A stretch of DNA of 64,000 nt from Candidatus Latescibacterota bacterium (GTDB lineage Bacteria > Latescibacterota > UBA2968 > UBA8231). Positions 1 through 64,000 of the stretch are shown piece after piece. The position numbers and the translations under genes were made by a program. Under the pieces are notes generated by a model. The model was not told the origin of the DNA, searched no databases, and saw only the letters and a program-made list of their open reading frames with translations. The stretch spans positions 128,001 through 192,000 of the forward strand of contig CBDCDC010000002.1 of NCBI GenBank assembly GCA_965215195.1. Direction: 5' to 3'. Numbering within the stretch: the first letter of the stretch is position 1; each line of letters begins with the position of its first letter.

Positions 1-1
1 G

Positions 2-1444
2 TGGGTTGACACTGGCCTTCCGAGGACGACGGTTACACGTCAGCGCATAGTTATGGATCTTGTAGAAGCACAGATCGCAATCCAGCTCGAATGGCCCCGC
101 AGCGAGGCGATAAATCTCTTCCACGGTCTCAATCGCATGGCCCAGCAACCCACTTGGGAGTTCCATCCTGCGCGGCGGCTCGACGCCGTCAAGGGTAAGG
201 TGCTATTGGACAGAGCAACGCAGCCTGACAAGATCGTCCGGTCTGTCTCGCTGGACGCTGGCGATGTGGAAGTGCCGCTGCTGGACTTCGACTCTGCCCG
301 GCCCGCTCGCTTTCCCGACATCCCACCCCTCGCCTTGGAAGCGACCATCCAGTGGCGGCGAGTACCGGCTGCTTTGCCGCCGGGTGCCCGCCGCGCCGAG
401 ATAGTCCGCCGTTGGACAGCAGTGGATGAGTGGACGTCACGGACAGTGGAAAGCCTCCGCGACGAGCTTAACGCGCTTGAGAGTCAAGAAGGACTGTTGA
501 GCCGGCTTCGCCAATGGCTCCCGTCGCGGGATGGGAACTTGGCCTCGGAACGCGAACAACTCCGCGACGAGCTTGACGAAATCGGCGAGTCGCCTCCAAG
601 TCAGATAGCGGATCAGGCTAAGGATCGCATGAGACGCCTCGCTGAGATCGCCAGCCGTTTGGATGGATTGCGGCGTACCACCCACGACCAGCGGCAGGCC
701 GCCGAGGATGCCAAAGAGGAAGAAAGTCAAAGAGATAGCTGGGAGAAGCGCATCGAAGATGCCAAAGCCAAGCTGGAAGAAGTTCGACAGAAGCTAGCGG
801 AGAACGAGGAAGCCCAAGGCAAGGCGGAAGAAAGACGGCAAGAAGCACAGACTGCCCTTGATAACGTTGTGGCTTCCAAACGCCAAGATCGGGAGGTATT
901 CTTGGAGAAGGAGCGGGTCGATCTCGAAGCAAAGTTGGAGGAAGTACGCACACACCAGAAGTCCCTCAAAGACGGCAAGGGCCGGTCATCCAAGTCGGAA
1001 CGGAGGGAGGCGAACCGCCACGTGAGCGACGCGAAACAGGCAGCCGCCCGCAACAAGCAGGACCGCGAGAGCATGGCGGATTGGTCTCCGCCCGCATCAG
1101 AGCTTGGCGAGGCGTCCGTGCTTCTCAATAAGGCGGAAAAGGAGATCTCCACCCTTCGGTCTCAAGCAGACAGTCTTTCCAAGGAGAGCAAGAAACACAA
1201 TCGCGCCGCGTCGGAAGAATTTCGTTTCGAGAAACTGCCTCGGCTTTCAGGGCCGTCGATGAGCGAGGTGGATTCGCACCCGCCTATTCCGTCAGAGGCA
1301 CCGCCTGAGATAGGGGAGCTCTACGAACATCGCGGAGAGCGCTTTCTCTCCATCCGCACATGGGAACAGCTTAGGCCGGCGGAGCCTGTTGCGAAACGAC
1401 TTCATGCCAAACTCGTGGCTGTCGCGAACCCTTCAAATACGTAG
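2..1444 (+). CDS. 5'-truncated coiled-coil-rich hypothetical protein directly upstream of the TerY-P triad
   Basis: Frame is open from base 2, so the ORF-track ATG at 53 is probably internal. Long E/K/R/Q heptad-rich region. Co-oriented, stop 34 bp before terY. Confidence 0.7.
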   Translation, partial: WVDTGLPRTTVTRQRIVMDLVEAQIAIQLEWPRSEAINLFHGLNRMAQQPTWEFHPARRLDAVKGKVLLDRATQPDKIVRSVSLDAGDVEVPLLDFDSARPARFPDIPPLALEATIQWRRVPAALPPGARRAEIVRRWTAVDEWTSRTVESLRDELNALESQEGLLSRLRQWLPSRDGNLASEREQLRDELDEIGESPPSQIADQAKDRMRRLAEIASRLDGLRRTTHDQRQAAEDAKEEESQRDSWEKRIEDAKAKLEEVRQKLAENEEAQGKAEERRQEAQTALDNVVASKRQDREVFLEKERVDLEAKLEEVRTHQKSLKDGKGRSSKSERREANRHVSDAKQAAARNKQDRESMADWSPPASELGEASVLLNKAEKEISTLRSQADSLSKESKKHNRAASEEFRFEKLPRLSGPSMSEVDSHPPIPSEAPPEIGELYEHRGERFLSIRTWEQLRPAEPVAKRLHAKLVAVANPSNT

Positions 1445-1471
1445 CAGATCAAAACAACTTCAACACGGAGG

Positions 1472-1505
1472 AGAATCAATGGAACACGAAGAATCAATGG
1501 AACAC
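1472..1505 (+). repeat. 18-bp-period tandem duplication spanning the terY start codon (MEHEES-MEHK)
   Basis: AGAATCAATGGAACAC at 1472-1487 and 1490-1505. Confidence 0.85.
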
Positions 1506-2195
1506 AAACTCCCAGGCGGGCCGATCGCGAACAGGCCCCTCCATTTCATCTTTCTCGCAGACTGCTCGTCCTCAATGTCGGGCGACAAGATTCAAGCACT
1601 CAACCACGCGATCAGAGAAGCCATCCCACACATGCGGGATGTCGCGCACGGCAACCCGAACGCCGAGGTTCTGGTGCGGGCGATCAAGTTCTCGGCCGGT
1701 GCCCAATGGCACGTTTCGCAGCCGACGAATGTCGATGAGTTCGAGTGGACCGACCTCTCGGCCTATGGCATGACCGAAATGGGACGGGCCCTGTCTCTGG
1801 TCACTGACGCGCTCAAGACCCCGCCCATGCCGGAGCGTGCGCTACCTCCTGTGTTGGTGCTCATCAGTGATGGACAGCCCACGGACGACTTCGAGGGAGG
1901 GCGGCAAGCCCTGATGGACGAACCTTGGGGCAAGAAGGCTGTGCGCCTCGCGATCGCCATTGGCTCGGACGCGGATATCGATGTCCTTCAACGCTTCATC
2001 GGACACCCAGAGATCCAACCGCTGCAAGCCAACAACGCTCAAGATCTGGTCAATTATATCCGCTGGGCGTCCACCGCAGTTCTTCAGGCTGCCTCCGCGC
2101 CAGCGAGCCAGACATCGAATGCTCCGGCCGGGGTCAACGTACCACTGCCTCCGTCCCCAAAGCCCGATCCCGCAGACGCCAGTGACGTCTGGTAG
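1479..2195 (+). CDS. terY: TerY-like vWA domain protein (YegL type)
   Basis: MIDAS motif DCSSSM, RPLHFIFLAD, LISDGQPTD; GGAGGAG RBS before ATG 1479. Confidence 0.9.
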   Translation: MEHEESMEHKLPGGPIANRPLHFIFLADCSSSMSGDKIQALNHAIREAIPHMRDVAHGNPNAEVLVRAIKFSAGAQWHVSQPTNVDEFEWTDLSAYGMTEMGRALSLVTDALKTPPMPERALPPVLVLISDGQPTDDFEGGRQALMDEPWGKKAVRLAIAIGSDADIDVLQRFIGHPEIQPLQANNAQDLVNYIRWASTAVLQAASAPASQTSNAPAGVNVPLPPSPKPDPADASDVW

Positions 2196-3111
2196 CCGCG
2201 AAATCAGCCGAGGCCCTACATTCGCCATTGAGCGCGTCATCGGTGCGAACCACCTGCGGGACGGCAAGCCCTGCCAAGATGAAGTAGGGGTCTTTGCAGT
2301 CGCCGATACCGTGGCCGTGGCTGTCGCTGACGGCCATGGTACGAGCAAACACGCCGATGTCGGTGCCTGGCTCGCAGTCCATGTGGCTCTTACCGCGCTC
2401 GTGCAGTTCGCCGGGAATCTAGGTGAACGTGCTTCAAATCTGGTGGAGGTCCAGAAGTACGCCGAACATCCTCTCCGCGTTCAGATCGTCCGGGAATGGA
2501 CGGCGCAGGTTCGCGCCAAGGCTGGAGACGACGAAACGCCGCTCTTGGATTATGGCTCGACAATTTTGGCCGCCCTAGCAACGCCGGACTTCCTGCTCAT
2601 CGGACAACTCGGTGACGGCGACATCCTACTCGTCGCCGAGGATGGAACAGTCGAGGTCCCACTACCCGCCGACCTTGCGGCGTTTGCCGACGAAACTCCC
2701 AGCCTGTGTCTGCCGGAGGCATGGCACTCACTCCGTGTGCGAGTCCTGCCGACACCGAGGCAAGAGACGCTTCTCCTGCTTTCGACCGATGGGTACAGCA
2801 AATCGTACCCCACAGACGCCGACTTCAGGCAGATTGGCCCCGATTATCTCGACCTCATACGCAAGGATGGGGTCTCCGGCTTAACCCCTCACTTGAGGGG
2901 CTTCCTCGAAAAAGTCACCACCCAGGGGAGTGGTGATGACATTGCCCTCGCGCTTCTCCACTGGCCGCCACCGGATTCTCCCGTCGTCTTGTCGGATGGC
3001 GATTCGCCCATTGGGGACGCCGAGATTCAGTCAGATCTAACTGGGAAGGAAGAGGATGCGAGCTCGCTTCCGGGAGAGACGGGGCCTCTGAGTGCCAAGC
3101 GAGCGAAATAA
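2182..3111 (+). CDS. PP2C-family Ser/Thr phosphatase (YegK type, TerY-P triad)
   Basis: Motifs H..DGKPCQD, VADGHG, GQLGDG, LSTDG, SGDD. GTG 2182 overlaps the terY end; start inferred. Confidence 0.88.
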   Translation: MTSGSREISRGPTFAIERVIGANHLRDGKPCQDEVGVFAVADTVAVAVADGHGTSKHADVGAWLAVHVALTALVQFAGNLGERASNLVEVQKYAEHPLRVQIVREWTAQVRAKAGDDETPLLDYGSTILAALATPDFLLIGQLGDGDILLVAEDGTVEVPLPADLAAFADETPSLCLPEAWHSLRVRVLPTPRQETLLLLSTDGYSKSYPTDADFRQIGPDYLDLIRKDGVSGLTPHLRGFLEKVTTQGSGDDIALALLHWPPPDSPVVLSDGDSPIGDAEIQSDLTGKEEDASSLPGETGPLSAKRAK

Positions 3112-3126
3112 GAACGAAAACTCGAA

Positions 3127-4428
3127 ATGATGGAGAAATCACCAATGCAAAAGCCAGAATTACTGAAAACCGCTGACGGAACGCGCATCACCGCCGACAG
3201 CCTGCTTGGTCAGGGAAGCCAAGGCGAGGTCTGGAAAGCCACTGACGGCGGGAAGCCTGTTGCGGTGAAGGTCTATCACCGAAATACGGCTACCCCGGAA
3301 CAGAAGGCGGTACTTGAGCGGTTGGTCGAAAAAGGTCCGCCTGCACCGCACTTCCTGTGGCCGCTGGCGATGGTGGAGGATACCCGGTCAAAAACGTATG
3401 GTTACATCATGGATCTCCGAGAGCCTAACTTCCGGGCACTCGAAGATTTCATGGCACGGCGGATCCGCCCATCAATGTGTGCATTGCTCACGGCTGGCAG
3501 GAAACTCGCAAATGGCTTCCTCCGCCTCCATAGCCATGGTCTTTGCTATCGGGACATTTCCTTCGCCAATGTATTTTTCGATCCGCAGACCGGGGACATC
3601 CGCATCTGCGACAACGACAACGTCGACATAACGGGTACCGAAACGGGCGGTGTGCTGGGTACCCCGCGTTTTATGGCCCCCGAGGTGGTACGCAGAGAGA
3701 AGCCACCATCTGCTGATACTGATCGCTATTCGCTGGCGGTACTACTGTTTTTTCTTTTGTACGGTGGGCACCCCCTCGACGGTCAACGAGAGGCAAATAT
3801 CCGCTGTCTTGATGTTCCTGCCTACGAGCGACTCTACGGCTTCGCCCCGCTTTACATCTGGGATCCGGACGACGATTCCAACCGTCCCGTCCCCGGCATT
3901 CACGTCAACCCCATCGCTTTTCACGGCATGTACCCGGAGGCACTGACCGCCTTGTTCCAGCGGTCATTCACGGACGGGTTGCACTACCCGTCCAAGCGCG
4001 TACGCGAGTCGGAGTGGCGGAATGCCTTTGCCAGTACCATTAACAGCATCTGGCTTTGCGTGTGCAGTGCCGAAAATTTCTATGAGCCGACGGCAACGTC
4101 CGGTGGCAAGCACTGCTGGGCCTGCAAGAAGTCGCTGGTTCTCCCACCGCGCATCAAAATTGGCGACGACATTGTTTTGCTCAACCGCACTACCCAACTG
4201 TTCGGCTACCATGTCGGCTCGACTCGAGACGACGACACCCCGATCGCGGAAGTAGTTCAGAACCCCCAAGTTCCGCATCTCTTCGGCCTGCGAAACCTGA
4301 CAGCAGAGAAGTGGACACTGACCAAGCCGGACGGGGCAGTGGTTGATGTTCCCTCCGGCCGTGCAGCGTCGATTCTGAATGGCAACCGTATCAACTTCGG
4401 GCTGCAAACAGGGGAGGTAAGGGTATGA
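3127..4428 (+). CDS. Ser/Thr protein kinase (YegI type) with C-terminal Zn-ribbon and FHA-like domain
   Basis: GQGSQGEV, VAVK, YRDISFAN, ICDNDN, GTPRFMAPE; CxC..CxxC; beta-rich C-terminus. Confidence 0.88.
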   Translation: MMEKSPMQKPELLKTADGTRITADSLLGQGSQGEVWKATDGGKPVAVKVYHRNTATPEQKAVLERLVEKGPPAPHFLWPLAMVEDTRSKTYGYIMDLREPNFRALEDFMARRIRPSMCALLTAGRKLANGFLRLHSHGLCYRDISFANVFFDPQTGDIRICDNDNVDITGTETGGVLGTPRFMAPEVVRREKPPSADTDRYSLAVLLFFLLYGGHPLDGQREANIRCLDVPAYERLYGFAPLYIWDPDDDSNRPVPGIHVNPIAFHGMYPEALTALFQRSFTDGLHYPSKRVRESEWRNAFASTINSIWLCVCSAENFYEPTATSGGKHCWACKKSLVLPPRIKIGDDIVLLNRTTQLFGYHVGSTRDDDTPIAEVVQNPQVPHLFGLRNLTAEKWTLTKPDGAVVDVPSGRAASILNGNRINFGLQTGEVRV

Positions 4429-4553
4429 TTCCGGTGGACGTCAGCGTCACCTAAGTGGCTATAGGCGAGTGTCAGTCGCTCCTTGTGCCTTGTTGCACGG
4501 AGTCGTAACTTAGCAAAAAAAAGAGACTTAGCTCGACAAAGGACGCTTCCGCC

Positions 4554-5978
4554 ATGACGCCCCCCAACATCCTCTGGATTTGCACGGATCAGCAGCGCTA
4601 CGACACCATCGGCGCACTCGGTTATTCCCACGTTGATACGCCGCACGTCGATCGACTGGTGGCCGAGGGAGTGGCCTTTACCCACGCCTATTGTCAAAGC
4701 CCGATCTGCACGCCGAGCCGGGCGAGCTTTCTCACCGGCCAGTACGCCAGTGCCGTCCACATCAACGGCAATGGCCTCGATAGTTTTCCCGACCACCCGC
4801 CGCTTGTCACGCGGATATTGGCCGAGGCCGGGTACGACTGCGGCCTGATTGGCAAGCTGCACTTGGCCAGCGCCTATGGCCGCATTGAGCCGCGCGTCAA
4901 TGACGGGTATCGCTACTGGGAATACAGCCACGCGCCCCGCGACGACTGGCCGCAGGGGCACGGCTATGCCGACTGGGTGCGGGAAAGGGGGGAAGTCTTA
5001 GGCGAGCTGATGAAGCAATACCCCCACGGCCTGCCCGCCGAGTTCCACCAGACGACGTGGTGCGCCGAGAAAACCATTGAGTTCATGGGCCAAAAGCGCG
5101 ACGGCCCTTGGCTGGCCAGCGTCAATATCTACGACCCGCATCCACCGTTCAATCCGCCGCAGAGCTACCGCGACCGCTTTGACCCAGCGGCCATGCCCGG
5201 GCCGCTGTTTGCCGACAGCGATTTGGCGCAGCAGGAAAAGCTAGCGGCGATTGATTTCCAGTCCAAGGGACGGCGGCCCGACCAGCTCGACATTCGCGAC
5301 CCCTTGCACCAAGACCGCCCCACGCCCGGGGCCGACGCCCGCGTGTTGCAGGCCGCGTACTGCGCGATGATCAAGCAGATCGACGACCAAGTGGGCAGGA
5401 TGCTGGCCGCGCTCGAAGACATGGGTCAGCGCGACCATACCGTGGTGATTTTTACGTCCGACCACGGCGAAATGCTCGGCGATCACGGGCTGATCCAGAA
5501 GGGATGCCGCTTTTACGAGGGCTTGGTGCGGGTGCCGCTGATCTTTTCTTGGCCGGGGCACTTTGAGCAGGGCTTGGTGCGCGGCGATCTGGTTGAGTTG
5601 ACCGACAAAGCACCGACGCTTTTGGAACTGGCCGGGCTGGAGGTGCCGGAGCGGATGACTGGCCGCTCGCTCTTGCCGATTTTGCACGGCGAAAGCGCGG
5701 CACCGCACCGCGACTTCGTCCGCTGCGAGTACTACGACGCGCTAGCCGCGCCCGATGGAACCTTTGCCACCATGTACCGCGACGAGCGCTACAAGTTAGT
5801 GCTCTACCACGGGCACGACTTGGGCGAGCTGTACGACTTGGAAGAGGATCCGGGTGAGTTTGAAAACATGTGGGACGAGCCGCAAGCGCAGCCGCTCAAA
5901 TTGGAGCTGATGCAAAAGAGCTTCGACGCTTCGATGCTGGCCATGGACCGGGGCCCCCGGCGCGTGGGGCCGATGTGA
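4554..5978 (+). CDS. Formylglycine-dependent sulfatase (Cys type)
   Basis: PNILWICTDQQR, CTPSRAS, GKLHL, SDHGE. Confidence 0.93.
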   Translation: MTPPNILWICTDQQRYDTIGALGYSHVDTPHVDRLVAEGVAFTHAYCQSPICTPSRASFLTGQYASAVHINGNGLDSFPDHPPLVTRILAEAGYDCGLIGKLHLASAYGRIEPRVNDGYRYWEYSHAPRDDWPQGHGYADWVRERGEVLGELMKQYPHGLPAEFHQTTWCAEKTIEFMGQKRDGPWLASVNIYDPHPPFNPPQSYRDRFDPAAMPGPLFADSDLAQQEKLAAIDFQSKGRRPDQLDIRDPLHQDRPTPGADARVLQAAYCAMIKQIDDQVGRMLAALEDMGQRDHTVVIFTSDHGEMLGDHGLIQKGCRFYEGLVRVPLIFSWPGHFEQGLVRGDLVELTDKAPTLLELAGLEVPERMTGRSLLPILHGESAAPHRDFVRCEYYDALAAPDGTFATMYRDERYKLVLYHGHDLGELYDLEEDPGEFENMWDEPQAQPLKLELMQKSFDASMLAMDRGPRRVGPM

Positions 5979-6796
5979 TGCAGCGGCAGCAGCGGGTCGC
6001 GCAGCGGCCGATCTGGCGCTTCCGCGAGGCCGACAAAGCGGCCGCAGACGACTGCGTAACGGTTGAGGAGCCGCTGGAGATCCGCGTGGCGGAGACGCCG
6101 ATAGCAGTGATCATGCGCACCCCGCGCCACGACTTTGAGCTAGCGGCCGGCTTCTTGTGTACCGAGGGCCTGATCCAATCGCCGCAGGAGCTGGGCGCGA
6201 TCTCGTACTGCACGGCTGCGGAGCCGCCCAACGAGGAGAATATCGTCGAGGTCAAGCTAGCCGCTGGCGTGGCCTTTGATCGGCAGCGGCTCCAGCGCAA
6301 CTTCTACGCCTCGTCGAGTTGCGGGGTTTGCGGCAAGGCCAGCATTGAGGCCATCGCCTGCGAGGCCCCGGCGCTGACGGGGGATTTTACCGTGCCGCTA
6401 GCCATGCTCTACGGCCTCGGCGACCGCATGCGCCAGGCCCAGGATGTATTCGAGCAAACCGGCTCCCTGCACGCGGCGGCCCTGTTTGATCAGTCGGGCG
6501 GCTTGCTCGTCCTGCGCGAGGACGTGGGCCGGCACAACGCGGTCGATAAGCTCATCGGCCACTACGCGCTGCGCAACGAGCCGGTGCCAGCCAAAAGCGT
6601 GCTGATGGTCAGCGGGCGCACCAGTTTTGAGATTGTGCAGAAGGCGCGGATGGCGGGGATTGCAATGGTCGCTGCCGTATCGGCACCGTCGAGCTTGGCG
6701 GTGGATCTGGCGCGGGAATCGGGCATGACGCTGTTGGGGTTTTTGCGCGGGCGGGGATTCAATGTGTATGCGGGGGAAGGGCGAATTGCCGTTTAG
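5978..6796 (+). CDS. fdhD: Formate dehydrogenase accessory sulfurtransferase FdhD
   Basis: EEPLEI, MRTP, SSCGVCGK, REDVGRHNAVDK, AVSAPSSLA; TGATG overlap with the sulfatase stop. Confidence 0.95.
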   Translation: MQRQQRVAQRPIWRFREADKAAADDCVTVEEPLEIRVAETPIAVIMRTPRHDFELAAGFLCTEGLIQSPQELGAISYCTAAEPPNEENIVEVKLAAGVAFDRQRLQRNFYASSSCGVCGKASIEAIACEAPALTGDFTVPLAMLYGLGDRMRQAQDVFEQTGSLHAAALFDQSGGLLVLREDVGRHNAVDKLIGHYALRNEPVPAKSVLMVSGRTSFEIVQKARMAGIAMVAAVSAPSSLAVDLARESGMTLLGFLRGRGFNVYAGEGRIAV

Positions 6797-6867
6797 GAAC
6801 GGGGGGTTTCTCCTCATCCTTCCCGTGCGAGATCGGCGCCCCAACGAGGCTATAACGCTGTCATGCC

Positions 6868-7023
6868 ATAAGAAATGTCCCGGAAGAAGTGCGCGCCGCG
6901 TTGGCCGTCCGCGCCGCCCGGCAACGCCAATCTATGCAGGCATTCCTGCGCGGCGAGTTGGAGCGAATCGCGTCGCGTCCCTCGGTCAGCGAGAATCGGG
7001 GCGCATCGGGCATCGCCGTTTAA
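6868..7023 (+). pseudogene. FitA-like ribbon-helix-helix antitoxin remnant (start lost, no toxin)
   Basis: Not in the ORF track. Reads IRNVPEEVRAALAVRAARQRQSMQAFLRGELERIASRPS; in-frame TAA at 6853 and no start codon. Confidence 0.7.
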
Positions 7024-7047
7024 TTTTTCCATGTAAAGGAGAGGACA

Positions 7048-7923
7048 ATGGCCGAGAAAAAGCAGGCTAAAAGACCGCAACTCAAACTCTGCGCCGCGGC
7101 GTGGACCCTGACCAATTACCCGTCCGAGGCCAAGCAGTGGTCGATGGAGCGCAAAGTCGGTGCGGCCAAGGACGCTGGCTTTGTCGGCTTTAGCGCCGGG
7201 GCCGATCCCGAGATCGCCGCGGCGTGCGCCAAACACGGGCTACAGCTCATCGGCGGGGTTGATGTGGCCACAGTAGCGGAAGCCGGTCCGAAATTGGCGG
7301 CTTTTAAGGAAGCTGGGGCCGAGCACGTCAACGTCCAGCTCTGCGACCACGACACCGAGATCCGCAAGGCAGTGACCGTGGCGCGGGCGGTGATGAAGGC
7401 GGGAAAAGAGCTCGAGCTCAAACCGGCGATTGAATGGCACCGCGACACCTGCACCGAGACGCCGGAGAAGGGGCTGGCGCTGGCGGCCCAGTACGAGAAG
7501 CGCTACAAGGAAAAGCTGCGCACCAATTTCGACCACTCGCACCCGGCGATCATCAAACAGCTCCGGCCCGCCAACTTCTGGGAGCGCATGGCCGAATACC
7601 GCCCGGACCTGCTCAAAATGAGCGAGTTGATTCACTTCCGCACCTTTACCGGCAGCCATTGCCAGACGCCGGTCACCAATGGCCGCGGGGAGTTGGACGC
7701 GGATTTTATCACTTGGCGCGACAACTTCCTCAAGCCCCTGCTCTACCACTGGGTCAAAGGACAGCGCGGCACTACTGAGCTATGGGCGGTCGTCGAGCTG
7801 GGGCCGAAGGGTTCGGGCTATGCGCTCGACTGTTTTCCCGACGTGTGGAAGGACGCAATCGCCGCACGCGGCGAGATTGAGAAGGCGTTCAAAGGGGCAC
7901 TGAGGAAAGCGAAGAGAGAGTGA
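7048..7923 (+). CDS. Xylose-isomerase-like TIM-barrel protein (sugar phosphate isomerase/epimerase)
   Basis: EWHRDT, NFDHSH, ELGP..SGY motifs; GGAGAGG RBS. Confidence 0.75.
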   Translation: MAEKKQAKRPQLKLCAAAWTLTNYPSEAKQWSMERKVGAAKDAGFVGFSAGADPEIAAACAKHGLQLIGGVDVATVAEAGPKLAAFKEAGAEHVNVQLCDHDTEIRKAVTVARAVMKAGKELELKPAIEWHRDTCTETPEKGLALAAQYEKRYKEKLRTNFDHSHPAIIKQLRPANFWERMAEYRPDLLKMSELIHFRTFTGSHCQTPVTNGRGELDADFITWRDNFLKPLLYHWVKGQRGTTELWAVVELGPKGSGYALDCFPDVWKDAIAARGEIEKAFKGALRKAKRE

Positions 7924-7999
7924 TAGCTGAGCACATGGTCGGAGGGGCAGTTGAGGCAGCGCAGACGCCGGCCCTGCATGCCGCGATGTGCTGTTTTGT

Positions 8000-8242
8000 G
8001 GCGGATTGGTTGGCAAGCCAAGCCGCTACACCGGGATCGGGTTTGGGGCGCATCAATTCCGAGACAACGTTGGTATCGAGCAGGATCATCCCCGCACCTT
8101 AACCCAACTGGGGTGGCTCGCGCATCGGCTCGCGTGGCGGTATGTCCAGTTCTACGCCGCCCAAGGGCGCAAATCGAGCGCGTATGGCGCGTACCAGATT
8201 GGCAGGGGGCGCAGGCTCGGTGAGTGCCGTGCGCAACTTTGT
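8000..8242 (-). pseudogene. FitAB/VapBC remnant: antitoxin C-terminal half (8242-8099) plus VapC PIN toxin N-terminus (8089 to about 8000)
   Basis: LRTALTEPAPPANLVRAIRARFAPLGGVELDIPPREPMREPP* followed by MILLDTNVVSELMRPKPDPGVAAWL, after which similarity is lost. Confidence 0.85.
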
Positions 8243-9088
8243 TTAGACGATTCCCCACGTCACTCGTCCCAACTCGCGCGAGCGCTCCCGCTCGTATGCT
8301 GGATCAATGGCGAATTCGCGATCCAGCCACAACACCTCCCGCTGCTCGGGGCTCAGGGCATTGAGCAGCTCAGGCGTCAAGTAGTCCCCCCAGGTAAAGC
8401 GGTGGTTGTCGATCGCGTGCGGATGGAACAGCCAGTGGCTCAGATACCGGCAGGCACTGGTGCGGTTGAGCCACGTGGAGTGAAACAGCTTGGCATGGCG
8501 CACGATTAGCTGGTGGGGTTCGACCTCTAGGGAAATCTCGTCGTCGAGTGCGACGTCTTCCCAGCCGTCATCAGCCTGCGAACCGGGAATTCCCCGTTCA
8601 TCCCGCAGCCGGGCGGCCGTCTCCTCGAGAGCGTTGGGTAGCCGAGTGTGACTGCCTGGAACGATGCGCAGACACCCGTTTGTGCGCGAAGCCCCAGAGA
8701 AGTAGTGCATGAACTCCGTCCACCCCGGCCCCCCGTCGACGTGCCACCCCACCGATCGGTTCGGGGCCTGCTCGTTGATGCCGCCATTGCGCAGATAGAT
8801 ATCCCTGTCCCCGTTCAGTTGGCGGGCCAACTCGATGATTTCGGGGTGCAGGATGATCTGCATGAACGGCAGGGCGTGATCGAGGGAACACCAGTACGAG
8901 TCTTCTAGCTGTGGTCGCAGCCGAAAGTGATTCCTCTTGCTGCCGTCCGCCGGCCCCTCCGTTGGATCTTGGGCCGCCTTTGCGACCGCGGCCATGCACG
9001 CCTCGGTGAGACTCGCGGGGAACGGACAGTCGATGATGACGTAGCCGTAAGAGTAATACTGGTCTAATTGTGCTTCGCTGAATTTCAT
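8243..9088 (-). CDS. PhyH-family Fe(II)/2-oxoglutarate dioxygenase
   Basis: QLDQYYSYGYVII, WHVD, GCLRIVPGSH, distal LFHST. Confidence 0.85.
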   Translation of the reverse strand: MKFSEAQLDQYYSYGYVIIDCPFPASLTEACMAAVAKAAQDPTEGPADGSKRNHFRLRPQLEDSYWCSLDHALPFMQIILHPEIIELARQLNGDRDIYLRNGGINEQAPNRSVGWHVDGGPGWTEFMHYFSGASRTNGCLRIVPGSHTRLPNALEETAARLRDERGIPGSQADDGWEDVALDDEISLEVEPHQLIVRHAKLFHSTWLNRTSACRYLSHWLFHPHAIDNHRFTWGDYLTPELLNALSPEQREVLWLDREFAIDPAYERERSRELGRVTWGIV

Positions 9089-9207
9089 GCTGTTTTCCTC
9101 GCGCAGGGTGGCTTCACTGCAACCTCGCGGGCCGCGCCGATGGCAGTGGCGCGGCCGAGGCCGGTCGCCGCGCCAGTGACGATCGCTACCTTGTTTGCGA
9201 GTTTCAT
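9085..9207 (-). pseudogene. Short-chain dehydrogenase N-terminal remnant
   Basis: MKLANKVAIVTGAATGLGRATA (TGxxxGxG), then stop after 40 aa. Confidence 0.8.
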
Positions 9208-9211
9208 GCGC

Positions 9212-10837
<1,626 letters not shown>

Positions 10838-10981
10838 TGAGATCCTCAGTTAGTGGTCAATAGGGAGGTGCTCAACCTATGCTTGCAATGGCTGTTGGCA
10901 GCGGCGAGGGTATCGCGGGTAAAGAATCCGCTGGATGCGCTTAGACATGGAATATATTGCAAAAGCGCACTTGGGGGAAAA

Positions 10982-11018
10982 GGTCGTTGTCCGAAGCGTC
11001 CGGGTCGTCGCGGATGCG
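10982..11018 (-). repeat. Degenerate 37-bp copy of an internal fumA segment (10594-10630)
   Basis: GGTCGTTGTCCGAAGCGTCCGGGTCGTCGCGGATGCG vs GGTCGTTGTCCGAGGCTTCCGGGTCGTCGAGGATGCG, 34/37 identical. Confidence 0.85.
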
Positions 11019-11022
11019 ATTC

Positions 11023-12180
11023 TCAGACCGCGACCTCTTCGAGCCACGGCAAATCCACCTCAATGCCAAAGCCGGGCGCGTCGCTGGGCACGAGGTAGCC
11101 ATCTTGGATGGCTGGCGTGCCGGGCAACAGGGTCATTTCGCCGAGCGGCACCCCGGGCGGCGACACGCTTTCCGAGCGCTCGCCCCAGACGATGGCCGGC
11201 ATGGCAAAAGAAAGGTGCTGGCCGTAGGGGTAGTTCATGCCGCCGTGGGCAATGACCGAGACGCCCGCGGCCTCGGCGAGGTGGCAAATTTTGACCCCGG
11301 CCGTTATGCCCCCGGCCCACAGCACGTCCGGTTGCAGGATATCGACGAAGCGACCGTTGAGTGCTTGGGCAAAGGTGCGCGGCAAGTACCAGTGCTCGCC
11401 CGCGGCGAGGGTCTGCCAAGGGAGCCGCTGGCGCACTTGGGCGTAGCCGGCCCAATCGTCGGCAGGCAGGTAATCTTCTATCCACTTGAGGCGGTAGGGA
11501 CGGAGCATCTCGGCGAGGCGGACGAGGTGCTCCACGTCCTGCGACAGCCAGCAGTCGAGGCACAGCTCGATGTCGTCGCCGATGAGCTGGCGCGTACTAG
11601 CCACGAGCTCTTCGATTTTCACGAGCCCGTCGAGGCCATCGGCCGCGCCCCACGGGGTGAAGAGCTTGGTCGCCTTAAACCCCAGTTCCATGTACCAAGC
11701 CTGTTCAAACCCGGAAGCATAGCAGAAAATTTGCTCCTTTTGCGGGCCGCCGAGCAGCTCGTACACGGGTTTTTGCAGCAGCTTGCCCTTGAGGTCCCAC
11801 AGCGCGGTGTCCACGGCGCTGATGGCGTAGCTGGCCAGCCCTTGGCCGCCGTAGGGTGCGGTGGAGCGCACCATGACGTCCCACAGCTTTTCCGTGGCCA
11901 TGCAGTTTTCGCCGGCGAGCAGCGCGGCAAAGTGATCGTTGATGATGGGCAGCACTGGAGGCGAGTGGACGGTCAGCCCGAGGCCCCAGGTGCCGTCCTC
12001 GGCCGTGGCCACGCAGGCGATGCGTTGCCAGTCCGGGGAGCCGGTGCGGCCGGCGCGGAAGCGGGCATAGCGGTCAAGCGGGCGGTGCAAGGCGTGGCCG
12101 GGGCGTTGGGCAGGGCGCGGGGGCGTCTTCTGGGGGGGCGCGAGCGCGATTTGCGCGGCGCGGATTTCCTTGATTTTCAC
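11023..12180 (-). CDS. Enolase-superfamily acid-sugar dehydratase (L-rhamnonate dehydratase-like)
   Basis: AISAVDTALWDLKGK, LDCW, WIED, GEH, QPD..WAGG; GTG start inferred. Confidence 0.85.
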   Translation of the reverse strand: MKIKEIRAAQIALAPPQKTPPRPAQRPGHALHRPLDRYARFRAGRTGSPDWQRIACVATAEDGTWGLGLTVHSPPVLPIINDHFAALLAGENCMATEKLWDVMVRSTAPYGGQGLASYAISAVDTALWDLKGKLLQKPVYELLGGPQKEQIFCYASGFEQAWYMELGFKATKLFTPWGAADGLDGLVKIEELVASTRQLIGDDIELCLDCWLSQDVEHLVRLAEMLRPYRLKWIEDYLPADDWAGYAQVRQRLPWQTLAAGEHWYLPRTFAQALNGRFVDILQPDVLWAGGITAGVKICHLAEAAGVSVIAHGGMNYPYGQHLSFAMPAIVWGERSESVSPPGVPLGEMTLLPGTPAIQDGYLVPSDAPGFGIEVDLPWLEEVAV

Positions 12181-12190
12181 CGGGGCCTGC

Positions 12191-13453
12191 TTAGCTGAGT
12201 TGGGAAAAGCGGTTGGGGTCAAAGAGGGTCTGGAGGGTTTGGGCGATGCCGGCGCGGGTCACTTGCCGGCCGGCGCGGTGCAGGTCTTGGTATTTTTCGG
12301 TTAGGACCTTGGCGAGGATTTCGCGGAAGCGCTGCCACTTGGGGATGAGGTTTTCCAGTACGCGGGCGTCCGAGTTGAAGGGGATGAAGCGGTCGCCGGT
12401 CATCTCCAAGCGCATCCGCAGGTCCTGTTCGACCAAGCCCGGATGGTAGTTGAACCACCAGTGGCCAATGACCATGACGTTGTCGTTGTGGCAGGAGAGG
12501 ACGCTGGCGTCGTATTGGTTGGCGTTGTGGAGCGGCGTGATGAAAAAGGCGTTGTCGGGATGGCGGCGCACCAACTGCTGATAGGGGTACATGTCGGCCA
12601 GCCCCACGCCGTCGCCGGCGTCGCGCCACTCGGGCTTGAGCTGGCGGATGGGGCCGGGCATCATAAAAAAGGGCAGCTTAAACTCGCGCAAGGCCGGCAG
12701 TACCGCGTAGTGGAGGACGGCGCCTTCGGGGGTGCTGAGGTCGTGGACTTGGCAGTGGGGCGGGAACGAGCACGCGCCGTATGCGACGCTGTGCAGCTTG
12801 CCATACCAGTCGGCGAGGAAGCGGCGGATCGCATGGGCTGTGCCGGGCTGGCTGGGGTCGTTGCCAACGGCGTAGCCATAGGCGTTGAGCTGCACGGCCG
12901 CACGCGGGTAGTGCAAGACGAGTTCGTCGAGGCGGTAACCGGACAAATAGCACTCGTCCCACTCGCCGCTTTCGTAGTAGGTGCGCTCTTGGTCGTTGAA
13001 CACGTCTTGGGTGCCGACGATGCGGCGCACGCCGGCCAGCTCCATGCAGCGGCGCTGTAGTTCTGCTGGGTCCGTATCCGCGTAGAACTGGCGCGCTTGG
13101 TTGAGCGTGGCGGCGTTGGGGTCGAGGCCGAGGGCTTCTAGGGCTACGACCACGCCGCGACAGCCTTCGTCGAATGGATCGGAAGCAGCGCTGGCAAACA
13201 GCTTCTGCCAAGTAAAATCGCCTTGTTGTTCTAGGCTATAGGAGTAGAAGGTAGCCGGGTCGATGTGGCCGGCCGCAAAGAGCTTGCGGCGCACGTAGTG
13301 ATAGGCGAGCTGCTGGTCGATGCCGTACAGGCAGAGCTGGGGGCCGGCTTGGGGGCCGAGGAGATGGGTGTGCCAGTCGTCCACGATCAGCCGTTGGGCC
13401 GAGGTTTCCTCGGCGACGACGTCGGGGATTTGGTCGCGGAATAGGGTGCTCAT
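12191..13453 (-). CDS. uxaC: Glucuronate (uronate) isomerase, amidohydrolase fold
   Basis: DWHTHL, YHY, GHWWF, PFNSDARVLE..KW. Confidence 0.8.
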   Translation of the reverse strand: MSTLFRDQIPDVVAEETSAQRLIVDDWHTHLLGPQAGPQLCLYGIDQQLAYHYVRRKLFAAGHIDPATFYSYSLEQQGDFTWQKLFASAASDPFDEGCRGVVVALEALGLDPNAATLNQARQFYADTDPAELQRRCMELAGVRRIVGTQDVFNDQERTYYESGEWDECYLSGYRLDELVLHYPRAAVQLNAYGYAVGNDPSQPGTAHAIRRFLADWYGKLHSVAYGACSFPPHCQVHDLSTPEGAVLHYAVLPALREFKLPFFMMPGPIRQLKPEWRDAGDGVGLADMYPYQQLVRRHPDNAFFITPLHNANQYDASVLSCHNDNVMVIGHWWFNYHPGLVEQDLRMRLEMTGDRFIPFNSDARVLENLIPKWQRFREILAKVLTEKYQDLHRAGRQVTRAGIAQTLQTLFDPNRFSQLS

Positions 13454-13597
13454 GGGGGAGGCTCCTGTCGGGTAAGGGCCATAACAGTAGGCCAAGAGCA
13501 ACAGGGCGTCAAAGTTGCCCTTATATGCCGACGGCCCAAGAGCTTTCGCCGTTACTGCGTCGCGTATTATTTTTTTGCAACAACAACGAGGTTTTAT

Positions 13598-13789
13598 ATG
13601 GCTACAACAGTTACTTTAGACTCGAAAATGGTCCAGGCCATCCAGCAGGAGACAAAGCAAAAAAGCAAAGCCTCGGCCGTGCGCATGGCATTAAATGAAT
13701 ACCTGCGTTGGCAAAAGCTCCGCCAACTAGCCGATCTAGCCGGTACTGTTGAGCTACGCTATTCCAACGACGAGTTGGAGGCGATGTAA
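13598..13789 (+). CDS. Orphan VapB-type RHH antitoxin
   Basis: TTVTLD..SKASAVRMALNEYLR..L..LAG.V pattern; GAGG RBS; no PIN toxin follows. Confidence 0.75.
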   Translation: MATTVTLDSKMVQAIQQETKQKSKASAVRMALNEYLRWQKLRQLADLAGTVELRYSNDELEAM

Positions 13790-13825
13790 GAGTCTGGTCT
13801 CCACAAATAGGTGTCTGTGAGATTA

Positions 13826-13968
13826 GAAGCTGTTTCAAAACTAGCGTCGGGTCGCATCAAGGATCGTCAAGTGCCTTCGCATGGAGCGTTTTTCATCGGG
13901 CGAGACGCTTTTGAGCCGACGCTTTTTCTTCACACAAGGAACCGAATCCGGAGTTTTGGGACCACTTC
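13826..13968. mobile_element. Putative MITE (143 bp) with IS1182/IS5-like terminal inverted repeats
   Basis: GAAGCTGTTTCAAAACT (13826-13842) and AGTTTTGGGACCACTTC (13952-13968), 13/17 complementary. RelE similarity stops at its right end. Confidence 0.55.
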
Positions 13969-14104
13969 CTACGTATCCTGCCTCAAAGGGATTCGCGAAA
14001 GGAAGTTGACGAAATACAATGTCTTCTGCTCGGCGTTGAGTCTCTTTGGGAAGAGATGCAAGTTCCTTCAAGAATGTCTTTGTGTAATCAACCTTCCAGT
14101 CCAT
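13969..14104 (-). pseudogene. RelE/ParE-family toxin, 3'-truncated
   Basis: MDWKVDYTKTFLKELASLPKETQRR..NPFEAGYV; the C-terminal catalytic half is absent. Confidence 0.8.
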
Positions 14105-14297
14105 CTTTTAATGCTCTATAGTGATGATAGGCACTCTCTCCTGTAAGACGTTCCTCGTCTTGTACTTCATCTATTAGTTGTGCGAGACCATAATTTTCAA
14201 TGACTTCTTCTATACGCTCAAATTCCGGCAGCGGAATCTGCACGGCTATTGGATTTTGGTTCTCATCGAGAACGTAATGCTTGTGAATTTCCAACAT
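14088..14297 (-). CDS. Antitoxin of the RelE-type TA pair
   Basis: 69-aa acidic protein (YVLDENQNPIAVQIPLPEFE) overlapping the relE start. Confidence 0.75.
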   Translation of the reverse strand: MLEIHKHYVLDENQNPIAVQIPLPEFERIEEVIENYGLAQLIDEVQDEERLTGESAYHHYRALKDGLEG

Positions 14298-14356
14298 TTT
14301 TATTTCCCATTCGGCAGTGGGTTGTAAGAGTCCGTCACGTCGCCTTCCATTGTAAG

Positions 14357-17086
14357 CTACCCAGCGACCTCACTTTCAACCAGCGCCTCAATGCGCACCG
14401 GGCAGACCTTGAGCTCGGCGGTGTCGGTGACCGGGTCGTACCCGGAGCCGGTGAGGACGTTGATCGGCACGTCGTTAAAGCTGAAGCTGGCAAAGACCGT
14501 GCCGCGCGGCGAGCGGGTGGTGGCCCGGAGGCGGATTTCGATGGCACCGCGTGCGCTCGATAGGCGGCACAAGCCCCCGTCTTCGAGGCCCCACGCGGCG
14601 AGGTCTGCGGGGTGGATTTCGAGGCGTTCTTCGGCGAGCAGGTAGTCGATGCCTTGGGCGCGGCCGGTCTGGGTGCGGGTGTGGTACGATTGGAGGCGGC
14701 GGCCGGTCGTCAGCCAGACCGGGAACTCGGCCGAAAGGGTCTCAGCTGGGTCGCGGTAGCGGATGATTTTGAAAAGGCCGCGGCCGTTTTTGAAGGCCCC
14801 CTCGTGCAAAATCGGCGTCCCCGGATGGCCCTTTGCGGGCACGGGCCAGTGGTACTCGCCCTTGTCGATTCGGTCCCAATTGAGGCCGGCGTAGATGGGC
14901 GAGAGCCCGCACAGTTCGTTGAACACTTCCTCGGCCGAAGTGTAGTCGAAGCCGCTAAACCCGAGCCGCTGGGCGAGCTGGCTTATGATCCACCAGTCGG
15001 GTTTGGCCTCGCCGGGCGGGGGCACGGCGCGGCGCAGGCGCTGGACCCGGCGCTCGGTGTTGGTGCAGACCCCGTCGGTCTCGGCAAAGGCGCTGGCCGG
15101 GAAGACCACGTCGGCCAGCGCGGCCGTCTCGGTGAGGAAGATGTCGATGACCACGAGGTGATCCAAGCTCTTGAGCGCGTGCTCGCAGTGCTGGCGGTCC
15201 GGGTCGGAGACGACGGTGTTTTCGCCGTCGATAATCATGGCAAAAATCTCGCTGCCGCAGCGGTTGAGCGCTTGCACCTTGGTGATGCCTTTGTCCGGGT
15301 CCATGTCCCGCCCGTAGAGCGCGGTGAATTTTTCCCTGCTTTCAGGCAGGTCCACCGGCTGGAAGCCGGGATAGTTCGAGGGAATGGCCCCGGAGTCGCC
15401 GGCACCTTGGATGTTGTTCTGCCCTCGCATGGGGTTGATGCCGGTGCCCTCGCGGCCGACGTTGCCGGTTAGCAGGGCGAGATTGCACAGGCTCTGGACG
15501 TTGTCCACGCCGCAGATGTGCTCGGTGATGCCGAGGGTGTAGTAGATGGCGGCCTTGTCGGCGGCCCCGTACCAACGGGCGGCCCGTTCAATGTCGGCCG
15601 CCGGCACCTCGGTGATGGTCGAAGCCCATTCGGGCGTGAATTCCACGACGTGCTCTAGGAACGGCTCAAAGTCGGCCGTGCGCCCCGCCATAAAGGCGCG
15701 ATCGGCCAAGTCGTCGCGGACGATCACGTGCGCCATAGCCAACAGCAAGGCCACGTCCGAGCCGACGCGGATGGGCAGGTACAGGTCGGCCATGTGCGCG
15801 AGCTCGATCTTGCGCGGGTCGGCGACGATCATCTTGGCCCCTCGCTTGAGGGCCTTTTTGATGCGGGTCGCCGCCACCGGGTGGCACTCGGTCATGTTGG
15901 TGCCGATGCAGAAGATCAAGTCCGGTTTTTCCATGTCGGCCAAGGGGTTCGACATGGCACCGCGTCCGATGGTGGCTGCCAGACCGGCAACCGTGGGCGC
16001 GTGTCAGGCACGGCTACAGTTGTCTATGTAGTGCGTGCCATAGCCCCGGCGGATGAACTTCTGCAAGCAGTAGTTGGCCTCCGAAGGCGTGCGGCCGGAG
16101 GCGACGCCGTAGATGGCGTGGCGACCGCGCTCGGCGAGCACCTTGGCAAAGCCTTGGGCGGCGCGGTCGAGCGCAGTGTCCCAATCGGCGGGATGGAGCT
16201 GGTCGTCCTCGCTGCGGACTAGGGGCCTTGTGAGCCGGTCGCGGTGCTGGACGAAATCAAAGGCGAACTGGCCCTTGACGCACAGTGCGCCCTCGTTGGC
16301 CGGGCCGTCCATCGCCGGTTGGATGCCGACGAGTTTATCTCCTTTGGACAGCAGATCCACCGCGCAACCAACGCCGCAGTACGGGCAGACTGAGCGGGTC
16401 TTTTCAATCTCGCCGGGCAGGTTGGCGGCGCGCAGGGCCTTTTTGTCGGCGAGGGCACCGGTGGGGCAGGTCTGGACGCATTGGCCGCAGAAGGTGCAGG
16501 ACGAATCCTTGAGCAGGCCATTGAACTCGGTGGTGATCTGCTTGTGGAAGCCGCGCCCCATGGCGGCAATGGCGTGGTCGCCTTCCTGCTCGGCGCAGAC
16601 GCGGACGCAGCGGTTGCACGAGATGCACAAGTCGTAGTCGCGCAAGATGAAGGGGTTGTCGTCGGTGGGATGCGACTGCCCGGACTGGGCCCCTTGGAAG
16701 CGGCCGGAGCGGGCTTGGTAGCGCTCGACGAGGTCGGTTAGCTCTTGCGAAGCGTATCCGCGCAGGGGATCCACCTCGACTGCGCGGTTTTCCGAGACGA
16801 GCATTTCGAGCAGGGTCTTGCGGTGCTTTTCGAGGGCCGTGGTCGCCGTTTTGACGACCGTGCCGGGCATGGCTTGGGCCGTGCAGGAGGCGACCGGATT
16901 GCGCGCCCCTTCGATTTCGACCACGCAGAGCCGACAGGCCCCAAAAGGTTCTAGGCGCGGATCGTAGCACAGGGTGGGAATGTGCCGGCCATGGCGTTGG
17001 GCGACCTCGTACAGGGTCTCGCCAAGAGCAAAGGAGACTTCTTTGCCATCTAAGGTCAGGGTGGGTTGTTTCCCATTGGTATTCAT
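14357..17086 (-). CDS. fdhF: Selenocysteine-containing formate dehydrogenase alpha subunit, about 909 aa (ORFs 16004-17086 and 14357-15955 are one gene)
   Basis: In-frame TGA at 16004-16006 in DNCSRA-U-HAPTVAGL, the Mo/W ligand position. N-terminal 2Fe-2S, two 4Fe-4S motifs, CPYCGVGC, RGQNNIQG, TNTERRVQ. Confidence 0.93.
15974..16006 (-). promoter_or_regulatory. Bacterial SECIS element with Sec codon
   Basis: mRNA UGA-CACGCGCCCAC-GGUUGCC-GGUCU-GGCAGCC: a 7-bp stem 11 nt after UGA, resembling the E. coli fdhF SECIS. Confidence 0.9.
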
Positions 17087-17100
17087 GGTAAGGCCCTCGT

Positions 17101-18756
17101 TCAGGCGCAGACGCGCTGGGCTACTTGGTCTGGAAAGTACTTGAGGAGGCTATCGGTGATAAAGGGAGCGGCCATGCCGAGGCCGCAGGCGCTGGTGGCC
17201 TTCATGGTGTCGCCGATGTCTGTTACTTCGGTGCGCCACGCGGCTAGGTCTGCTGGCCCGTCGCCATTGAGCCGCTCGGTCAGCCGCTGGGTGCCAATGC
17301 GGCAGGGGAAGCACTTGCCGCAGGACTCTTCGGCGAAGAAGGCCATGGCTTGGCGGGCGATGGCCACCATGTCGCGGCGGTCGTCAAAGGCCATGATGCC
17401 GCCCGCGCCGAGCATAGAGCCGCGGGCGCGGATGGCCGGCTCGTCGAGGGTGACGGAGAGGTCGTCGCTGGCGAGAAAGCCGCCGGAGAGGCCGGCCATA
17501 GTAACGGCTTGGATTGGACGGCCGCGGCTTGGCCCGCCGGCCCACTCGTGGAGTAGGGTGGGAAGCGGCAGGCCCAAGGGGACTTCGTAGTTGCCCGGCC
17601 GCTGCACGTCGCCCGACAGGCTGATGACCTTGGTGCCCGGGTGGCCGTCGAGACCCAGCGCGCGATACCACGCGGCCCCGCGCCGCACGATCGGGGGCAC
17701 CGAGGCCAAGGTTTCGACGTTGTTGACGGCCGTGGGCAGGTTTGCAAAGCCGTGCGTCACCGGGAAGGGCGGGCGGTTGCGCGGGTAGGGGTGTTTGCCT
17801 TCGAGGCTGTTGAGCAAAGAGCCTTCCTCGCCGCAGATATAAGCCCCGGCGCCGCGGCGGATGTGGAGCGCACAGGAGAAGTTGCTGCCGAGGATGTGCT
17901 CGCCGATTAAGTTGGCGGCGCGGGCCTCGGCCAGTGCGTTGGCGAGAATGGCGTGGATTTCTGGGTATTCGTAGCGCAAATAGATAAAGGCGCGGGTAGC
18001 GCCGGTGGCGTACGCGGCGAGGAGCATGCCCTCGATGACCGCGTGTGGGTCCCATTCGAGGAGGGCGCGGTCCTTAAAGCAGCCCGGCTCGCCCTCGTCG
18101 GCATTGCAGACGACGGTTTTGGGTGCGCCCGGGGCCTCGGCAACGGCCTGCCACTTCTGGCCGGTGGGAAAGCCCGCGCCGCCCCGGCCGGCGAGTTGAC
18201 TGTCGGCAATGAGGGCTACCAGTTCGGCTGGCTTCCCGGCGAAGGCTTGTTGCAGTGCTTGGTAGCCGCCGCTTTGGCGATAGCCGGACAGGGTGGCGCG
18301 GCCCGGAGCGCGGATGTCGGCGAAGACGCATTCCTCATAGCCGCCGGGATTGGGCACGGGCCGGGGCGAGGGGCTGGGCGCAAGGCCGTCCGCAGCGGTC
18401 CCGACCAGCACCTGATGGCCTTGGAGGACCGGAATGGGATCGTCGCAGCGACCGGCGCACGGCATGGGCGTGGCGTTGGCGAGGCTGGCGCAGAGCGCGT
18501 CGGCTCCGCGCAGCGCGCAGATCGGACCGGTGCAGACGCGCGGGGCGCTTTGGCCGGGTGCTTGGCGGGCGAAGTGGTGGTAAAAGGTGACGGTGGCAAA
18601 AAGCTCGGCGAGGGGGATTTTCAGGCCCGTTGATACGGCCTCGATCGCTTCTTCCGACAAATAGCTGTCGCGGTCGTGGAAGGCGTGCAGGAGCGGCAAC
18701 AGGGGCGCAGTTTCGTCCTGCCACTGTGCGACGAGCGCGGCGTCTGGGGAGATCAA
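17101..18756 (-). CDS. NAD/FMN-binding diaphorase subunit of FDH (short NuoE-like 2Fe-2S domain fused to NuoF-like domain)
   Basis: VTFYHHF, CTGPIC..CAGRC, GRGGAGFPTG.KW, NADEGEPG.FKDR, ESCGKCFPCR. Start (TTG 18756) uncertain. Confidence 0.88.
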   Translation of the reverse strand: MISPDAALVAQWQDETAPLLPLLHAFHDRDSYLSEEAIEAVSTGLKIPLAELFATVTFYHHFARQAPGQSAPRVCTGPICALRGADALCASLANATPMPCAGRCDDPIPVLQGHQVLVGTAADGLAPSPSPRPVPNPGGYEECVFADIRAPGRATLSGYRQSGGYQALQQAFAGKPAELVALIADSQLAGRGGAGFPTGQKWQAVAEAPGAPKTVVCNADEGEPGCFKDRALLEWDPHAVIEGMLLAAYATGATRAFIYLRYEYPEIHAILANALAEARAANLIGEHILGSNFSCALHIRRGAGAYICGEEGSLLNSLEGKHPYPRNRPPFPVTHGFANLPTAVNNVETLASVPPIVRRGAAWYRALGLDGHPGTKVISLSGDVQRPGNYEVPLGLPLPTLLHEWAGGPSRGRPIQAVTMAGLSGGFLASDDLSVTLDEPAIRARGSMLGAGGIMAFDDRRDMVAIARQAMAFFAEESCGKCFPCRIGTQRLTERLNGDGPADLAAWRTEVTDIGDTMKATSACGLGMAAPFITDSLLKYFPDQVAQRVCA

Positions 18757-19037
18757 GCTAGGGACCTTGCGGAAGCTGCCGCCGACGTAGGATGAGGCGG
18801 CTGAGTTGAAGTCTATTGCTATTTGGATAACTATAGGCGTTGCGCCAACTGAGGGCAATTCATCTACATCAATTATCCTGCATGGCTTCCAGCATAAGGG
18901 CGCGCAATTCGCGGTCAACCTCGATCCCGAATGCCTTGAAAGGTTTGACGCGGTTTTGTTATATACGCATTTTAACCCTATAAAAATATGCGTGTAAGAG
19001 TTTTGTCACGGTTATATTAGGTGCGTAGAGGAATGAC

Positions 19038-20411
19038 GTGTTTCGAGCCGCAATTTGCAATCTGAAGACTTGGCAGACCAAGCCAAAGCGCAAACCGCTG
19101 GTGGTTCGGGGTGCCCGGCAGGTGGGGAAGACCTACCTGATCCGGCAATTTGGCCACGAGTGCTTCCACAATACGGTGGAGTTGAACTTCGAGAGACAAC
19201 CCGAGCTGGCACAGCTATTTGCGTCCAAAGACCCCAACGAGGTCCTCCCGTTGATCGAGTTGCAGTACAACGCAGCTATCAACCCCGGGGGAACGCTCCT
19301 GTTCCTCGACGAGATCCAAGCGGCACCACAGGTCTTTGAGGTGCTGCGCTACTTCTTTGAGGAACGGCCCGATATCCACGTCATCGCCGCGGGTTCACTG
19401 CTCGAATTCGCGCTGGCCGAACCATCCTTTGCAGTGCCTGTTGGCCGCATTGAATACTTGTACCTCGGTCCTATGACCTTTGAGGAATTTCTGCTGGCCC
19501 AAGGCAAAGAGCGCCTCGTTTCTTTTCTTCGTTCCTTTGAGTTCCCCGCCACCATACCCGACCCTTTGCACCGTCAGCTACTGGACGCCGTGCGGCAGTA
19601 CCTCGTGGTGGGCGGGATGCCGGCCAGCGTGTTTGCCTACACCCAGTCCGCGTCGCTTGCCGATACCGAGTCTGAGAAACAATCGATCCTCGAGACCTTT
19701 GTCGAGGATTTTGGCAAATACGCGCGCAGGGCCGATCCCGACCGGCTGCGCAAGGTCTTCACCCGTCTCCCGCTGCTGATTGGTCGGCGGCTGAAATACG
19801 CCCATATTGACCGGGACGATCAGGCGAGAAACCTGGCCCATGCCTTGTCGTTGTTGTGCAAGGCCCTCGTCGCTTGGCGCGTCCATCACAGCGCCTGTAA
19901 CGGCGTCCCGCTGCGGGCGGAAATCAAAGAGACCGCGTTTAAGCCGCTGTTGCTCGACGTCGGCTTGATGTCCAGCGCCTGCGGCCTCAACCTGCTGGAC
20001 TTTACCAGCGCAGACGTGCTGCAAGTGAACCAAGGGAGTGTCTGCGAGCAGTTTGTCGGACAACATTTGCTCTACGGGCAGCCTTCCTTCGTCAGGCCGG
20101 AGCTGTTCTTCTGGATGCGGGAGAAGCCATCTTCCAATGCCGAAGTCGATTACGCGATCAGCATGGGTACTAAAATCATCCCCGTCGAAGTCAAGGCGGG
20201 CAAGACCGGCACGCTCAAGTCGTTGCAGGTCTTTCTCAAGATCAAGGCACAGAAAATAGGGGTGCGCGTGAACAGCGCTCCTCCCACTAGGCATACGGCC
20301 AACTATGCCTTGCCCGGGATGGCGGACCAATCCTTTGAATTGGTCTCGATCCCTTTCTACCTAGTGGGGCAATTGCGTCGGTTATTAGGCGAAAAACAAA
20401 GCGGCGGCTAG
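19038..20411 (+). CDS. AAA_14-type ATPase with DUF4143-like PD-(D/E)XK C-terminus
   Basis: GARQVGKT, FLDEIQ, AAGS, GGMP, EVDY..IPVEVKAG. Confidence 0.88.
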   Translation: MFRAAICNLKTWQTKPKRKPLVVRGARQVGKTYLIRQFGHECFHNTVELNFERQPELAQLFASKDPNEVLPLIELQYNAAINPGGTLLFLDEIQAAPQVFEVLRYFFEERPDIHVIAAGSLLEFALAEPSFAVPVGRIEYLYLGPMTFEEFLLAQGKERLVSFLRSFEFPATIPDPLHRQLLDAVRQYLVVGGMPASVFAYTQSASLADTESEKQSILETFVEDFGKYARRADPDRLRKVFTRLPLLIGRRLKYAHIDRDDQARNLAHALSLLCKALVAWRVHHSACNGVPLRAEIKETAFKPLLLDVGLMSSACGLNLLDFTSADVLQVNQGSVCEQFVGQHLLYGQPSFVRPELFFWMREKPSSNAEVDYAISMGTKIIPVEVKAGKTGTLKSLQVFLKIKAQKIGVRVNSAPPTRHTANYALPGMADQSFELVSIPFYLVGQLRRLLGEKQSGG

Positions 20412-20504
20412 TGCATTGTGCGAATTTGGCTGACTCGTGAGCATGCCCTTTATTTTGTCTTAATCCGCGAAGATAGGGAACGTTCGCCGCCTTTACACAT
20501 TGCT

Positions 20505-23500
20505 ATGGACCCAAGCCTTTCGCCTCGCTGCCTTTCGCTCGACCTCGAAGTCGGCAAGCAAAATCGCCGCATTCATGCCTTCGCCGCGGTGCGCTTGGAT
20601 GTCGAGCAACCGCTGGTCTTCCACGGCGGCGACTTGGCGGCAGCGTTGGCAGCACTCGACGAATTCGCTGATGGCGCGGACTTCCTGCTCGGCCACAACC
20701 TAATCGCTTTCGATCGGCCCCAGCTAAAAGCAGCCAAGCCCGATCTGCGGCTGTTGAAGCTGCCGGCGGTGGATACGCTGCGGCTCAACCCCCTCGCCTT
20801 TCCCCGCAATCCCTATCACCACCTCGTCAAACACTATCAGGACGGACAGCTCAAACGCGGGCGACGGAACGACCCGGAACTCGATGCCCGGCTCGCGCTA
20901 GAGGTCTTTGGCGATCAGCAAACCGCGTTACGCAATGCGCCGCGTGGCTTGCTCGCCGCGTGGCATTGGCTGACCGGAACAGGCGCGGGATTCGACGCTG
21001 TTTTCACCGACATACGGGACGCGCGCCGGCCAACCGACGCGGCCGCAAAAGCGGCGATCGGCGAGCAGCTTGCGGGCAATGCCTGTCAGAATCGCGGTCG
21101 GGATGTTCTCGAGCATGTCGCCCAAAGCGGTTGGCCGCTAGCGTACGCGCTGGCTTGGCTGTCCGTTGCGGGCGGCAATTCCGTGATGCCGCCGTGGGTT
21201 CGACATCAGTTCCCAGAAGCCGGTACGCTGGTTCGCCGACTACGGGATGTGTCCTGCGGCGCGGCGGACTGCGATTGGTGCCGGGAGAGACACGACGCGC
21301 GCAAGGAGCTTAAACGCTGGTTCGGTTTTGACGATTTTCGCCCGGAGCCGCTCGACGAGGCCGGCCGGCCCATGCAGCAGGTCATCGTCGAGGCGGCAAT
21401 GGCCGGAGAGCACGTTCTGGGGATTCTGCCCACCGGCACCGGCAAGTCGCTCTGCTACCAGATCCCGGCCCTGTCCCGCTACGACAAAATCGGCGCTCTC
21501 ACGGTGGTTATTTCGCCCCTCGTAGCGCTCATGGCCGATCAGGTGGCGGGGCTGGAGGCTCGTGGAATCGGCTCGTGCGTGGCCATCAACGGGTTGCTGT
21601 CCATGCCCGAGCGGGCCGATGCGCTGGAGCGGGTGCGCTTGGGGGATGCAGGTATTCTCGTCATCTCGCCGGAGCAACTCCGCAACCGCTCCCTGCGCCG
21701 TGCGCTCGATCAACGCGAGATCGGGGCTTGGGTGCTGGACGAAGCCCATTGTCTCTCGAAGTGGGGGCACGACTTTCGCCCGGATTATCGCTACGTGGGG
21801 CGCTTCATCCGCGAAAAGGCGGGACAGGACCCGATCCCGCCGGTGCTGTGCCTAACTGCAACCGCCAAGCCCGATGTAGTAGCGGACATTGAGCAGCATT
21901 TCCAGGACGAGCTCGATACAGGACTGAAGGTTTTGGACGGCGGTGCCCAGCGCACCAATCTGGACTTCACAGTGGTGCCGACGACCGGGGGAGAGAAATT
22001 CGCGCATATCCATCAGCTTCTGATGGCCGACCTGCCGCCGGATGCGCCCGGCGGTGCCATTGTCTATTGTGCGACGCGCAAGCGGACCGAAGAGGTGGCC
22101 GAGTTTTTGCAGAACAAGGAGCTCGCGGCAGACTACTTCCACTCCAAGCTGTCGCCGGAGACCAAGAAGGATGTGCAGCGGCGCTTCATCGGCGGCGATC
22201 TGCGCGTGATCGCGGCTACCAATGCCTTTGGCATGGGCATTGACAAGCCAGACGTGCGACTGGTGATCCACGCCGACATCCCGGGGTCGCTGGAGAACTA
22301 CATGCAGGAGGCCGGCCGCGCCGGCCGCGACCGTGATATGGCTCGTTGCGTACTGCTCTATGCGACGGATGACGTGGAGAGACAGTTCGGCCTGTCGGCG
22401 AGTTCGCGGCTCACTCGGCGAGAGATTCACGGCGTGCTGAGATCCCTGCGCAACTTGGACCGGAAGAAGCGTCTGAAAGGCGAGGTCGTGGCTACCACCG
22501 GCGAGATCCTCGACGAGGACGAGGAAAAGGTCTTTGAGCGGGACTCCGCCACCGACGATACCCGCGTACGAACCGCCATATCTTGGCTTGAGGAGGCGGT
22601 GCTGCTGACCCGGGAAGAGAACCAAGTGCAGGTGTTTCCTTCGTCTCTGCGGGTGGACTCGGTGAAGGAAGCACGCCGTCGGTTGGCAAAGGCGTCCGCG
22701 ACCGATGACTACCGGCAACGGCTGCTCAGAATCGCCGAGACGCTGATTGACGCCGACCCCGACGAGGGCATCTCTACCGACGCTCTGATGGGCGTATCCG
22801 GCCTGAGTGCCGAAGGTGTGCGCGCTGCCCTGTACGACTTGGAGCGGCTGGGTATCGCCCGCAACGATACGGCTCTGACCGCCTTTGTCCACGCGGGGGT
22901 GGAGCGCAACTCGCGGAAGCGCTTTGATGAGGCGGCGGAATTGGAGACCGCCCTGATCGCGCAGATGCGCGAGGCCGCACCGGATATGGACAAGGGAGAC
23001 ACCGCACCCCTGCATTTGCGCGTGGCCGCGCAAACCCTGCGCGATGCGGGAGTGGCTGATCCGCTGCCGGAACGGCTGCGGCGCATTCTCCGCAGCATCG
23101 CCCGCGACGGGCGCGGCGAAGGGGGCGGCACTGGCAGCATCGGAATGCAACAGCGGGATGCGGAAACGGTGCAGGTGACGCTGCGGCGCACGTGGGCGGA
23201 TTTGGAGGAGCTCGCGTCGCGCCGACGCAATGGGGCCAAGCTCCTGCTGAATCACTTGCTCGCTTGCCTGCCGCCTCGGAGTCGGGGCACGGACTTGCTG
23301 GCTGAGACCACCCTCGGCAAGCTGTTGGAAGCGATTACGTCCGACCTGTTTCTAAAGAGCAAAAATCCCGAGAAGTTGCTGGACCGCGCCCTGTTATGGC
23401 TACACGAGCAGGAGGTCATTCGCCTGCACAAAGGTCTAGCGGTATTCCGTCCGGCCATGACCATCCGGCTAGCTGAAGAGAGGCGCGGCTTTGCCAACGC

Positions 23501-25667
23501 CGACTTTGAGCCGCTTAAGCTCCACTACAAGGGGCAGGTACTGCAGATCCACGTGATGGCGGAGTTTGCCGAGCGGGGCTGCGAGGCCATAACCGATGCC
23601 ATGCGTATGGCCATGGACTACTTCAGCCTAACAGAGGAGGAATTCCTCGGCCGTTGGATGCCAGAGCGGGACAAGGAGACTGAGCGGCAGACCACGCCCG
23701 AATCGTGGCGAGCCATCGTCGAAAGCCTGAAGAATCCCATCCAGCAACGCATCGTCGCGGATGATCGAGAGCAGACAAACGTGCTGGTGCTGGCTGGTCC
23801 CGGTTCCGGCAAGACGCGAGTGCTAGTGCATCGCATCGCCTATCTGGTGCGCGTAAGGCGCGAGAATCCCCGCGGCATCCTAGCTTTGGCCTACAACCGG
23901 CACGCAGCGGTCGAGATCCGGCGACGCCTCATGGATTTGATCGGCGACGACGCCCGCGGGATAACCGTGCTCACCTGTCATGCGCTGGCCATGCGCATAG
24001 TCGGCGTCAGCTTCGAGGAGCGGGAGAGGAAGCTACTGGACGATGGTGCATTCCGGGAGGTGTTGCGCCAAGCCGTGGCGCTGTTGCGCGGCGAGGGGCT
24101 GGAGCCGGAGGAAGCCGACGATCAGCGGGAACGACTCCTCGCGGGTTTCCGCTGGATACTCGTGGACGAATACCAAGACATCGGGGCGGATCAATACGAG
24201 TTGATATCGGCCTTGGCCGGCCGGACCCTAAAGGATGAGGATCGCAAGCTCACCCTCTTCTCAGTAGGCGACGACGATCAGAACATCTACGCCTTCAATG
24301 GCGCTTCAGTGGAGTTCATTCGCCGTTTTGAAGCGGATTACGGGCCGAAGCCCACCTACTTAATCGACAACTACCGTTCCACCGGCCACATCATCGCAGC
24401 GGCCAATGCGTTGATCGCGCCGGCTCGACAACGGCTTAAAACCGGACATCCCATCCGCATCAACCGGGCCCGTGCGAAAAATCCGCCGGGCGGGGACTGG
24501 TGTGCGTTAGACTCGGTCGCTCAAGGCCGGGTACAACTTCTGCCGGCGCGGCACGACCCGATCTCGCAAGCGCAGGTGGCGATGCTGGAGTTGCAGCGCC
24601 TCGCCACCCTCTCACCGGACTGGGACTGGTCCCAGTGCGCGGTGATCGCCCGCGAATGGAAGTATCTGGATCCGGTCCGCGCCTTCTGCGAACTCCACCG
24701 CATCCCGGCGCAGATGGGGAACGAAGAAATCCCGAGCTTCTGGCACCTGCGAGAAACCCGAACGCTTGTCGAATGGCTGCGCGGACGCGAGACCCGGATC
24801 GTGGGCAGTGCTGAGCTGAGGGATTGGCTGGACGCGCAAACGCCCGGCCCATGGAACGACCTGCTGCGGCAAGCCCTAGACGAGCGTTCCCTAGAAACCA
24901 GCGACGCGGAAATGCCGGTGGACCACTTCATTGAGTGGCTGGCCGAGTGGGGGCGAGACATACGCCGCCGCCAGCGCGGGCTCTTGCTGCTGACCGCACA
25001 CCGCGCCAAGGGATTGGAGTTCGACCACGTGGCCGTGCTCGACGGAGGCTGGGACAAAGTCGATAAGGGCGAGGACCCGGACGCGTCGCGTAGGCTCTAC
25101 TACGTGGCCATGACGCGCGCCCGGCAGACCCTTGCGCTCGTGCGTTTTCAAGGATCGCGCCCCGCAGTAGGGACTGGGCGGCCTGATTTTGTAAAGGAGC
25201 CTGAACCGCCGGCATACTTGGGGCGCTTGCACCCGCTGCCGTATGCCCTTCCGAACAACGGCTCGATTTTGCACCGCACGTCCGATGGCTTGCAACCGGA
25301 AACCTTGGAACTCTCGCGTCAATATCGGCGGCCCAGCCTGGGCGAAGTCTATTTGGGCTTTGCCGGGCGTCTGCACGCCAATCATCCGTTGCATCGTGCG
25401 ATTGCCTCTTTGTCGCCCGGCGATCGCTTGGAAGCGCGGATTGCCCAAACAGGCTCTTGGGAATTGCTAGACCGGTCGGGGATGGTGGTGGGTCGCCTTG
25501 CCCGAGCCTTTGAACCCCCACCGGGAACGCGGTGCAGGTCCGCCGCGGTTTTCGCTGTGGTGGCTTGGAGCCGCGAAGCGTCGGAGCCGCAGTACCGCGA
25601 TCGTGCGAAATGCGATGCTTGGGAGGTCGTGGTGCCGGAGCTGGTGTTTGAGCCGGAGCGCGAATAA
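20505..25667 (+). CDS. Fusion protein: DEDD exonuclease-like domain, RecQ (SF2) helicase, UvrD (SF1) helicase and HIRAN-like tail
   Basis: LSLDLE/GHNLIAFD; PTGTGKS, DEAHC.SKWGHDFRPDY, AFGMGIDK, QEAGRAGRD; AGPGSGKT, VDEYQD, VGDDDQNIY, NYRS, TAHRAKGLEF, YVAMTRA. Confidence 0.9.
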   Translation: MDPSLSPRCLSLDLEVGKQNRRIHAFAAVRLDVEQPLVFHGGDLAAALAALDEFADGADFLLGHNLIAFDRPQLKAAKPDLRLLKLPAVDTLRLNPLAFPRNPYHHLVKHYQDGQLKRGRRNDPELDARLALEVFGDQQTALRNAPRGLLAAWHWLTGTGAGFDAVFTDIRDARRPTDAAAKAAIGEQLAGNACQNRGRDVLEHVAQSGWPLAYALAWLSVAGGNSVMPPWVRHQFPEAGTLVRRLRDVSCGAADCDWCRERHDARKELKRWFGFDDFRPEPLDEAGRPMQQVIVEAAMAGEHVLGILPTGTGKSLCYQIPALSRYDKIGALTVVISPLVALMADQVAGLEARGIGSCVAINGLLSMPERADALERVRLGDAGILVISPEQLRNRSLRRALDQREIGAWVLDEAHCLSKWGHDFRPDYRYVGRFIREKAGQDPIPPVLCLTATAKPDVVADIEQHFQDELDTGLKVLDGGAQRTNLDFTVVPTTGGEKFAHIHQLLMADLPPDAPGGAIVYCATRKRTEEVAEFLQNKELAADYFHSKLSPETKKDVQRRFIGGDLRVIAATNAFGMGIDKPDVRLVIHADIPGSLENYMQEAGRAGRDRDMARCVLLYATDDVERQFGLSASSRLTRREIHGVLRSLRNLDRKKRLKGEVVATTGEILDEDEEKVFERDSATDDTRVRTAISWLEEAVLLTREENQVQVFPSSLRVDSVKEARRRLAKASATDDYRQRLLRIAETLIDADPDEGISTDALMGVSGLSAEGVRAALYDLERLGIARNDTALTAFVHAGVERNSRKRFDEAAELETALIAQMREAAPDMDKGDTAPLHLRVAAQTLRDAGVADPLPERLRRILRSIARDGRGEGGGTGSIGMQQRDAETVQVTLRRTWADLEELASRRRNGAKLLLNHLLACLPPRSRGTDLLAETTLGKLLEAITSDLFLKSKNPEKLLDRALLWLHEQEVIRLHKGLAVFRPAMTIRLAEERRGFANADFEPLKLHYKGQVLQIHVMAEFAERGCEAITDAMRMAMDYFSLTEEEFLGRWMPERDKETERQTTPESWRAIVESLKNPIQQRIVADDREQTNVLVLAGPGSGKTRVLVHRIAYLVRVRRENPRGILALAYNRHAAVEIRRRLMDLIGDDARGITVLTCHALAMRIVGVSFEERERKLLDDGAFREVLRQAVALLRGEGLEPEEADDQRERLLAGFRWILVDEYQDIGADQYELISALAGRTLKDEDRKLTLFSVGDDDQNIYAFNGASVEFIRRFEADYGPKPTYLIDNYRSTGHIIAAANALIAPARQRLKTGHPIRINRARAKNPPGGDWCALDSVAQGRVQLLPARHDPISQAQVAMLELQRLATLSPDWDWSQCAVIAREWKYLDPVRAFCELHRIPAQMGNEEIPSFWHLRETRTLVEWLRGRETRIVGSAELRDWLDAQTPGPWNDLLRQALDERSLETSDAEMPVDHFIEWLAEWGRDIRRRQRGLLLLTAHRAKGLEFDHVAVLDGGWDKVDKGEDPDASRRLYYVAMTRARQTLALVRFQGSRPAVGTGRPDFVKEPEPPAYLGRLHPLPYALPNNGSILHRTSDGLQPETLELSRQYRRPSLGEVYLGFAGRLHANHPLHRAIASLSPGDRLEARIAQTGSWELLDRSGMVVGRLARAFEPPPGTRCRSAAVFAVVAWSREASEPQYRDRAKCDAWEVVVPELVFEPERE

Positions 25668-25789
25668 TCCGCCGGCGACTAGCCCCGCGCCGCGGATTCG
25701 CGTCGCATGGTACTCGCGGGGGCAAGTTGACAGCCTGTGTGGGAGCGGCCTTATTTGCGCTCCAACCAACAGCCAAAGGAGCCTGAGAA

Positions 25790-26341
25790 ATGCCGGATGT
25801 TATCGTCGTAGGAGATGGGCCGGGCGGATTGAGCGCCGCGCTCTTTCTCGCCAAAAACGACATGAGCGTCACCGTCTTCGGCCAAGACAAGACCCTGATG
25901 CACAAGGCCATGCTGTACAATTATTTGGGCATTCCCAAGATCGCCGGACCCGAGTTCCAGCAGATCGGCCGCGAGCAGGTGCGCGGCTTTGGCGGGGAGA
26001 TTCAGGACACTGAAGTCAGCCGCGTCGAAAAGGGCGAGGGGGGCTTTGCTGTCGAGACCGCTGATGGCCAAAGTCACGAGGCCAAGTACCTGATCTTGGC
26101 TACCGGGCCGAGCAACCCGCTGGCCGACCGCCTAGGCGTGGCCAAAGAAGCCGACGGGTTGGTGGCCGACCGCCATGGCCGCACCGCGGTCGAAGGGCTG
26201 TACGTCATTGGCTGGAGCACCCGCCTGAAGAAGATTCAGGCCATTATCTCGGCCGGCGACGGGGCCTGCGCCGCGCTGGACATCCTCTCGGCCAAGGCTG
26301 GCGAGGACATCCACGACTTCGACCTGATCGAAGACGAGTAG
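25790..26341 (+). CDS. Small FAD-dependent oxidoreductase (thioredoxin-reductase-like, no CxxC)
   Basis: VIVVGDGPGGLSAA, LILATG, QAIISAGDG. Confidence 0.8.
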   Translation: MPDVIVVGDGPGGLSAALFLAKNDMSVTVFGQDKTLMHKAMLYNYLGIPKIAGPEFQQIGREQVRGFGGEIQDTEVSRVEKGEGGFAVETADGQSHEAKYLILATGPSNPLADRLGVAKEADGLVADRHGRTAVEGLYVIGWSTRLKKIQAIISAGDGACAALDILSAKAGEDIHDFDLIEDE

Positions 26342-26342
26342 G

Positions 26343-27305
26343 CTAAAGCGAGACGACGCGCCCTTCTATGGCGGATTGGGTGGCCGCGAGCGTCACGGCT
26401 AAGGTTTTGACCGCCTCTGCGTAGGAGCAACGGATGCCGGCGGCATCGCCGCTCTGCACGGCTTGGAGAAAGGCGCGATCCTCGGCTTGCGTTGGGTTGT
26501 TGCCCAGCGCGACGACTTCCCGGCCGCTGGGGCGGTCGATGGTGAGCGCGCCGGAGGCGAGGCGCAGGACTTGGTTTTTCTGGTAAATGTCCAAGCCCAC
26601 CTGCCCGCCGGCCGAGAGCATACAGGCCGAGGTGATGCTGGCCACTGCGCCGCTTTGGAAGCGGAGATTGGTGACCGAGGCGTCGTGGACATCGTAGTTT
26701 GGCACGTCTTCCATCAGGCCGGTGCGCGCCATCGCGTGGACGCTCTCCACCTCTCCTATCAGGTAGCGGGCCAAGTCGAAAATGTGCGTGGTTTGCTCGA
26801 CGATCTGGCCGCCGCTCTCGGCCAACACCCGCCACCAAGACACCCCGGGCATGCCGCCGGTCCAAGCGCCGAGGGCAAAGCCCACCGGCTCGTCGCCGAG
26901 GCATGCGATTGCTTGGGCGGTCGTGTCCATGTAGCGCCAGTGATAGCCCACGGCGCTGATCAGGTTTTGGTGGCCGATGGCCGCTGCAACGGCGCGGGCT
27001 TGTTCGAGAGAAGTCGCCACGGGTTTTTCCACGAAAATGGGCAAGCCGCGCTCAATGGCCGCTAGTTCGGGCTGGGCGTGGGCAAAAGGCGGCAGGCAGA
27101 TATAGACCGCGTCGAGGGCCTCGCTGTCGTACAGGGCCTCGTAGTGGCCGTAGGCCCGGCCGCCGTACTCGCTGGCCGCAGCGAGGGCCTTTTCCTCAAC
27201 TACGTCGCAAAAGGCAATGAGTTCGGCCTCGTCGAGCTGGGCGAGGGTGCGTAGGTGGTGGTTGGCGATGCCGCCCGTGCCGACAAAGCCGATTCTGACC
27301 GTCAT
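26343..27305 (-). CDS. Gfo/Idh/MocA oxidoreductase
   Basis: IGFVGTGGIA, FVEKP, EQTTHIFD. Confidence 0.9.
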   Translation of the reverse strand: MTVRIGFVGTGGIANHHLRTLAQLDEAELIAFCDVVEEKALAAASEYGGRAYGHYEALYDSEALDAVYICLPPFAHAQPELAAIERGLPIFVEKPVATSLEQARAVAAAIGHQNLISAVGYHWRYMDTTAQAIACLGDEPVGFALGAWTGGMPGVSWWRVLAESGGQIVEQTTHIFDLARYLIGEVESVHAMARTGLMEDVPNYDVHDASVTNLRFQSGAVASITSACMLSAGGQVGLDIYQKNQVLRLASGALTIDRPSGREVVALGNNPTQAEDRAFLQAVQSGDAAGIRCSYAEAVKTLAVTLAATQSAIEGRVVSL

Positions 27306-27343
27306 AGCGACCTCCTTTTACCAGATTCAATGATGGGCAAGGT

Positions 27344-27372
27344 GTTATACAGCGCGGTGGGGCCGCTGTCAA
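27344..27372 (-). promoter_or_regulatory. Near-consensus sigma70 promoter for the Gfo/Idh/MocA gene
   Basis: TTGACA-17 nt-TATAAC on the minus strand; AGGAGG RBS downstream. Confidence 0.75.
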
Positions 27373-27382
27373 GCTGAGTATC

Positions 27383-28879
27383 ATGGCTGGACAGGGTGGA
27401 CGAGGTCGGCTGACGCGCAAGATCGGCGTCGTGGCCGCTGGGCGCACGGCCAATACCGCCAGCATCATAGCTGTCTATGCGCTGATTGCCCGCACTTGGC
27501 CCCCGGAAGAATGCGGGCTTTTTATGGCGGTCTGGGTGGTGGGCAACGCCCTGATCCCGGTGTTTTTGCTCGGGCTGCCCACGAGTTTGCTCTACTTCTT
27601 TCCCCGGCAGCGCGAGCCGCGCTTGCTCGTCGGCCAAGTGCTGAGGTGCTTGGCGGCGTCGGGCTTGGCATTGGCCGGAATCCTGTGGTTGTGGGGGCCG
27701 CAGTTGGCCGCGGTGCTGGTGCAAGAGGCCAGCGATAGCGAGCAGGTTGCCGCGTACCTGCTGCCGTTCTTGCCCTATCTCTTTGCGGTGATCGCCGCCG
27801 GTGGCGCCGAAGCGGCCTTGGTGGCCGCCGACCGCGAGCACTATTTGGCGTGGCTGCAACTGGCTATGGGCGGCGCATTAGTCGCTGGTGCAGGGGGTGC
27901 TCTATGGCTGGGCTGGATGCCCGCGCAGGTACTGGCGCTGTTTTCCGGGTTGGGCGTGTTGCGCTTGCTCGCCATCTGCGGACTGGTGCGCTTGGCATTG
28001 GGCGGCGGGCACTGGTGGGGGTGGGAAGGGTTAGGTGAGTTGATGCGCTATACGCGCTCGGTTGGTTTTAGCGACGCAGTAGGCAGCCTCTCGCGCTATG
28101 TCGATCGCTTTGTGGTAATGCACTTCTTCGCGGCCGGCGCGTTTGCCGAATACCACTTCGGGGCCATTGAGGTGCCGATCAGCCTGCTGCTGTCGGCGGT
28201 GACATCCGTGTTGATCCCGGAGGTCAGTCGGCTCTTTCAGGCGGGACAGCTCGGCCAGATACTGGCGCTGTGGCAGCGCGCGGTCTCGCGCTTGGCCCTG
28301 TTGGTGTTGCCGCTGGCGGCCTTCCTGCTCGCTTTTGCCGGGCCGCTAATCGGCTGGCTCTTCCCGGAATACGACCGCTCGGCTTGGGTTTTCCGCATCT
28401 ATCTATTGGTGCTGCCGCTGCGCTGCGCCGCGTACAATCCGCTGCTGGTGGGCATGGGCAAGGCCCGCTGGGCCCTGTGGGGTAGCGCGGGGGATATGTG
28501 CTGCAATATCGGCTTGAGCTTGGCGCTCGTTGGGTACTTGCAGGGGGTGCGCCCGGAGTGGGCCTTCCTCGGCCCGGCCGTGGCTACCACCTTGGTGACG
28601 TACTTACAGGTGGCCTTCTTGTTGGCGGCTATTGGCTGGCACTTGCGCTGTGATTGGTATCGGCTCCTGCCGTGGGGCCGCTTGCTGAGGATCGGCGCGA
28701 GTGCCGCAGCGGCCGCAGCGATCAGCCGCTGGATTAGCGCGGGCTTGGGCGGCGACTTTTTGCAGGTACTCGTAGGGGGGGGGTGCTTTGCGGTGCTGAT
28801 AGCCGTCTTGACTTGGGCCTACCCGCAAGACCGCGCAGAACTAGTGCACACTTGGCGGGCGTTGACTGGTGTGCGTTAG
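27383..28879 (+). CDS. Polysaccharide flippase (Wzx/MOP family)
   Basis: About 12-14 hydrophobic helices; LGLPTSLLYF, VDRFVV..F, VLIPEVSRL. Confidence 0.8.
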   Translation: MAGQGGRGRLTRKIGVVAAGRTANTASIIAVYALIARTWPPEECGLFMAVWVVGNALIPVFLLGLPTSLLYFFPRQREPRLLVGQVLRCLAASGLALAGILWLWGPQLAAVLVQEASDSEQVAAYLLPFLPYLFAVIAAGGAEAALVAADREHYLAWLQLAMGGALVAGAGGALWLGWMPAQVLALFSGLGVLRLLAICGLVRLALGGGHWWGWEGLGELMRYTRSVGFSDAVGSLSRYVDRFVVMHFFAAGAFAEYHFGAIEVPISLLLSAVTSVLIPEVSRLFQAGQLGQILALWQRAVSRLALLVLPLAAFLLAFAGPLIGWLFPEYDRSAWVFRIYLLVLPLRCAAYNPLLVGMGKARWALWGSAGDMCCNIGLSLALVGYLQGVRPEWAFLGPAVATTLVTYLQVAFLLAAIGWHLRCDWYRLLPWGRLLRIGASAAAAAAISRWISAGLGGDFLQVLVGGGCFAVLIAVLTWAYPQDRAELVHTWRALTGVR

Positions 28880-29164
28880 GCGCTGAGCAGGGCGCTGGCG
28901 ATTTCCTCCCATTCTGCGGGCAGCGACGCCTCGCTATGGGGCTTGCTCGCCCGCCGGTACCAATAGCCGGCGTTGTTTTCGTCGCCCTCGACCCGGTGTA
29001 AATTAAGCGTGAACCCAAGCTCCGGTGGGGTCGGGTGCTTGTTGGGCGAGTTCGTGGGCTTTGTCCCATTGGCCCTTGGCCTCGTACCAGAGTGCTTGCA
29101 GGGCGTGGGAGGTCGCCGGTGGGGTTTGTTCTTGGAGGCTCAGTTTGAAGGTTTTGAGGTCCAT
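28876..29164 (-). pseudogene. Conserved small hypothetical protein split by a +1 frameshift near 29003
   Basis: WDKAHELAQ..AWVHA then TAATTTA instead of TATTTA; continues LHRVEGDENNAGYWYRRA..EWEEIA in another frame. Confidence 0.75.
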
Positions 29165-29311
29165 AGCGGAAGGCTCCGGTTGTCGTGGAGCCTTTAATAT
29201 AAGGTATAGCGGCGCGGCCATCCACCGGGGTGCCCGCCTTGCCAAAAAAGCGCGGAACCCGCTATATTTAGGGCCTTTAACTTAATACTAAACAAGGAAT
29301 TGGGCAAAGAT

Positions 29312-30604
29312 ATGCCAGTAGGAGTGGGCTTGATCGGTTTGGGCACGGTCGGCAGCGGCGTGGTCGAGTTGTTGCAGGATGCGCCCGCGTCGCTGCGGCG
29401 GCGCAAGCACGTGGATTTCGCATTGCAGCGCGTGGCCGTGCGGACCTTGGACAAACCGCGGAGCCCCGCCCTAGCCCCGGCGCTGTTGACCACAGACGCC
29501 GGCGCGGTCGTAGCCGACCCGGATGTGCAACTGGTGGTGGAACTGACCGGCGCACCCCCGGCCTTTGAGTGGGTCCGCGAGGCCCTGCGGCAGGGCAAGG
29601 ACGTGGTGACGGCCAACAAGGCCCTGCTCGCCGAGCGCGGCGAGGAGCTTTTTGAACTGGCGCTGGCCAATGGGGCGGATTTGATGTTTGAAGCCAGCGT
29701 CGCGGCCGGCATTCCCATCATCCGCTCGTTGCGCACTGGCTTGGTGGCCAATCGGGTTGAGTCCCTGTACGGCATTCTCAACGGCACCACCAACTACATG
29801 CTCACGCGCATGAGCCGCGGCGCGGGCGACTACGCGGCCGTCCTCAAAGAAGCCCAAGACCAAGGCTACGCCGAGCCCGACCCGACCATGGACGTGAGCG
29901 GCATGGACGCCGCGCAGAAGTTGGCGATCCTCTGCCGCATTGGCTTTCACTGCACGGGCACGGGCCGCGACGTATTTTGCGAGGGCATTGAGCAGATCGA
30001 GAGCCGGGACATTGAATACGCCCGCGAGCTGGGGTATGCGATCAAGCTGCTGGCCATTGCCAAGCAGCAGGACGGGCGCGTTGAGGCCCGGGTGCATCCG
30101 GCCATGGTGCCACAGGACGCGCTGTTGGCCAACATCCACGACGAATTCAACGCCATTCAGGTGCAGGGGTCTGCGGTGGGGCCGCAAGTGTTTTCCGGCC
30201 GCGGCGCTGGGCGGCTGCCCACGGCCAGCGCGGTAGTGGCGGATATGGTCGAGTTGGTTGAGCGCAAGGCGGCCGGGGCCAGCACGTCCATCGGCGACAT
30301 GATCTTGGGCGAGGACGCGGCCGCGGTCGTGTCCATTGAGGACGTGCAGATGCGCTACTTCATGCGCGTCTTGGTCCGCGATCAGCCCGGGGTGCTCGCC
30401 GGGATCGCGCGCATCTTGGCCGAAGAGCGCATCAGCATTGCCTCGGTCATCCAAAAGGAGCGCGACTTCGAGGGCGGCTCGGTGCCGTTGGTCATTGTCA
30501 CCCACGAGGCGCGCGAAGCCGCGATGCAGCGGGCGCAGCAGGCCGTGGCTGCACTCGATGCCGTGCAGGGGGCGGTCAAGCTCATCCGCATGGAGGATCT
30601 GTAG
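29312..30604 (+). CDS. hom: Homoserine dehydrogenase with ACT domain
   Basis: GLGTVGSG, VVTANKA, FEASVAAGIP, NGTTNY, GYAEPDP, DQPGVLA. Confidence 0.95.
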   Translation: MPVGVGLIGLGTVGSGVVELLQDAPASLRRRKHVDFALQRVAVRTLDKPRSPALAPALLTTDAGAVVADPDVQLVVELTGAPPAFEWVREALRQGKDVVTANKALLAERGEELFELALANGADLMFEASVAAGIPIIRSLRTGLVANRVESLYGILNGTTNYMLTRMSRGAGDYAAVLKEAQDQGYAEPDPTMDVSGMDAAQKLAILCRIGFHCTGTGRDVFCEGIEQIESRDIEYARELGYAIKLLAIAKQQDGRVEARVHPAMVPQDALLANIHDEFNAIQVQGSAVGPQVFSGRGAGRLPTASAVVADMVELVERKAAGASTSIGDMILGEDAAAVVSIEDVQMRYFMRVLVRDQPGVLAGIARILAEERISIASVIQKERDFEGGSVPLVIVTHEAREAAMQRAQQAVAALDAVQGAVKLIRMEDL

Positions 30605-30605
30605 C

Positions 30606-31796
30606 GTGCGCTACGTCGTATTGGTGCCCGATGGGGCGGCCGACTATCCGCTCGCCGAGCTGGGTGGGCAGACGCCGTTGGAGGCGGCCGCTACCCCCTG
30701 TATGGATCGCTTGGCCCGCGAGGGGGCCGGGGGATTGGTGCAGATGATCCCGGCGCAGCGGCATCCGGGCAGCGACATTGGCAACCTCGAAATTTTCGGG
30801 TACGACAGCCGGGTTCACTACACGGGTCGCGCGCCATTGGAAGCCGCGAGCATGGGCGTCGATCTGGGCGACGACGGGGTGGCCTTCCGCCTGAACCTGA
30901 TCTACGGAGAAGGCGACGTGCTGGTTGATTACAGCGCCGGCCACATCCCTAGCGCAGAAGCGGCCGAGGTGGTGGGGGCCTTGGCGGCCGAGCTGGGGGG
31001 GCCGTCGTTGCGCTTCTATCCCGGGGTGGGCTATCGCCACTTGCTGGTGTGGGACTGCGGCCCGGAAGAAGTGGCGACCTATCCGCCGCACGACATCATG
31101 GGCGCGTCCATGGCCGCGCATGGGCCTACGGGCGTAGGAGCCGAGAAAATTCGCGCCCTCATGGCCGCGGCCGGCCCCATTCTCGCGGCCTCGCCGGTCA
31201 ATGCCGCTCGCTCCGCGCGCGGGGAGCGGCCGGCCAACGCAATATGGCTGTGGGGAGCTGGGCGCGCGCTGCGCTTGACGCCCTTGGCGGTGCGCTACGG
31301 GTTGCAGGGCGGCGTTATCTCGGCCGTTGACTTGGTGCGCGGGATCGGCAAGAGCGCGGGCTTGGAGGTCATTGACGTGCCCGGTATTACCGGGTATCTC
31401 GACACCAACTACGAGGGCAAGGCCGCATACGCGCTGGCAACCTTGCAACGCGCCGATTTTGTCTATGTCCACGTTGAGGCCCCGGACGAAGCCGGGCACA
31501 ACGGCGACCCGCAGGCCAAGGTGCAGGCCATCGAGGACTTCGACGCCCGCGTCGTCGGCCCGATCTTGGCCGGGCTAGCGTCGATGGGGCCGCATCGGGT
31601 GCTGCTCACCCCAGACCACCGCACGCCCATTGCGCGGCGCACCCACAGCCGCGAGCCAGTGCCCTTTGCGCTGTGGGGGACGGGGATTGCGGCCGATGCG
31701 ATGCAAACCTATGGAGAGCGGGCAGCCGAGTGGGGTAGTATGCAGGTAGAGCACGGACATGTATTGATGGATTATCTCACGGGGAGATGCAGGTGA
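30606..31796 (+). CDS. apgM: Cofactor-independent phosphoglycerate mutase family protein (ApgM type)
   Basis: VPDGAAD, TPLEAA, PGSD, GRAPLEA, HVEAPDEAGH, PDHRTP. Confidence 0.88.
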   Translation: MRYVVLVPDGAADYPLAELGGQTPLEAAATPCMDRLAREGAGGLVQMIPAQRHPGSDIGNLEIFGYDSRVHYTGRAPLEAASMGVDLGDDGVAFRLNLIYGEGDVLVDYSAGHIPSAEAAEVVGALAAELGGPSLRFYPGVGYRHLLVWDCGPEEVATYPPHDIMGASMAAHGPTGVGAEKIRALMAAAGPILAASPVNAARSARGERPANAIWLWGAGRALRLTPLAVRYGLQGGVISAVDLVRGIGKSAGLEVIDVPGITGYLDTNYEGKAAYALATLQRADFVYVHVEAPDEAGHNGDPQAKVQAIEDFDARVVGPILAGLASMGPHRVLLTPDHRTPIARRTHSREPVPFALWGTGIAADAMQTYGERAAEWGSMQVEHGHVLMDYLTGRCR

Positions 31797-32815
31797 CCGA
31801 CACGTACAACGTAGCTATTATGGGCGCGACTGGTGCCGTAGGGCAGGTGCTGTTGGAAATACTCGCCGAGCGCGACTTTCCCGTCGGCGAGTTGCGGCTG
31901 TTGGCCTCGGCCCGCTCGGCTGGGCGCGCCATTTCCTTTGGCGGCGACGCGCTTCGGGTGCAGGAGCTGGGGGAGGATTCGTTTGCCGGCGTGGATATCG
32001 TCTTGGCCTCGGCCGGAGGCGGGTTGAGCAAGCGGTTTAATCCGCACGCGGTGGCCGCGGGCGCAGTGGTCGTCGATAACACATCGGCTTATCGCATGGA
32101 CCCAGACGTGCCGCTGGTGGTCCCCGAAATCAATCCCGAGGACTTGGCAGCGCACCGCGGCATCATTGCCAATCCAAATTGTTCGACGATCATCATGGAC
32201 GTGGTGGTCTGGCCGCTCTATCAGCGGCGGCGGGTCCAGCGCATTGTGGTCGCGACCTATCAGGCCGTCAGCGGCGCGGGGGCGCGGGCCATGCAGGAGC
32301 TGGAGACGCAGACGCAGCAGGTGCTGGCCGGGCAGGAGGTTGCGCCGGCCGAATTCCCACACCCGATTGCCTTTAATTTGTTCTCGCACGATTCGCCGGT
32401 CGGGCCGGAGGGGTATTGCGAAGAAGAGCTGAAAATGGTGCGCGAGACCCGCAAGATGTTCCACGACGACGCCCTGCAGATCTCGGCCACGACCATTCGC
32501 GTGCCCGTGCTGCGGGCGCATTCCGAGGCGCTCAACGTGGAGTTTGCCGAACCCTTTCCGGCTGCCGAGGCCGAAGCTGTCTTGGCGCAGGCTGCGGGTG
32601 TGCGGCTCGTGAACGATCCGGCGCAGAATTATTTCCCCATGCCGATTGAAGCCTCCGGCTGCGACGAGGTGCTGGTCGGGCGCATTCGCCAGGATATTTC
32701 GCGGCCCGACGGGACCGGGCTGGATTTGTGGGTCAGCGGCGATCAGTTGCGCAAAGGCGCGGCCCTCAATGCGGTGCAAATCGCCGAGGAGCTCATCGCG
32801 CGAAAGTTGTTATAG
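31787..32815 (+). CDS. asd: Aspartate-semialdehyde dehydrogenase
   Basis: GATGAVG, NPNCST, YQAVSGAG, DQLRKGAALNAVQIAE. Confidence 0.96.
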   Translation: MQVTDTYNVAIMGATGAVGQVLLEILAERDFPVGELRLLASARSAGRAISFGGDALRVQELGEDSFAGVDIVLASAGGGLSKRFNPHAVAAGAVVVDNTSAYRMDPDVPLVVPEINPEDLAAHRGIIANPNCSTIIMDVVVWPLYQRRRVQRIVVATYQAVSGAGARAMQELETQTQQVLAGQEVAPAEFPHPIAFNLFSHDSPVGPEGYCEEELKMVRETRKMFHDDALQISATTIRVPVLRAHSEALNVEFAEPFPAAEAEAVLAQAAGVRLVNDPAQNYFPMPIEASGCDEVLVGRIRQDISRPDGTGLDLWVSGDQLRKGAALNAVQIAEELIARKLL

Positions 32816-32865
32816 GACGTGAAGAGATTGGCAATTAAGAATTTTAGCACATCGGCGGTGAAAGG

Positions 32866-33187
32866 ATGAAAGAAATTGCTGCTAAAGAAGCCAAGAATCG
32901 GTTCGGCCGTGCCCAAAGCGCACCCGTCTGCGTAACAAAGAAAGGCCGGGCGGTTGGTGTGGTGATGTCGATAGAGCAGTACGAGCGACTGCGCGGTGCT
33001 GCATGGGCACGCTTGATGGAGACTATGGACAGCTTGGGGGCCGAGGCTGCGGCGCGTGGTTTGACGGACGCTGGGCTGGAAGTGCTCCTCGCCGATGAAT
33101 CTGCAGGTGATGTCGCCGTTTCAAAACATTCCGATTTTGAGTCCGACAGATTTTCTGGGCCAGAAATGTATTGAGAGAACGCCATGA
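32866..33187 (+). pseudogene. Phd/YefM antitoxin plus internally deleted PIN toxin (33095-33187)
   Basis: MKEIAAKEAKNRFG..PVCVTKKGRAVGVVMS. The overlapping toxin ATG 33095 is fused in frame to a PIN C-terminus (LQVMSPFQNIPILSPTDFL); the antitoxin stop is lost. Confidence 0.78.
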
Positions 33188-33228
33188 CCAACGCCAGTGC
33201 CATCTGGCTATAACGAGGGAGAGACGCC

Positions 33229-34038
33229 ATGGATGTCTTGAGTAGAGAAGAACTTGATTTCTTTGCCGCACAGGGGTACGTCGTCGCTCGCCAGGTAATT
33301 GACCGCGACCAAGCCGAGCGCACCGGGCGGGCGGTGTGGGCGTTTGCCGGCATGGACCCGGACGATCGCGGGACTTGGTATCCAAAGAATCGGCGCGGCA
33401 TCATGGTCGAGATTTACCACCACCAGACTATGTGGGACAACCGCACGAGCCCTCGGGTCCACCGGGCTTTCAGCCAGATTTGGGGCACGGACAAGCTGTG
33501 GGTCAGCCACGATCGGGCCAGCATCAATCCGCCGGTCTTAGACAAAGATGCGCCCGAGCACAATCTGCACTGGGACGCAGCCTTAGATAAGCGTCCTTTG
33601 CCTTTTGGCGTGCAGGGCGTGCTCTATCTGAGCGACACGCCGGCCGCGCAGGGGGCCTTTATTTGCGTGCCGGGGTTCCACCAGCGCTTAGAGGCGTGGC
33701 TCGACGAGCTGCCGGAGGGGGCCAACCCCCGCAAGCAAGATCTGCTGGTCTTGGGATCGCGGCGCATCGGGGCCGAGGCCGGCGACTTGGTCATCTGGCG
33801 CACGGCCCTGCCGCACACGGCAAGCGTCAATCGCGGCGACGCGCCTCGCGTGGCGCAGTACATCACCATGAAGCCAGCCGGCGAGGGCGAAGAGGCGCGG
33901 CGGTTGCGCACGGACTTTTGGCAGCGGCGGCTGTCCGGGCTAGGGCGCTATGCCGAGGAGCGCGAGCACCGCGAAGAGAAGACGGCTGAGTTGACGAGTT
34001 TGGGGCGGAAGTTGGCCGGGGTGGATCCTTGGCGATGA
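33229..34038 (+). CDS. PhyH-family Fe(II)/2OG dioxygenase
   Basis: [37 protein letters not shown]. Confidence 0.88.
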
Positions 34039-34100
34039 GGACGGCGAGCGGCAAAAAAAGAAAGACTGGAAGCGCACTCGGCATTTCCGGGTCTGGCGAA

Positions 34101-35285
34101 ATGCAGACGAAGCAATCGGTTTACGACAGGCGAAAGTACCGCGTGAAAAACGTCGAGGGTGCCAAGCAGATTTCTGCAAATTACCTAAAGGATATAGACC
34201 TCGACAACGCAATTGAATTTGGGCTGCCCGAGGTGGATGACCGCTATCACATCTGGCGAGTGCCATTAAAAGGTAGAGATGGACACAAGGTGGGCGAAGT
34301 TGCGATTGATGCACATACGAGTTTGATACAACAAAAAAAGACGACGCAAAAGCAGGTCTTAGAAGCGCGGTTACTAGGGCGCACAAACAAAAAACAAAAA
34401 AAAGAGACGAGCCTACCTAAGATCTCAAATTTGCGTAACACGATTGGTTTGGGAGATAGCGAAGTACTGCTTGCGCAGACGCCCTCTGAGTCCATCGATC
34501 TCGTCTTCACCTCTCCTCCCTACTACAATGCGCGACCTGAATACTCTGATTACATTCAATACGATGAATACTTGCTCAAGATGAGAAAGGTAATACACCA
34601 ATGTAACAGAGTGCTAAATGAAGGAAGATTTTTTGTTATAAATATATCGCCCGTGTTAATTCGCCGAGCAAGTCGAAGTGAATCATCTAAGAGAATAGCT
34701 GTCCCCTTTGATTTTCACCGCATTTTTATCGAAGAGGGATTCGAGTTTATTGATGACATAATATGGGTGAAACCGGAAGGTGCCGGTTGGGCAACCGGGC
34801 GTGGCCGGCGGTTTGCCGCTGATAGAAATCCACTGCAATACAAGGCCGTCCCCGTAACGGAGTACATTTTAGTCTATCGCAAGAAAACGGATAAATTGAT
34901 CGATTGGCACATCCGCAAGCATCCACAGCAAAACTTAGTTGCGGCGTCGCGGATTGAGGACGGATATGAAGTAACCAACCTTTGGAACATACATCCTGCC
35001 CACAGCAAAAAGCATCCGGCGATATTCCCCGTAGAGCTAGCCGAAAAAGTGATCCAGTACTATTCGTTCAAAAACGACGTCGTCCTCGATCCCTTTGCCG
35101 GCATTGGCACCGTGGGACAAGCGGCCATCAAGCTAGATAGGCGATTCGTGTTATTTGAGATAAACGAGGACTACATCGACGAAATGAGGAAAAATATCGA
35201 GAACTGGTTACAGCAGGAAGTCGAAGACGTGAATTGGATAAACTGCGAACCGGTCACTCCTGTTAAGAACTATATTAAATTTTAG
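34101..35285 (+). CDS. Beta-class amino-methyltransferase (probably m4C; M.CfrBI-like)
   Basis: TSPPY precedes HPAIFP and [10 protein letters not shown]; AT-rich relative to the backbone; start uncertain (34029-34101). Confidence 0.88.
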
Positions 35286-35287
35286 GA

Positions 35288-36376
35288 TTGGATAGACAAA
35301 TGCTTTATGAAAAGATGTCGAACAATGTCCCCCGTAGCGGTGAGACTCTCGCAAAGTATAGAGGCGTTGAAGTCATTGATAGAATTGGTGAGGATATAGT
35401 TAAGGAAGTTGTGACTTCCGTACTGTGCGGCGAAAATATCCGTTCTTTAACCGAGGGATTGACCCGCAGAAGATTAGCACTTTCAAATGCGGCGTTATTT
35501 ATGACGTTTCTTAAATCCAATCACGATATTGAAAATTTTATCGATAAGCTACCAGAGATTGTAAAAATAGAACTAAATTCAAACATTTCGAGTGAGAAGA
35601 AGCTATTTCTGCAATGGTGTATTGGGTTGACGGGAAAAAGCATACAGAATGTACTAAGAAATAAAGATGACGAACTCGATAATTATCTCAATGCTCTTGA
35701 GGAATCCCTCAAAAAGTCTGCGGCTAAATGTAAAATCGACTATGGAGAGCTCGAAGGCATTTTAGAAGTTCAGGGCGTAAAGTGCAAGGTAAATTGGCCC
35801 TTCATTCTCTATCTCTTTGCTGCTATTGGTACTCAAACATTAGCAATCAGAGGCTCTGAAAAATCAATGTATGGCAAATTGTTCGAGAAACTTATATTGG
35901 GTTCTCTGCTTTCTCTGTTAGGATTCCAAAAGGTCGATCCTCGAACTGATAAAACTGATAGGGTTTTTTGGCTCTCCGAACGCGGAGAAAAACGAGAAAG
36001 CGATGCTACTCTATTATATAGACTAGGTGTTGGGGTAAGGTTTGATATTGGCTTTATCGGGCCGGGAAATACAGAGATTTCTTTAGATAAAGTATCCAGA
36101 TTTGAAAAGGAGATGGAGTTAGGGAGACAATTGCACTATATGTCAACAATTATTCTAGTGGATAGGATTGGTGAAGGGAGTCGTATTGTCGAGATGGCCC
36201 AAGCAATAAATGGAGATATTGTCCAAATGAGTATGACGCACTGGACGAAAGAAGTAGCAAATATATTGGCGGCGAAAATAGATTTTAAGCATCCTATAGT
36301 GGAATTATCAAATAGTGAGAGTTTAGAATACATTAGAGAAGGGATGCAGCAGATCAACCTAAGAGAGTTTATATAA
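35288..36376 (+). CDS. CfrBI-family type II restriction endonuclease
   Basis: TLAIRGSEKS.YGKLFEKL, RESDATL, RFDIGFIG.GN.EISLDKVSRF; directly follows the MTase; AT-rich. Confidence 0.8.
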   Translation: MDRQMLYEKMSNNVPRSGETLAKYRGVEVIDRIGEDIVKEVVTSVLCGENIRSLTEGLTRRRLALSNAALFMTFLKSNHDIENFIDKLPEIVKIELNSNISSEKKLFLQWCIGLTGKSIQNVLRNKDDELDNYLNALEESLKKSAAKCKIDYGELEGILEVQGVKCKVNWPFILYLFAAIGTQTLAIRGSEKSMYGKLFEKLILGSLLSLLGFQKVDPRTDKTDRVFWLSERGEKRESDATLLYRLGVGVRFDIGFIGPGNTEISLDKVSRFEKEMELGRQLHYMSTIILVDRIGEGSRIVEMAQAINGDIVQMSMTHWTKEVANILAAKIDFKHPIVELSNSESLEYIREGMQQINLREFI

Positions 36377-36421
36377 TTTCAATGAGAATTTTCTTATCCC
36401 AACGTTAGCTCTTGCCAGTCC

Positions 36422-37552
36422 CTACACGCATATATGCTCGATGAAGCGGGCGTAGAGATCGACGCTGGCGCGCAATTGGTCGGTTTTGATCCATTCGTTG
36501 GCGGTGTGGGCTTGGGCAATGTCGCCCGGACCGAGGACGATCATTTGTTTCATCTTCTCGACAAAAGCCATGCCGTCGGTGCCGTAGGCCACTGTGGTGG
36601 GTGTGGGGTGGCCCGTTAGCTCGAGCGCCGTGCGAACCAGCGGGGCATCCACTGCCGTGTAGAGCGGCTCGCCGCGATGCTTGAGCGCGAAGTCGAGGCC
36701 GTGTTTTTGTGCGCTTTTGCGGGTTGTGTCGATCAAATCATCGACGTCGATGCCGGGCATGGGGCGGTAGTTGAGGGTGCAGATGCTCTGGGCGGGGGAA
36801 ATGTTAGTGGCGCGGTTGTGGTCGTTGATGCCGATGCACCACTCGGAGTGCGGCGGCGCGAACTCCTCGTTGCGGTAGCGGTGTGCGCTGAGCACCCGCT
36901 CGTTGAATTGCTTCATCTCCGCGAGAAAGGGAATCATCTTGAGGTTGGCGTTGATGCCCTTCAAGGTGCTGGTGTGCGCGGGGCGTCCCTTGGCGGTGAC
37001 TTGGATGGCGAGCGAGCCTTTGTGGGCGTGGACGACGCGGAGGCTGGTGGGTTCGCAGATGATGCCGCAGCCAGTGCTGGCCTCGGCAAAGAGCTTGGAG
37101 TGGGCCGTGACCTTTTGTGCGCCGACGGCGTGGACCTCCTCGTCGGCCGTGACGACGATGTAGAGCGGGGCGGTGAGATCGGCGGCCTTGAAGCGGGCGG
37201 CCGCGCAAATCGAAGCGGCAAGGGGGCCTTTCATGTCGCAGGCACCGCGGCCGTAGAGCTTGCCGTTGGCGTCGTAGGGGTCGTAGGGACCGCGGTGCCA
37301 GCCGTCGGCCGGATTGGCCGGGACGACGTCGTCGTGGCTCATCAAGGCCAGTCCGCCCTCGCCGGTGCCCAGCTTGCCGACGATAGAGAGCTTGGCCACG
37401 CCCGCCTCATCTGTGTAGGGCACTTCTTCTAGGTGGAAACCAAGCTGATCTAAGACCCCGGCTACGTATTGGGTGACTTCGACGTTGCTGGTTTGGCTTT
37501 CCGAGGGATAGGCGACTAATGCCTTGGTCAGGTTGACGACGTCGAATTTCAT
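36422..37552 (-). CDS. argE: M20 metallohydrolase, acetylornithine deacetylase-like
   Basis: SHDDVVP, GRGACDMKG, DEE, ICEPT, GPGDIAQAH..NE. Confidence 0.8.
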   Translation of the reverse strand: MKFDVVNLTKALVAYPSESQTSNVEVTQYVAGVLDQLGFHLEEVPYTDEAGVAKLSIVGKLGTGEGGLALMSHDDVVPANPADGWHRGPYDPYDANGKLYGRGACDMKGPLAASICAAARFKAADLTAPLYIVVTADEEVHAVGAQKVTAHSKLFAEASTGCGIICEPTSLRVVHAHKGSLAIQVTAKGRPAHTSTLKGINANLKMIPFLAEMKQFNERVLSAHRYRNEEFAPPHSEWCIGINDHNRATNISPAQSICTLNYRPMPGIDVDDLIDTTRKSAQKHGLDFALKHRGEPLYTAVDAPLVRTALELTGHPTPTTVAYGTDGMAFVEKMKQMIVLGPGDIAQAHTANEWIKTDQLRASVDLYARFIEHICV

Positions 37553-37666
37553 CGCAGATGCGCTTTCGCCGAGGAGGTGATTGGCACAAGGTACAAATTT
37601 AGTAGAGGGCTATCAAGGGCGTTGACAGACCAGCCAAAAGGCGGTATGAATAGGCGAGCGAAAAGC

Positions 37667-37705
37667 AAAAAAGCGGCCCGCCTCCAAAGAGCGGAAGCGG
37701 GCCGG
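37667..37705 (-). terminator. Rho-independent terminator of the DUF5069-like gene
   Basis: Minus strand CGGCCCGCTTCC-loop-GGAGGCGGGCCG followed by a T tract. Confidence 0.8.
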
Positions 37706-37727
37706 CAGACGAGAGGGACAGAGCCCT

Positions 37728-38162
37728 TTAGCTCAAGGCGTTGTGCAGTTCAGTCCAATCGTCGAGGTTGTTGAGATTGACCGCGTCGAGGATGCTGCCG
37801 TCGTCGCTGAGGCCAGCGGCGTCGAGGATGCTGGCGCGGGTCTCGTCGTCGTGGTTGTACCCGCGGATGGCGGCGTTGGAAGCGTCGATCTCGCTCTGGG
37901 GAATGGAGCCGCCGCGCTGGGCCTTGACCCAGTTTTCAAAGTCGATATAGCTGGCCTTATTGTCCTTGACGTAGGCCACGGCTGCGTCGCGGTCAATGCC
38001 GAGGCCGTCGAGAACCATCTGGTCGAAGCCGGCGCCGCATTCCGGGTAGTCCGCAGCCAACTCGCCGGCCGCGCTCAGGCGCAGCTTGGACCACAGACGG
38101 GGCAAGTGAATCGCGCCGAGCGGCCCGGCTATATCCGAACTGATATTAGGTATGATGGCCAT
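37728..38162 (-). CDS. DUF5069-like protein
   Basis: GPLG..HLPRLW.K, GFDQM.LDGLG, LDDW; AGGAGG RBS. Confidence 0.7.
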   Translation of the reverse strand: MAIIPNISSDIAGPLGAIHLPRLWSKLRLSAAGELAADYPECGAGFDQMVLDGLGIDRDAAVAYVKDNKASYIDFENWVKAQRGGSIPQSEIDASNAAIRGYNHDDETRASILDAAGLSDDGSILDAVNLNNLDDWTELHNALS

Positions 38163-38202
38163 GAGGTTCCTCCTATGGGAATGGGTTGAATAAGCGGCCT
38201 AA

Positions 38203-38231
38203 ACAGTACGGCCGCTCAGGCCGGTTGTCAA
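38203..38231 (-). promoter_or_regulatory. Sigma70-like promoter for the DUF5069-like gene
   Basis: TTGACA-17 nt-TACTGT; inverted repeat AGCGGCC/GGCCGCT straddles the -10 box. Confidence 0.55.
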
Positions 38232-38241
38232 ACGGAGAGCA

Positions 38242-39345
38242 ATGGACAAAATACGCTTTGGCGTCATTGGGGCCGCCGGCCGCGGAAGCGGCTTTGTTCC
38301 CACCCTGCTGGCCCATCCGGCCACGGAGATTGCCGTGCTGTGCGACATCCGCCGGGAAGCGGTCGAGCACCACGCGGCTGAATTGGGCGTCGAACAGGTA
38401 TTCGCGGACGCCGATGAAATGCTCGACGCCGGGGGCGTGGACGCGGTCGTCGTGGGTACGCCCATGCCGTGGCACGCGCCCCAGGCCATTGCGGCTTTGG
38501 AGCGCGACATCCACGTGCTCAGCGAGGTGACGGCCGGAGTGTCGGTCGAGGAGTGCCGCGATTTGACGCGGGCGGCGCGGCGCAGCCGAGCCGTCTATAT
38601 GATGGCCGAGAACTACGTGTACACCAAGTCCAACACACTGGTAAAAGCGCTGGCCGAGCGCGGCCTTTTCGGCGAGTTGTACTATGCTGAAGGGGCCTAT
38701 ATCCACGAACTGAAACAGCTCAACGAGATCACGCCTTGGCGGCGGCGCTGGCAGACGGGGGTCAATGGTTGCACCTATGCCACGCACAGCTTGGGGCCGG
38801 TGCTGACGTGGTTTGCCGGGCAGCGGGTGGTGGCCGTCTGCGCGGTGGGCACCGGGCACCACTACCGAGATCCGCGCGGCGCTTTGTACGAAATGGAGGA
38901 TTCGGTGACCATGGTGTGCCGGCTCTCGGGCGGCGGGTTGGCGCATATCCGGGTCGATATGCTCTCGGACCGGCCGCACCACATGGTGCATTATGCGTTG
39001 CAGGGGACCGATGGCGCGTACGAGTCGGCTGACGGCTTTGCGGCCGCGGCCAAAATCTGGCTGCGCAGCCGCAGCGATAAGCCGCGCTGGGAGCCTTTGC
39101 AGGCCCTAGAGGAATTTTTGCCCGATTATTGGCAGCACCCGCCGGCAGAAGCTCTTGCTGCTGGACACGGCGGCGGCGACTATTGGGAGGTACAGGACTT
39201 TGTCGCAGCCATTCGCGGGGAAAAGGCACCGGCCATTGGCATTGACTTGGCAATGGACATGACCTTGCCCGGCCTCGTCAGCCAACAGTCGCTCGCCCAA
39301 GGGTCGGCTTGGGTGGCCGTGCCCGATTCGCGCAACTGGACCTGA
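38242..39345 (+). CDS. Gfo/Idh/MocA oxidoreductase
   Basis: FGVIGAAGRG, VLSEV, MAENY, YATHSLGP, GHGGGD. Confidence 0.9.
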   Translation: MDKIRFGVIGAAGRGSGFVPTLLAHPATEIAVLCDIRREAVEHHAAELGVEQVFADADEMLDAGGVDAVVVGTPMPWHAPQAIAALERDIHVLSEVTAGVSVEECRDLTRAARRSRAVYMMAENYVYTKSNTLVKALAERGLFGELYYAEGAYIHELKQLNEITPWRRRWQTGVNGCTYATHSLGPVLTWFAGQRVVAVCAVGTGHHYRDPRGALYEMEDSVTMVCRLSGGGLAHIRVDMLSDRPHHMVHYALQGTDGAYESADGFAAAAKIWLRSRSDKPRWEPLQALEEFLPDYWQHPPAEALAAGHGGGDYWEVQDFVAAIRGEKAPAIGIDLAMDMTLPGLVSQQSLAQGSAWVAVPDSRNWT

Positions 39346-39357
39346 AGGAGCCAGATT

Positions 39358-40941
39358 ATGCCTAAGCCCAAAATTATGTTCTACCACGACGGCCGGCACC
39401 CCCTGATCTACATGTACGAGCCGCCGATGCAGAAGGAGGAATACGAGCAGGGGGTAGATGAGCTGTTGGGCACACCAGTCGAGGCCATCATGTTCTGTCT
39501 CGGCGATGGCCGCACCGTGCTGCACGACACCGAGGTGGGGGAGCTGTGGGGCCACAATGTGAAGCGGTGGCCGCATTTGATTTTTCGCCGCGCCCACCAA
39601 AATGCCCGCGACCTAATCCGCAAGGGGCACGATCCCCTGCGCCTGATTTGCGACCGCGCCCACCAGTACGGCAAGCTGGTCTATCCGACGCTGTTGGTGC
39701 AGCAGGGCCGGGGGCCGCGGGAAGAGGACGTGCGCTGCTCGGATTTCCGCTTTGACAACGCCCATCTCGAAATCGGGGCGCAAGACGGTGTGCCAGCCGA
39801 TTTTCCCGGCCGCACCTGCCTCGACTTCAAGCACCAAGAAGTCCGCGACGAGCGCTTTGCCCTGATTGCCGAGACGCTAGAAAAATATCCGGTCGATGGC
39901 TTTGAGCTGCAGATGAACTACCAGCCGTTCTACTTCCATCCAGACGAGGTCGCGGCCGGCCGCAACATTATGACCGAGTGGGTGCGCAAGGTGCATGGTG
40001 CCGTCAAGCAAAGCGGCAAGCAACGCGAATTGGCCATCCGCATCCCCCACAGCATTGAGGGGTGCTATGCCGTCGGCATGGACATTGCAGCGTGGTTGCG
40101 CGAAGGGCTGGTCGATGTGCTGATCGGCCAGGCGTTTTCCGGCCCGGAACTGCTGGATTCGACCATTGATTTCCGGCCCTTGGTTGTGGCGGCCCAAGGC
40201 ACGGGCTGTCGGGTCCACGCGGCCTTGCAAAGCCATGTGGACTCCGATCGCTTGGGGGAGGCGACCATTGAGATGGTGCGCGGGGCCGCCTGCAACTTTT
40301 GGGCGCAAGGCGTCGATGGCCTGTACTTGGCGCACTGGTTTGGCAATTGGCCGTACCAGGCCTCCTTCTACGAGAAGCTGCGGGAATTGCCCTATCGAGA
40401 GGTCATGGCCGCCCGCGACAAAATTTACTACGTACCGACCGCGACCGGGCGCTATCCCAATCCCACCACCGAGCCGGGGACGACCATGCAGCTACCGGCC
40501 TATTTGCAAAAGGGACACAAGGCTTCCATCGCGCTGGCGGTCAGCGACGATTTGCGGGGCTGGGCCAAGGTTGGCCGGGTCCACGAGGTGCTGCTGCGGG
40601 TGCGGGTGATGGGCCACACCGAGCGCGATCGGCTGAAATTTTACCTCAACGGCCGGGAGTTGCCCGCCAGTCTGTTGCGCAAGATCAACGAATTGTACCG
40701 GATGTCGGCCCCGCGCTATCGCACGGGATCGGGGTATTGGTACGCGTTTAGGCTGGACGCCAAACACTGGCCGAAAAAGGGGAACAACGCGCTCGCTGTC
40801 GAATTGGTGCGGCGAGACGCGCAGGCCCTGCCGGAGATTTTTGTGCGCGACGTGGAACTGGATATCAAATACCTGATGGGGCGCAATTTTCACCGCGGCC
40901 AAGACGTAGATCTGGGGCCGAGCGAATCGTCGGGGATCTAG
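39358..40941 (+). CDS. Glycoside-hydrolase-like TIM-barrel protein (GHL10/DUF187-like)
   Basis: G.DPL..ICDRAH..G, LDFKHQEVR, YPVDGFEL, WLREGLVD, GVDGLYL. Confidence 0.6.
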   Translation: MPKPKIMFYHDGRHPLIYMYEPPMQKEEYEQGVDELLGTPVEAIMFCLGDGRTVLHDTEVGELWGHNVKRWPHLIFRRAHQNARDLIRKGHDPLRLICDRAHQYGKLVYPTLLVQQGRGPREEDVRCSDFRFDNAHLEIGAQDGVPADFPGRTCLDFKHQEVRDERFALIAETLEKYPVDGFELQMNYQPFYFHPDEVAAGRNIMTEWVRKVHGAVKQSGKQRELAIRIPHSIEGCYAVGMDIAAWLREGLVDVLIGQAFSGPELLDSTIDFRPLVVAAQGTGCRVHAALQSHVDSDRLGEATIEMVRGAACNFWAQGVDGLYLAHWFGNWPYQASFYEKLRELPYREVMAARDKIYYVPTATGRYPNPTTEPGTTMQLPAYLQKGHKASIALAVSDDLRGWAKVGRVHEVLLRVRVMGHTERDRLKFYLNGRELPASLLRKINELYRMSAPRYRTGSGYWYAFRLDAKHWPKKGNNALAVELVRRDAQALPEIFVRDVELDIKYLMGRNFHRGQDVDLGPSESSGI

Positions 40942-40981
40942 CGCACAAGAGGGTGAGTGCCATTGTTGGAAATTATGAATT

Positions 40982-41170
40982 GCAGGACGTTATTCGTTTA
41001 CACCCGCGATGGACATGCGATCGTCGTTTCAGCGCGGGATATGAATAACAAAGAAAGGGAAAAGTATGGCCAGTAAAACGCCCGTTTCAATGGCCCGAAC
41101 CTATCGCGATATTGGAGCTTGCTGGGACGAACGCGCTGATACAAAAAAAATCCTGCAAACCGAGGCCTAA
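40982..41170 (+). pseudogene. BrnT-BrnA toxin-antitoxin remnant
   Basis: Not in the ORF track. [31 protein letters not shown] (BrnT-like C-terminus) overlaps [22 protein letters not shown] (BrnA/CopG-like N-terminus, ATG 41066). Confidence 0.7.
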
Positions 41171-41204
41171 TCGCTCCAATTGTCCTCAAATCGAAAGGAA
41201 TCTC

Positions 41205-42926
41205 ATGCCCAGAAGTATTCGCAATTTTGCCATTTTTGCCCTCGCCTTGATCGTCTCTGGCATCATCGGCGTCACAGTAGCTCCTACTTGGACCGTAGAG
41301 AAAATCACATTGGACGTACACGAGGACGCCGAGGGTACGTATTACATCTACCGCGGCAAGCCGGCCTATTTCGAGGCCGTGCCTTGGGCCGAGGCCCAGT
41401 TGCGTCCCGACAAGGCAGGCGGGTGGGAAGCTAAGGCCCCACTGGCCGAGGAGTTCGCCGTTGAAGAGCGCGGCGGGCAAGCCTTTTACTACCAACTGCT
41501 GCCCAAGCGGCACTGGAGCTATTGGTCGTTGCTGCCGGCCGTGGTGGCCGTGCTGTTGTGTTGGCTGACCAAAGAGCCCGTAACCTCCCTGTTGGGCGGC
41601 ATTGTCGCCGGCGCCCTCCTCATGGGCCAATACGACTTTACCGGCGAGGTGTTGGTCCCCTCGTTGGCGACGAAGAGTTCGGCCGGGGTCTTGCTGCTCT
41701 ACTTGTGGCTGTTGGGCGGGCTGATGGGAATATGGTCGCGCACGGGTGCGGCCCAAGCGTTTGCCGAGTTTATGACCGTGCGCTTTGTGCGCGGCCCCAG
41801 AAGCGCCAAGCTGGTCGCCTGGCTGCTCGGGGTCGTCTTCTTCCAGGGCGGTACCGTCAGCACGGTGCTGGTCGGCACTACGGTCAAACCGATTGCCGAC
41901 AACGAGAAAATCAGCCACGAGGAGCTGGCATACGTGGTGGATTCAACGGCCTCGCCGATTGCCTCCCAACTTGCGTTCAACGCTTGGCCCGGTTACGTGC
42001 AGGCGTTCATTTTCGTCTCGGGCGTCAGCTTCTTGGCTACGGAAGCCGACCGCATTGCCTTCTTTTTTCAGAGTGTGCCCTTTTGTTTTTACGCCATTTT
42101 TGCCGTCTTGGGCACGTTCCTCCTCAGCATTGAAAAGCCCCTCTTTTTGGGCAAGCAACTCGGGGAGGCGATCCAGCGCGCGCGCACGACCGGCCAGCTC
42201 GATGCCCCGGGTGCCGATCCCCTGAGCGCCAAAGAGCTGCAAGGGAGCAACGTACCCGAAGGTTACACGCCGCACGTGCTCGAATTCTTCTTGCCGCTGG
42301 GCACGCTCATCGCCATTGCCGTCGGCACCTTTATCACCAGCGGCTCGCCCAATGTGCAGTGGGCCTTTGGCATTGCGCTGCTGTTGGCTGCGGGCATGGC
42401 TTTGGCCAAGGGCATGGGACTCAAAGACCTCATCGGCGGTTTTCACGACGGCCTCAAGGGCGTGGTGCTCGGCTCGGTGATTTTGCTGCTGGCCATCACC
42501 ATCGGCGGCATCAGCAAGGAGACCGGCGGCAGCATCTTTTTGGTCGAACAGCTCGGCGAGACCATTCCGTATTTCCTCCTGCCGGTCATGCTCCAGCTTC
42601 TCACCATGGCCATTGCCTTTTCCACTGGCACGAGCTGGGGCACGTACGCAGTGGCCTTCCCGCTGGCCATGCCGCTGGCTTGGGCCGTGGCCGGTGCCAA
42701 TGGCTTGGCGCATCCCGAGCTTTTTATGACGCTGTGTTTTGCCGCGGTCATGGACGGCAGCGTGTACGGCGACCAGTGCTCGCCGATTTCGGATACCACC
42801 GTGCTTAGCTCCATGTGTACGGGCTGCGACCTGATGGACCACGTCAAAACGCAAATCCCGCAGGCGACGGTTGCGGCGAGCTTGGCGGCTTTGTGCTGGA
42901 CCCTCGTGGCGTTCTTCACCGCCTAG
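41205..42926 (+). CDS. NhaC-family Na+/H+ antiporter or amino-acid transporter
   Basis: [49 protein letters not shown]. Confidence 0.88.
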
Positions 42927-42949
42927 TTTTTGCAAGATCGCGGTTACTT

Positions 42950-42988
42950 TCCCCTCCAGTGCCTCGCGTGCTGGAGGGGATTATTTTT
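42950..42988 (+). terminator. Rho-independent terminator after the NhaC gene
   Basis: TCCCCTCCAG-loop-CTGGAGGGGA followed by TTATTTTT. Confidence 0.85.
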
Positions 42989-43157
42989 GGGTAATTCACA
43001 GTGTTTAATGCGAGTTGATCGGTGCTGGCAAAGCATGGGCGACGCGATCCAGCCTAAGCGAAAGGCCGATGGCATCTTTTGGTCTCTGGCAAAACTCCGT
43101 ACTATTACAGAAATACGCATTGATTTAGCATTCTTCTCTATTTTGGGAGCCTGCGCT

Positions 43158-44162
43158 ATGCCTACTTTTCTCGACTCAACCCCCTTTATCAACAACCTGT
43201 CCGTGCTTCGCGATCGCATGTATCACGACGGCTATCTCTTTTTCCGCGGTCTGCTGCCCGCCGACGAACTCGAAGCGCTCAGGCTGCGCTTTTTGGCCAT
43301 TGCCCGCGACGCCGGCTGGGTTCAGGCCGACGCGCCGCTCGCGGACGCCATCGCCGACCAAGACGGCTTCTGCGTCGAGCCGACGCCCGAGTACATGGGC
43401 GTCTATCGCCGGATGTACGCGCTGCCGCAATTCCACGCCTTGCAGCACCACCCCGCGCTCGTCGGCCTGCTCGAAAAGCTGCTCAACGGCCCGGTGCTGC
43501 CCCACCCCCGCCTCATCGGCCGCACCATCTTTCCCAAGCGCGAGTCCTTTACCACGCCGCCGCATCAGGACTTCATCCCCATTCAGGGCACGGCCGAAAC
43601 CTATACAGCGTGGTTCCCGCTCCACGACCTGCCGCCGACTATGGGCGGGCTGGAGGTGGCCGTTGGTGCACATCAGGGGGGTGTATATGAGTTCAAGCCA
43701 GCGCTAGGGGCCGGGGGATTGGCGATCACCGACTCCTTTGAAGGCACGTGGACCGGCGGCCCTTTCGCGCAAGGGGACGTGCTCTTCTTCCACAGCATGA
43801 TGCCCCATCGCGGCGTCCCCAACACCGGGGAGCAACTGCGCCTGTCCATCGACGCCCGCTACCAGCGCGTGGCCGACCCCATCGCCCCGGGCAGTTTGCT
43901 GCCGCACAGCCAGCCCAATACTTGGGAGGCTATCTACGCCGAATGGCCCGACGACCCCTTGCAATACTACTGGCGTCAGTACGAACTGGACGTAGTTGAA
44001 TACGACGATAGCTATCACGAGGAACGCGACCGCCAAGCCCTCGCGCTGGGCGAGCAAGGCGATCCACTAGCGGCCTCGGCTCTCCAGCGCATCATCGCCC
44101 GCGACAAAGATCCCGCCAAGCGCCAGCAAGCCACTGAACTGCTCGCGGCTATGGAAAAATAG
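43158..44162 (+). CDS. PhyH-family Fe(II)/2OG dioxygenase
   Basis: DGYLFFRG, TPPHQD, YTAWFPL, GDVLFFHS..PH, RLSIDARYQ. Confidence 0.88.
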   Translation: MPTFLDSTPFINNLSVLRDRMYHDGYLFFRGLLPADELEALRLRFLAIARDAGWVQADAPLADAIADQDGFCVEPTPEYMGVYRRMYALPQFHALQHHPALVGLLEKLLNGPVLPHPRLIGRTIFPKRESFTTPPHQDFIPIQGTAETYTAWFPLHDLPPTMGGLEVAVGAHQGGVYEFKPALGAGGLAITDSFEGTWTGGPFAQGDVLFFHSMMPHRGVPNTGEQLRLSIDARYQRVADPIAPGSLLPHSQPNTWEAIYAEWPDDPLQYYWRQYELDVVEYDDSYHEERDRQALALGEQGDPLAASALQRIIARDKDPAKRQQATELLAAMEK

Positions 44163-44238
44163 CGCTTGACTTGGGGAGATTATCGCAAGAGCCGGCGGCC
44201 ATGCACCGTCGGCTCTCGTCGTTTATCTCGTAAACTGA

Positions 44239-44266
44239 GTAACACCCCGCGCCACCGTAGGTGTTT
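44239..44266 (+). promoter_or_regulatory. Possible ECF-type autoregulated promoter
   Basis: GTAACA-16 nt-GTGTTT ending 24 bp upstream of the ECF gene; AAC-containing -35 typical of ECF promoters. Confidence 0.35.
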
Positions 44267-44290
44267 AAGTAGCACACCGCCAGGAGATAC

Positions 44291-44764
44291 ATGGACGTAG
44301 AAGCACTGTACCGTCGCTACGGGCCAATGGTCATGCGTCGCTGTCGGCAGCTTTTGCGCGACGAAGACCAAGCGCTTGACGCCACCCAAGATGTCTTTGT
44401 GCGGCTGTTGACGCGGCGCGACCGCCTGCGGGACGACGCGCCCTCCAGCCTGCTCTATCGCATGGCCACTAATCTCTGCCTCAATCGCATCCGCGACGCC
44501 CGGCGGCGGAAGACCACGGCCGACTCAACGCTGCTGGAGCAGATAGCCTGCTGGGAGGACGCCGAGGGCCGGATAGAGGCGCGCTCGGTGCTCGCCAAGC
44601 TCTTTGGCCAGCAGCGCGAGTCAACGCGCACGATGGCCGTCTTGTACTACGTTGACGGCATGACTTTGGAGGAGGTGGCGAGGGAAGTGGGTCTGTCCGT
44701 GTCCGGCGTGCGCAAGCGGCTGCTCGGCCTGCGAGCATCGCTGCAGAAGATGGAGAAGCTATGA
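44291..44764 (+). CDS. ECF RNA polymerase sigma factor
   Basis: LYRRYG, DATQDVF, LYRMATNLCLNRIR, GMTLEEVAREVGLSVSGVRKRL. Confidence 0.92.
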   Translation: MDVEALYRRYGPMVMRRCRQLLRDEDQALDATQDVFVRLLTRRDRLRDDAPSSLLYRMATNLCLNRIRDARRRKTTADSTLLEQIACWEDAEGRIEARSVLAKLFGQQRESTRTMAVLYYVDGMTLEEVAREVGLSVSGVRKRLLGLRASLQKMEKL

Positions 44765-45546
44765 ACCAGCAAGACAAGCGCCCCATAAGCGACTACCAAC
44801 TAGAGCGCTACCTGCTGCGCGAGGGCACGGCCGACGAGTTAGCGGCCGTGGAGCGCCAGTTGGCGGCCGATCCAGTGCTCGCGCAGCGGCTAGCGGCCCT
44901 AGCGCACTCCAACGAGGAATTGCATCGGCGCTATCCACCCGAATGGATGCGCGGCCAGATCGAGCTAAAACTCAAGGCTTCGACGAGCTCAGCCGAAACG
45001 CAGGCACCGGGCCGGCGCGCCCAAAAAACGTGGAGTGGGTATCGCCTTTGGGCCGTGCCGGCCGTGGCCCTGATCCTGGCGGTGGTGGCGGTGCCCACTC
45101 TCTTTGAGCGGGAAACCTCGGAAGCACCCGCGCTGCGGGTCAAGGGCGGCGAGCAGGGGCCGCGTTTGCTGGTCTTCCGCAAGCTGGCCAGCGGTGCGGA
45201 GCGTCTGCAAGACGGGGCCTTGGCCCAAAGCGGAGACTTGGTGCAGCTCGCCTACCGCTCGGCTGGCTTGCAGTACGGGGCGATCCTGTCCGTTGATGGG
45301 CGCGGTGCCGTAACTCAGCACCTGCCCGCGACTGGAGCAGAGGCCGTGCCACTGGCCACGCAAGATACCCTCGACGTTGCCTACGAACTGGATGACGCGC
45401 CCCGGTGGGAGCGGTTTTACTTGGTGGCGGCCGACCGCCGCTTTGGCTTGGCAGCAGTCAAGACCAAGCTGGCGGCTGGCGATGTGGCGTTGGGTGATGA
45501 CGTGCGCCTTTTTACCTTCACCCTGCGCAAACCGGAGGCCCCTTAG
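44761..45546 (+). CDS. Single-pass membrane anti-sigma factor with extracytoplasmic (DUF4384-like) domain
   Basis: ATGA-coupled to the ECF. ISDYQLERYLLRE helical N-domain, TM helix WAVPAVALILAVVAVPTLF, then LRVKGG and a beta domain (GDLVQLAY, ILSVDGRG, YELDDAP). Confidence 0.75.
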   Translation: MNQQDKRPISDYQLERYLLREGTADELAAVERQLAADPVLAQRLAALAHSNEELHRRYPPEWMRGQIELKLKASTSSAETQAPGRRAQKTWSGYRLWAVPAVALILAVVAVPTLFERETSEAPALRVKGGEQGPRLLVFRKLASGAERLQDGALAQSGDLVQLAYRSAGLQYGAILSVDGRGAVTQHLPATGAEAVPLATQDTLDVAYELDDAPRWERFYLVAADRRFGLAAVKTKLAAGDVALGDDVRLFTFTLRKPEAP

Positions 45547-45569
45547 CTTATAACCCGCGAGGTATAACT

Positions 45570-46142
45570 ATGGAAGCCGTACTGAACTTTCAGCCCGTTA
45601 TCGCTCTGACCGAAGAGCAATTTTTCGACTTTTGTCAACTCAATCGCGACGTGCGTATTGAGCGCAATGCAAAAGGAGAAGTACTAGTTACGTCCCCAAC
45701 GGGAGGAGCAACGGGTGCCCGGAATGCAGAAATCACCGTGCAGTTGGGCGCATGGGCCAAACAAGATGGCACCGGCGTGGCCTTTGATTCCTCGACCGGA
45801 TTTGTGCTACCTGACCGCTCTGTCCGCTCGCCGGATGGCGCATGGGTGGCGCGGTGGCGGTACGCGGCCCTGACCGAGGCGCAAAAGGATCGCTTTCTGC
45901 CCCTTTGTCCAGAGTTCGTCATTGAGCTCAAGTCTCGCACGGATTACCTGCCCTCGTTGCAGCAAAAAATGGAAGCATACATTGAAAACGGCACTCAACT
46001 CGGCTGGCTCATCGTCCCAGAGCAAAAAACAGTAGCGATCTACCGTCCGCAGCTTTCCGTTGAAGTGCGGAAAAACCGCAATGCCCTATCGGCCGATCCC
46101 ACCTTGCCGGGCTTTGTCTTGAATCTCAGCGAGATTTGGTGA
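45570..46142 (+). CDS. Uma2-family endonuclease-fold protein
   Basis: FDSSTGF.LP, RSPD.AWV, CPEFVIELKS, KMEAYIENG.QLGWLI. Confidence 0.92.
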   Translation: MEAVLNFQPVIALTEEQFFDFCQLNRDVRIERNAKGEVLVTSPTGGATGARNAEITVQLGAWAKQDGTGVAFDSSTGFVLPDRSVRSPDGAWVARWRYAALTEAQKDRFLPLCPEFVIELKSRTDYLPSLQQKMEAYIENGTQLGWLIVPEQKTVAIYRPQLSVEVRKNRNALSADPTLPGFVLNLSEIW

Positions 46143-46164
46143 TCGCCTCCTTTGGCCGACCATA

Positions 46165-48222
46165 ATGTTGTCGCGGCTGAGTGTGCTAATCGCGCTCGTG
46201 GTTGCGGCGGGCCTGCCCCAACCGGTAGAGGCCGAGGTGCGTCGATTGGTGCTAGCGGCCGGGGCCAACAACGGCGGGGTGGATCGCGAGCTGCTGCGCT
46301 ACGCAGTCTCGGACGCGGAGCAATTCGTCGAGGTGTTGCAGGAGATGGGGGGCCTAGACCCGGCCGATGTATTGCTGTTGCGCGACCCGGATTTGGCCGC
46401 TTTCGAGCGGGGGCTGGCCGCGTTGGGCCGGCGGGTGCAGGCGGCCAGCCGGCGGGGGGACCGCTTAGAGGTGTTGCTTTACTACTCGGGCCACGCCGAC
46501 GAAGAGGGCCTGCTGTTGGCCGGCGATCACCTCGGCTACCAGCAGTTGCTCGACTCGCTGCAGACGGCCGAGGCCGCTGTCCGCATCGCCGTCCTCGACG
46601 CCTGCAATTCTGGAACCATAACCCGCATCAAGGGAGGCAAGTCCAAGCCGCCCTTTTTGGTCGATGAGTCCTTTGACATGAGGGGCTACGCCTTCCTCAC
46701 GTCGAGTTCGGCCGATGAGGCGGCGCAGGAATCGGACCTGCTCGAGGCTTCCTTTTTTACCCACTATCTAATTTCCGGGATGCGCGGTGCGGCCGACGTT
46801 ACCGGCGATGGCCGGGTGACCCTGCACGAGGCGTACCAGTTCGCATTCGACGAGACGCGGGCGCGGACTCTTGGGACTGCGGGAGGCACTCAGCACCCAG
46901 CCTATCAAGGCCAGATGCGCGGCACTGGCGGCGTGGTGATGACCGAGGTGCGGCGCAACGCCGCCGGCCTGTTGCTGGACGAGGCCCTCGCCGGCCGGAT
47001 CTCGATCCGCAATGCCCAGCAGCGCCTAGTCGCCGGGCTGAATAAATCCCCCGGGCGGGCGGTCGAATTGGGATTGGGGCCGGGGGCCTATACCCTGTTT
47101 TGGCAAACGTGGGACGCGGACTGGCGCTTGGCCGAATTAGTCCTGAGCGAAGGGGAGTTCGCCGAGGTGAGTACTGGCGACTTCCGCGTCCTGACCCCAG
47201 AAGACACGAGACTGCGCGGCCGCTCGGGGCGGAGGATTACCTTGGGGCACCAGATCGAGGTCGCCACCCGCGAAGGCTACACCTTGTCGCTGGGGCTGTT
47301 GACCAATACGCAGGACGAAGCGTTCCGCGGCGTCCAGTTCGCTTGGCTGGTCAACCAAGCGCGCGCGCGCACCGGCAATCAGATCGGCGGGTTGGGCAAC
47401 TTGGCGCTCAAAGAAGTCGATGGCTGGCAGGCGGCTGTCGTGGGCGTCAACTGGGCGCTGGGGCCGTTGCAGGGTGGACAGGTGGGCTTGATCAACATCG
47501 CCTCGCAAGTGCGCGGCTGGCAGGTGGCGCAAACGACCAATGTCGTCGGCAAAATCCGCGGTTGGCAGGTGGCTGGGGTCACCAATTTCGTCGGCGAGGT
47601 CAAGGGCGGTCAGGTCGGATTGTTGAACGTGGCGAGCGAGGTCAAGGGCTGGCAGGTGGGCTTGGTCAACCTTTCCGGCCACATTGAGGGCGGCCTGCCC
47701 ATCGGGTTGATCAACTACTCGCGCAGCGGGCTTTTCAACCTCAGCACTTGGCGCGACGAAGTCGGCTTTACCATGTTCACCCTCGCCTCGGGCAGCCGCT
47801 CGTTTTACACCGCTTTTACCACTGGCTTTGCCGACGAGGACGGGCAGCGGCGCTGGGCGTTGGGCATAGGAGGTGGGGTGCAGAAGCGCGGGCGGCGGTT
47901 TTTCCTCGGCCTTGATGTACATAGCTACCGCATCAGCCGCGACCTCGATGACGATTACAAAGCGGGCATTGGATTTTGGCCGCCCAGAGTGGGCTTGGGT
48001 TTGGATCGCTTGGCTAGGGATAACTACCTAGCGCGGATCAAACTTGAGACCGGGGTCTCTTTGCACCGCCGTCTGGCGCTGTTTGGCGGCGTCTCCTTAA
48101 ACCAACTGTGGACCGATGGCCATCTGCGGCTGATTGAGTCGGGTAGCCGCTACGAAAAGGAGTGGAGAGACGGGCTTTTCGCATGGCCGGGATTTTTCTT
48201 TGGGATGCGCTACGGGCGCTAG
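46165..48222 (+). CDS. Exported caspase-family (peptidase C14) protein with GxQxGxxN surface repeats and beta-rich C-terminus
   Basis: Signal peptide ending VEA; LRYAVSDA, YYSGHA (His), VLDACNSG (Cys), SS..E.AQES, FTHYL..G.RGAAD; about eight GxQ..N repeats; aromatic-rich end WPGFFFGMRYGR. Confidence 0.85.
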   Translation: MLSRLSVLIALVVAAGLPQPVEAEVRRLVLAAGANNGGVDRELLRYAVSDAEQFVEVLQEMGGLDPADVLLLRDPDLAAFERGLAALGRRVQAASRRGDRLEVLLYYSGHADEEGLLLAGDHLGYQQLLDSLQTAEAAVRIAVLDACNSGTITRIKGGKSKPPFLVDESFDMRGYAFLTSSSADEAAQESDLLEASFFTHYLISGMRGAADVTGDGRVTLHEAYQFAFDETRARTLGTAGGTQHPAYQGQMRGTGGVVMTEVRRNAAGLLLDEALAGRISIRNAQQRLVAGLNKSPGRAVELGLGPGAYTLFWQTWDADWRLAELVLSEGEFAEVSTGDFRVLTPEDTRLRGRSGRRITLGHQIEVATREGYTLSLGLLTNTQDEAFRGVQFAWLVNQARARTGNQIGGLGNLALKEVDGWQAAVVGVNWALGPLQGGQVGLINIASQVRGWQVAQTTNVVGKIRGWQVAGVTNFVGEVKGGQVGLLNVASEVKGWQVGLVNLSGHIEGGLPIGLINYSRSGLFNLSTWRDEVGFTMFTLASGSRSFYTAFTTGFADEDGQRRWALGIGGGVQKRGRRFFLGLDVHSYRISRDLDDDYKAGIGFWPPRVGLGLDRLARDNYLARIKLETGVSLHRRLALFGGVSLNQLWTDGHLRLIESGSRYEKEWRDGLFAWPGFFFGMRYGR

Positions 48223-48234
48223 GGAAGGGACGAG

Positions 48235-48408
48235 TCACCGCGTCTCACGCTCGTCAAATTCAGACACGGCCTTGACCCACTGGAGCGCGTCGGCTTCCCG
48301 GGCTTGGTTTAAGCGGGCAACCGAGTTCGCTACCCTCCTCCGCACCTTTTCCGACCGGGGATTTGGCAAGGTCATGCGAACCTGACGCTTCGCTCGCGAT
48401 ACTGGCAT
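48235..48408 (-). CDS. Orphan DUF3018/MazE-like antitoxin (57 aa)
   Basis: Not in the ORF track. MPVSRAKRQVRMTLPNPRSEKVRRRVANSVARLNQAREADALQWVKAVSEFDE; GAGGA RBS; no toxin downstream. Confidence 0.55.
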   Translation of the reverse strand: MPVSRAKRQVRMTLPNPRSEKVRRRVANSVARLNQAREADALQWVKAVSEFDERETR

Positions 48409-48499
48409 GGCGGTTCCTCTACAATATGGTTAGAAGCATTCTTCGGGAAGTGGTATCGAATCCTTCATCCGTAAGGCTTGTCATGGTTCAATCTAGAAT

Positions 48500-49259
48500 T
48501 CATTCTGCGGAGTAGCGTTGTGTGCCTGCCTTGGCCGCTTCGTCGATCTCGCTTTCCTTTTCGCGAAAGCTGGAGCGCCGCATTACAGAGGGACGCAGCT
48601 CCCACGAATCGCAGCTTTCTCCGCGGAAATAGAACTGGACATTATCAGCGTAGCGTTTTTTGAGATCGCGGCATTTTTTTAGCAAGCTCTCAATGCTTTT
48701 GATTTTCTCATCGCTGTTACTTTGATCTGTTCCAGCATTCTGTGATTCATCCATACAGCTTCGCTTTCCACACCTGCGAATACGATAGATTGGCCCAAGA
48801 GAGATTTGCTTTGCGAAAGCTAGCGTTGATTAGAGTTGCCCCAGTGAGATTCGCTTTGTAAAGGTTGGCGCGGTCGAGTTCAGCCTCGGTAAGGTCCGCT
48901 TCAATGAGGTGGGCTTCAATGAGGTGGGCTTCAATGAGATAGGCTTTGCACAGTTTGGCACGAGACAGATCGGCTCCGTTCAGTTTGGCGGAATCAAGCT
49001 CGGCCTCGGTGAGGTCGGCCTCGGTGAGGTCGGCTCCGCTGAGGTCGGCTCCGCTGAGGTCGGCTCCGCTGAGGTCGGCTCCGCTGAAATTGATTCCCCG
49101 TAAATAAGCTCGTCCATCATTGCCCAACGCCCCCATTTTCTTGAACTCGCTAGAAATATCTGCTCCCTCAAAGTCGGGCTTAAAATCTTCTCGCTCGCGC
49201 CTCTCGTTCCAAACATTGACGCCTTTGAGGAGCCATTCGATATGATTTTGGTTTGCCAT
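48500..49259 (-). pseudogene. Pentapeptide-repeat / FRG-domain fusion, frameshifted near 48750 and truncated
   Basis: A(D/E)LxxA repeats after WNERR..PDFEGAD; next frame FYFRGESCDSWELRPSVMR (FRG motif), then similarity is lost. Confidence 0.75.
49026..49085. repeat. Four perfect copies of 15-bp GAGGTCGGCTCCGCT (SGADL pentapeptide)
   Basis: Directly visible tandem array. Confidence 0.92.
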
Positions 49260-49365
49260 GGAATGCCTCTTTCTACTCTCGTCTCCGCTTCTTTTGTAAT
49301 ACAACAGATGGATAAAACGTTCACAAGGGACAGCGAGTTCCGTCTCTGCGTAGGGACTCGCGTCG

Positions 49366-50916
49366 TCAATCCTCGTAGCGGATGACCACTTCGACGTCGG
49401 TCAGCAGCAAGTCGCAGGCAAGTTGGGGGTGGCGTTGCAGGAGGACGACGTCTAAGCGATGGAGGCCGCGGGCGGCTTGGTCGGCCGTGAGCGCGAAGCT
49501 GTGCCAAGCAGCGCTGCTGACATCGGAGATGGGGTGGGGGGCGCCGTCGTGGCAATAGCTGATAGCTGGGTCGGCCAAAACGTTGCCGTCCCAGCAGCAG
49601 CGAATCTGATCGCCGGCGACCCATTCTTGCAGCCGCAGTCGCAAGGTAATGGCTTCCGGCGGGTCTGCGCTCAAATCGTCGGCGAGATTGAGGTCGAAGT
49701 GCGGGCCGGATTCCCGCAAGGTCGGGTAGAGGGGGACCGGTAAGGTGCCGCGCAGGCAGTCGTGTTGGTACGCGCCGCGCCAAGCCCCGCTGTGCTGGCG
49801 GAAGCGGTGGGTCGCGCTGTAGAGCTTGTCTTGGCGGCGCAGGGTTTGCACTGCGCCCACTTGGGTTAGCAACTCGCGCTTGGAGTCGCGGTCGGCGTGC
49901 CAGTTGAACGCGTATATACCGGTCGCACCCTCGCCGTGATACTGCATGGCTGTGGCCTTGGTGCGCATGGTGTGGCGGGCCGATTCGCTTTCGGGACCAG
50001 CGGCCGGCCCGGGGACGCCGCCGTCGAACCCTGCGTAGAGGGCGATGTCGCGGCCGGCGCAGAGGGCGCGAAAGGCCCTGACTTCAATGGCTGGATCTGT
50101 GCCGGCCGCGCCGGCCGGGATCAGGATATCGACGAGGTTTTCTCTTGTCCAAGTCTCCACGTCGTAGCCAATGCGGTGACAGCCCTCAATGGAGCCGGCG
50201 ACGCGGGCCGCTAGGTAGAAGGGCCGGCCGCGCTGTTGGGCTAGTTCGTCGGTCAGTTGCCGGGCCGCCCGCATGAAGTCGGTGAGGACGTAGCGCAGGC
50301 GATAGGCATGGTCGGCGGGGAAGTGGAAGGGGTGGCGTTGCCAGTCGAGTTCGACGCCGTCCCAAGGGTAATTCTGGCAGACTTCGCGCAAGTGCTGGAA
50401 GCGGTTTTCGCGCACTTGGGGGATGGCCATATTCCACGACAGGGCAAACCACTCCTCGGTATCTGCGCCGAGGAGCCATTCGGGGTGGTCTTTGCGCAGT
50501 TGGGTCAGTTCGACGTGGTGCAAAGTCTGGAGGTCGCTTAGCTGAGCGCCGTTGAAGTGATTGTCGTTCATGCGCAGCGAGGCGTACACGTGCAGGCCGA
50601 GTTGGTGGCCGTGGTCGATGACGGCCTGTTGGGGATCTTCGCCCCGATCCAACATGCGGCGAATGTTTTCAGTGTGCGCGTAGCTAGCGGCGTTCTCGTA
50701 GCGGCGCTGGTGGGTGTCGCCGAGCAGTTCGAGCGCGTCGCTTGGCCAGCGGGTGGCGTGTTCGCCCACGCACCAGAACAGGGCGCCGACTTGGGTGTCT
50801 GCGAGGGGGGCGTACGTTTTGTCGAGAAAGGCGTCCATGGACTGGGGGACGGGCGAGTAGCCGTGGGGTGCGCCGTCCCAGTTGTAGATGATGCCGTAAT
50901 CAGCGGGATGGGCCAT
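49366..50916 (-). CDS. Glycoside-hydrolase-like TIM-barrel protein (paralogue of 39358-40941)
   Basis: IIYNWDG, G.DP..VIDHGH..G, SLRMND.H, YPWDGVELDWQR, GIYAFN. Confidence 0.62.
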   Translation of the reverse strand: MAHPADYGIIYNWDGAPHGYSPVPQSMDAFLDKTYAPLADTQVGALFWCVGEHATRWPSDALELLGDTHQRRYENAASYAHTENIRRMLDRGEDPQQAVIDHGHQLGLHVYASLRMNDNHFNGAQLSDLQTLHHVELTQLRKDHPEWLLGADTEEWFALSWNMAIPQVRENRFQHLREVCQNYPWDGVELDWQRHPFHFPADHAYRLRYVLTDFMRAARQLTDELAQQRGRPFYLAARVAGSIEGCHRIGYDVETWTRENLVDILIPAGAAGTDPAIEVRAFRALCAGRDIALYAGFDGGVPGPAAGPESESARHTMRTKATAMQYHGEGATGIYAFNWHADRDSKRELLTQVGAVQTLRRQDKLYSATHRFRQHSGAWRGAYQHDCLRGTLPVPLYPTLRESGPHFDLNLADDLSADPPEAITLRLRLQEWVAGDQIRCCWDGNVLADPAISYCHDGAPHPISDVSSAAWHSFALTADQAARGLHRLDVVLLQRHPQLACDLLLTDVEVVIRYED

Positions 50917-50984
50917 AGCGTCTGCTCCTTTGCGGGTTTGGCCCAAAGTACGGAGATTGTCAGAGGCGGGCAACGGAGGCAATT

Positions 50985-51200
50985 ATGGCGACAAAGTGGA
51001 TGCTCTGCATGGCGTTGGTCGGTTGCGGCCTGAGCGATCCCCAAGGGCCGACCGATCTGCCCAAGGACCCGTGGGAGCGCACCGAGCAGCAGCGGCTGGA
51101 AGCGATTGAGGAAAAGTGTAGCGGCCAGCCTTGGGAGCGCGGGTGGCTCTGTCCGGGCGGCGTGGCCGATGCGGATACAACCAAATCTCAGGGTGGGTAA
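50985..51200 (+). CDS. Small putative lipoprotein
   Basis: GGAGG RBS; MATKWMLCMALVG-C lipobox. Confidence 0.6.
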   Translation: MATKWMLCMALVGCGLSDPQGPTDLPKDPWERTEQQRLEAIEEKCSGQPWERGWLCPGGVADADTTKSQGG

Positions 51201-51212
51201 AGGAGTCTTAGG

Positions 51213-52367
51213 ATGGAAGACAACGTACTACAGGCCGTCGATGAGCAACGCCTCCTTGATACGGCCGAGGAACTGATTGCGGTGCCCAGCCCGACGCTGG
51301 ACGCCGGCGCCGTGGCTGATGCGTTGGCGTCTATATTGGCGGCCGAGGGGTTTGCCGTGGAGCGGCCGCAAGCCGATTGGCCGCAAGCACCGGCCGTGGT
51401 CGCTCGTTTCGACAGCGGGCGGCCCGGGCGGGTGTTGCAATTCGACGGCCACTTGGACACCGTGCATTTGCCCTTTGTGCCGCCCAAAGTGGAGGATGGC
51501 CAGCTTTACGGGTCGGGGGCGTCCGACATGAAGGGGGGAATCGCCGCCTTTGTCGAGGCACTGCGGGCATTGCGGGATGCGGGCGCAGTGACCCAAGGGG
51601 CGGTCTTACTCACGGCCCACGACCACCACGAAGCGCCTTGGGGCGACCGCCGCCAGCTTTTGGCCCTGATCCGCGCAGGGTTCGTGGGCGACGGAGTCAT
51701 GCTGCCGGAGTACTTGGGCGATGTGCTGCCGGTCGCCGGTCGCGGGCTAGCCGTGTTTAGCGTGGACATTGAGCGCGATGGTGCGCCAGTACACGAAGTG
51801 CTGCGGCCCGCCGGGCTGCCGGACGTAGTAGCGGCAGGAGCCGAAGTCGTGTTGCGGCTGAACGCGCTGAACGAGCACCTGCGTGCGCAAACCGCGCCCT
51901 ATGTCGGCAGCGACACCCTGTTTATCGGCCGGATCGAAGGCGGCCAGCTCTACAATCAAGTGCCGGTCCAATGCCGGGTCGAAGGGACTCGCCGCTGGGT
52001 GGCGGCTGGCGCGGGGCCGGCCGCACGCCGCGAAATGGAGGAGCTGCTCGCCGATGTGGCCGCGGCCAGCGGCACCCGCATCCGGCTTGTGGATTGGAAC
52101 ATGCCCGGCGATGCCTTTGCAGTTGATCAAAGCAGCCCGCTGGTGGGCGCGTTCCAGTCCGCGCACACGCAAGTGACCGGGGCACCGCTGCCCTTGGGCG
52201 GCAAGCCCTTCATCGACGACGGCAATGTCTTTATGGCGGCCGGGATTGAGGCCCTAACCCACGGCCCTTGCGCCGCGGGGGCGCATACGACCGCCGAGCA
52301 GGTGGCGGTGGCCGAGTTGGTGCGGGTGGCAAAGGTCTATGCGCTGACCGCGCAGGCGTTTTGCTAA
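51213..52367 (+). CDS. M20/ArgE-DapE family metallohydrolase
   Basis: DGHLDTV, GSGASDMKGG, HGP..GAHT..E. Confidence 0.85.
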   Translation: MEDNVLQAVDEQRLLDTAEELIAVPSPTLDAGAVADALASILAAEGFAVERPQADWPQAPAVVARFDSGRPGRVLQFDGHLDTVHLPFVPPKVEDGQLYGSGASDMKGGIAAFVEALRALRDAGAVTQGAVLLTAHDHHEAPWGDRRQLLALIRAGFVGDGVMLPEYLGDVLPVAGRGLAVFSVDIERDGAPVHEVLRPAGLPDVVAAGAEVVLRLNALNEHLRAQTAPYVGSDTLFIGRIEGGQLYNQVPVQCRVEGTRRWVAAGAGPAARREMEELLADVAAASGTRIRLVDWNMPGDAFAVDQSSPLVGAFQSAHTQVTGAPLPLGGKPFIDDGNVFMAAGIEALTHGPCAAGAHTTAEQVAVAELVRVAKVYALTAQAFC

Positions 52368-53644
52368 GCGGCCTCCATGGCGCGGGCCGCGGCCGTGCCT
52401 TGCTCCTCATCGACGAAGTAGAGGCAGGCCCCGCCCGCGACAAAGAGCACCACGATCGACAAAATCCCCACCCGCGGGCTGCCGGTCAGCACCCCAATCC
52501 AGCCCACCAGCACTGGGCCGATGACCGCGGCGAACTTGCCCAACATGTTGTAAAAGCCGAAAAACTCGGCTGCCCGGTCGCGGGGAATGAGCCGCGAGTA
52601 GAGCGAGCGGCTCAGGGCTTGCACCCCACCTTGGACGAGGCCGATGGCCGCGGCCAAGGCGTAAAACTCCCAAACGGCATCTAGAAAGTAGCCCCACACG
52701 GTTGCCGCAATATAGACGGCTAGGCCGATGAAAATCCCCTTGCGGGTGCCGATGCGCTCGCCGAGCCAGCCAAAGGCAATGGCCGCCGGGAAGCCCACGA
52801 ACTGGGTAATGCCCAAGGCGAGGAGCAGGTCGTCGGTGGCAAGGCCCAGCGACAGGCCGTAGTCAATGGCCATGCGGACGATGGTATCGACGCCGTCGAT
52901 GTATAGCCAATAGCCGATGAGGAAGACAAAGGTCGTGCGTAGCTGCCGAATGTCGCGGCCGGTCGCGATGAGCTGCCGATAGCCGGCCGAGATTGTGCTC
53001 CAGCCGCGCTGAGCGCACACCGGCGGCGATTCCTCGACCCACAAAAAGAGCGGCAGGGAAAAGCCGGCCCACCAAACGGCGACTAGCAAAAAGCACACGC
53101 GCACGGCCGCGCTGGCATCGGCCAAGCCAAAGGTCGTGGGGTGGAGGACCATGGCCACATTGAGCGCAAACAGCAAGCCGCCGCCCAGATAGCCGAGGCT
53201 GTATCCGAGCGCCGAAACCGAGTCGGACTTGTCGCGCCCGGCCACTTCCACGAGCAGCGCATCGTAAAAGGTATTGCCCCCGGAGAAGCCAATGGCGGCC
53301 AAGACATAGACCACAACCGCCAGTTCCCACGCGCCTTGGGCGACCCAGTACAGGCACCCGGTGGCGAGGACTCCTAAGAAGGCAAAGGCAAACAGGAACT
53401 TGCGCCGGGTGCCGCCTTGGTCGGCAATAGCCCCCAAGAAGGGGGCCAGCAGCACGACGATCAGGCTGCTGAGCGAGTTGGCCAGTCCGAGGTGGAAGGT
53501 GCTTTCGGTGACGTCGCTGCCGGTGCTCCAGTAGGACTTGAAAAACACCGGGAAGAAGGCGGCTAGGACCGTGGTGGCAAAGGCCGAGTTGGCCCAGTCG
53601 TACAAGGCCCAGGCGACGATTGGTTTCTTGGCGTTGGTAGGCAT
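52364..53644 (-). CDS. MFS transporter (UMF1/Atg22 family)
   Basis: WALYDWANSAF, LGAIAD, GYLGG, GGVQALSRS, FFGFY. Confidence 0.9.
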   Translation of the reverse strand: MPTNAKKPIVAWALYDWANSAFATTVLAAFFPVFFKSYWSTGSDVTESTFHLGLANSLSSLIVVLLAPFLGAIADQGGTRRKFLFAFAFLGVLATGCLYWVAQGAWELAVVVYVLAAIGFSGGNTFYDALLVEVAGRDKSDSVSALGYSLGYLGGGLLFALNVAMVLHPTTFGLADASAAVRVCFLLVAVWWAGFSLPLFLWVEESPPVCAQRGWSTISAGYRQLIATGRDIRQLRTTFVFLIGYWLYIDGVDTIVRMAIDYGLSLGLATDDLLLALGITQFVGFPAAIAFGWLGERIGTRKGIFIGLAVYIAATVWGYFLDAVWEFYALAAAIGLVQGGVQALSRSLYSRLIPRDRAAEFFGFYNMLGKFAAVIGPVLVGWIGVLTGSPRVGILSIVVLFVAGGACLYFVDEEQGTAAARAMEAA

Positions 53645-53757
53645 GAAAGGTTTTTCGCTAGAAGCCCCTGTGCAACAGACAGTATAAGGCAAAAGGGAGT
53701 TGGTTGCCGCTGGCGTCCGTTATGGATAGCGTAGGGATCAACGAAGGACAATTTCTT

Positions 53758-54774
53758 ATGAACGATGCATGGCTGCGTTTTGACGCGGCGACTAATCCTT
53801 ATGGCCCGTCGCCCAAGGTTCGGGAGGCCATGGCCGCCTTTGCCCGCACCGGCGATTTCAGTCGCTACGGCGAGGAGCGTGCCGAGTCGCTGCGCGGGGA
53901 TTTGGCGGCCCATTGGGGGCTTTCGCCCGAGCACTTCATAGTGTACAACGGGTCTGGGGAAGCGGTGGTGTGGCTTTTTTTAGCGCGGTTGCTGCTAGAG
54001 CAGCAGCGTTTGCTCATCCCGTCTCCGTCGTACGAGCGCTTTGTCGCATTGGGACAGCGGTGTGCGGCCGCAGTGATCCCGGTGCCCCTGCACGAGGCGG
54101 ATTTCGCGCTGGTGCCCGAGCACTTTATCGAGGCCGGCCGGCGGTCTGGGGCGCGGGTGTTGCTGCTGAGCAGCCCCAACAATCCCACCGGCAATCTCCT
54201 GTGCGGCGACGCGGAAATGGCGCGGTTGCTCGATGAGTTGCCCGACTGCTTGTGCATCGTGGATGAGGCGTATGCAGACTATGCCGGCCATAGCTGGGTG
54301 CCTTGGGTGCAAGCGCGGGAAAACTTGGTGGTGTTGCGGACCTTTTCCAAAGCCTACGGCATGGCTGGTTTGCGGGTCGGTTACGCCATTGGGCCTAAAC
54401 CCGTTATCGCCGCCCTGAGTCAGATGCAGGTTCCTTGGGCGGTCAATGCGCTGTCGCTGGTGGCCGCGCAGGCCGCGCTAGCCGACCAGAGGTATGTGTG
54501 CGAGGTCGTCGCCCAGATCCGCAGCGATTGCGCGGCCCTCTACGAGGGGCTGAACGAGCGGCCGTGGTTGCGGGCCTATCCGAGCGCGGCGAATTTCTTC
54601 TGGGTGCGCTGCGAGGAGATCGGCCCACAGCGGCTGCGGGCGGGTTTGGAAAAGCGGCGGATTCGCGCCCGCTGGCGGCAAGACGCGCCCGGGTTTGTGC
54701 GGCTGACATCGCTGCGCCCCCAAGACAACGAGTATTTGTTGGCAACGCTCGACGAGATCGGGCACACAGACTAA
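53758..54774 (+). CDS. Histidinol-phosphate aminotransferase-like PLP enzyme
   Basis: NPYGPSP, NGSGE, PNNPTG, DEAY, RTFSKAYGMAGLRVGY. Confidence 0.85.
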   Translation: MNDAWLRFDAATNPYGPSPKVREAMAAFARTGDFSRYGEERAESLRGDLAAHWGLSPEHFIVYNGSGEAVVWLFLARLLLEQQRLLIPSPSYERFVALGQRCAAAVIPVPLHEADFALVPEHFIEAGRRSGARVLLLSSPNNPTGNLLCGDAEMARLLDELPDCLCIVDEAYADYAGHSWVPWVQARENLVVLRTFSKAYGMAGLRVGYAIGPKPVIAALSQMQVPWAVNALSLVAAQAALADQRYVCEVVAQIRSDCAALYEGLNERPWLRAYPSAANFFWVRCEEIGPQRLRAGLEKRRIRARWRQDAPGFVRLTSLRPQDNEYLLATLDEIGHTD

Positions 54775-54789
54775 CGCGAGAGGAGCATT

Positions 54790-55770
54790 ATGGAATACCG
54801 CAATTTGGGCAAGGCCGGCGTCAAGGTGTCCAAGGTGTGCTTGGGCACGGCTTTTCGCGGCCAAGAGGACGAGGGGGTCTGCATTGAGGTGGTGCAGCGG
54901 GCCTTGGATATGGGCTGCAATTTCATCGACACGGCCCTGTATGGTGGGGGACGCTCCGAACAGGTGGTGGGCAAGGCCATCAAGGGGCGGCGCGAGGAAG
55001 TGGTGCTGACCACTAAAATTTTTGGCACCTTGGGCCATAGCCCCAATCACGTGGGGCTGTCGCGGGTCAATCTGCTGCGCGGCATTGAGGCGTCGCTCCA
55101 GCGGCTACAGACCGATTACGTGGATCTGTACTTGCTGCACAGCTTCGATCCGGTCACGCCGCTGGAGGAGACCTTGGGTGCGCTCGACGACATTGTGCGG
55201 CAGGGCAAGGCGCGCTACGTGGGGTGCTCTAACTTTCCGCCGTGGAAGATCGTCGAGGCCCTGTGGATTTCCCAGCGCGAGCGCATGGCCTCCTTTGCCT
55301 GTATCCAGAATCAGTACAATCTGCTCAACCGCTGGGAAATGGAGCCCGAGCTAATGCCCATCTGCCGTCAGTTCGGCTTGGGCATTATGACCTACAGCCC
55401 ACTGGCCATTGGCCTGCTGTCGGGCCGCTTCCGCCGCGGGCAAGCACCGCCCCCGGGGACGCCGTGGAGCACGGGCGAGTTGCGCGGCATGAGTCCGGGT
55501 AAATACAACTTTGCCGCGGCCATGACCGAGCGGGTCGATACCATCGTCCAGACGCTGATCGATATCGGGGCGCAGCACGGCAAGACCCCAGCGCAGGTGG
55601 CCATTGCTTGGATTTTGGATCACCCCGAGATCAGCTCCCCCATTTTGGGGGCCGACGAGCCGGTGCACGTCGAAGAGATCTTCGCCGGTTTGGACTGGTC
55701 CTTGGCAGCGGAAGAGCGGGCTTTGCTGGACGAGGTCTCCGAGGTGAAAGGGCCGCAGAAGTACGCCTGA
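54790..55770 (+). CDS. Aldo/keto reductase
   Basis: IDTA.YG, SLQRLQTDYVDLY, GKARYVGCSN, YSPLA.GLLSG. Confidence 0.93.
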   Translation: MEYRNLGKAGVKVSKVCLGTAFRGQEDEGVCIEVVQRALDMGCNFIDTALYGGGRSEQVVGKAIKGRREEVVLTTKIFGTLGHSPNHVGLSRVNLLRGIEASLQRLQTDYVDLYLLHSFDPVTPLEETLGALDDIVRQGKARYVGCSNFPPWKIVEALWISQRERMASFACIQNQYNLLNRWEMEPELMPICRQFGLGIMTYSPLAIGLLSGRFRRGQAPPPGTPWSTGELRGMSPGKYNFAAAMTERVDTIVQTLIDIGAQHGKTPAQVAIAWILDHPEISSPILGADEPVHVEEIFAGLDWSLAAEERALLDEVSEVKGPQKYA

Positions 55771-55782
55771 AGGAGGGAACCC

Positions 55783-57354
55783 ATGAACAAACGCAGACTG
55801 CCGATCGGCATTCAGACCTTCTGCAAAATTAGGGAAGACGACTGCTACTACGTCGATAAAACCGCCTACATCCGCCGGCTGCTCGACGAGGGCACGCACT
55901 ACTTCCTGTCGCGTCCACGGCGCTTTGGCAAAAGCCTGTTCTTGGACACGCTCAAGGAGGTGTTCGAGGGCAACGAGCCGCTGTTTGAGGGCCTTTACAT
56001 CCACGACCGCTGGGACTGGTCGGTGCGCCATCCGGTGCTGCGGCTCGACTTCAGCAGCGGCAACTATCAAGGGCCGGACGACTTGCGGAAGGAAGTGACG
56101 GCGCAATTAAACGCCTTGGAGGACGAAGCGGAAGTGGTCCCGCGCGACAGCGAAGCGCCCGCCCGTTTCCGCCACTTGATGAAGGTGCTGCACGAGCGCA
56201 GCGGTCAGCGCGTTGCGGTGCTGGTCGATGAGTACGACAAGCCGATCCTCGATGCCCTAGAAGTGCCGGAAATAGCCCGCGCCAACCGCGACTTTCTGCG
56301 CGGCCTGTATTCGACCGTGAAGTTTGCCGACGCGCACATCCGCTTCACGTTCATCACCGGGGTGAGCAAGTTTTCCAAGGTCAGCCTGTTCTCTGGGCTC
56401 AACAATCTGAAGGACATCACCTTAGACCCGCGTTATTCGGCCCTGTGCGGCTACACCGAGGCGGATCTGGATAGCGTGTTCGCGCCGGAACTGCCCGGCT
56501 TGGACCGGGACCAGATCCGCGACTCGTACAACGGCTACCGTTGGGCTTGGACGAGCGCAGCCGAAACGCTCGGCGACGAGAAGGTGTACAACCCTTTCGA
56601 CATCCTCCTGCTGTTCGACAGCCGCGAGTTCGGTGCCTACTGGTTTGAGACCGGCACCCCTAAGTTCTTGGTTGAAACGCTGTTCAAACGCCGCGTCAGT
56701 TCCTTGGCGCTGGACGAGATGGTCGGCAGCCACGAGCTGCTCTCGACCTTCGACGTCGATGACATTGCCACTGAGGCCCTGCTGTTCCAGACCGGCTACC
56801 TGACCATCACCGACGCCGAGGACCTTGGCAGCGAGCGGCTCTATCGCTTGGGCTATCCCAACCGGGAGGTGCGCCAGAGCCTCAACCGCAGTCTGCTGCG
56901 CTACTTGGTGCGCGATGCGACGCGGCAGATGGCCAACAGCGTGCGGCTCTACCGGCTGCTCGAAGCCAACGATTTCGCCGGGCTGGAGACACTGTTCCAC
57001 GCTTTCTTCGCCAGCATTCCCTACGAATGGTATACGAACAATGACATCGCCCATTACGAGGGCTACTACGCCAGCGTGTTCTACTCCTATTTCGCCGGGC
57101 TGGGGCTGGACATTGCGGTGGAGGATAGCAGCAGCCACGGCCGCTTGGACATGGCGGTTCTGTTCAACGGCCGCGTCTATCTGTTCGAGTTCAAGGTGGT
57201 CGAGCTGGCGTCAGCGGGTGCGGCGATGGCGCAGTTGCAGGAGCGGCGGTATGCGGACAAATATCGCGCCTTGGGGCAGCCGATTTACCTGATCGCCGTG
57301 GAGTTCAGCAAGGATGAGCGCAATGTTGCGGCGTTTGACGTGGAGCGGGCGTGA
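55783..57354 (+). CDS. AAA-ATPase-like protein with C-terminal PD-(D/E)XK nuclease domain
   Basis: LPIGIQTF, YYVDKT, RPRRFGKS, VDEYDKP, GRLD..FEFK, QLQERRY. Confidence 0.9.
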   Translation: MNKRRLPIGIQTFCKIREDDCYYVDKTAYIRRLLDEGTHYFLSRPRRFGKSLFLDTLKEVFEGNEPLFEGLYIHDRWDWSVRHPVLRLDFSSGNYQGPDDLRKEVTAQLNALEDEAEVVPRDSEAPARFRHLMKVLHERSGQRVAVLVDEYDKPILDALEVPEIARANRDFLRGLYSTVKFADAHIRFTFITGVSKFSKVSLFSGLNNLKDITLDPRYSALCGYTEADLDSVFAPELPGLDRDQIRDSYNGYRWAWTSAAETLGDEKVYNPFDILLLFDSREFGAYWFETGTPKFLVETLFKRRVSSLALDEMVGSHELLSTFDVDDIATEALLFQTGYLTITDAEDLGSERLYRLGYPNREVRQSLNRSLLRYLVRDATRQMANSVRLYRLLEANDFAGLETLFHAFFASIPYEWYTNNDIAHYEGYYASVFYSYFAGLGLDIAVEDSSSHGRLDMAVLFNGRVYLFEFKVVELASAGAAMAQLQERRYADKYRALGQPIYLIAVEFSKDERNVAAFDVERA

Positions 57355-57393
57355 CAGGCGAAGGATGCCTGACGCACCCGCTGAACCAATGAG

Positions 57394-58344
57394 GTGAATA
57401 TGCTAGACGAACTGTGCAAAATCCGCTATGCTCGCTTCCGCTTGGACATGGCCGCGGTCAGCCGGTTGAAGCTCCCGCCCTACAAGGGATCGACCTTTAG
57501 GGGGGCCTTTGGCCATACCTTCAAGCGGCTGGTTTGCGTCAAGCGGGATATGGACTGTTCTACTTGCCTGATCTGCAACCAGTGCGTGTACTACTACGTT
57601 TTTGAGACCCCGTTCAGTGGCGCGGGGGATGGCCGCGGCTATGCCTTTGCGCCGCATCCTTTTGTAGTTGAACCGCCCGAGGAGACGCGGGAAATCTACG
57701 AGCCGGGGGCCGAGCTGCGGGTCGGACTAGTTTTGGTGGGGCGGGCGCTGGACTACCTGCCCTACTTCATCTACGCGTTTGAGGAAATGGGGCAGCGCGG
57801 GTTGGGGGTCGGGCGCGGCCAAGCTGCTTTGCAGCGGGTAATCGCCCTCGGTCCCGAGCGCGGCGACGAAAGATGCGTGTATCAGGCGGATACTGGACAA
57901 CTGGAGCCGGACTATCCGGTCTGCGTTGGTCCGCCCGGCGGCGCGGCGGTTGGAACGCGGCTGCGGCTGCGGCTGCACACGCCTATCCGTCTCAAGGCCG
58001 AGGGGCGCTATATCCGCCGCCTCGACTTTGCTCCCTTGGTGCGGGCCTTGTTGCGGCGCACTTCGGACTTGGCCCGCTTCCACTGCGGGGCCGAGTTGGC
58101 CTTGGACTATCGGCAGTGGATTGAGCGGGCTGCCGAGGTGCGGCAGGTAGCGGCTGCGGTGCGCTGGCACGACTGGGAGCGGTATTCGCAGCGGCAGGAA
58201 CAGAAGATGAAGTTGGGCGGGTTGGTGGGCGAAGTGGAGTTTGCTGGCGAGTGGGAGCCATTCCTGCCGCTGTTGCGGTTGGGGGCGGATTTGCACGTGG
58301 GCAAGGGGACGGGTTTTGGGCTGGGACGCTATGAGATTTTGTGA
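57394..58344 (+). CDS. cas6: CRISPR RNA processing endoribonuclease Cas6
   Basis: YKGSTFRGAFG, C..C..C..C Zn motif, PHPFV, HVGKGTGFGLG G-loop. Confidence 0.92.
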   Translation: MNMLDELCKIRYARFRLDMAAVSRLKLPPYKGSTFRGAFGHTFKRLVCVKRDMDCSTCLICNQCVYYYVFETPFSGAGDGRGYAFAPHPFVVEPPEETREIYEPGAELRVGLVLVGRALDYLPYFIYAFEEMGQRGLGVGRGQAALQRVIALGPERGDERCVYQADTGQLEPDYPVCVGPPGGAAVGTRLRLRLHTPIRLKAEGRYIRRLDFAPLVRALLRRTSDLARFHCGAELALDYRQWIERAAEVRQVAAAVRWHDWERYSQRQEQKMKLGGLVGEVEFAGEWEPFLPLLRLGADLHVGKGTGFGLGRYEIL

Positions 58345-58720
58345 GGGAGAAGGATGACGACATGCCATAAGCTTTAGGGACGATTTGGCTGCATTGGTTG
58401 CTGCACTCGCTACTGTGGAGATCCATGTGACGCCTGAGATTAAATAACCGCGCTAAAGAAAAAGCCGCCGAGTGGTTTGGTAGTTAATGGACAGTTCGTT
58501 ATATTGTTGATCAATTTAGGAACGACGCTTCGCGCTCATCGACCCGACCGCCGTTCCCAAGCCGAGCAGGGCCGCGAGCCGTTTGTGCAAGGCGAGCACC
58601 ATTGGCTTGACCTATAGGTTTGTGATCCATATTTTGCAGGACAGGAAAGGAACTTTAACATCATGGCCGAACAATCTAAAGCAGCTCCGATGACCAAAGC
58701 CCAGTTCAAGGATAATCGCA

Positions 58721-59617
58721 ATGACCAAGACAAAGTTGAAACTTGAAACCGTGACGCCGATGTTTCTCCATGGTGAGAATCGTACAGAACTCGAACTTCG
58801 GCCACCGCCTTTCAAAGCCCTATTTCGCTATTGGTGGCGAACCGTGCAGGATTGCGATGAAAACTCGCTTAGGGAGGCCGAGGCAAAGCAGGATTGCGAT
58901 GAAAACTCGCTTAGGGAGGCCGAGGCAAAGTTGTTTGGTAGTACAAAAGGTAAAGCACCATTCTCAATTCGTATTTCAGGAACAACGAATCTGGCAAATA
59001 CCAAATGTAAACCGTTGCCACATCGGACTGATAATCGTGGTTTTAAGAGAGATGCTTACAAAGGGGGACAATCATTTGACCTGCATCTAATTACAAATAC
59101 AAAGAACAGTTCAGATGCTTCGACTTATGAACAGATTGCGAAACTCGGTTTTTTGCTCGGCGGCGTCGGCAATCGCTCGCGGCGCGGGTTCGGGTCAATT
59201 CGTGAAAAAGGTTGGAATTTCCCAAGCGTTTGCGATCTAAAAAGGGAGATTTTGGATACACTCAATGCTGTCGCATGTGACACGCGGTTTTGGATAAACG
59301 GCCAAATCATTGAATCGACACTCACCAACTTTCCCGGTTACCCTGTCATTCGATGTATCCATTTTGGTAAACCAACAAGTAACGTTGATAGTCTATTGAA
59401 GAAAATTGGTCAGGCGACTCATGATCACAACAGTGATGCTTTGGGTTATGCAAAAGGACAAAAACGGCTGGCTTCGCCAATTCATGTTCGTATTCAGAAA
59501 GTCGGCAATGAATATGTCCCGGTTGTCACGCGACTTCATCTTGTCACGCGACTTCATCACTCAACTTATATCAGACACAGCAAGCAGAGGGACTTTATTT
59601 GTGCCATCATCACGTAG
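58721..59617 (+). CDS. cmr1: Type III-B RAMP protein Cmr1
   Basis: LETVTPMFLHG, RPP.FK..FRYWWR, LFGS, GGVGNRSRRGFGS, RLASP. Confidence 0.9.
   Translation: MTKTKLKLETVTPMFLHGENRTELELRPPPFKALFRYWWRTVQDCDENSLREAEAKQDCDENSLREAEAKLFGSTKGKAPFSIRISGTTNLANTKCKPLPHRTDNRGFKRDAYKGGQSFDLHLITNTKNSSDASTYEQIAKLGFLLGGVGNRSRRGFGSIREKGWNFPSVCDLKREILDTLNAVACDTRFWINGQIIESTLTNFPGYPVIRCIHFGKPTSNVDSLLKKIGQATHDHNSDALGYAKGQKRLASPIHVRIQKVGNEYVPVVTRLHLVTRLHHSTYIRHSKQRDFICAIIT
58846..58929 (+). repeat. Perfect 42-bp in-frame tandem duplication in cmr1 (QDCDENSLREAEAK x2)
   Basis: Two identical adjacent units, 58846-58887 and 58888-58929. Confidence 0.95.
59523..59558 (+). repeat. Perfect 18-bp in-frame tandem duplication near the cmr1 3' end
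   Basis: TTGTCACGCGACTTCATC x2. Confidence 0.92.
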
Positions 59618-59626
59618 GAGGTTCAC

Positions 59627-61471
59627 ATGAGTGACAATCAACCAAAACGCCTCATGCTCATGTTCACAATTGGCCCCGTGCAATCTTTCATTGAAGCGGC
59701 TCGGAAGACGGAGGATTTGTGGATGGGAAGTTACATTCTGTCTTATCTTGTGGCTCATGCAATGGACAAAATTCGAGGCAGCGATGTTGAGCTAATCTAT
59801 CCCGCCATTGGAAGCCAATCGCCCTTTGATTTTTGGAAGCAACAAGATTTCACAACCCCGTCTTTTCCAAATCTTTTTTTGGCAATTGGCAACGACATTG
59901 AGGTTTCTCAACTGGCTCAACGCGCAAAAGACGCTGAAAACAGTGTAAAATCTGAGTTCAAGCGCATGGCAGAATGCGTGATTGATAAGGCATTTGGAAG
60001 GGACAAGTGGCATAGGTCTTATGTTGAGAAAGTAGTTGAGCGACAAATCTCGGATTTTTTTGATATCTATTGGGTGATTACCGAAGAAACAGGTCAAAAT
60101 TATGGGGATTGGTACGCTCATACCGCAGGCAGTCTCGCGGCGATCAAAAACTGTCGGGCATTTGCACCAATCAGTGAGTTTGGACGAAAATGTTCGCTTG
60201 ATGGAACACGCGAGATACTCCATTTAGATCAAAAAGCCTCTGTCCAAGACGCAATGAAATGGTGGCAAGATTTTGCTAAACGAGAACCAAAGTATTGCCG
60301 ACAAAAAGAGGCACTCTGTGCTGTCTCATTAACTAAGCGGATGGGCAGGCATTTTCTTGAGACTCAATCGAGATTCAAGGACAACTTTTCACCTGACAAA
60401 CTTCTGACCTTTCCATCCACATCGGAGGTGGCGACAGCGGACTTCAAGGAACAATTCCAAAGCAACATCCAAGCCTGGTGTGTTTACGGACAGTTCTTTG
60501 ACGAAGTCAGAAAATTGAAGGCATCAATTCCAATTATTCGGCCATTGCCAAAAATCAAGAATTTGCAGAAGAACATCGATGGCGAATGGCTGTACGAAGA
60601 GACTTGGAGCGAGCCCTATCTCAGACGTTACTACAACATTGATTCAGAAAAAGAGAAGAATCAAATTGAAAATTGTAAGCGATTGCGTGGGAAACTTGTC
60701 CGATTGCTCGGCGAACCGGGCCGATACTATGCCGCCATTGCGCTTGATGCTGATAATATGGGCGAAAAAAATAGAGAGGCTAAAAACAAGGAAGAACATG
60801 AAGGACGCAGCAAGCAACTGATTCGATACACAAAAGATGCGCGTCAGATCATTGAACAAGAGTATCTCGGGAAGTTGACGTATGCGGGCGGCGACGACCT
60901 CTTAGCACTCGCAAATCTCAAAGAGCTCTTACCCATGTTGAAAGGATTGCGAAAAAAATTTCCCGGTTTCACGACCGCTTCAGCCGGTGTGTGCATCGCT
61001 CACAATAAAACTCCGCTCGGCAGTGTGCTTCAGCAGGCACGTCGGATGGAGCGAGCGGCAAAAGAAGGTGGGCGAGATGCGCTTGGCATTGCATTGTTCA
61101 AACACTCTGGCAATATCAGTCAAGCAGTAACAAAGTGGAAATATGAAGGTTTGGATGTGATCGACATCAGCGAGAAATTGGTCAAGCTGTTGCGCGATGA
61201 CGAAATTTCCAAGCGTTTCCTGTACGACTTCCGTGAAACATTTGCCAAACTAGTTGAAGACAGAAAGGACTTTAGAGCACTTGGTCGGCCCCTTATTCAA
61301 ACCGAGTTTAGGCGAATTATGGAACGGGCGCATTCAACCAAAGGAACACAGCCTCCACAAAGCGAAGAAACTATTGATTCACTGACTCAACTTATCCACT
61401 ACATCAGCCCCTTCTCTCACTTTCTCGGGTATTTGGAAGTTGTCAACTTCATTGTGAGGAATCAAAAATGA
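59627..61471 (+). CDS. cas10: Cas10/Cmr2 without HD domain, with intact GGDD palm
   Basis: TIGPVQSFI..ARKT.DLW.GS, PNLF, CSLDG..LCAV, FPSTSEVA, YYA..LDADNMG, YAGGDD. Confidence 0.93.
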   Translation: MSDNQPKRLMLMFTIGPVQSFIEAARKTEDLWMGSYILSYLVAHAMDKIRGSDVELIYPAIGSQSPFDFWKQQDFTTPSFPNLFLAIGNDIEVSQLAQRAKDAENSVKSEFKRMAECVIDKAFGRDKWHRSYVEKVVERQISDFFDIYWVITEETGQNYGDWYAHTAGSLAAIKNCRAFAPISEFGRKCSLDGTREILHLDQKASVQDAMKWWQDFAKREPKYCRQKEALCAVSLTKRMGRHFLETQSRFKDNFSPDKLLTFPSTSEVATADFKEQFQSNIQAWCVYGQFFDEVRKLKASIPIIRPLPKIKNLQKNIDGEWLYEETWSEPYLRRYYNIDSEKEKNQIENCKRLRGKLVRLLGEPGRYYAAIALDADNMGEKNREAKNKEEHEGRSKQLIRYTKDARQIIEQEYLGKLTYAGGDDLLALANLKELLPMLKGLRKKFPGFTTASAGVCIAHNKTPLGSVLQQARRMERAAKEGGRDALGIALFKHSGNISQAVTKWKYEGLDVIDISEKLVKLLRDDEISKRFLYDFRETFAKLVEDRKDFRALGRPLIQTEFRRIMERAHSTKGTQPPQSEETIDSLTQLIHYISPFSHFLGYLEVVNFIVRNQK

Positions 61472-62625
61472 AACTTTTTCTTTCACCCAATGATACCTTC
61501 TTTTTTCGCGATGGGAGGCCGTTTACAAAAGGCGAACAGACGGAAGGGCATTCAATTTTTCCACCGCTTCCCTCGACGGTCCTCGGTGCGTTAAGGACTG
61601 CATACATCGCCGAGTTTGGCAACTTGCCGCTTTTCTATTCAGGAGGGATGCAAAAAACGATTGGCACGCCGGCATCACTATGCAATGCGATTCGACTGCG
61701 CGGTGTTTTTTTGGCGAACAATCGAGGCGATCAGTTGGAGATGTTTTTCCCTGTGCCGCGTGACCTGATATACAAGAAGGAGGATAAAAAGCAGAATGAC
61801 AATATCGCACTCCATTTGCTGACACCAGAGGCCAAAAATTTCACATCGAATGGGACAATCAACAACGTACTTGCATGGTCGGCTCCCGATTCCATTGATT
61901 TGGATGCAGATGGCTTGTTACGCATGGGAGCTATCGGACGATACCTGCAAGGAAACGATAGGAACCTGCTACTTACAGATAGGGCAACACTTGTTGAGCG
62001 AGAATCCAAGGTCGGCATCGCCCGAAGTCGAGATACTTTGTCATCCGAGGAGCACATGTTGTATCGTATTGACATGTCCAGATTCAAAAACCGCGATGGA
62101 AATTACGGTTTCGTCGTGGACTACGAATGCTCCAAAAATTTACCACAAAAAGGACTTTTGAAATTAGGTGGTGAAGGCAAAAGCTTTGTCTATCGGGGCA
62201 TCGACCTTAACGTTGAGTCGCTGTCTAGCCATCTTGGGGCGGTCAAAAGCACTATGCAATCAACAGGCAAGTTCAAGCTATATTTCGCAACACCGACCAT
62301 ATTTCAGAAAGGATGGTTGCCTTCATGGTTGGATAGGTTGGACGGAGGTACGCCTTCGGGCGAATATCCAATGGCGAGTAGTTCGCCAATTTCGCTCAAA
62401 TTGATCACTGCTGAGGTTGGTAAACCTGTTACCATTGGTGGATGGGATATGGCAAAAGGCGAGGCAAAACCGACCTATCGTGCTGTGCCCGCTGGCAGTG
62501 TTTACTATTTTGAATTGATGAATAAAAACCGAATTGATGATTTAATCGCCGCTTTCCACTATCAAAACATCAGCGACGAGCGTTCCGAAGAAGGGTTCGG
62601 ACTTGCCCTTCTCGGCGTCGCATAG
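61468..62625 (+). CDS. cmr3: Type III-B Cmr3 (Cas5-like RAMP)
   Basis: P.DTFFFRDGRPF, PP.PST..GALRT, LGGEG, GGWD, VPAGSVYYF, EGFG. Confidence 0.93.
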   Translation: MKLFLSPNDTFFFRDGRPFTKGEQTEGHSIFPPLPSTVLGALRTAYIAEFGNLPLFYSGGMQKTIGTPASLCNAIRLRGVFLANNRGDQLEMFFPVPRDLIYKKEDKKQNDNIALHLLTPEAKNFTSNGTINNVLAWSAPDSIDLDADGLLRMGAIGRYLQGNDRNLLLTDRATLVERESKVGIARSRDTLSSEEHMLYRIDMSRFKNRDGNYGFVVDYECSKNLPQKGLLKLGGEGKSFVYRGIDLNVESLSSHLGAVKSTMQSTGKFKLYFATPTIFQKGWLPSWLDRLDGGTPSGEYPMASSSPISLKLITAEVGKPVTIGGWDMAKGEAKPTYRAVPAGSVYYFELMNKNRIDDLIAAFHYQNISDERSEEGFGLALLGVA

Positions 62626-62636
62626 GGAGGAAAATA

Positions 62637-63920
62637 ATGAAGACACTTGTAACGCCCGTTGGCACATCGCTGTTTACGAACTATCTCGATAAGAACTCGA
62701 ATGATGAGACCTCAAAATCTTATTATGACACAATCAAAAAACGCCCCGCTTCGGAGTGGGGCGATTATGAGAGTGAAATTAACGATCTGAAGAGGGTTAG
62801 CCTTAGCTTTATCGGCATGTCTGGAGTACAGGCTTCAGCCGAACTTCAGAGCATCGCTAAAATTCGATGCGAACTCAACGAGGAACTCAAAGTTCGCCTG
62901 CTTGCCTCGGGTACGATTGCGTCGCGATTGGCGGCGGAGATTTTGGCTGACAATACTTTGGCTGACAATACAGTGACCCCGGTTTTGGGAAGTGGTGTAC
63001 GTGTCGAATTTGATTCAGAAAAAGATGTAATCAAAGGTTTACAGGTTGAAGATCCCAAAGCCTTTTCAAATGAAGGCATGACCAACCTGATTCAAAAGAT
63101 TGACCAAGAGGCTTCTGGATACTGGCCGAAACTTGCTATCAATATCACTGGAGGGTTCAAAGCTACCTTGCCATATCTGACGATTTTGGCACAACTCAAG
63201 CACATTCCGCTTTACTACAACTTTGAGGACACTGACTCACTCATCAAAATTCCGCAAGCACCATTGGTTATTGATTGGGGCTTGATTGAACGGTATTCCG
63301 ACATCCTTATGCAAATTGATAAGGGTGTAGAAGGCAATTGGCCGAAATTTAAAAAAAGACACTACCAAGCTGTTCAAAATTTGGAGGCATTCATTGAAGT
63401 TGATGACAAGGATGCACTTCTGTCACCGATTGGCACAATTTTCTGGGAGGAGTATCAAAATTACTTCGTCGTCGAATTGCCAGGTGGAAGTTATTACGGC
63501 TATAATTCCACTGACCGTCGGTCGATTGATGGAGCCATTGAAGAGCTTTATAGACGGTTACGCGCTGTTCTGTCAGACACTTGCCTGCAAGACTGCGATG
63601 GAAATCTTATACCTGATAAGTGTTACGAAAAAATTCGTAATTTGGGACACAATGATGACTTGAATCACGGTAGGCAGATTCCCAATCCGACGGAAAGTCA
63701 GGACCGGGAAATTTTCATTTTCAAATCAACAAATGATGTTCATATACGATTGCTGTATACCTTCAAGGTTAATAGTAAAAAAATTACTCGGCTCAAGATA
63801 TTCGACCTCCTTTGTCGAGATTTCGATCATGAGAGTTATATTGACGATTGGAAAACAAAGTTCGGTGAAGAAAGATTTCCTGAAATCAACTTTGTCACAC
63901 GTACACTTGAAATTCCTTAG
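62637..63920 (+). CDS. CARF (APE2256/Crn1-like)-wHTH-RelE-like effector, Cami1-like
   Basis: TPVGTS, SAEL.S, NITGGFK, YYNFE; LSPIG.IFW wing; C-terminal IRLLYTF..LKIFD..DHESY. Confidence 0.7.
   Translation: MKTLVTPVGTSLFTNYLDKNSNDETSKSYYDTIKKRPASEWGDYESEINDLKRVSLSFIGMSGVQASAELQSIAKIRCELNEELKVRLLASGTIASRLAAEILADNTLADNTVTPVLGSGVRVEFDSEKDVIKGLQVEDPKAFSNEGMTNLIQKIDQEASGYWPKLAINITGGFKATLPYLTILAQLKHIPLYYNFEDTDSLIKIPQAPLVIDWGLIERYSDILMQIDKGVEGNWPKFKKRHYQAVQNLEAFIEVDDKDALLSPIGTIFWEEYQNYFVVELPGGSYYGYNSTDRRSIDGAIEELYRRLRAVLSDTCLQDCDGNLIPDKCYEKIRNLGHNDDLNHGRQIPNPTESQDREIFIFKSTNDVHIRLLYTFKVNSKKITRLKIFDLLCRDFDHESYIDDWKTKFGEERFPEINFVTRTLEIP
62942..62971 (+). repeat. Perfect 15-bp in-frame tandem duplication in the CARF gene (LADNT x2)
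   Basis: TTTGGCTGACAATAC x2. Confidence 0.9.
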
Positions 63921-63935
63921 AAAGGAGAAACCCAA

Positions 63936-64000
63936 ATGTTCAAACAAGCTAAACCCTTCTTCCTCATCGTCGAAACCCCACTCCACGCCGGAAGCGGTAG
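63936..64000 (+). CDS. cmr4: Cmr4 N-terminus (runs off the window)
   Basis: AAGGAG RBS; MFKQAKPFFLIVETPLHAGSG. Confidence 0.85.
   Translation, partial: MFKQAKPFFLIVETPLHAGSG

Follow-up and report, generated by a model that had tools for sequence, protein, structure and literature searches.

Why a gene for an exported caspase-like protease should stand beside the genes of an ECF sigma factor and its membrane-bound anti-sigma factor is the question raised by a locus of Candidatus Latescibacterota bacterium (GCA_965215195.1). The locus (44239..48222) lies in the window analyzed here, a stretch of 64,000 nucleotides from contig CBDCDC010000002.1 (positions 128,001-192,000 of the forward strand), and all features described below are on the + strand and numbered from the first nucleotide of the window. 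Judging from sequence comparison, the protease probably cuts the anti-sigma factor and so switches the sigma factor on.

Organization and conservation of the locus

The first gene (44291..44764) encodes an ECF (group IV) sigma-70 factor of 157 amino acids, identified by Sigma70_r2 (Pfam, E 2e-15), r4_2, Sigma70_ECF, and TIGR02937 (NCBIfam, 83.7 bits; cut-off 42.9). Its stop overlaps the start of the gene for the single-pass anti-sigma factor (44761..45546; 261 amino acids) by 4 nt, which indicates translational coupling. An inserted Uma2-family gene (45570..46142; Pfam Uma2, E 4.9e-37) is followed by the gene for an exported, metacaspase-like C14 protease of 685 amino acids with a C-terminal outer-membrane anchor (46165..48222; Peptidase_C14 in Pfam, 31.4 bits; cut-off 21.4). 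The first-pass annotation had proposed that the protease cleaves itself and the anti-sigma factor at a shared motif, R-[VIL]-[KR]-G. The genes and the three copies of this motif (anti-sigma residue 126, nt 45136; protease residues 154, nt 46624, and 349, nt 47209) were confirmed by ORF calls, Pfam and NCBIfam searches, and a motif scan.

The co-occurrence of the three genes was borne out. Of 80 public loci, 74 carried all three on one strand and in this order; three of the remaining six are cut off within the anti-sigma gene and three are without the sigma/anti-sigma pair. The same order was present in all 30 loci of a second phylum (Myxococcota-type). Stop/start overlaps were frequent, that between the anti-sigma and protease genes being -1 or -4 in many loci, and no gene family beyond these three was common to the neighbourhoods. 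The Uma2 gene separates the anti-sigma and protease genes in only 6 of 81 loci and is outside the conserved module. Among 151 genomes of the window's phylum, by our own reading of the search results, 52 contained both the anti-sigma factor and the N-terminal domain of the protease, 7 the anti-sigma factor only (4 fragments), 3 only protease fragments, and 6 only the C-terminal part.

Domain structure of the anti-sigma factor

The AlphaFold model of the anti-sigma factor (mean pLDDT 83.6) consists of helices at residues 11-79, a helix at 100-113, and a beta domain at 135-256. The first part (residues 11-79; 44791..44997) forms four helices with pLDDT mostly >90 and is the predicted cytoplasmic anti-sigma domain, which would bind the sigma factor. 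The transmembrane helix was assigned to residues 95-115 (45043..45105) from a hydrophobicity scan and the model helix 100-113, and the predicted periplasmic part is a DUF4384-like beta-sandwich (residues 135-256; 45163..45528). The latter assignment comes from the model and from a weak resemblance of the family to PF14326 (DUF4384), which was matched at E<=1 by 22 of 34 members; among members with listed bit scores the best was 25.7 bits (E 1.2e-05) and none reached the 27-bit cut-off, and the window's own protein gave no PF14326 match. With 23.2 bits, the match to the NCBIfam model 'antisigma' stayed far below the cut-off of 100.

Between the membrane helix and the beta domain lies the sequence L-R-V-K-G-G (45133..45150), the proposed site-1 cleavage site after K128, which corresponds to the family consensus T-R-I-K-G. 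Residues 115-128 were modelled with pLDDT <50, and the Lys-Gly pair stands 6 residues ahead of the first strand. K128 was conserved in 105, G129 in 106, and R126 in 95 of 106 sequences, although the sequences counted here and below are related and so lend less independent support than the numbers suggest. Among 150 representatives drawn from distinct 50%-identity clusters, the corresponding numbers were 150 (K), 149 (G), and 138 (R). The columns flanking K-G were variable, and the surrounding segment varies in length. As R-x-K-G was found upstream of none of 25 canonical DUF4384 domains, the motif is not a general feature of DUF4384.

Domain structure and catalytic residues of the protease

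The fold search showed, in order, a signal peptide, a metacaspase fold, an Ig-like domain, a beta-helix, and an 8-stranded outer-membrane barrel. The signal-peptide-like N-terminus (residues 1-23; 46165..46233) comprises a hydrophobic stretch, with a model helix at 2-15, and ends in V-E-A. The best fold matches of the catalytic domain (residues 25-235; 46237..46869) were metacaspases, namely AtMC4 (6w8r; VIA-align Z 17.6, rmsd 3.0, 206 residues aligned) and the C. glabrata enzyme (7qp0; Foldseek E 4e-4). The annotated dyad of His110 (SGH, 46492-46494) and Cys147 (DAC, 46603-46605) proved intact and was invariant in 22 of 22 homologues, and both D145 and C147 were present in 111 of 111 sequences. 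In the alignment, Asp50 takes the place of the Asp in the metacaspase C-x-x-D motif, and Asp145 is two residues N-terminal to the catalytic Cys. Since their counterparts are S1-pocket residues of TbMCA2 (PMC4357240), the protease is expected to prefer a basic P1 residue.

The Ig-like beta-sandwich (residues 257-345; 46933..47199) has model strands at 258-335, and MALT1 caspase-plus-Ig3 chains aligned with the protease model over 334-410 columns. It is followed by a beta-helix stalk of LA_2272-type repeats (residues 354-520; 47224..47724), supported by LA_2272_repeat (NCBIfam, 26.5 bits, cut-off 25) and by VIA-align matches to 3p4g (Z 14.3) and to EtpA, HMW1, and Ag43 (Z 11.5-12.5). The C-terminal barrel (residues 521-685; 47725..48219) matched the N-terminal barrel of OprF (4rlc; VIA-align Z 15.2, rmsd 2.1, 116 residues aligned), and NspA, OmpW, PagL, and the OmpA transmembrane domain at Z 12-13.8. 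In one family of relatives, profile similarity ended at about position 357, with a different C-terminal part beyond.

With an OmpA-like barrel at its C-terminus and a beta-helix ahead of it, the modelled protease would have its caspase domain facing the periplasm; it is thus probably a periplasmic protein held at the outer membrane, and the surface receptor envisaged in the annotation is unlikely.

Two motif copies lie in this protein. The T-R-I-K-G-G loop (46621..46638), a candidate self-processing or latch site, falls within a low-confidence stretch of the model (149-188), and in it R154 was conserved in 109, T153 in 90, and each of K156, G157, and G158 in all 111 sequences. In caspase-family enzymes, self-processing takes place in the loop that follows the catalytic Cys, and the position of the motif, 7 to 9 residues past that Cys in a low-confidence loop, fits such a loop. 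The linker sequence T-R-L-R-G (47206..47220; consensus T-x-x-R-G), a putative site of release from the anchor, is preserved at R351 (109/109), G352 (107/109), and T348 (89/110), and residues 348-360 have pLDDT <50.

Significance of the shared motif

The likely coding ORFs of the genome contain 164 copies of R[VIL][KR]G in 1,435,616 residues, which predicts 0.11 copies in 946 residues as against the 3 observed; the pattern, however, was defined only after the sequences had been looked at. When pairs of like-sized proteins were drawn at random from the same genome, as a fairer null, 1507 of 2000 shared a 5-mer with four identities and one conservative change, and the match within the genome is therefore unremarkable by itself. 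The likeness exceeds chance only because of conservation across loci. That conservation was upheld in both proteins, in the anti-sigma K-G as in the protease K-G-G, but the full pattern did not survive as the core: what the motifs have in common is [KR]-G, of little information content. T is usually found at -3, as is R at -2 of the anti-sigma factor, where some members lack it. A structural turn could account for the invariant G-G. All three motifs lie in stretches with pLDDT <50 between well-modelled domains.

Co-variation between the anti-sigma and protease partners, a proposed check on the motif, was not found at its variable position. Fibrobacter anti-sigma factors retain R-I-K-G while their proteases vary at the middle position, and in the Myxococcota-type loci the Arg at -2 is absent from 9 of 30 anti-sigma factors and retained in 29 of 30 proteases. 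This absence, together with a linkage and conservation that suit binding as well as cleavage, is in keeping with a rather unlikely alternative, namely a single module in which the protease does not cut the anti-sigma factor. The DUF4384-like domain would then bind to the protease and act as its co-sensor, inhibitor, or docking partner, K-G would serve binding or folding, and the site-1 cut would be made by a protease of the DegS, Prc, or PrsW type or sigma release would be non-proteolytic. A binding or structural role hardly accounts, however, for an invariant Lys-Gly so close to the first strand in a poorly modelled segment of variable length, and it leaves unexplained why a protease with an expected preference for basic residues has T-x-x-[KR]-G in two of its flexible loops.

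Promoter-like element and output of the sigma factor

A conserved ECF-type promoter-like element, GTAACAC-N14-GGTGTT (44239..44265), is located 26 nt 5' of the sigma start codon, and such an element precedes the sigma gene across phyla. The strict pattern was found 5' of the sigma gene in 52 of 74 loci and a relaxed pattern in 27 of 30 Myxococcota-type loci; in 973,232 bases, the strict pattern gave 87 matches on the operon strand and none on the opposite strand. The conserved sequence, GT[AG]ACAC-N14-GGTGTT, presumably acts as a promoter. Recurring copies sit before outer-membrane and TonB-related genes: in Fibrobacter, extra copies precede neighbouring outer-membrane genes, the operon being followed by a second copy and then a gene for a Plug-domain outer-membrane protein.

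ECF operons often include the main target genes of their sigma factor. The protease might accordingly be a mere output of the sigma factor, co-transcribed as an envelope quality-control, remodelling, or cell-death protease, with the motif likeness a coincidence. The Fibrobacter promoter copies, which point to envelope targets of the sigma factor, and the frequency of chance 5-mer sharing are in keeping with this explanation, as are the proteases of loci L052 and L057, which retain both of their own motifs without an adjacent anti-sigma gene (in the L052 genome, a sigma/anti-sigma pair is located elsewhere). It is nevertheless improbable, since the coincidence would have been kept in at least three phyla, with the anti-sigma Lys in every diverse representative, and since the -1 or -4 coupling of the anti-sigma and protease genes suggests matched amounts, as in partners.

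It is very unlikely that the module is an anti-phage defence switch like DdvS/DdvA, its caspase sensing a phage-derived cue and its sigma factor inducing defence genes. In favour of this reading, DdvA, whose CHAT domain is caspase-like and periplasmic, controls CBASS and CRISPR loci (PMC11506125), and the genome's only other strict promoter match is followed after 67 nt by a gene for an MkoA-like helicase (E 1.8e-77) beside a PtuB-like HNH gene. Against it, the sigma factor, anti-sigma factor, and protease had no PADLOC match, no defence gene is conserved beside the module across loci, about one extra match per genome is the chance level by a rough estimate (0 to 3 per genome in reversed-pattern controls), none of the listed genes after the pattern in three congeners was helicase-like by eye, and the recurring copies precede envelope genes instead.

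Proposed mechanism

The analysis showed how the genes are ordered and conserved, which folds the domains match, that the motifs are invariant within segments predicted to be flexible, and that a promoter-like element is conserved; the topology and the signal, as well as each cleavage and the sequence of steps, are what we infer. In the proposed cleavage pathway, the ECF sigma factor would be held at the inner membrane by the single-pass anti-sigma factor, and the exported metacaspase-like protease would be fixed to the periplasmic face of the outer membrane by its 8-stranded barrel and beta-helix stalk. Upon an envelope signal, the protease would cut the anti-sigma factor after the invariant Lys (T-R-x-K|G), which would constitute the site-1 cut. 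An RseP-type site-2 protease would then clear the remaining stub of 10 to 45 residues; the genome contains two M50 site-2 protease genes. The freed sigma factor would transcribe its own operon from the conserved element and, in some lineages, neighbouring outer-membrane genes. Within the protease, T-R-x-K|G-G after the catalytic Cys may serve self-activation or as a pseudo-substrate latch, and cleavage at the linker T-x-x-R|G may release it from its anchor.

None of the computable outcomes that the annotation had named as contrary to its proposal, such as a separation of the protease and the anti-sigma linker in different compartments, came out against it; both motif-bearing parts are predicted to be periplasmic, with the topology derived from hydrophobicity and models.

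Relationship to known systems

Among ECF anti-sigma factors, RseA (with DegS and RseP), RsiW (with PrsW), and RsiV (with signal peptidase) undergo regulated intramembrane proteolysis. These systems resemble the present one in the co-transcription of an ECF sigma factor with a single-pass anti-sigma factor, in the short periplasmic stub that a juxtamembrane cut would leave, and in the M50 genes of the genome. They differ in that the proposed site-1 enzyme here is encoded in the operon, belongs to the clan CD cysteine proteases (C14), and is anchored in the outer membrane; to our knowledge none of the three uses such a dedicated enzyme, and a literature search found no description of a C14 site-1 enzyme in systems of this kind. 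As in FecA, FecR, FecI cell-surface signalling, a path would run from an outer-membrane protein through an inner-membrane anti-sigma factor to an ECF sigma factor, but the conserved core has no FecR domain or TonB-dependent transducer, and the outer-membrane component is a protease.

The annotation knew of no precedent for this design, yet an operon link between metacaspase and sigma factor genes was noted in 2012, and related designs exist. Asplund-Samuelsson et al. reported metacaspase and sigma-70-family genes in a 'seemingly conserved configuration' in Myxococcus, Anaeromyxobacter, Haliangium, Sorangium, Ralstonia, and Fibrobacter (PMC3501461). The available part of that report contains no anti-sigma factor, motif, topology, or mechanism, and its overlap with the present loci is known only as Fibrobacter and Myxococcota being common to both.

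The closest analogues of the module are DdvA and craspase. In DdvS/DdvA of Myxococcus xanthus (PMC11506125), an ECF sigma factor is paired with a transmembrane anti-sigma factor, and the periplasmic caspase-family module of DdvA was proposed to make a site-1 cut in a flexible linker beside the transmembrane helix, followed by RseP; the module analyzed here has, or is proposed to have, counterparts of all these elements. In DdvA, however, TPR-CHAT with an incomplete active site is fused to the anti-sigma factor, and self-cleavage was proposed, not observed, whereas here the protease is encoded as a distinct C14 protein with an outer-membrane anchor, and the anti-sigma factor carries a small DUF4384-like domain. 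DdvA-like proteins were reported in Myxococcota and one Comamonas species, whereas the present family comprises 2007 clusters at E<=1e-30. In craspase (type III-E CRISPR with Csx29 TPR-CHAT, Csx30, Csx31, and RpoE), Csx30 holds an ECF sigma factor and is cut by Csx29 in a flexible linker, and the C-terminal domain of some Csx30 proteins belongs to DUF4384 (10.1101/2022.08.17.504292). A caspase-like protease, a flexible linker in a sigma-holding protein, and a DUF4384 domain, resembled by the periplasmic domain of the anti-sigma factor, are common to both, but craspase is cytoplasmic and RNA-guided, with CHAT and not C14 and without a membrane step, and no cas genes are conserved beside the module loci.

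In conclusion, the best reading of the caspase, for which we would put the chances at about even, is that of a dedicated site-1 protease in the regulated proteolysis of the anti-sigma factor. The sigma factor, the anti-sigma factor, and the exported caspase-like protease, whose genes stand together in several bacterial phyla, may with moderate confidence be regarded as a self-contained envelope signalling module.

Gene Organization and Family Assignment

The region from 44239 to 48222 was found by ORF calls and family scans to carry four genes on the plus strand, which bears out the gene set that the first-pass annotation had proposed from the nucleotides. The first gene (44291-44764, + strand) encodes an ECF sigma factor of 157 aa with matches to Sigma70_r2, r4_2 and Sigma70_ECF and a TIGR02937 score of 83.7 bits (cut-off 42.9); because it contains the sigma-2 and sigma-4 regions only, and scores above the family cut-off, it was assigned to the ECF (group IV) sigma factors. 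The start of the second gene (44761-45546, + strand), encoding the anti-sigma of 261 aa, overlaps the sigma stop by 4 nt. The C14 protein of 685 aa (46165-48222, + strand) scored 31.4 bits with Peptidase_C14 (PF00656), for which the cut-off is 21.4. Between the last two lies a gene of the Uma2 family (45570-46142, + strand; Uma2 E 4.9e-37), which encodes a putative restriction endonuclease-like protein and is flanked by gaps of 23 and 22 nt. Of 81 loci, only 6 have Uma2 between anti-sigma and caspase (that of the window itself, L019, L020, L022, L023 and L032), so the gene is a recent insertion into the operon.

Directly after the caspase gene, on the minus strand (48500-49304), is a gene for a pentapeptide-repeat protein (185 aa, Pfam E 2.2e-36), which adjoins an 84-aa ORF with a weak FRG-domain match. 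The GC content at 48-50 kb of the window is lower (0.57). The stretches 34001-36000 and 58001-64000 have a GC content of 0.44 to 0.50, compared with about 0.6 to 0.67 elsewhere, and may be acquired DNA.

Conservation of the Three-Gene Unit

The search for caspase relatives yielded 3076 proteins at E<=0.001 among 8000 candidates scored. In a scan with one genome per species, 450 stretches encoding a caspase relative were obtained, and the best 80 of these 450 served as loci; they were labelled Latescibacterota, Gemmatimonadota and Fibrobacterota (including Fibrobacter succinogenes), with one each labelled Planctomycetota, 'Enterobacterales' and Bradymonadia. The order sigma, anti-sigma, caspase on a single strand was observed in 74 of these best 80 loci, many of which show stop/start codon overlaps of 1 or 4 nt, and in all 30 of the Myxococcota-type loci fetched; the expected co-occurrence of the genes in relatives was thus confirmed in both sets. 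The anti-sigma gene was incomplete at the locus end in L014, L017 and L044, and the sigma/anti-sigma pair was absent beside the caspase in L030, L052 and L057. The L052 genome carries the pair on another contig, with no caspase within the next 1.5 kb, the pair in the L030 genome adjoins a caspase fragment, and a search of the 1.9-Mb L057 assembly for the anti-sigma found none. ORF clustering revealed that only the sigma, anti-sigma and caspase families are common to the loci, the remaining large clusters being overlapping-frame artefacts or single-clade genes.

By our own reading of the search output, the anti-sigma and the N-terminal part of the caspase occur together in 52 of 151 genomes of the window's phylum. 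The anti-sigma was found without the caspase in 7 of the 151 (four as fragments), caspase fragments alone in 3, and the C-terminal repeat and barrel part alone in 6. In the Myxococcota-labelled phylum of the Bradymonadia locus, the anti-sigma profile matched 69 of 151 genomes. The window's genome contains one copy of the module, as the protein search detected one caspase; a six-frame PF00656 search of this genome gave no match, the known caspase included, and is thus too coarse for a divergent member and uninformative on paralogues. The anti-sigma family comprises 2007 clusters (50% identity) matching at E<=1e-30 and spread over Fibrobacterota, Latescibacterota, similar uncultured lineages and Myxococcota. 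The homologues from a second search were mostly 24-31% identical to the query, and the few named ones were all from Fibrobacter. Contigs about 90% alike in two metatranscriptome runs of one study come from a relative that lacks Uma2 and span its sigma, its anti-sigma and most of its caspase; these were rejected as evidence of transcription because RNA libraries may contain DNA.

Predicted Structure of the Anti-Sigma

The hydrophobicity scan of the anti-sigma located a single hydrophobic helix at residues 95-115, as the first-pass annotation had described. The structural model (mean pLDDT 83.6) comprises a confident four-helix cytoplasmic domain at residues 11-79, a TM helix at 100-113 and a confident beta-sandwich at 135-256, and thus has the architecture of a transmembrane anti-sigma, with a helical N-domain, one TM helix and a predicted extracytoplasmic C-terminus. 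Residues 115-128, which end in R-V-K, have a pLDDT below 50. The invariant Lys-Gly is thereby placed by the model in a flexible tether of variable length, 6 residues before the folded domain, as is characteristic of short linear motifs that a partner recognises.

The protein cannot be placed in any named anti-sigma family, since its score with NCBIfam 'antisigma' (23.2 bits) is far below the cut-off of 100 bits. DUF4384 (PF14326) matched 22 of 34 relatives at E<=1, with a best E of 1.2e-05 (25.7 bits); the window's own protein gave no match, and all printed scores of the relatives were below the gathering cut-off of 27 bits. The sandwich appears from these profile scores to resemble DUF4384 without being a member. 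Comparison of the model with the PDB gave no strong fold match, the best being generic Ig-/RhoGDI-like sandwiches at E about 7e-3. Across the loci the anti-sigma stub is 10 to 45 residues long. Loci with longer stubs tend to have longer caspase C-terminal parts (rho 0.72, 71 loci), but two clades produce this correlation, and it was discarded as evidence.

Predicted Structure, Topology and Specificity of the Caspase

The caspase model has a mean pLDDT of 77.4 and begins with a signal-peptide-like stretch, in agreement with the first-pass annotation. Residues 22-261 adopt a caspase fold, with Arabidopsis metacaspase 4 (AtMC4) aligned over 206 residues at Z 17.6 and rmsd 3.0, caspases at Z 16-17, and a C. 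glabrata metacaspase as the best Foldseek match. With H110 and C147 invariant, PF00656 above the cut-off and this modelled fold, the protein was assigned to family C14 (clan CD). An Ig-like sandwich at residues 257-345 follows in an arrangement like the caspase-plus-Ig3 part of MALT1, and then a beta-helix at residues 354-548, which matched an antifreeze protein (Z 14.3) and TpsA-/autotransporter-type passengers (Z 11.5-12.5). The chain closes with an 8-stranded barrel at residues 520-685, which matched the N-terminal barrel of OprF (Z 15.2, rmsd 2.1, 116 residues aligned) as well as NspA, OmpW, PagL and the OmpA barrel; the barrel assignment derives from the full-chain predicted model and its topology is inferred.

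In small even-stranded barrels both chain ends are periplasmic, and such barrels cannot export a passenger. The caspase would therefore be suspended in the periplasm from the inner side of the outer membrane, and the surface receptor envisaged by the first-pass annotation is unlikely, as the modelled barrel places the caspase domain on the periplasmic side. The caspase domain and the anti-sigma motif are thus both predicted to be periplasmic, so that the two partners of the proposal would share a compartment.

In one family of relatives of the same class, profile similarity ends at about position 357, directly after the R-G linker, where a different C-terminal part takes over; this marks the linker as a module boundary. 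This family is found in genomes G041, G068, G023, G065 and G037, where a further caspase gene of this type is found some 3 kb past the first. Conversely, six genomes (G004, G010, G012, G020, G022 and G025) encode proteins with only the beta-helix and barrel part (profile about 380-672) and no caspase domain; the anchor module is thus also combined with other N-terminal parts.

Both sequence and fold comparisons give metacaspases as the nearest solved relatives, and metacaspases cut after Arg or Lys; a corresponding specificity would be expected of the present enzyme. Caspases proper undergo their maturation cut in a loop roughly a dozen residues beyond the catalytic Cys; here, an invariant R-x-K-G-G is located 7 to 11 residues after Cys147. 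In the alignment with metacaspases, Asp50 matches the Asp of their C-x-x-D motif, and Asp145 lies two residues before the catalytic Cys. We take D50 and D145 to be the probable equivalents of S1-pocket residues of TbMCA2, the pocket region (149-188) being poorly modelled. A review gives Cys92, Asp95, Ser156 and Asp211 as the S1 pocket of TbMCA2 (PMC4357240).

Conservation of the Shared Motif

The motif R-[VIL]-[KR]-G, at which the first-pass annotation had the caspase cleave both itself and the anti-sigma, was recovered at exactly the three positions reported, one in the anti-sigma tether and two in low-confidence stretches of the caspase model (149-188 and 348-360). In likely coding ORFs of the genome its frequency is 0.114 per 1000 residues, giving 0.11 expected in the two proteins versus 3 seen with a pattern that was chosen after looking. 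Under a fairer null, 1507 of 2000 random like-size protein pairs of the genome shared a 5-mer (four identities and one conservative change). The motif within the single genome is not convincingly above chance, and its weight appears to come wholly from comparison with relatives.

The column counts pool both locus sets and so come from related, hence not independent, sequences. The anti-sigma columns were K128 in 105/106, G129 in 106/106, R126 in 95/106 and T125 in 54/106, with the commonest residue at most about 30% in the seven columns before the motif. In the caspase loop, D145, C147, K156, G157 and G158 were each found in 111/111, R154 in 109/111 and T153 in 90/111, and in the caspase linker R351 was found in 109/109, G352 in 107/109 and T348 in 89/110. 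Of 150 representatives of distinct clusters, all have the anti-sigma Lys, 149 the Gly and 138 the Arg. By comparison, R-x-K-G was found in none of the 50-residue stretches before 25 canonical DUF4384 domains of the same phylum, and three closely related domains carry G-K-G instead; the motif is therefore no general feature of the DUF4384 fold.

Conservation in both proteins was thus upheld, but the pattern common to all three sites, T-x-x-[KR]-G, is shorter than the one first proposed. No co-variation of the middle motif position was detected between anti-sigma and caspase, and in the Myxococcota-type loci the Arg is missing from 9 of 30 anti-sigmas while being kept in 29 of 30 caspases, which argues against a strict partner code.

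Regulated proteolysis of the anti-sigma by a dedicated caspase-clan site-1 protease is in our view the best reading, and we put its chances at about even. The first-pass proposal came through all the computed tests with two corrections, a periplasmic instead of a surface location of the protease and a shorter shared pattern; cleavage of the anti-sigma by the caspase is put forward as a hypothesis. A caspase that binds the anti-sigma without cutting it is rather unlikely.

Promoter-Like Element and Candidate Targets

A promoter-like element, GTAACAC-N14-GGTGTT, lies upstream of the sigma gene at 44239-44265 (+ strand), the same stretch from which a reporter had been suggested, and is conserved at this place from Latescibacterota to Fibrobacter. 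The strict pattern was found upstream of sigma in 52 of 74 loci, with 87 matches on the operon strand versus 0 on the opposite strand in 973,232 bases, and a relaxed pattern in 27 of 30 Myxococcota-type loci, with 28 same-strand matches versus 1 opposite. The element at 44239-44267 is a near-palindrome (GTAACAC / GTGTTAC-type halves): the minus strand fits the same pattern at 2 mismatches, and numerous Fibrobacter loci have halves that are exact reverse complements of each other. An additional role as operator for a dimeric regulator is therefore possible.

A second copy of the element is located within 250 nt after the caspase stop in 13 loci, and a third copy 4 to 5 kb further in 10. In the Fibrobacter loci (L040 8418-14226; L039, L048, L051, L053, L055, L058, L060, L063, L066, L067 and L074) the extra copies are located 55-190 nt and 4.3-4.7 kb past the end of the caspase gene; the second precedes genes for a Plug-domain outer-membrane protein and a DUF4249 protein, and the third a DUF3450 gene. 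These copies possibly define a local regulon whose members are outer-membrane and TonB-related genes; in L039 the caspase gene is separated from these genes by an IS element (rve integrase). A near-duplicate of the sigma promoter and leader was detected in a congener (L023 8250-8482), 186 nt after the caspase stop and before a 45-codon Gly/Arg-rich ORF; the window is without this segment, and no second site with the promoter pattern was found within it. The distribution fits a self-regulated ECF sigma with envelope targets, the element being a putative promoter. That the caspase is merely a co-transcribed output of the sigma is quite improbable in our judgement.

The only other strict match in the genome (C2:122811-122837, L084 1312-1338) lies in a defence island about 5.2 kb before the window start. 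It stands 67 nt ahead of the gene for a 1064-aa MkoA-like helicase (PADLOC E 1.8e-77), and a PtuB-like HNH gene (E 3e-69) comes before the helicase gene. This match is a lead only, at about chance level; five other genomes had 3 to 5 pattern matches versus 0 to 3 for a reversed control. A phage-defence switch, as suggested by DdvA, the Myxococcus xanthus anti-sigma of DdvS, and by this lone match, is very improbable; the match is at about chance level, and none was seen before helicase genes in three congeners. A homologous exported protein of 212/223 aa follows a pattern match in two genomes (L151 and L142), in one of them just upstream of the sigma operon; the 90%-identical homologue in the window's genome (C2:3022131-3022751) has no element within 200 nt upstream.

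Proposed Mechanism and Relation to Known Systems

In the preferred reading, regulated proteolysis of the anti-sigma, the caspase tethered to the outer membrane would cut the anti-sigma after K128. The 10-45-residue stub, of a size that RseP-type enzymes accept, would then be removed and the sigma freed; the genome contains two M50 genes. The caspase's own two sites would serve activation or latching, and release from the anchor. A more elaborate version, an envelope-sensor cascade, would have the caspase hang on a rigid beta-helix, with T-x-x-[KR]|G ruling three cuts (self-activation in the post-Cys loop, self-release from the anchor, and the anti-sigma), so that lost outer-membrane integrity or changed envelope geometry would be turned into transcription; we consider it an unlikely elaboration.

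Full-text literature searches on ECF or anti-sigma proteins with caspase, metacaspase, orthocaspase or Peptidase_C14 turned up no description of this module. The main text of the ECF re-classification by Casas-Pastor et al. 2021 is silent on caspase, C14, Fibrobacter, Gemmatimonad and DUF4384; its supplementary group descriptions may include this gene neighbourhood. Metacaspase genes in operons with sigma-70-family genes were described by Asplund-Samuelsson et al. 2012 in Myxococcus, other Deltaproteobacteria, Ralstonia and Fibrobacter, with no mechanism given in the available portion of that account (PMC3501461). The M. xanthus anti-sigma DdvA carries a fused periplasmic TPR-CHAT module; its authors propose that self-cleavage of the linker next to the membrane provides the site-1 step ahead of RseP, and could not show it (PMC11506125). 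In type III-E CRISPR, an ECF sigma is held by Csx30, and Csx30 is cut by the caspase-like Csx29 (preprint 10.1101/2022.08.17.504292).

The present anti-sigma differs from DdvA in being a 261-aa protein with a small beta domain and no fused CHAT, the protease being encoded by a separate gene. Unlike in the craspase system, which is associated with Cas7-11 and a CRISPR array, no cas genes are conserved, and only the three module genes are common to the loci. In contrast to FecIRA-type cell-surface signalling, with its FecR-domain anti-sigma and TonB-dependent transducer as sensor, the core proteins have no FecR or Plug match, and a Plug-domain gene is found downstream only in the Fibrobacter loci. 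The module works like DdvA, craspase and the metacaspase/sigma operons but belongs to none of them, because its C14 protease is separate and, by prediction, anchored in the outer membrane, and because it has no cas genes or CHAT domain.

As far as we know, bacterial caspase homologues are numerous and almost none has a known substrate, and the ECF sigmas are one of the largest signalling families, with the activating protease unknown for most groups. The module offers a widespread candidate pair of protease and substrate that is testable to the residue, and some of its carriers can be cultivated and are amenable to genetics. Confirmation would place a caspase-clan cysteine protease among the known site-1 proteases and would link a periplasmic system to the cytoplasmic craspase logic and the unproven DdvA model. 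If the cascade reading were true, a bacterial exported metacaspase would for the first time have a defined physiological substrate and a signalling role, in a family of thousands.
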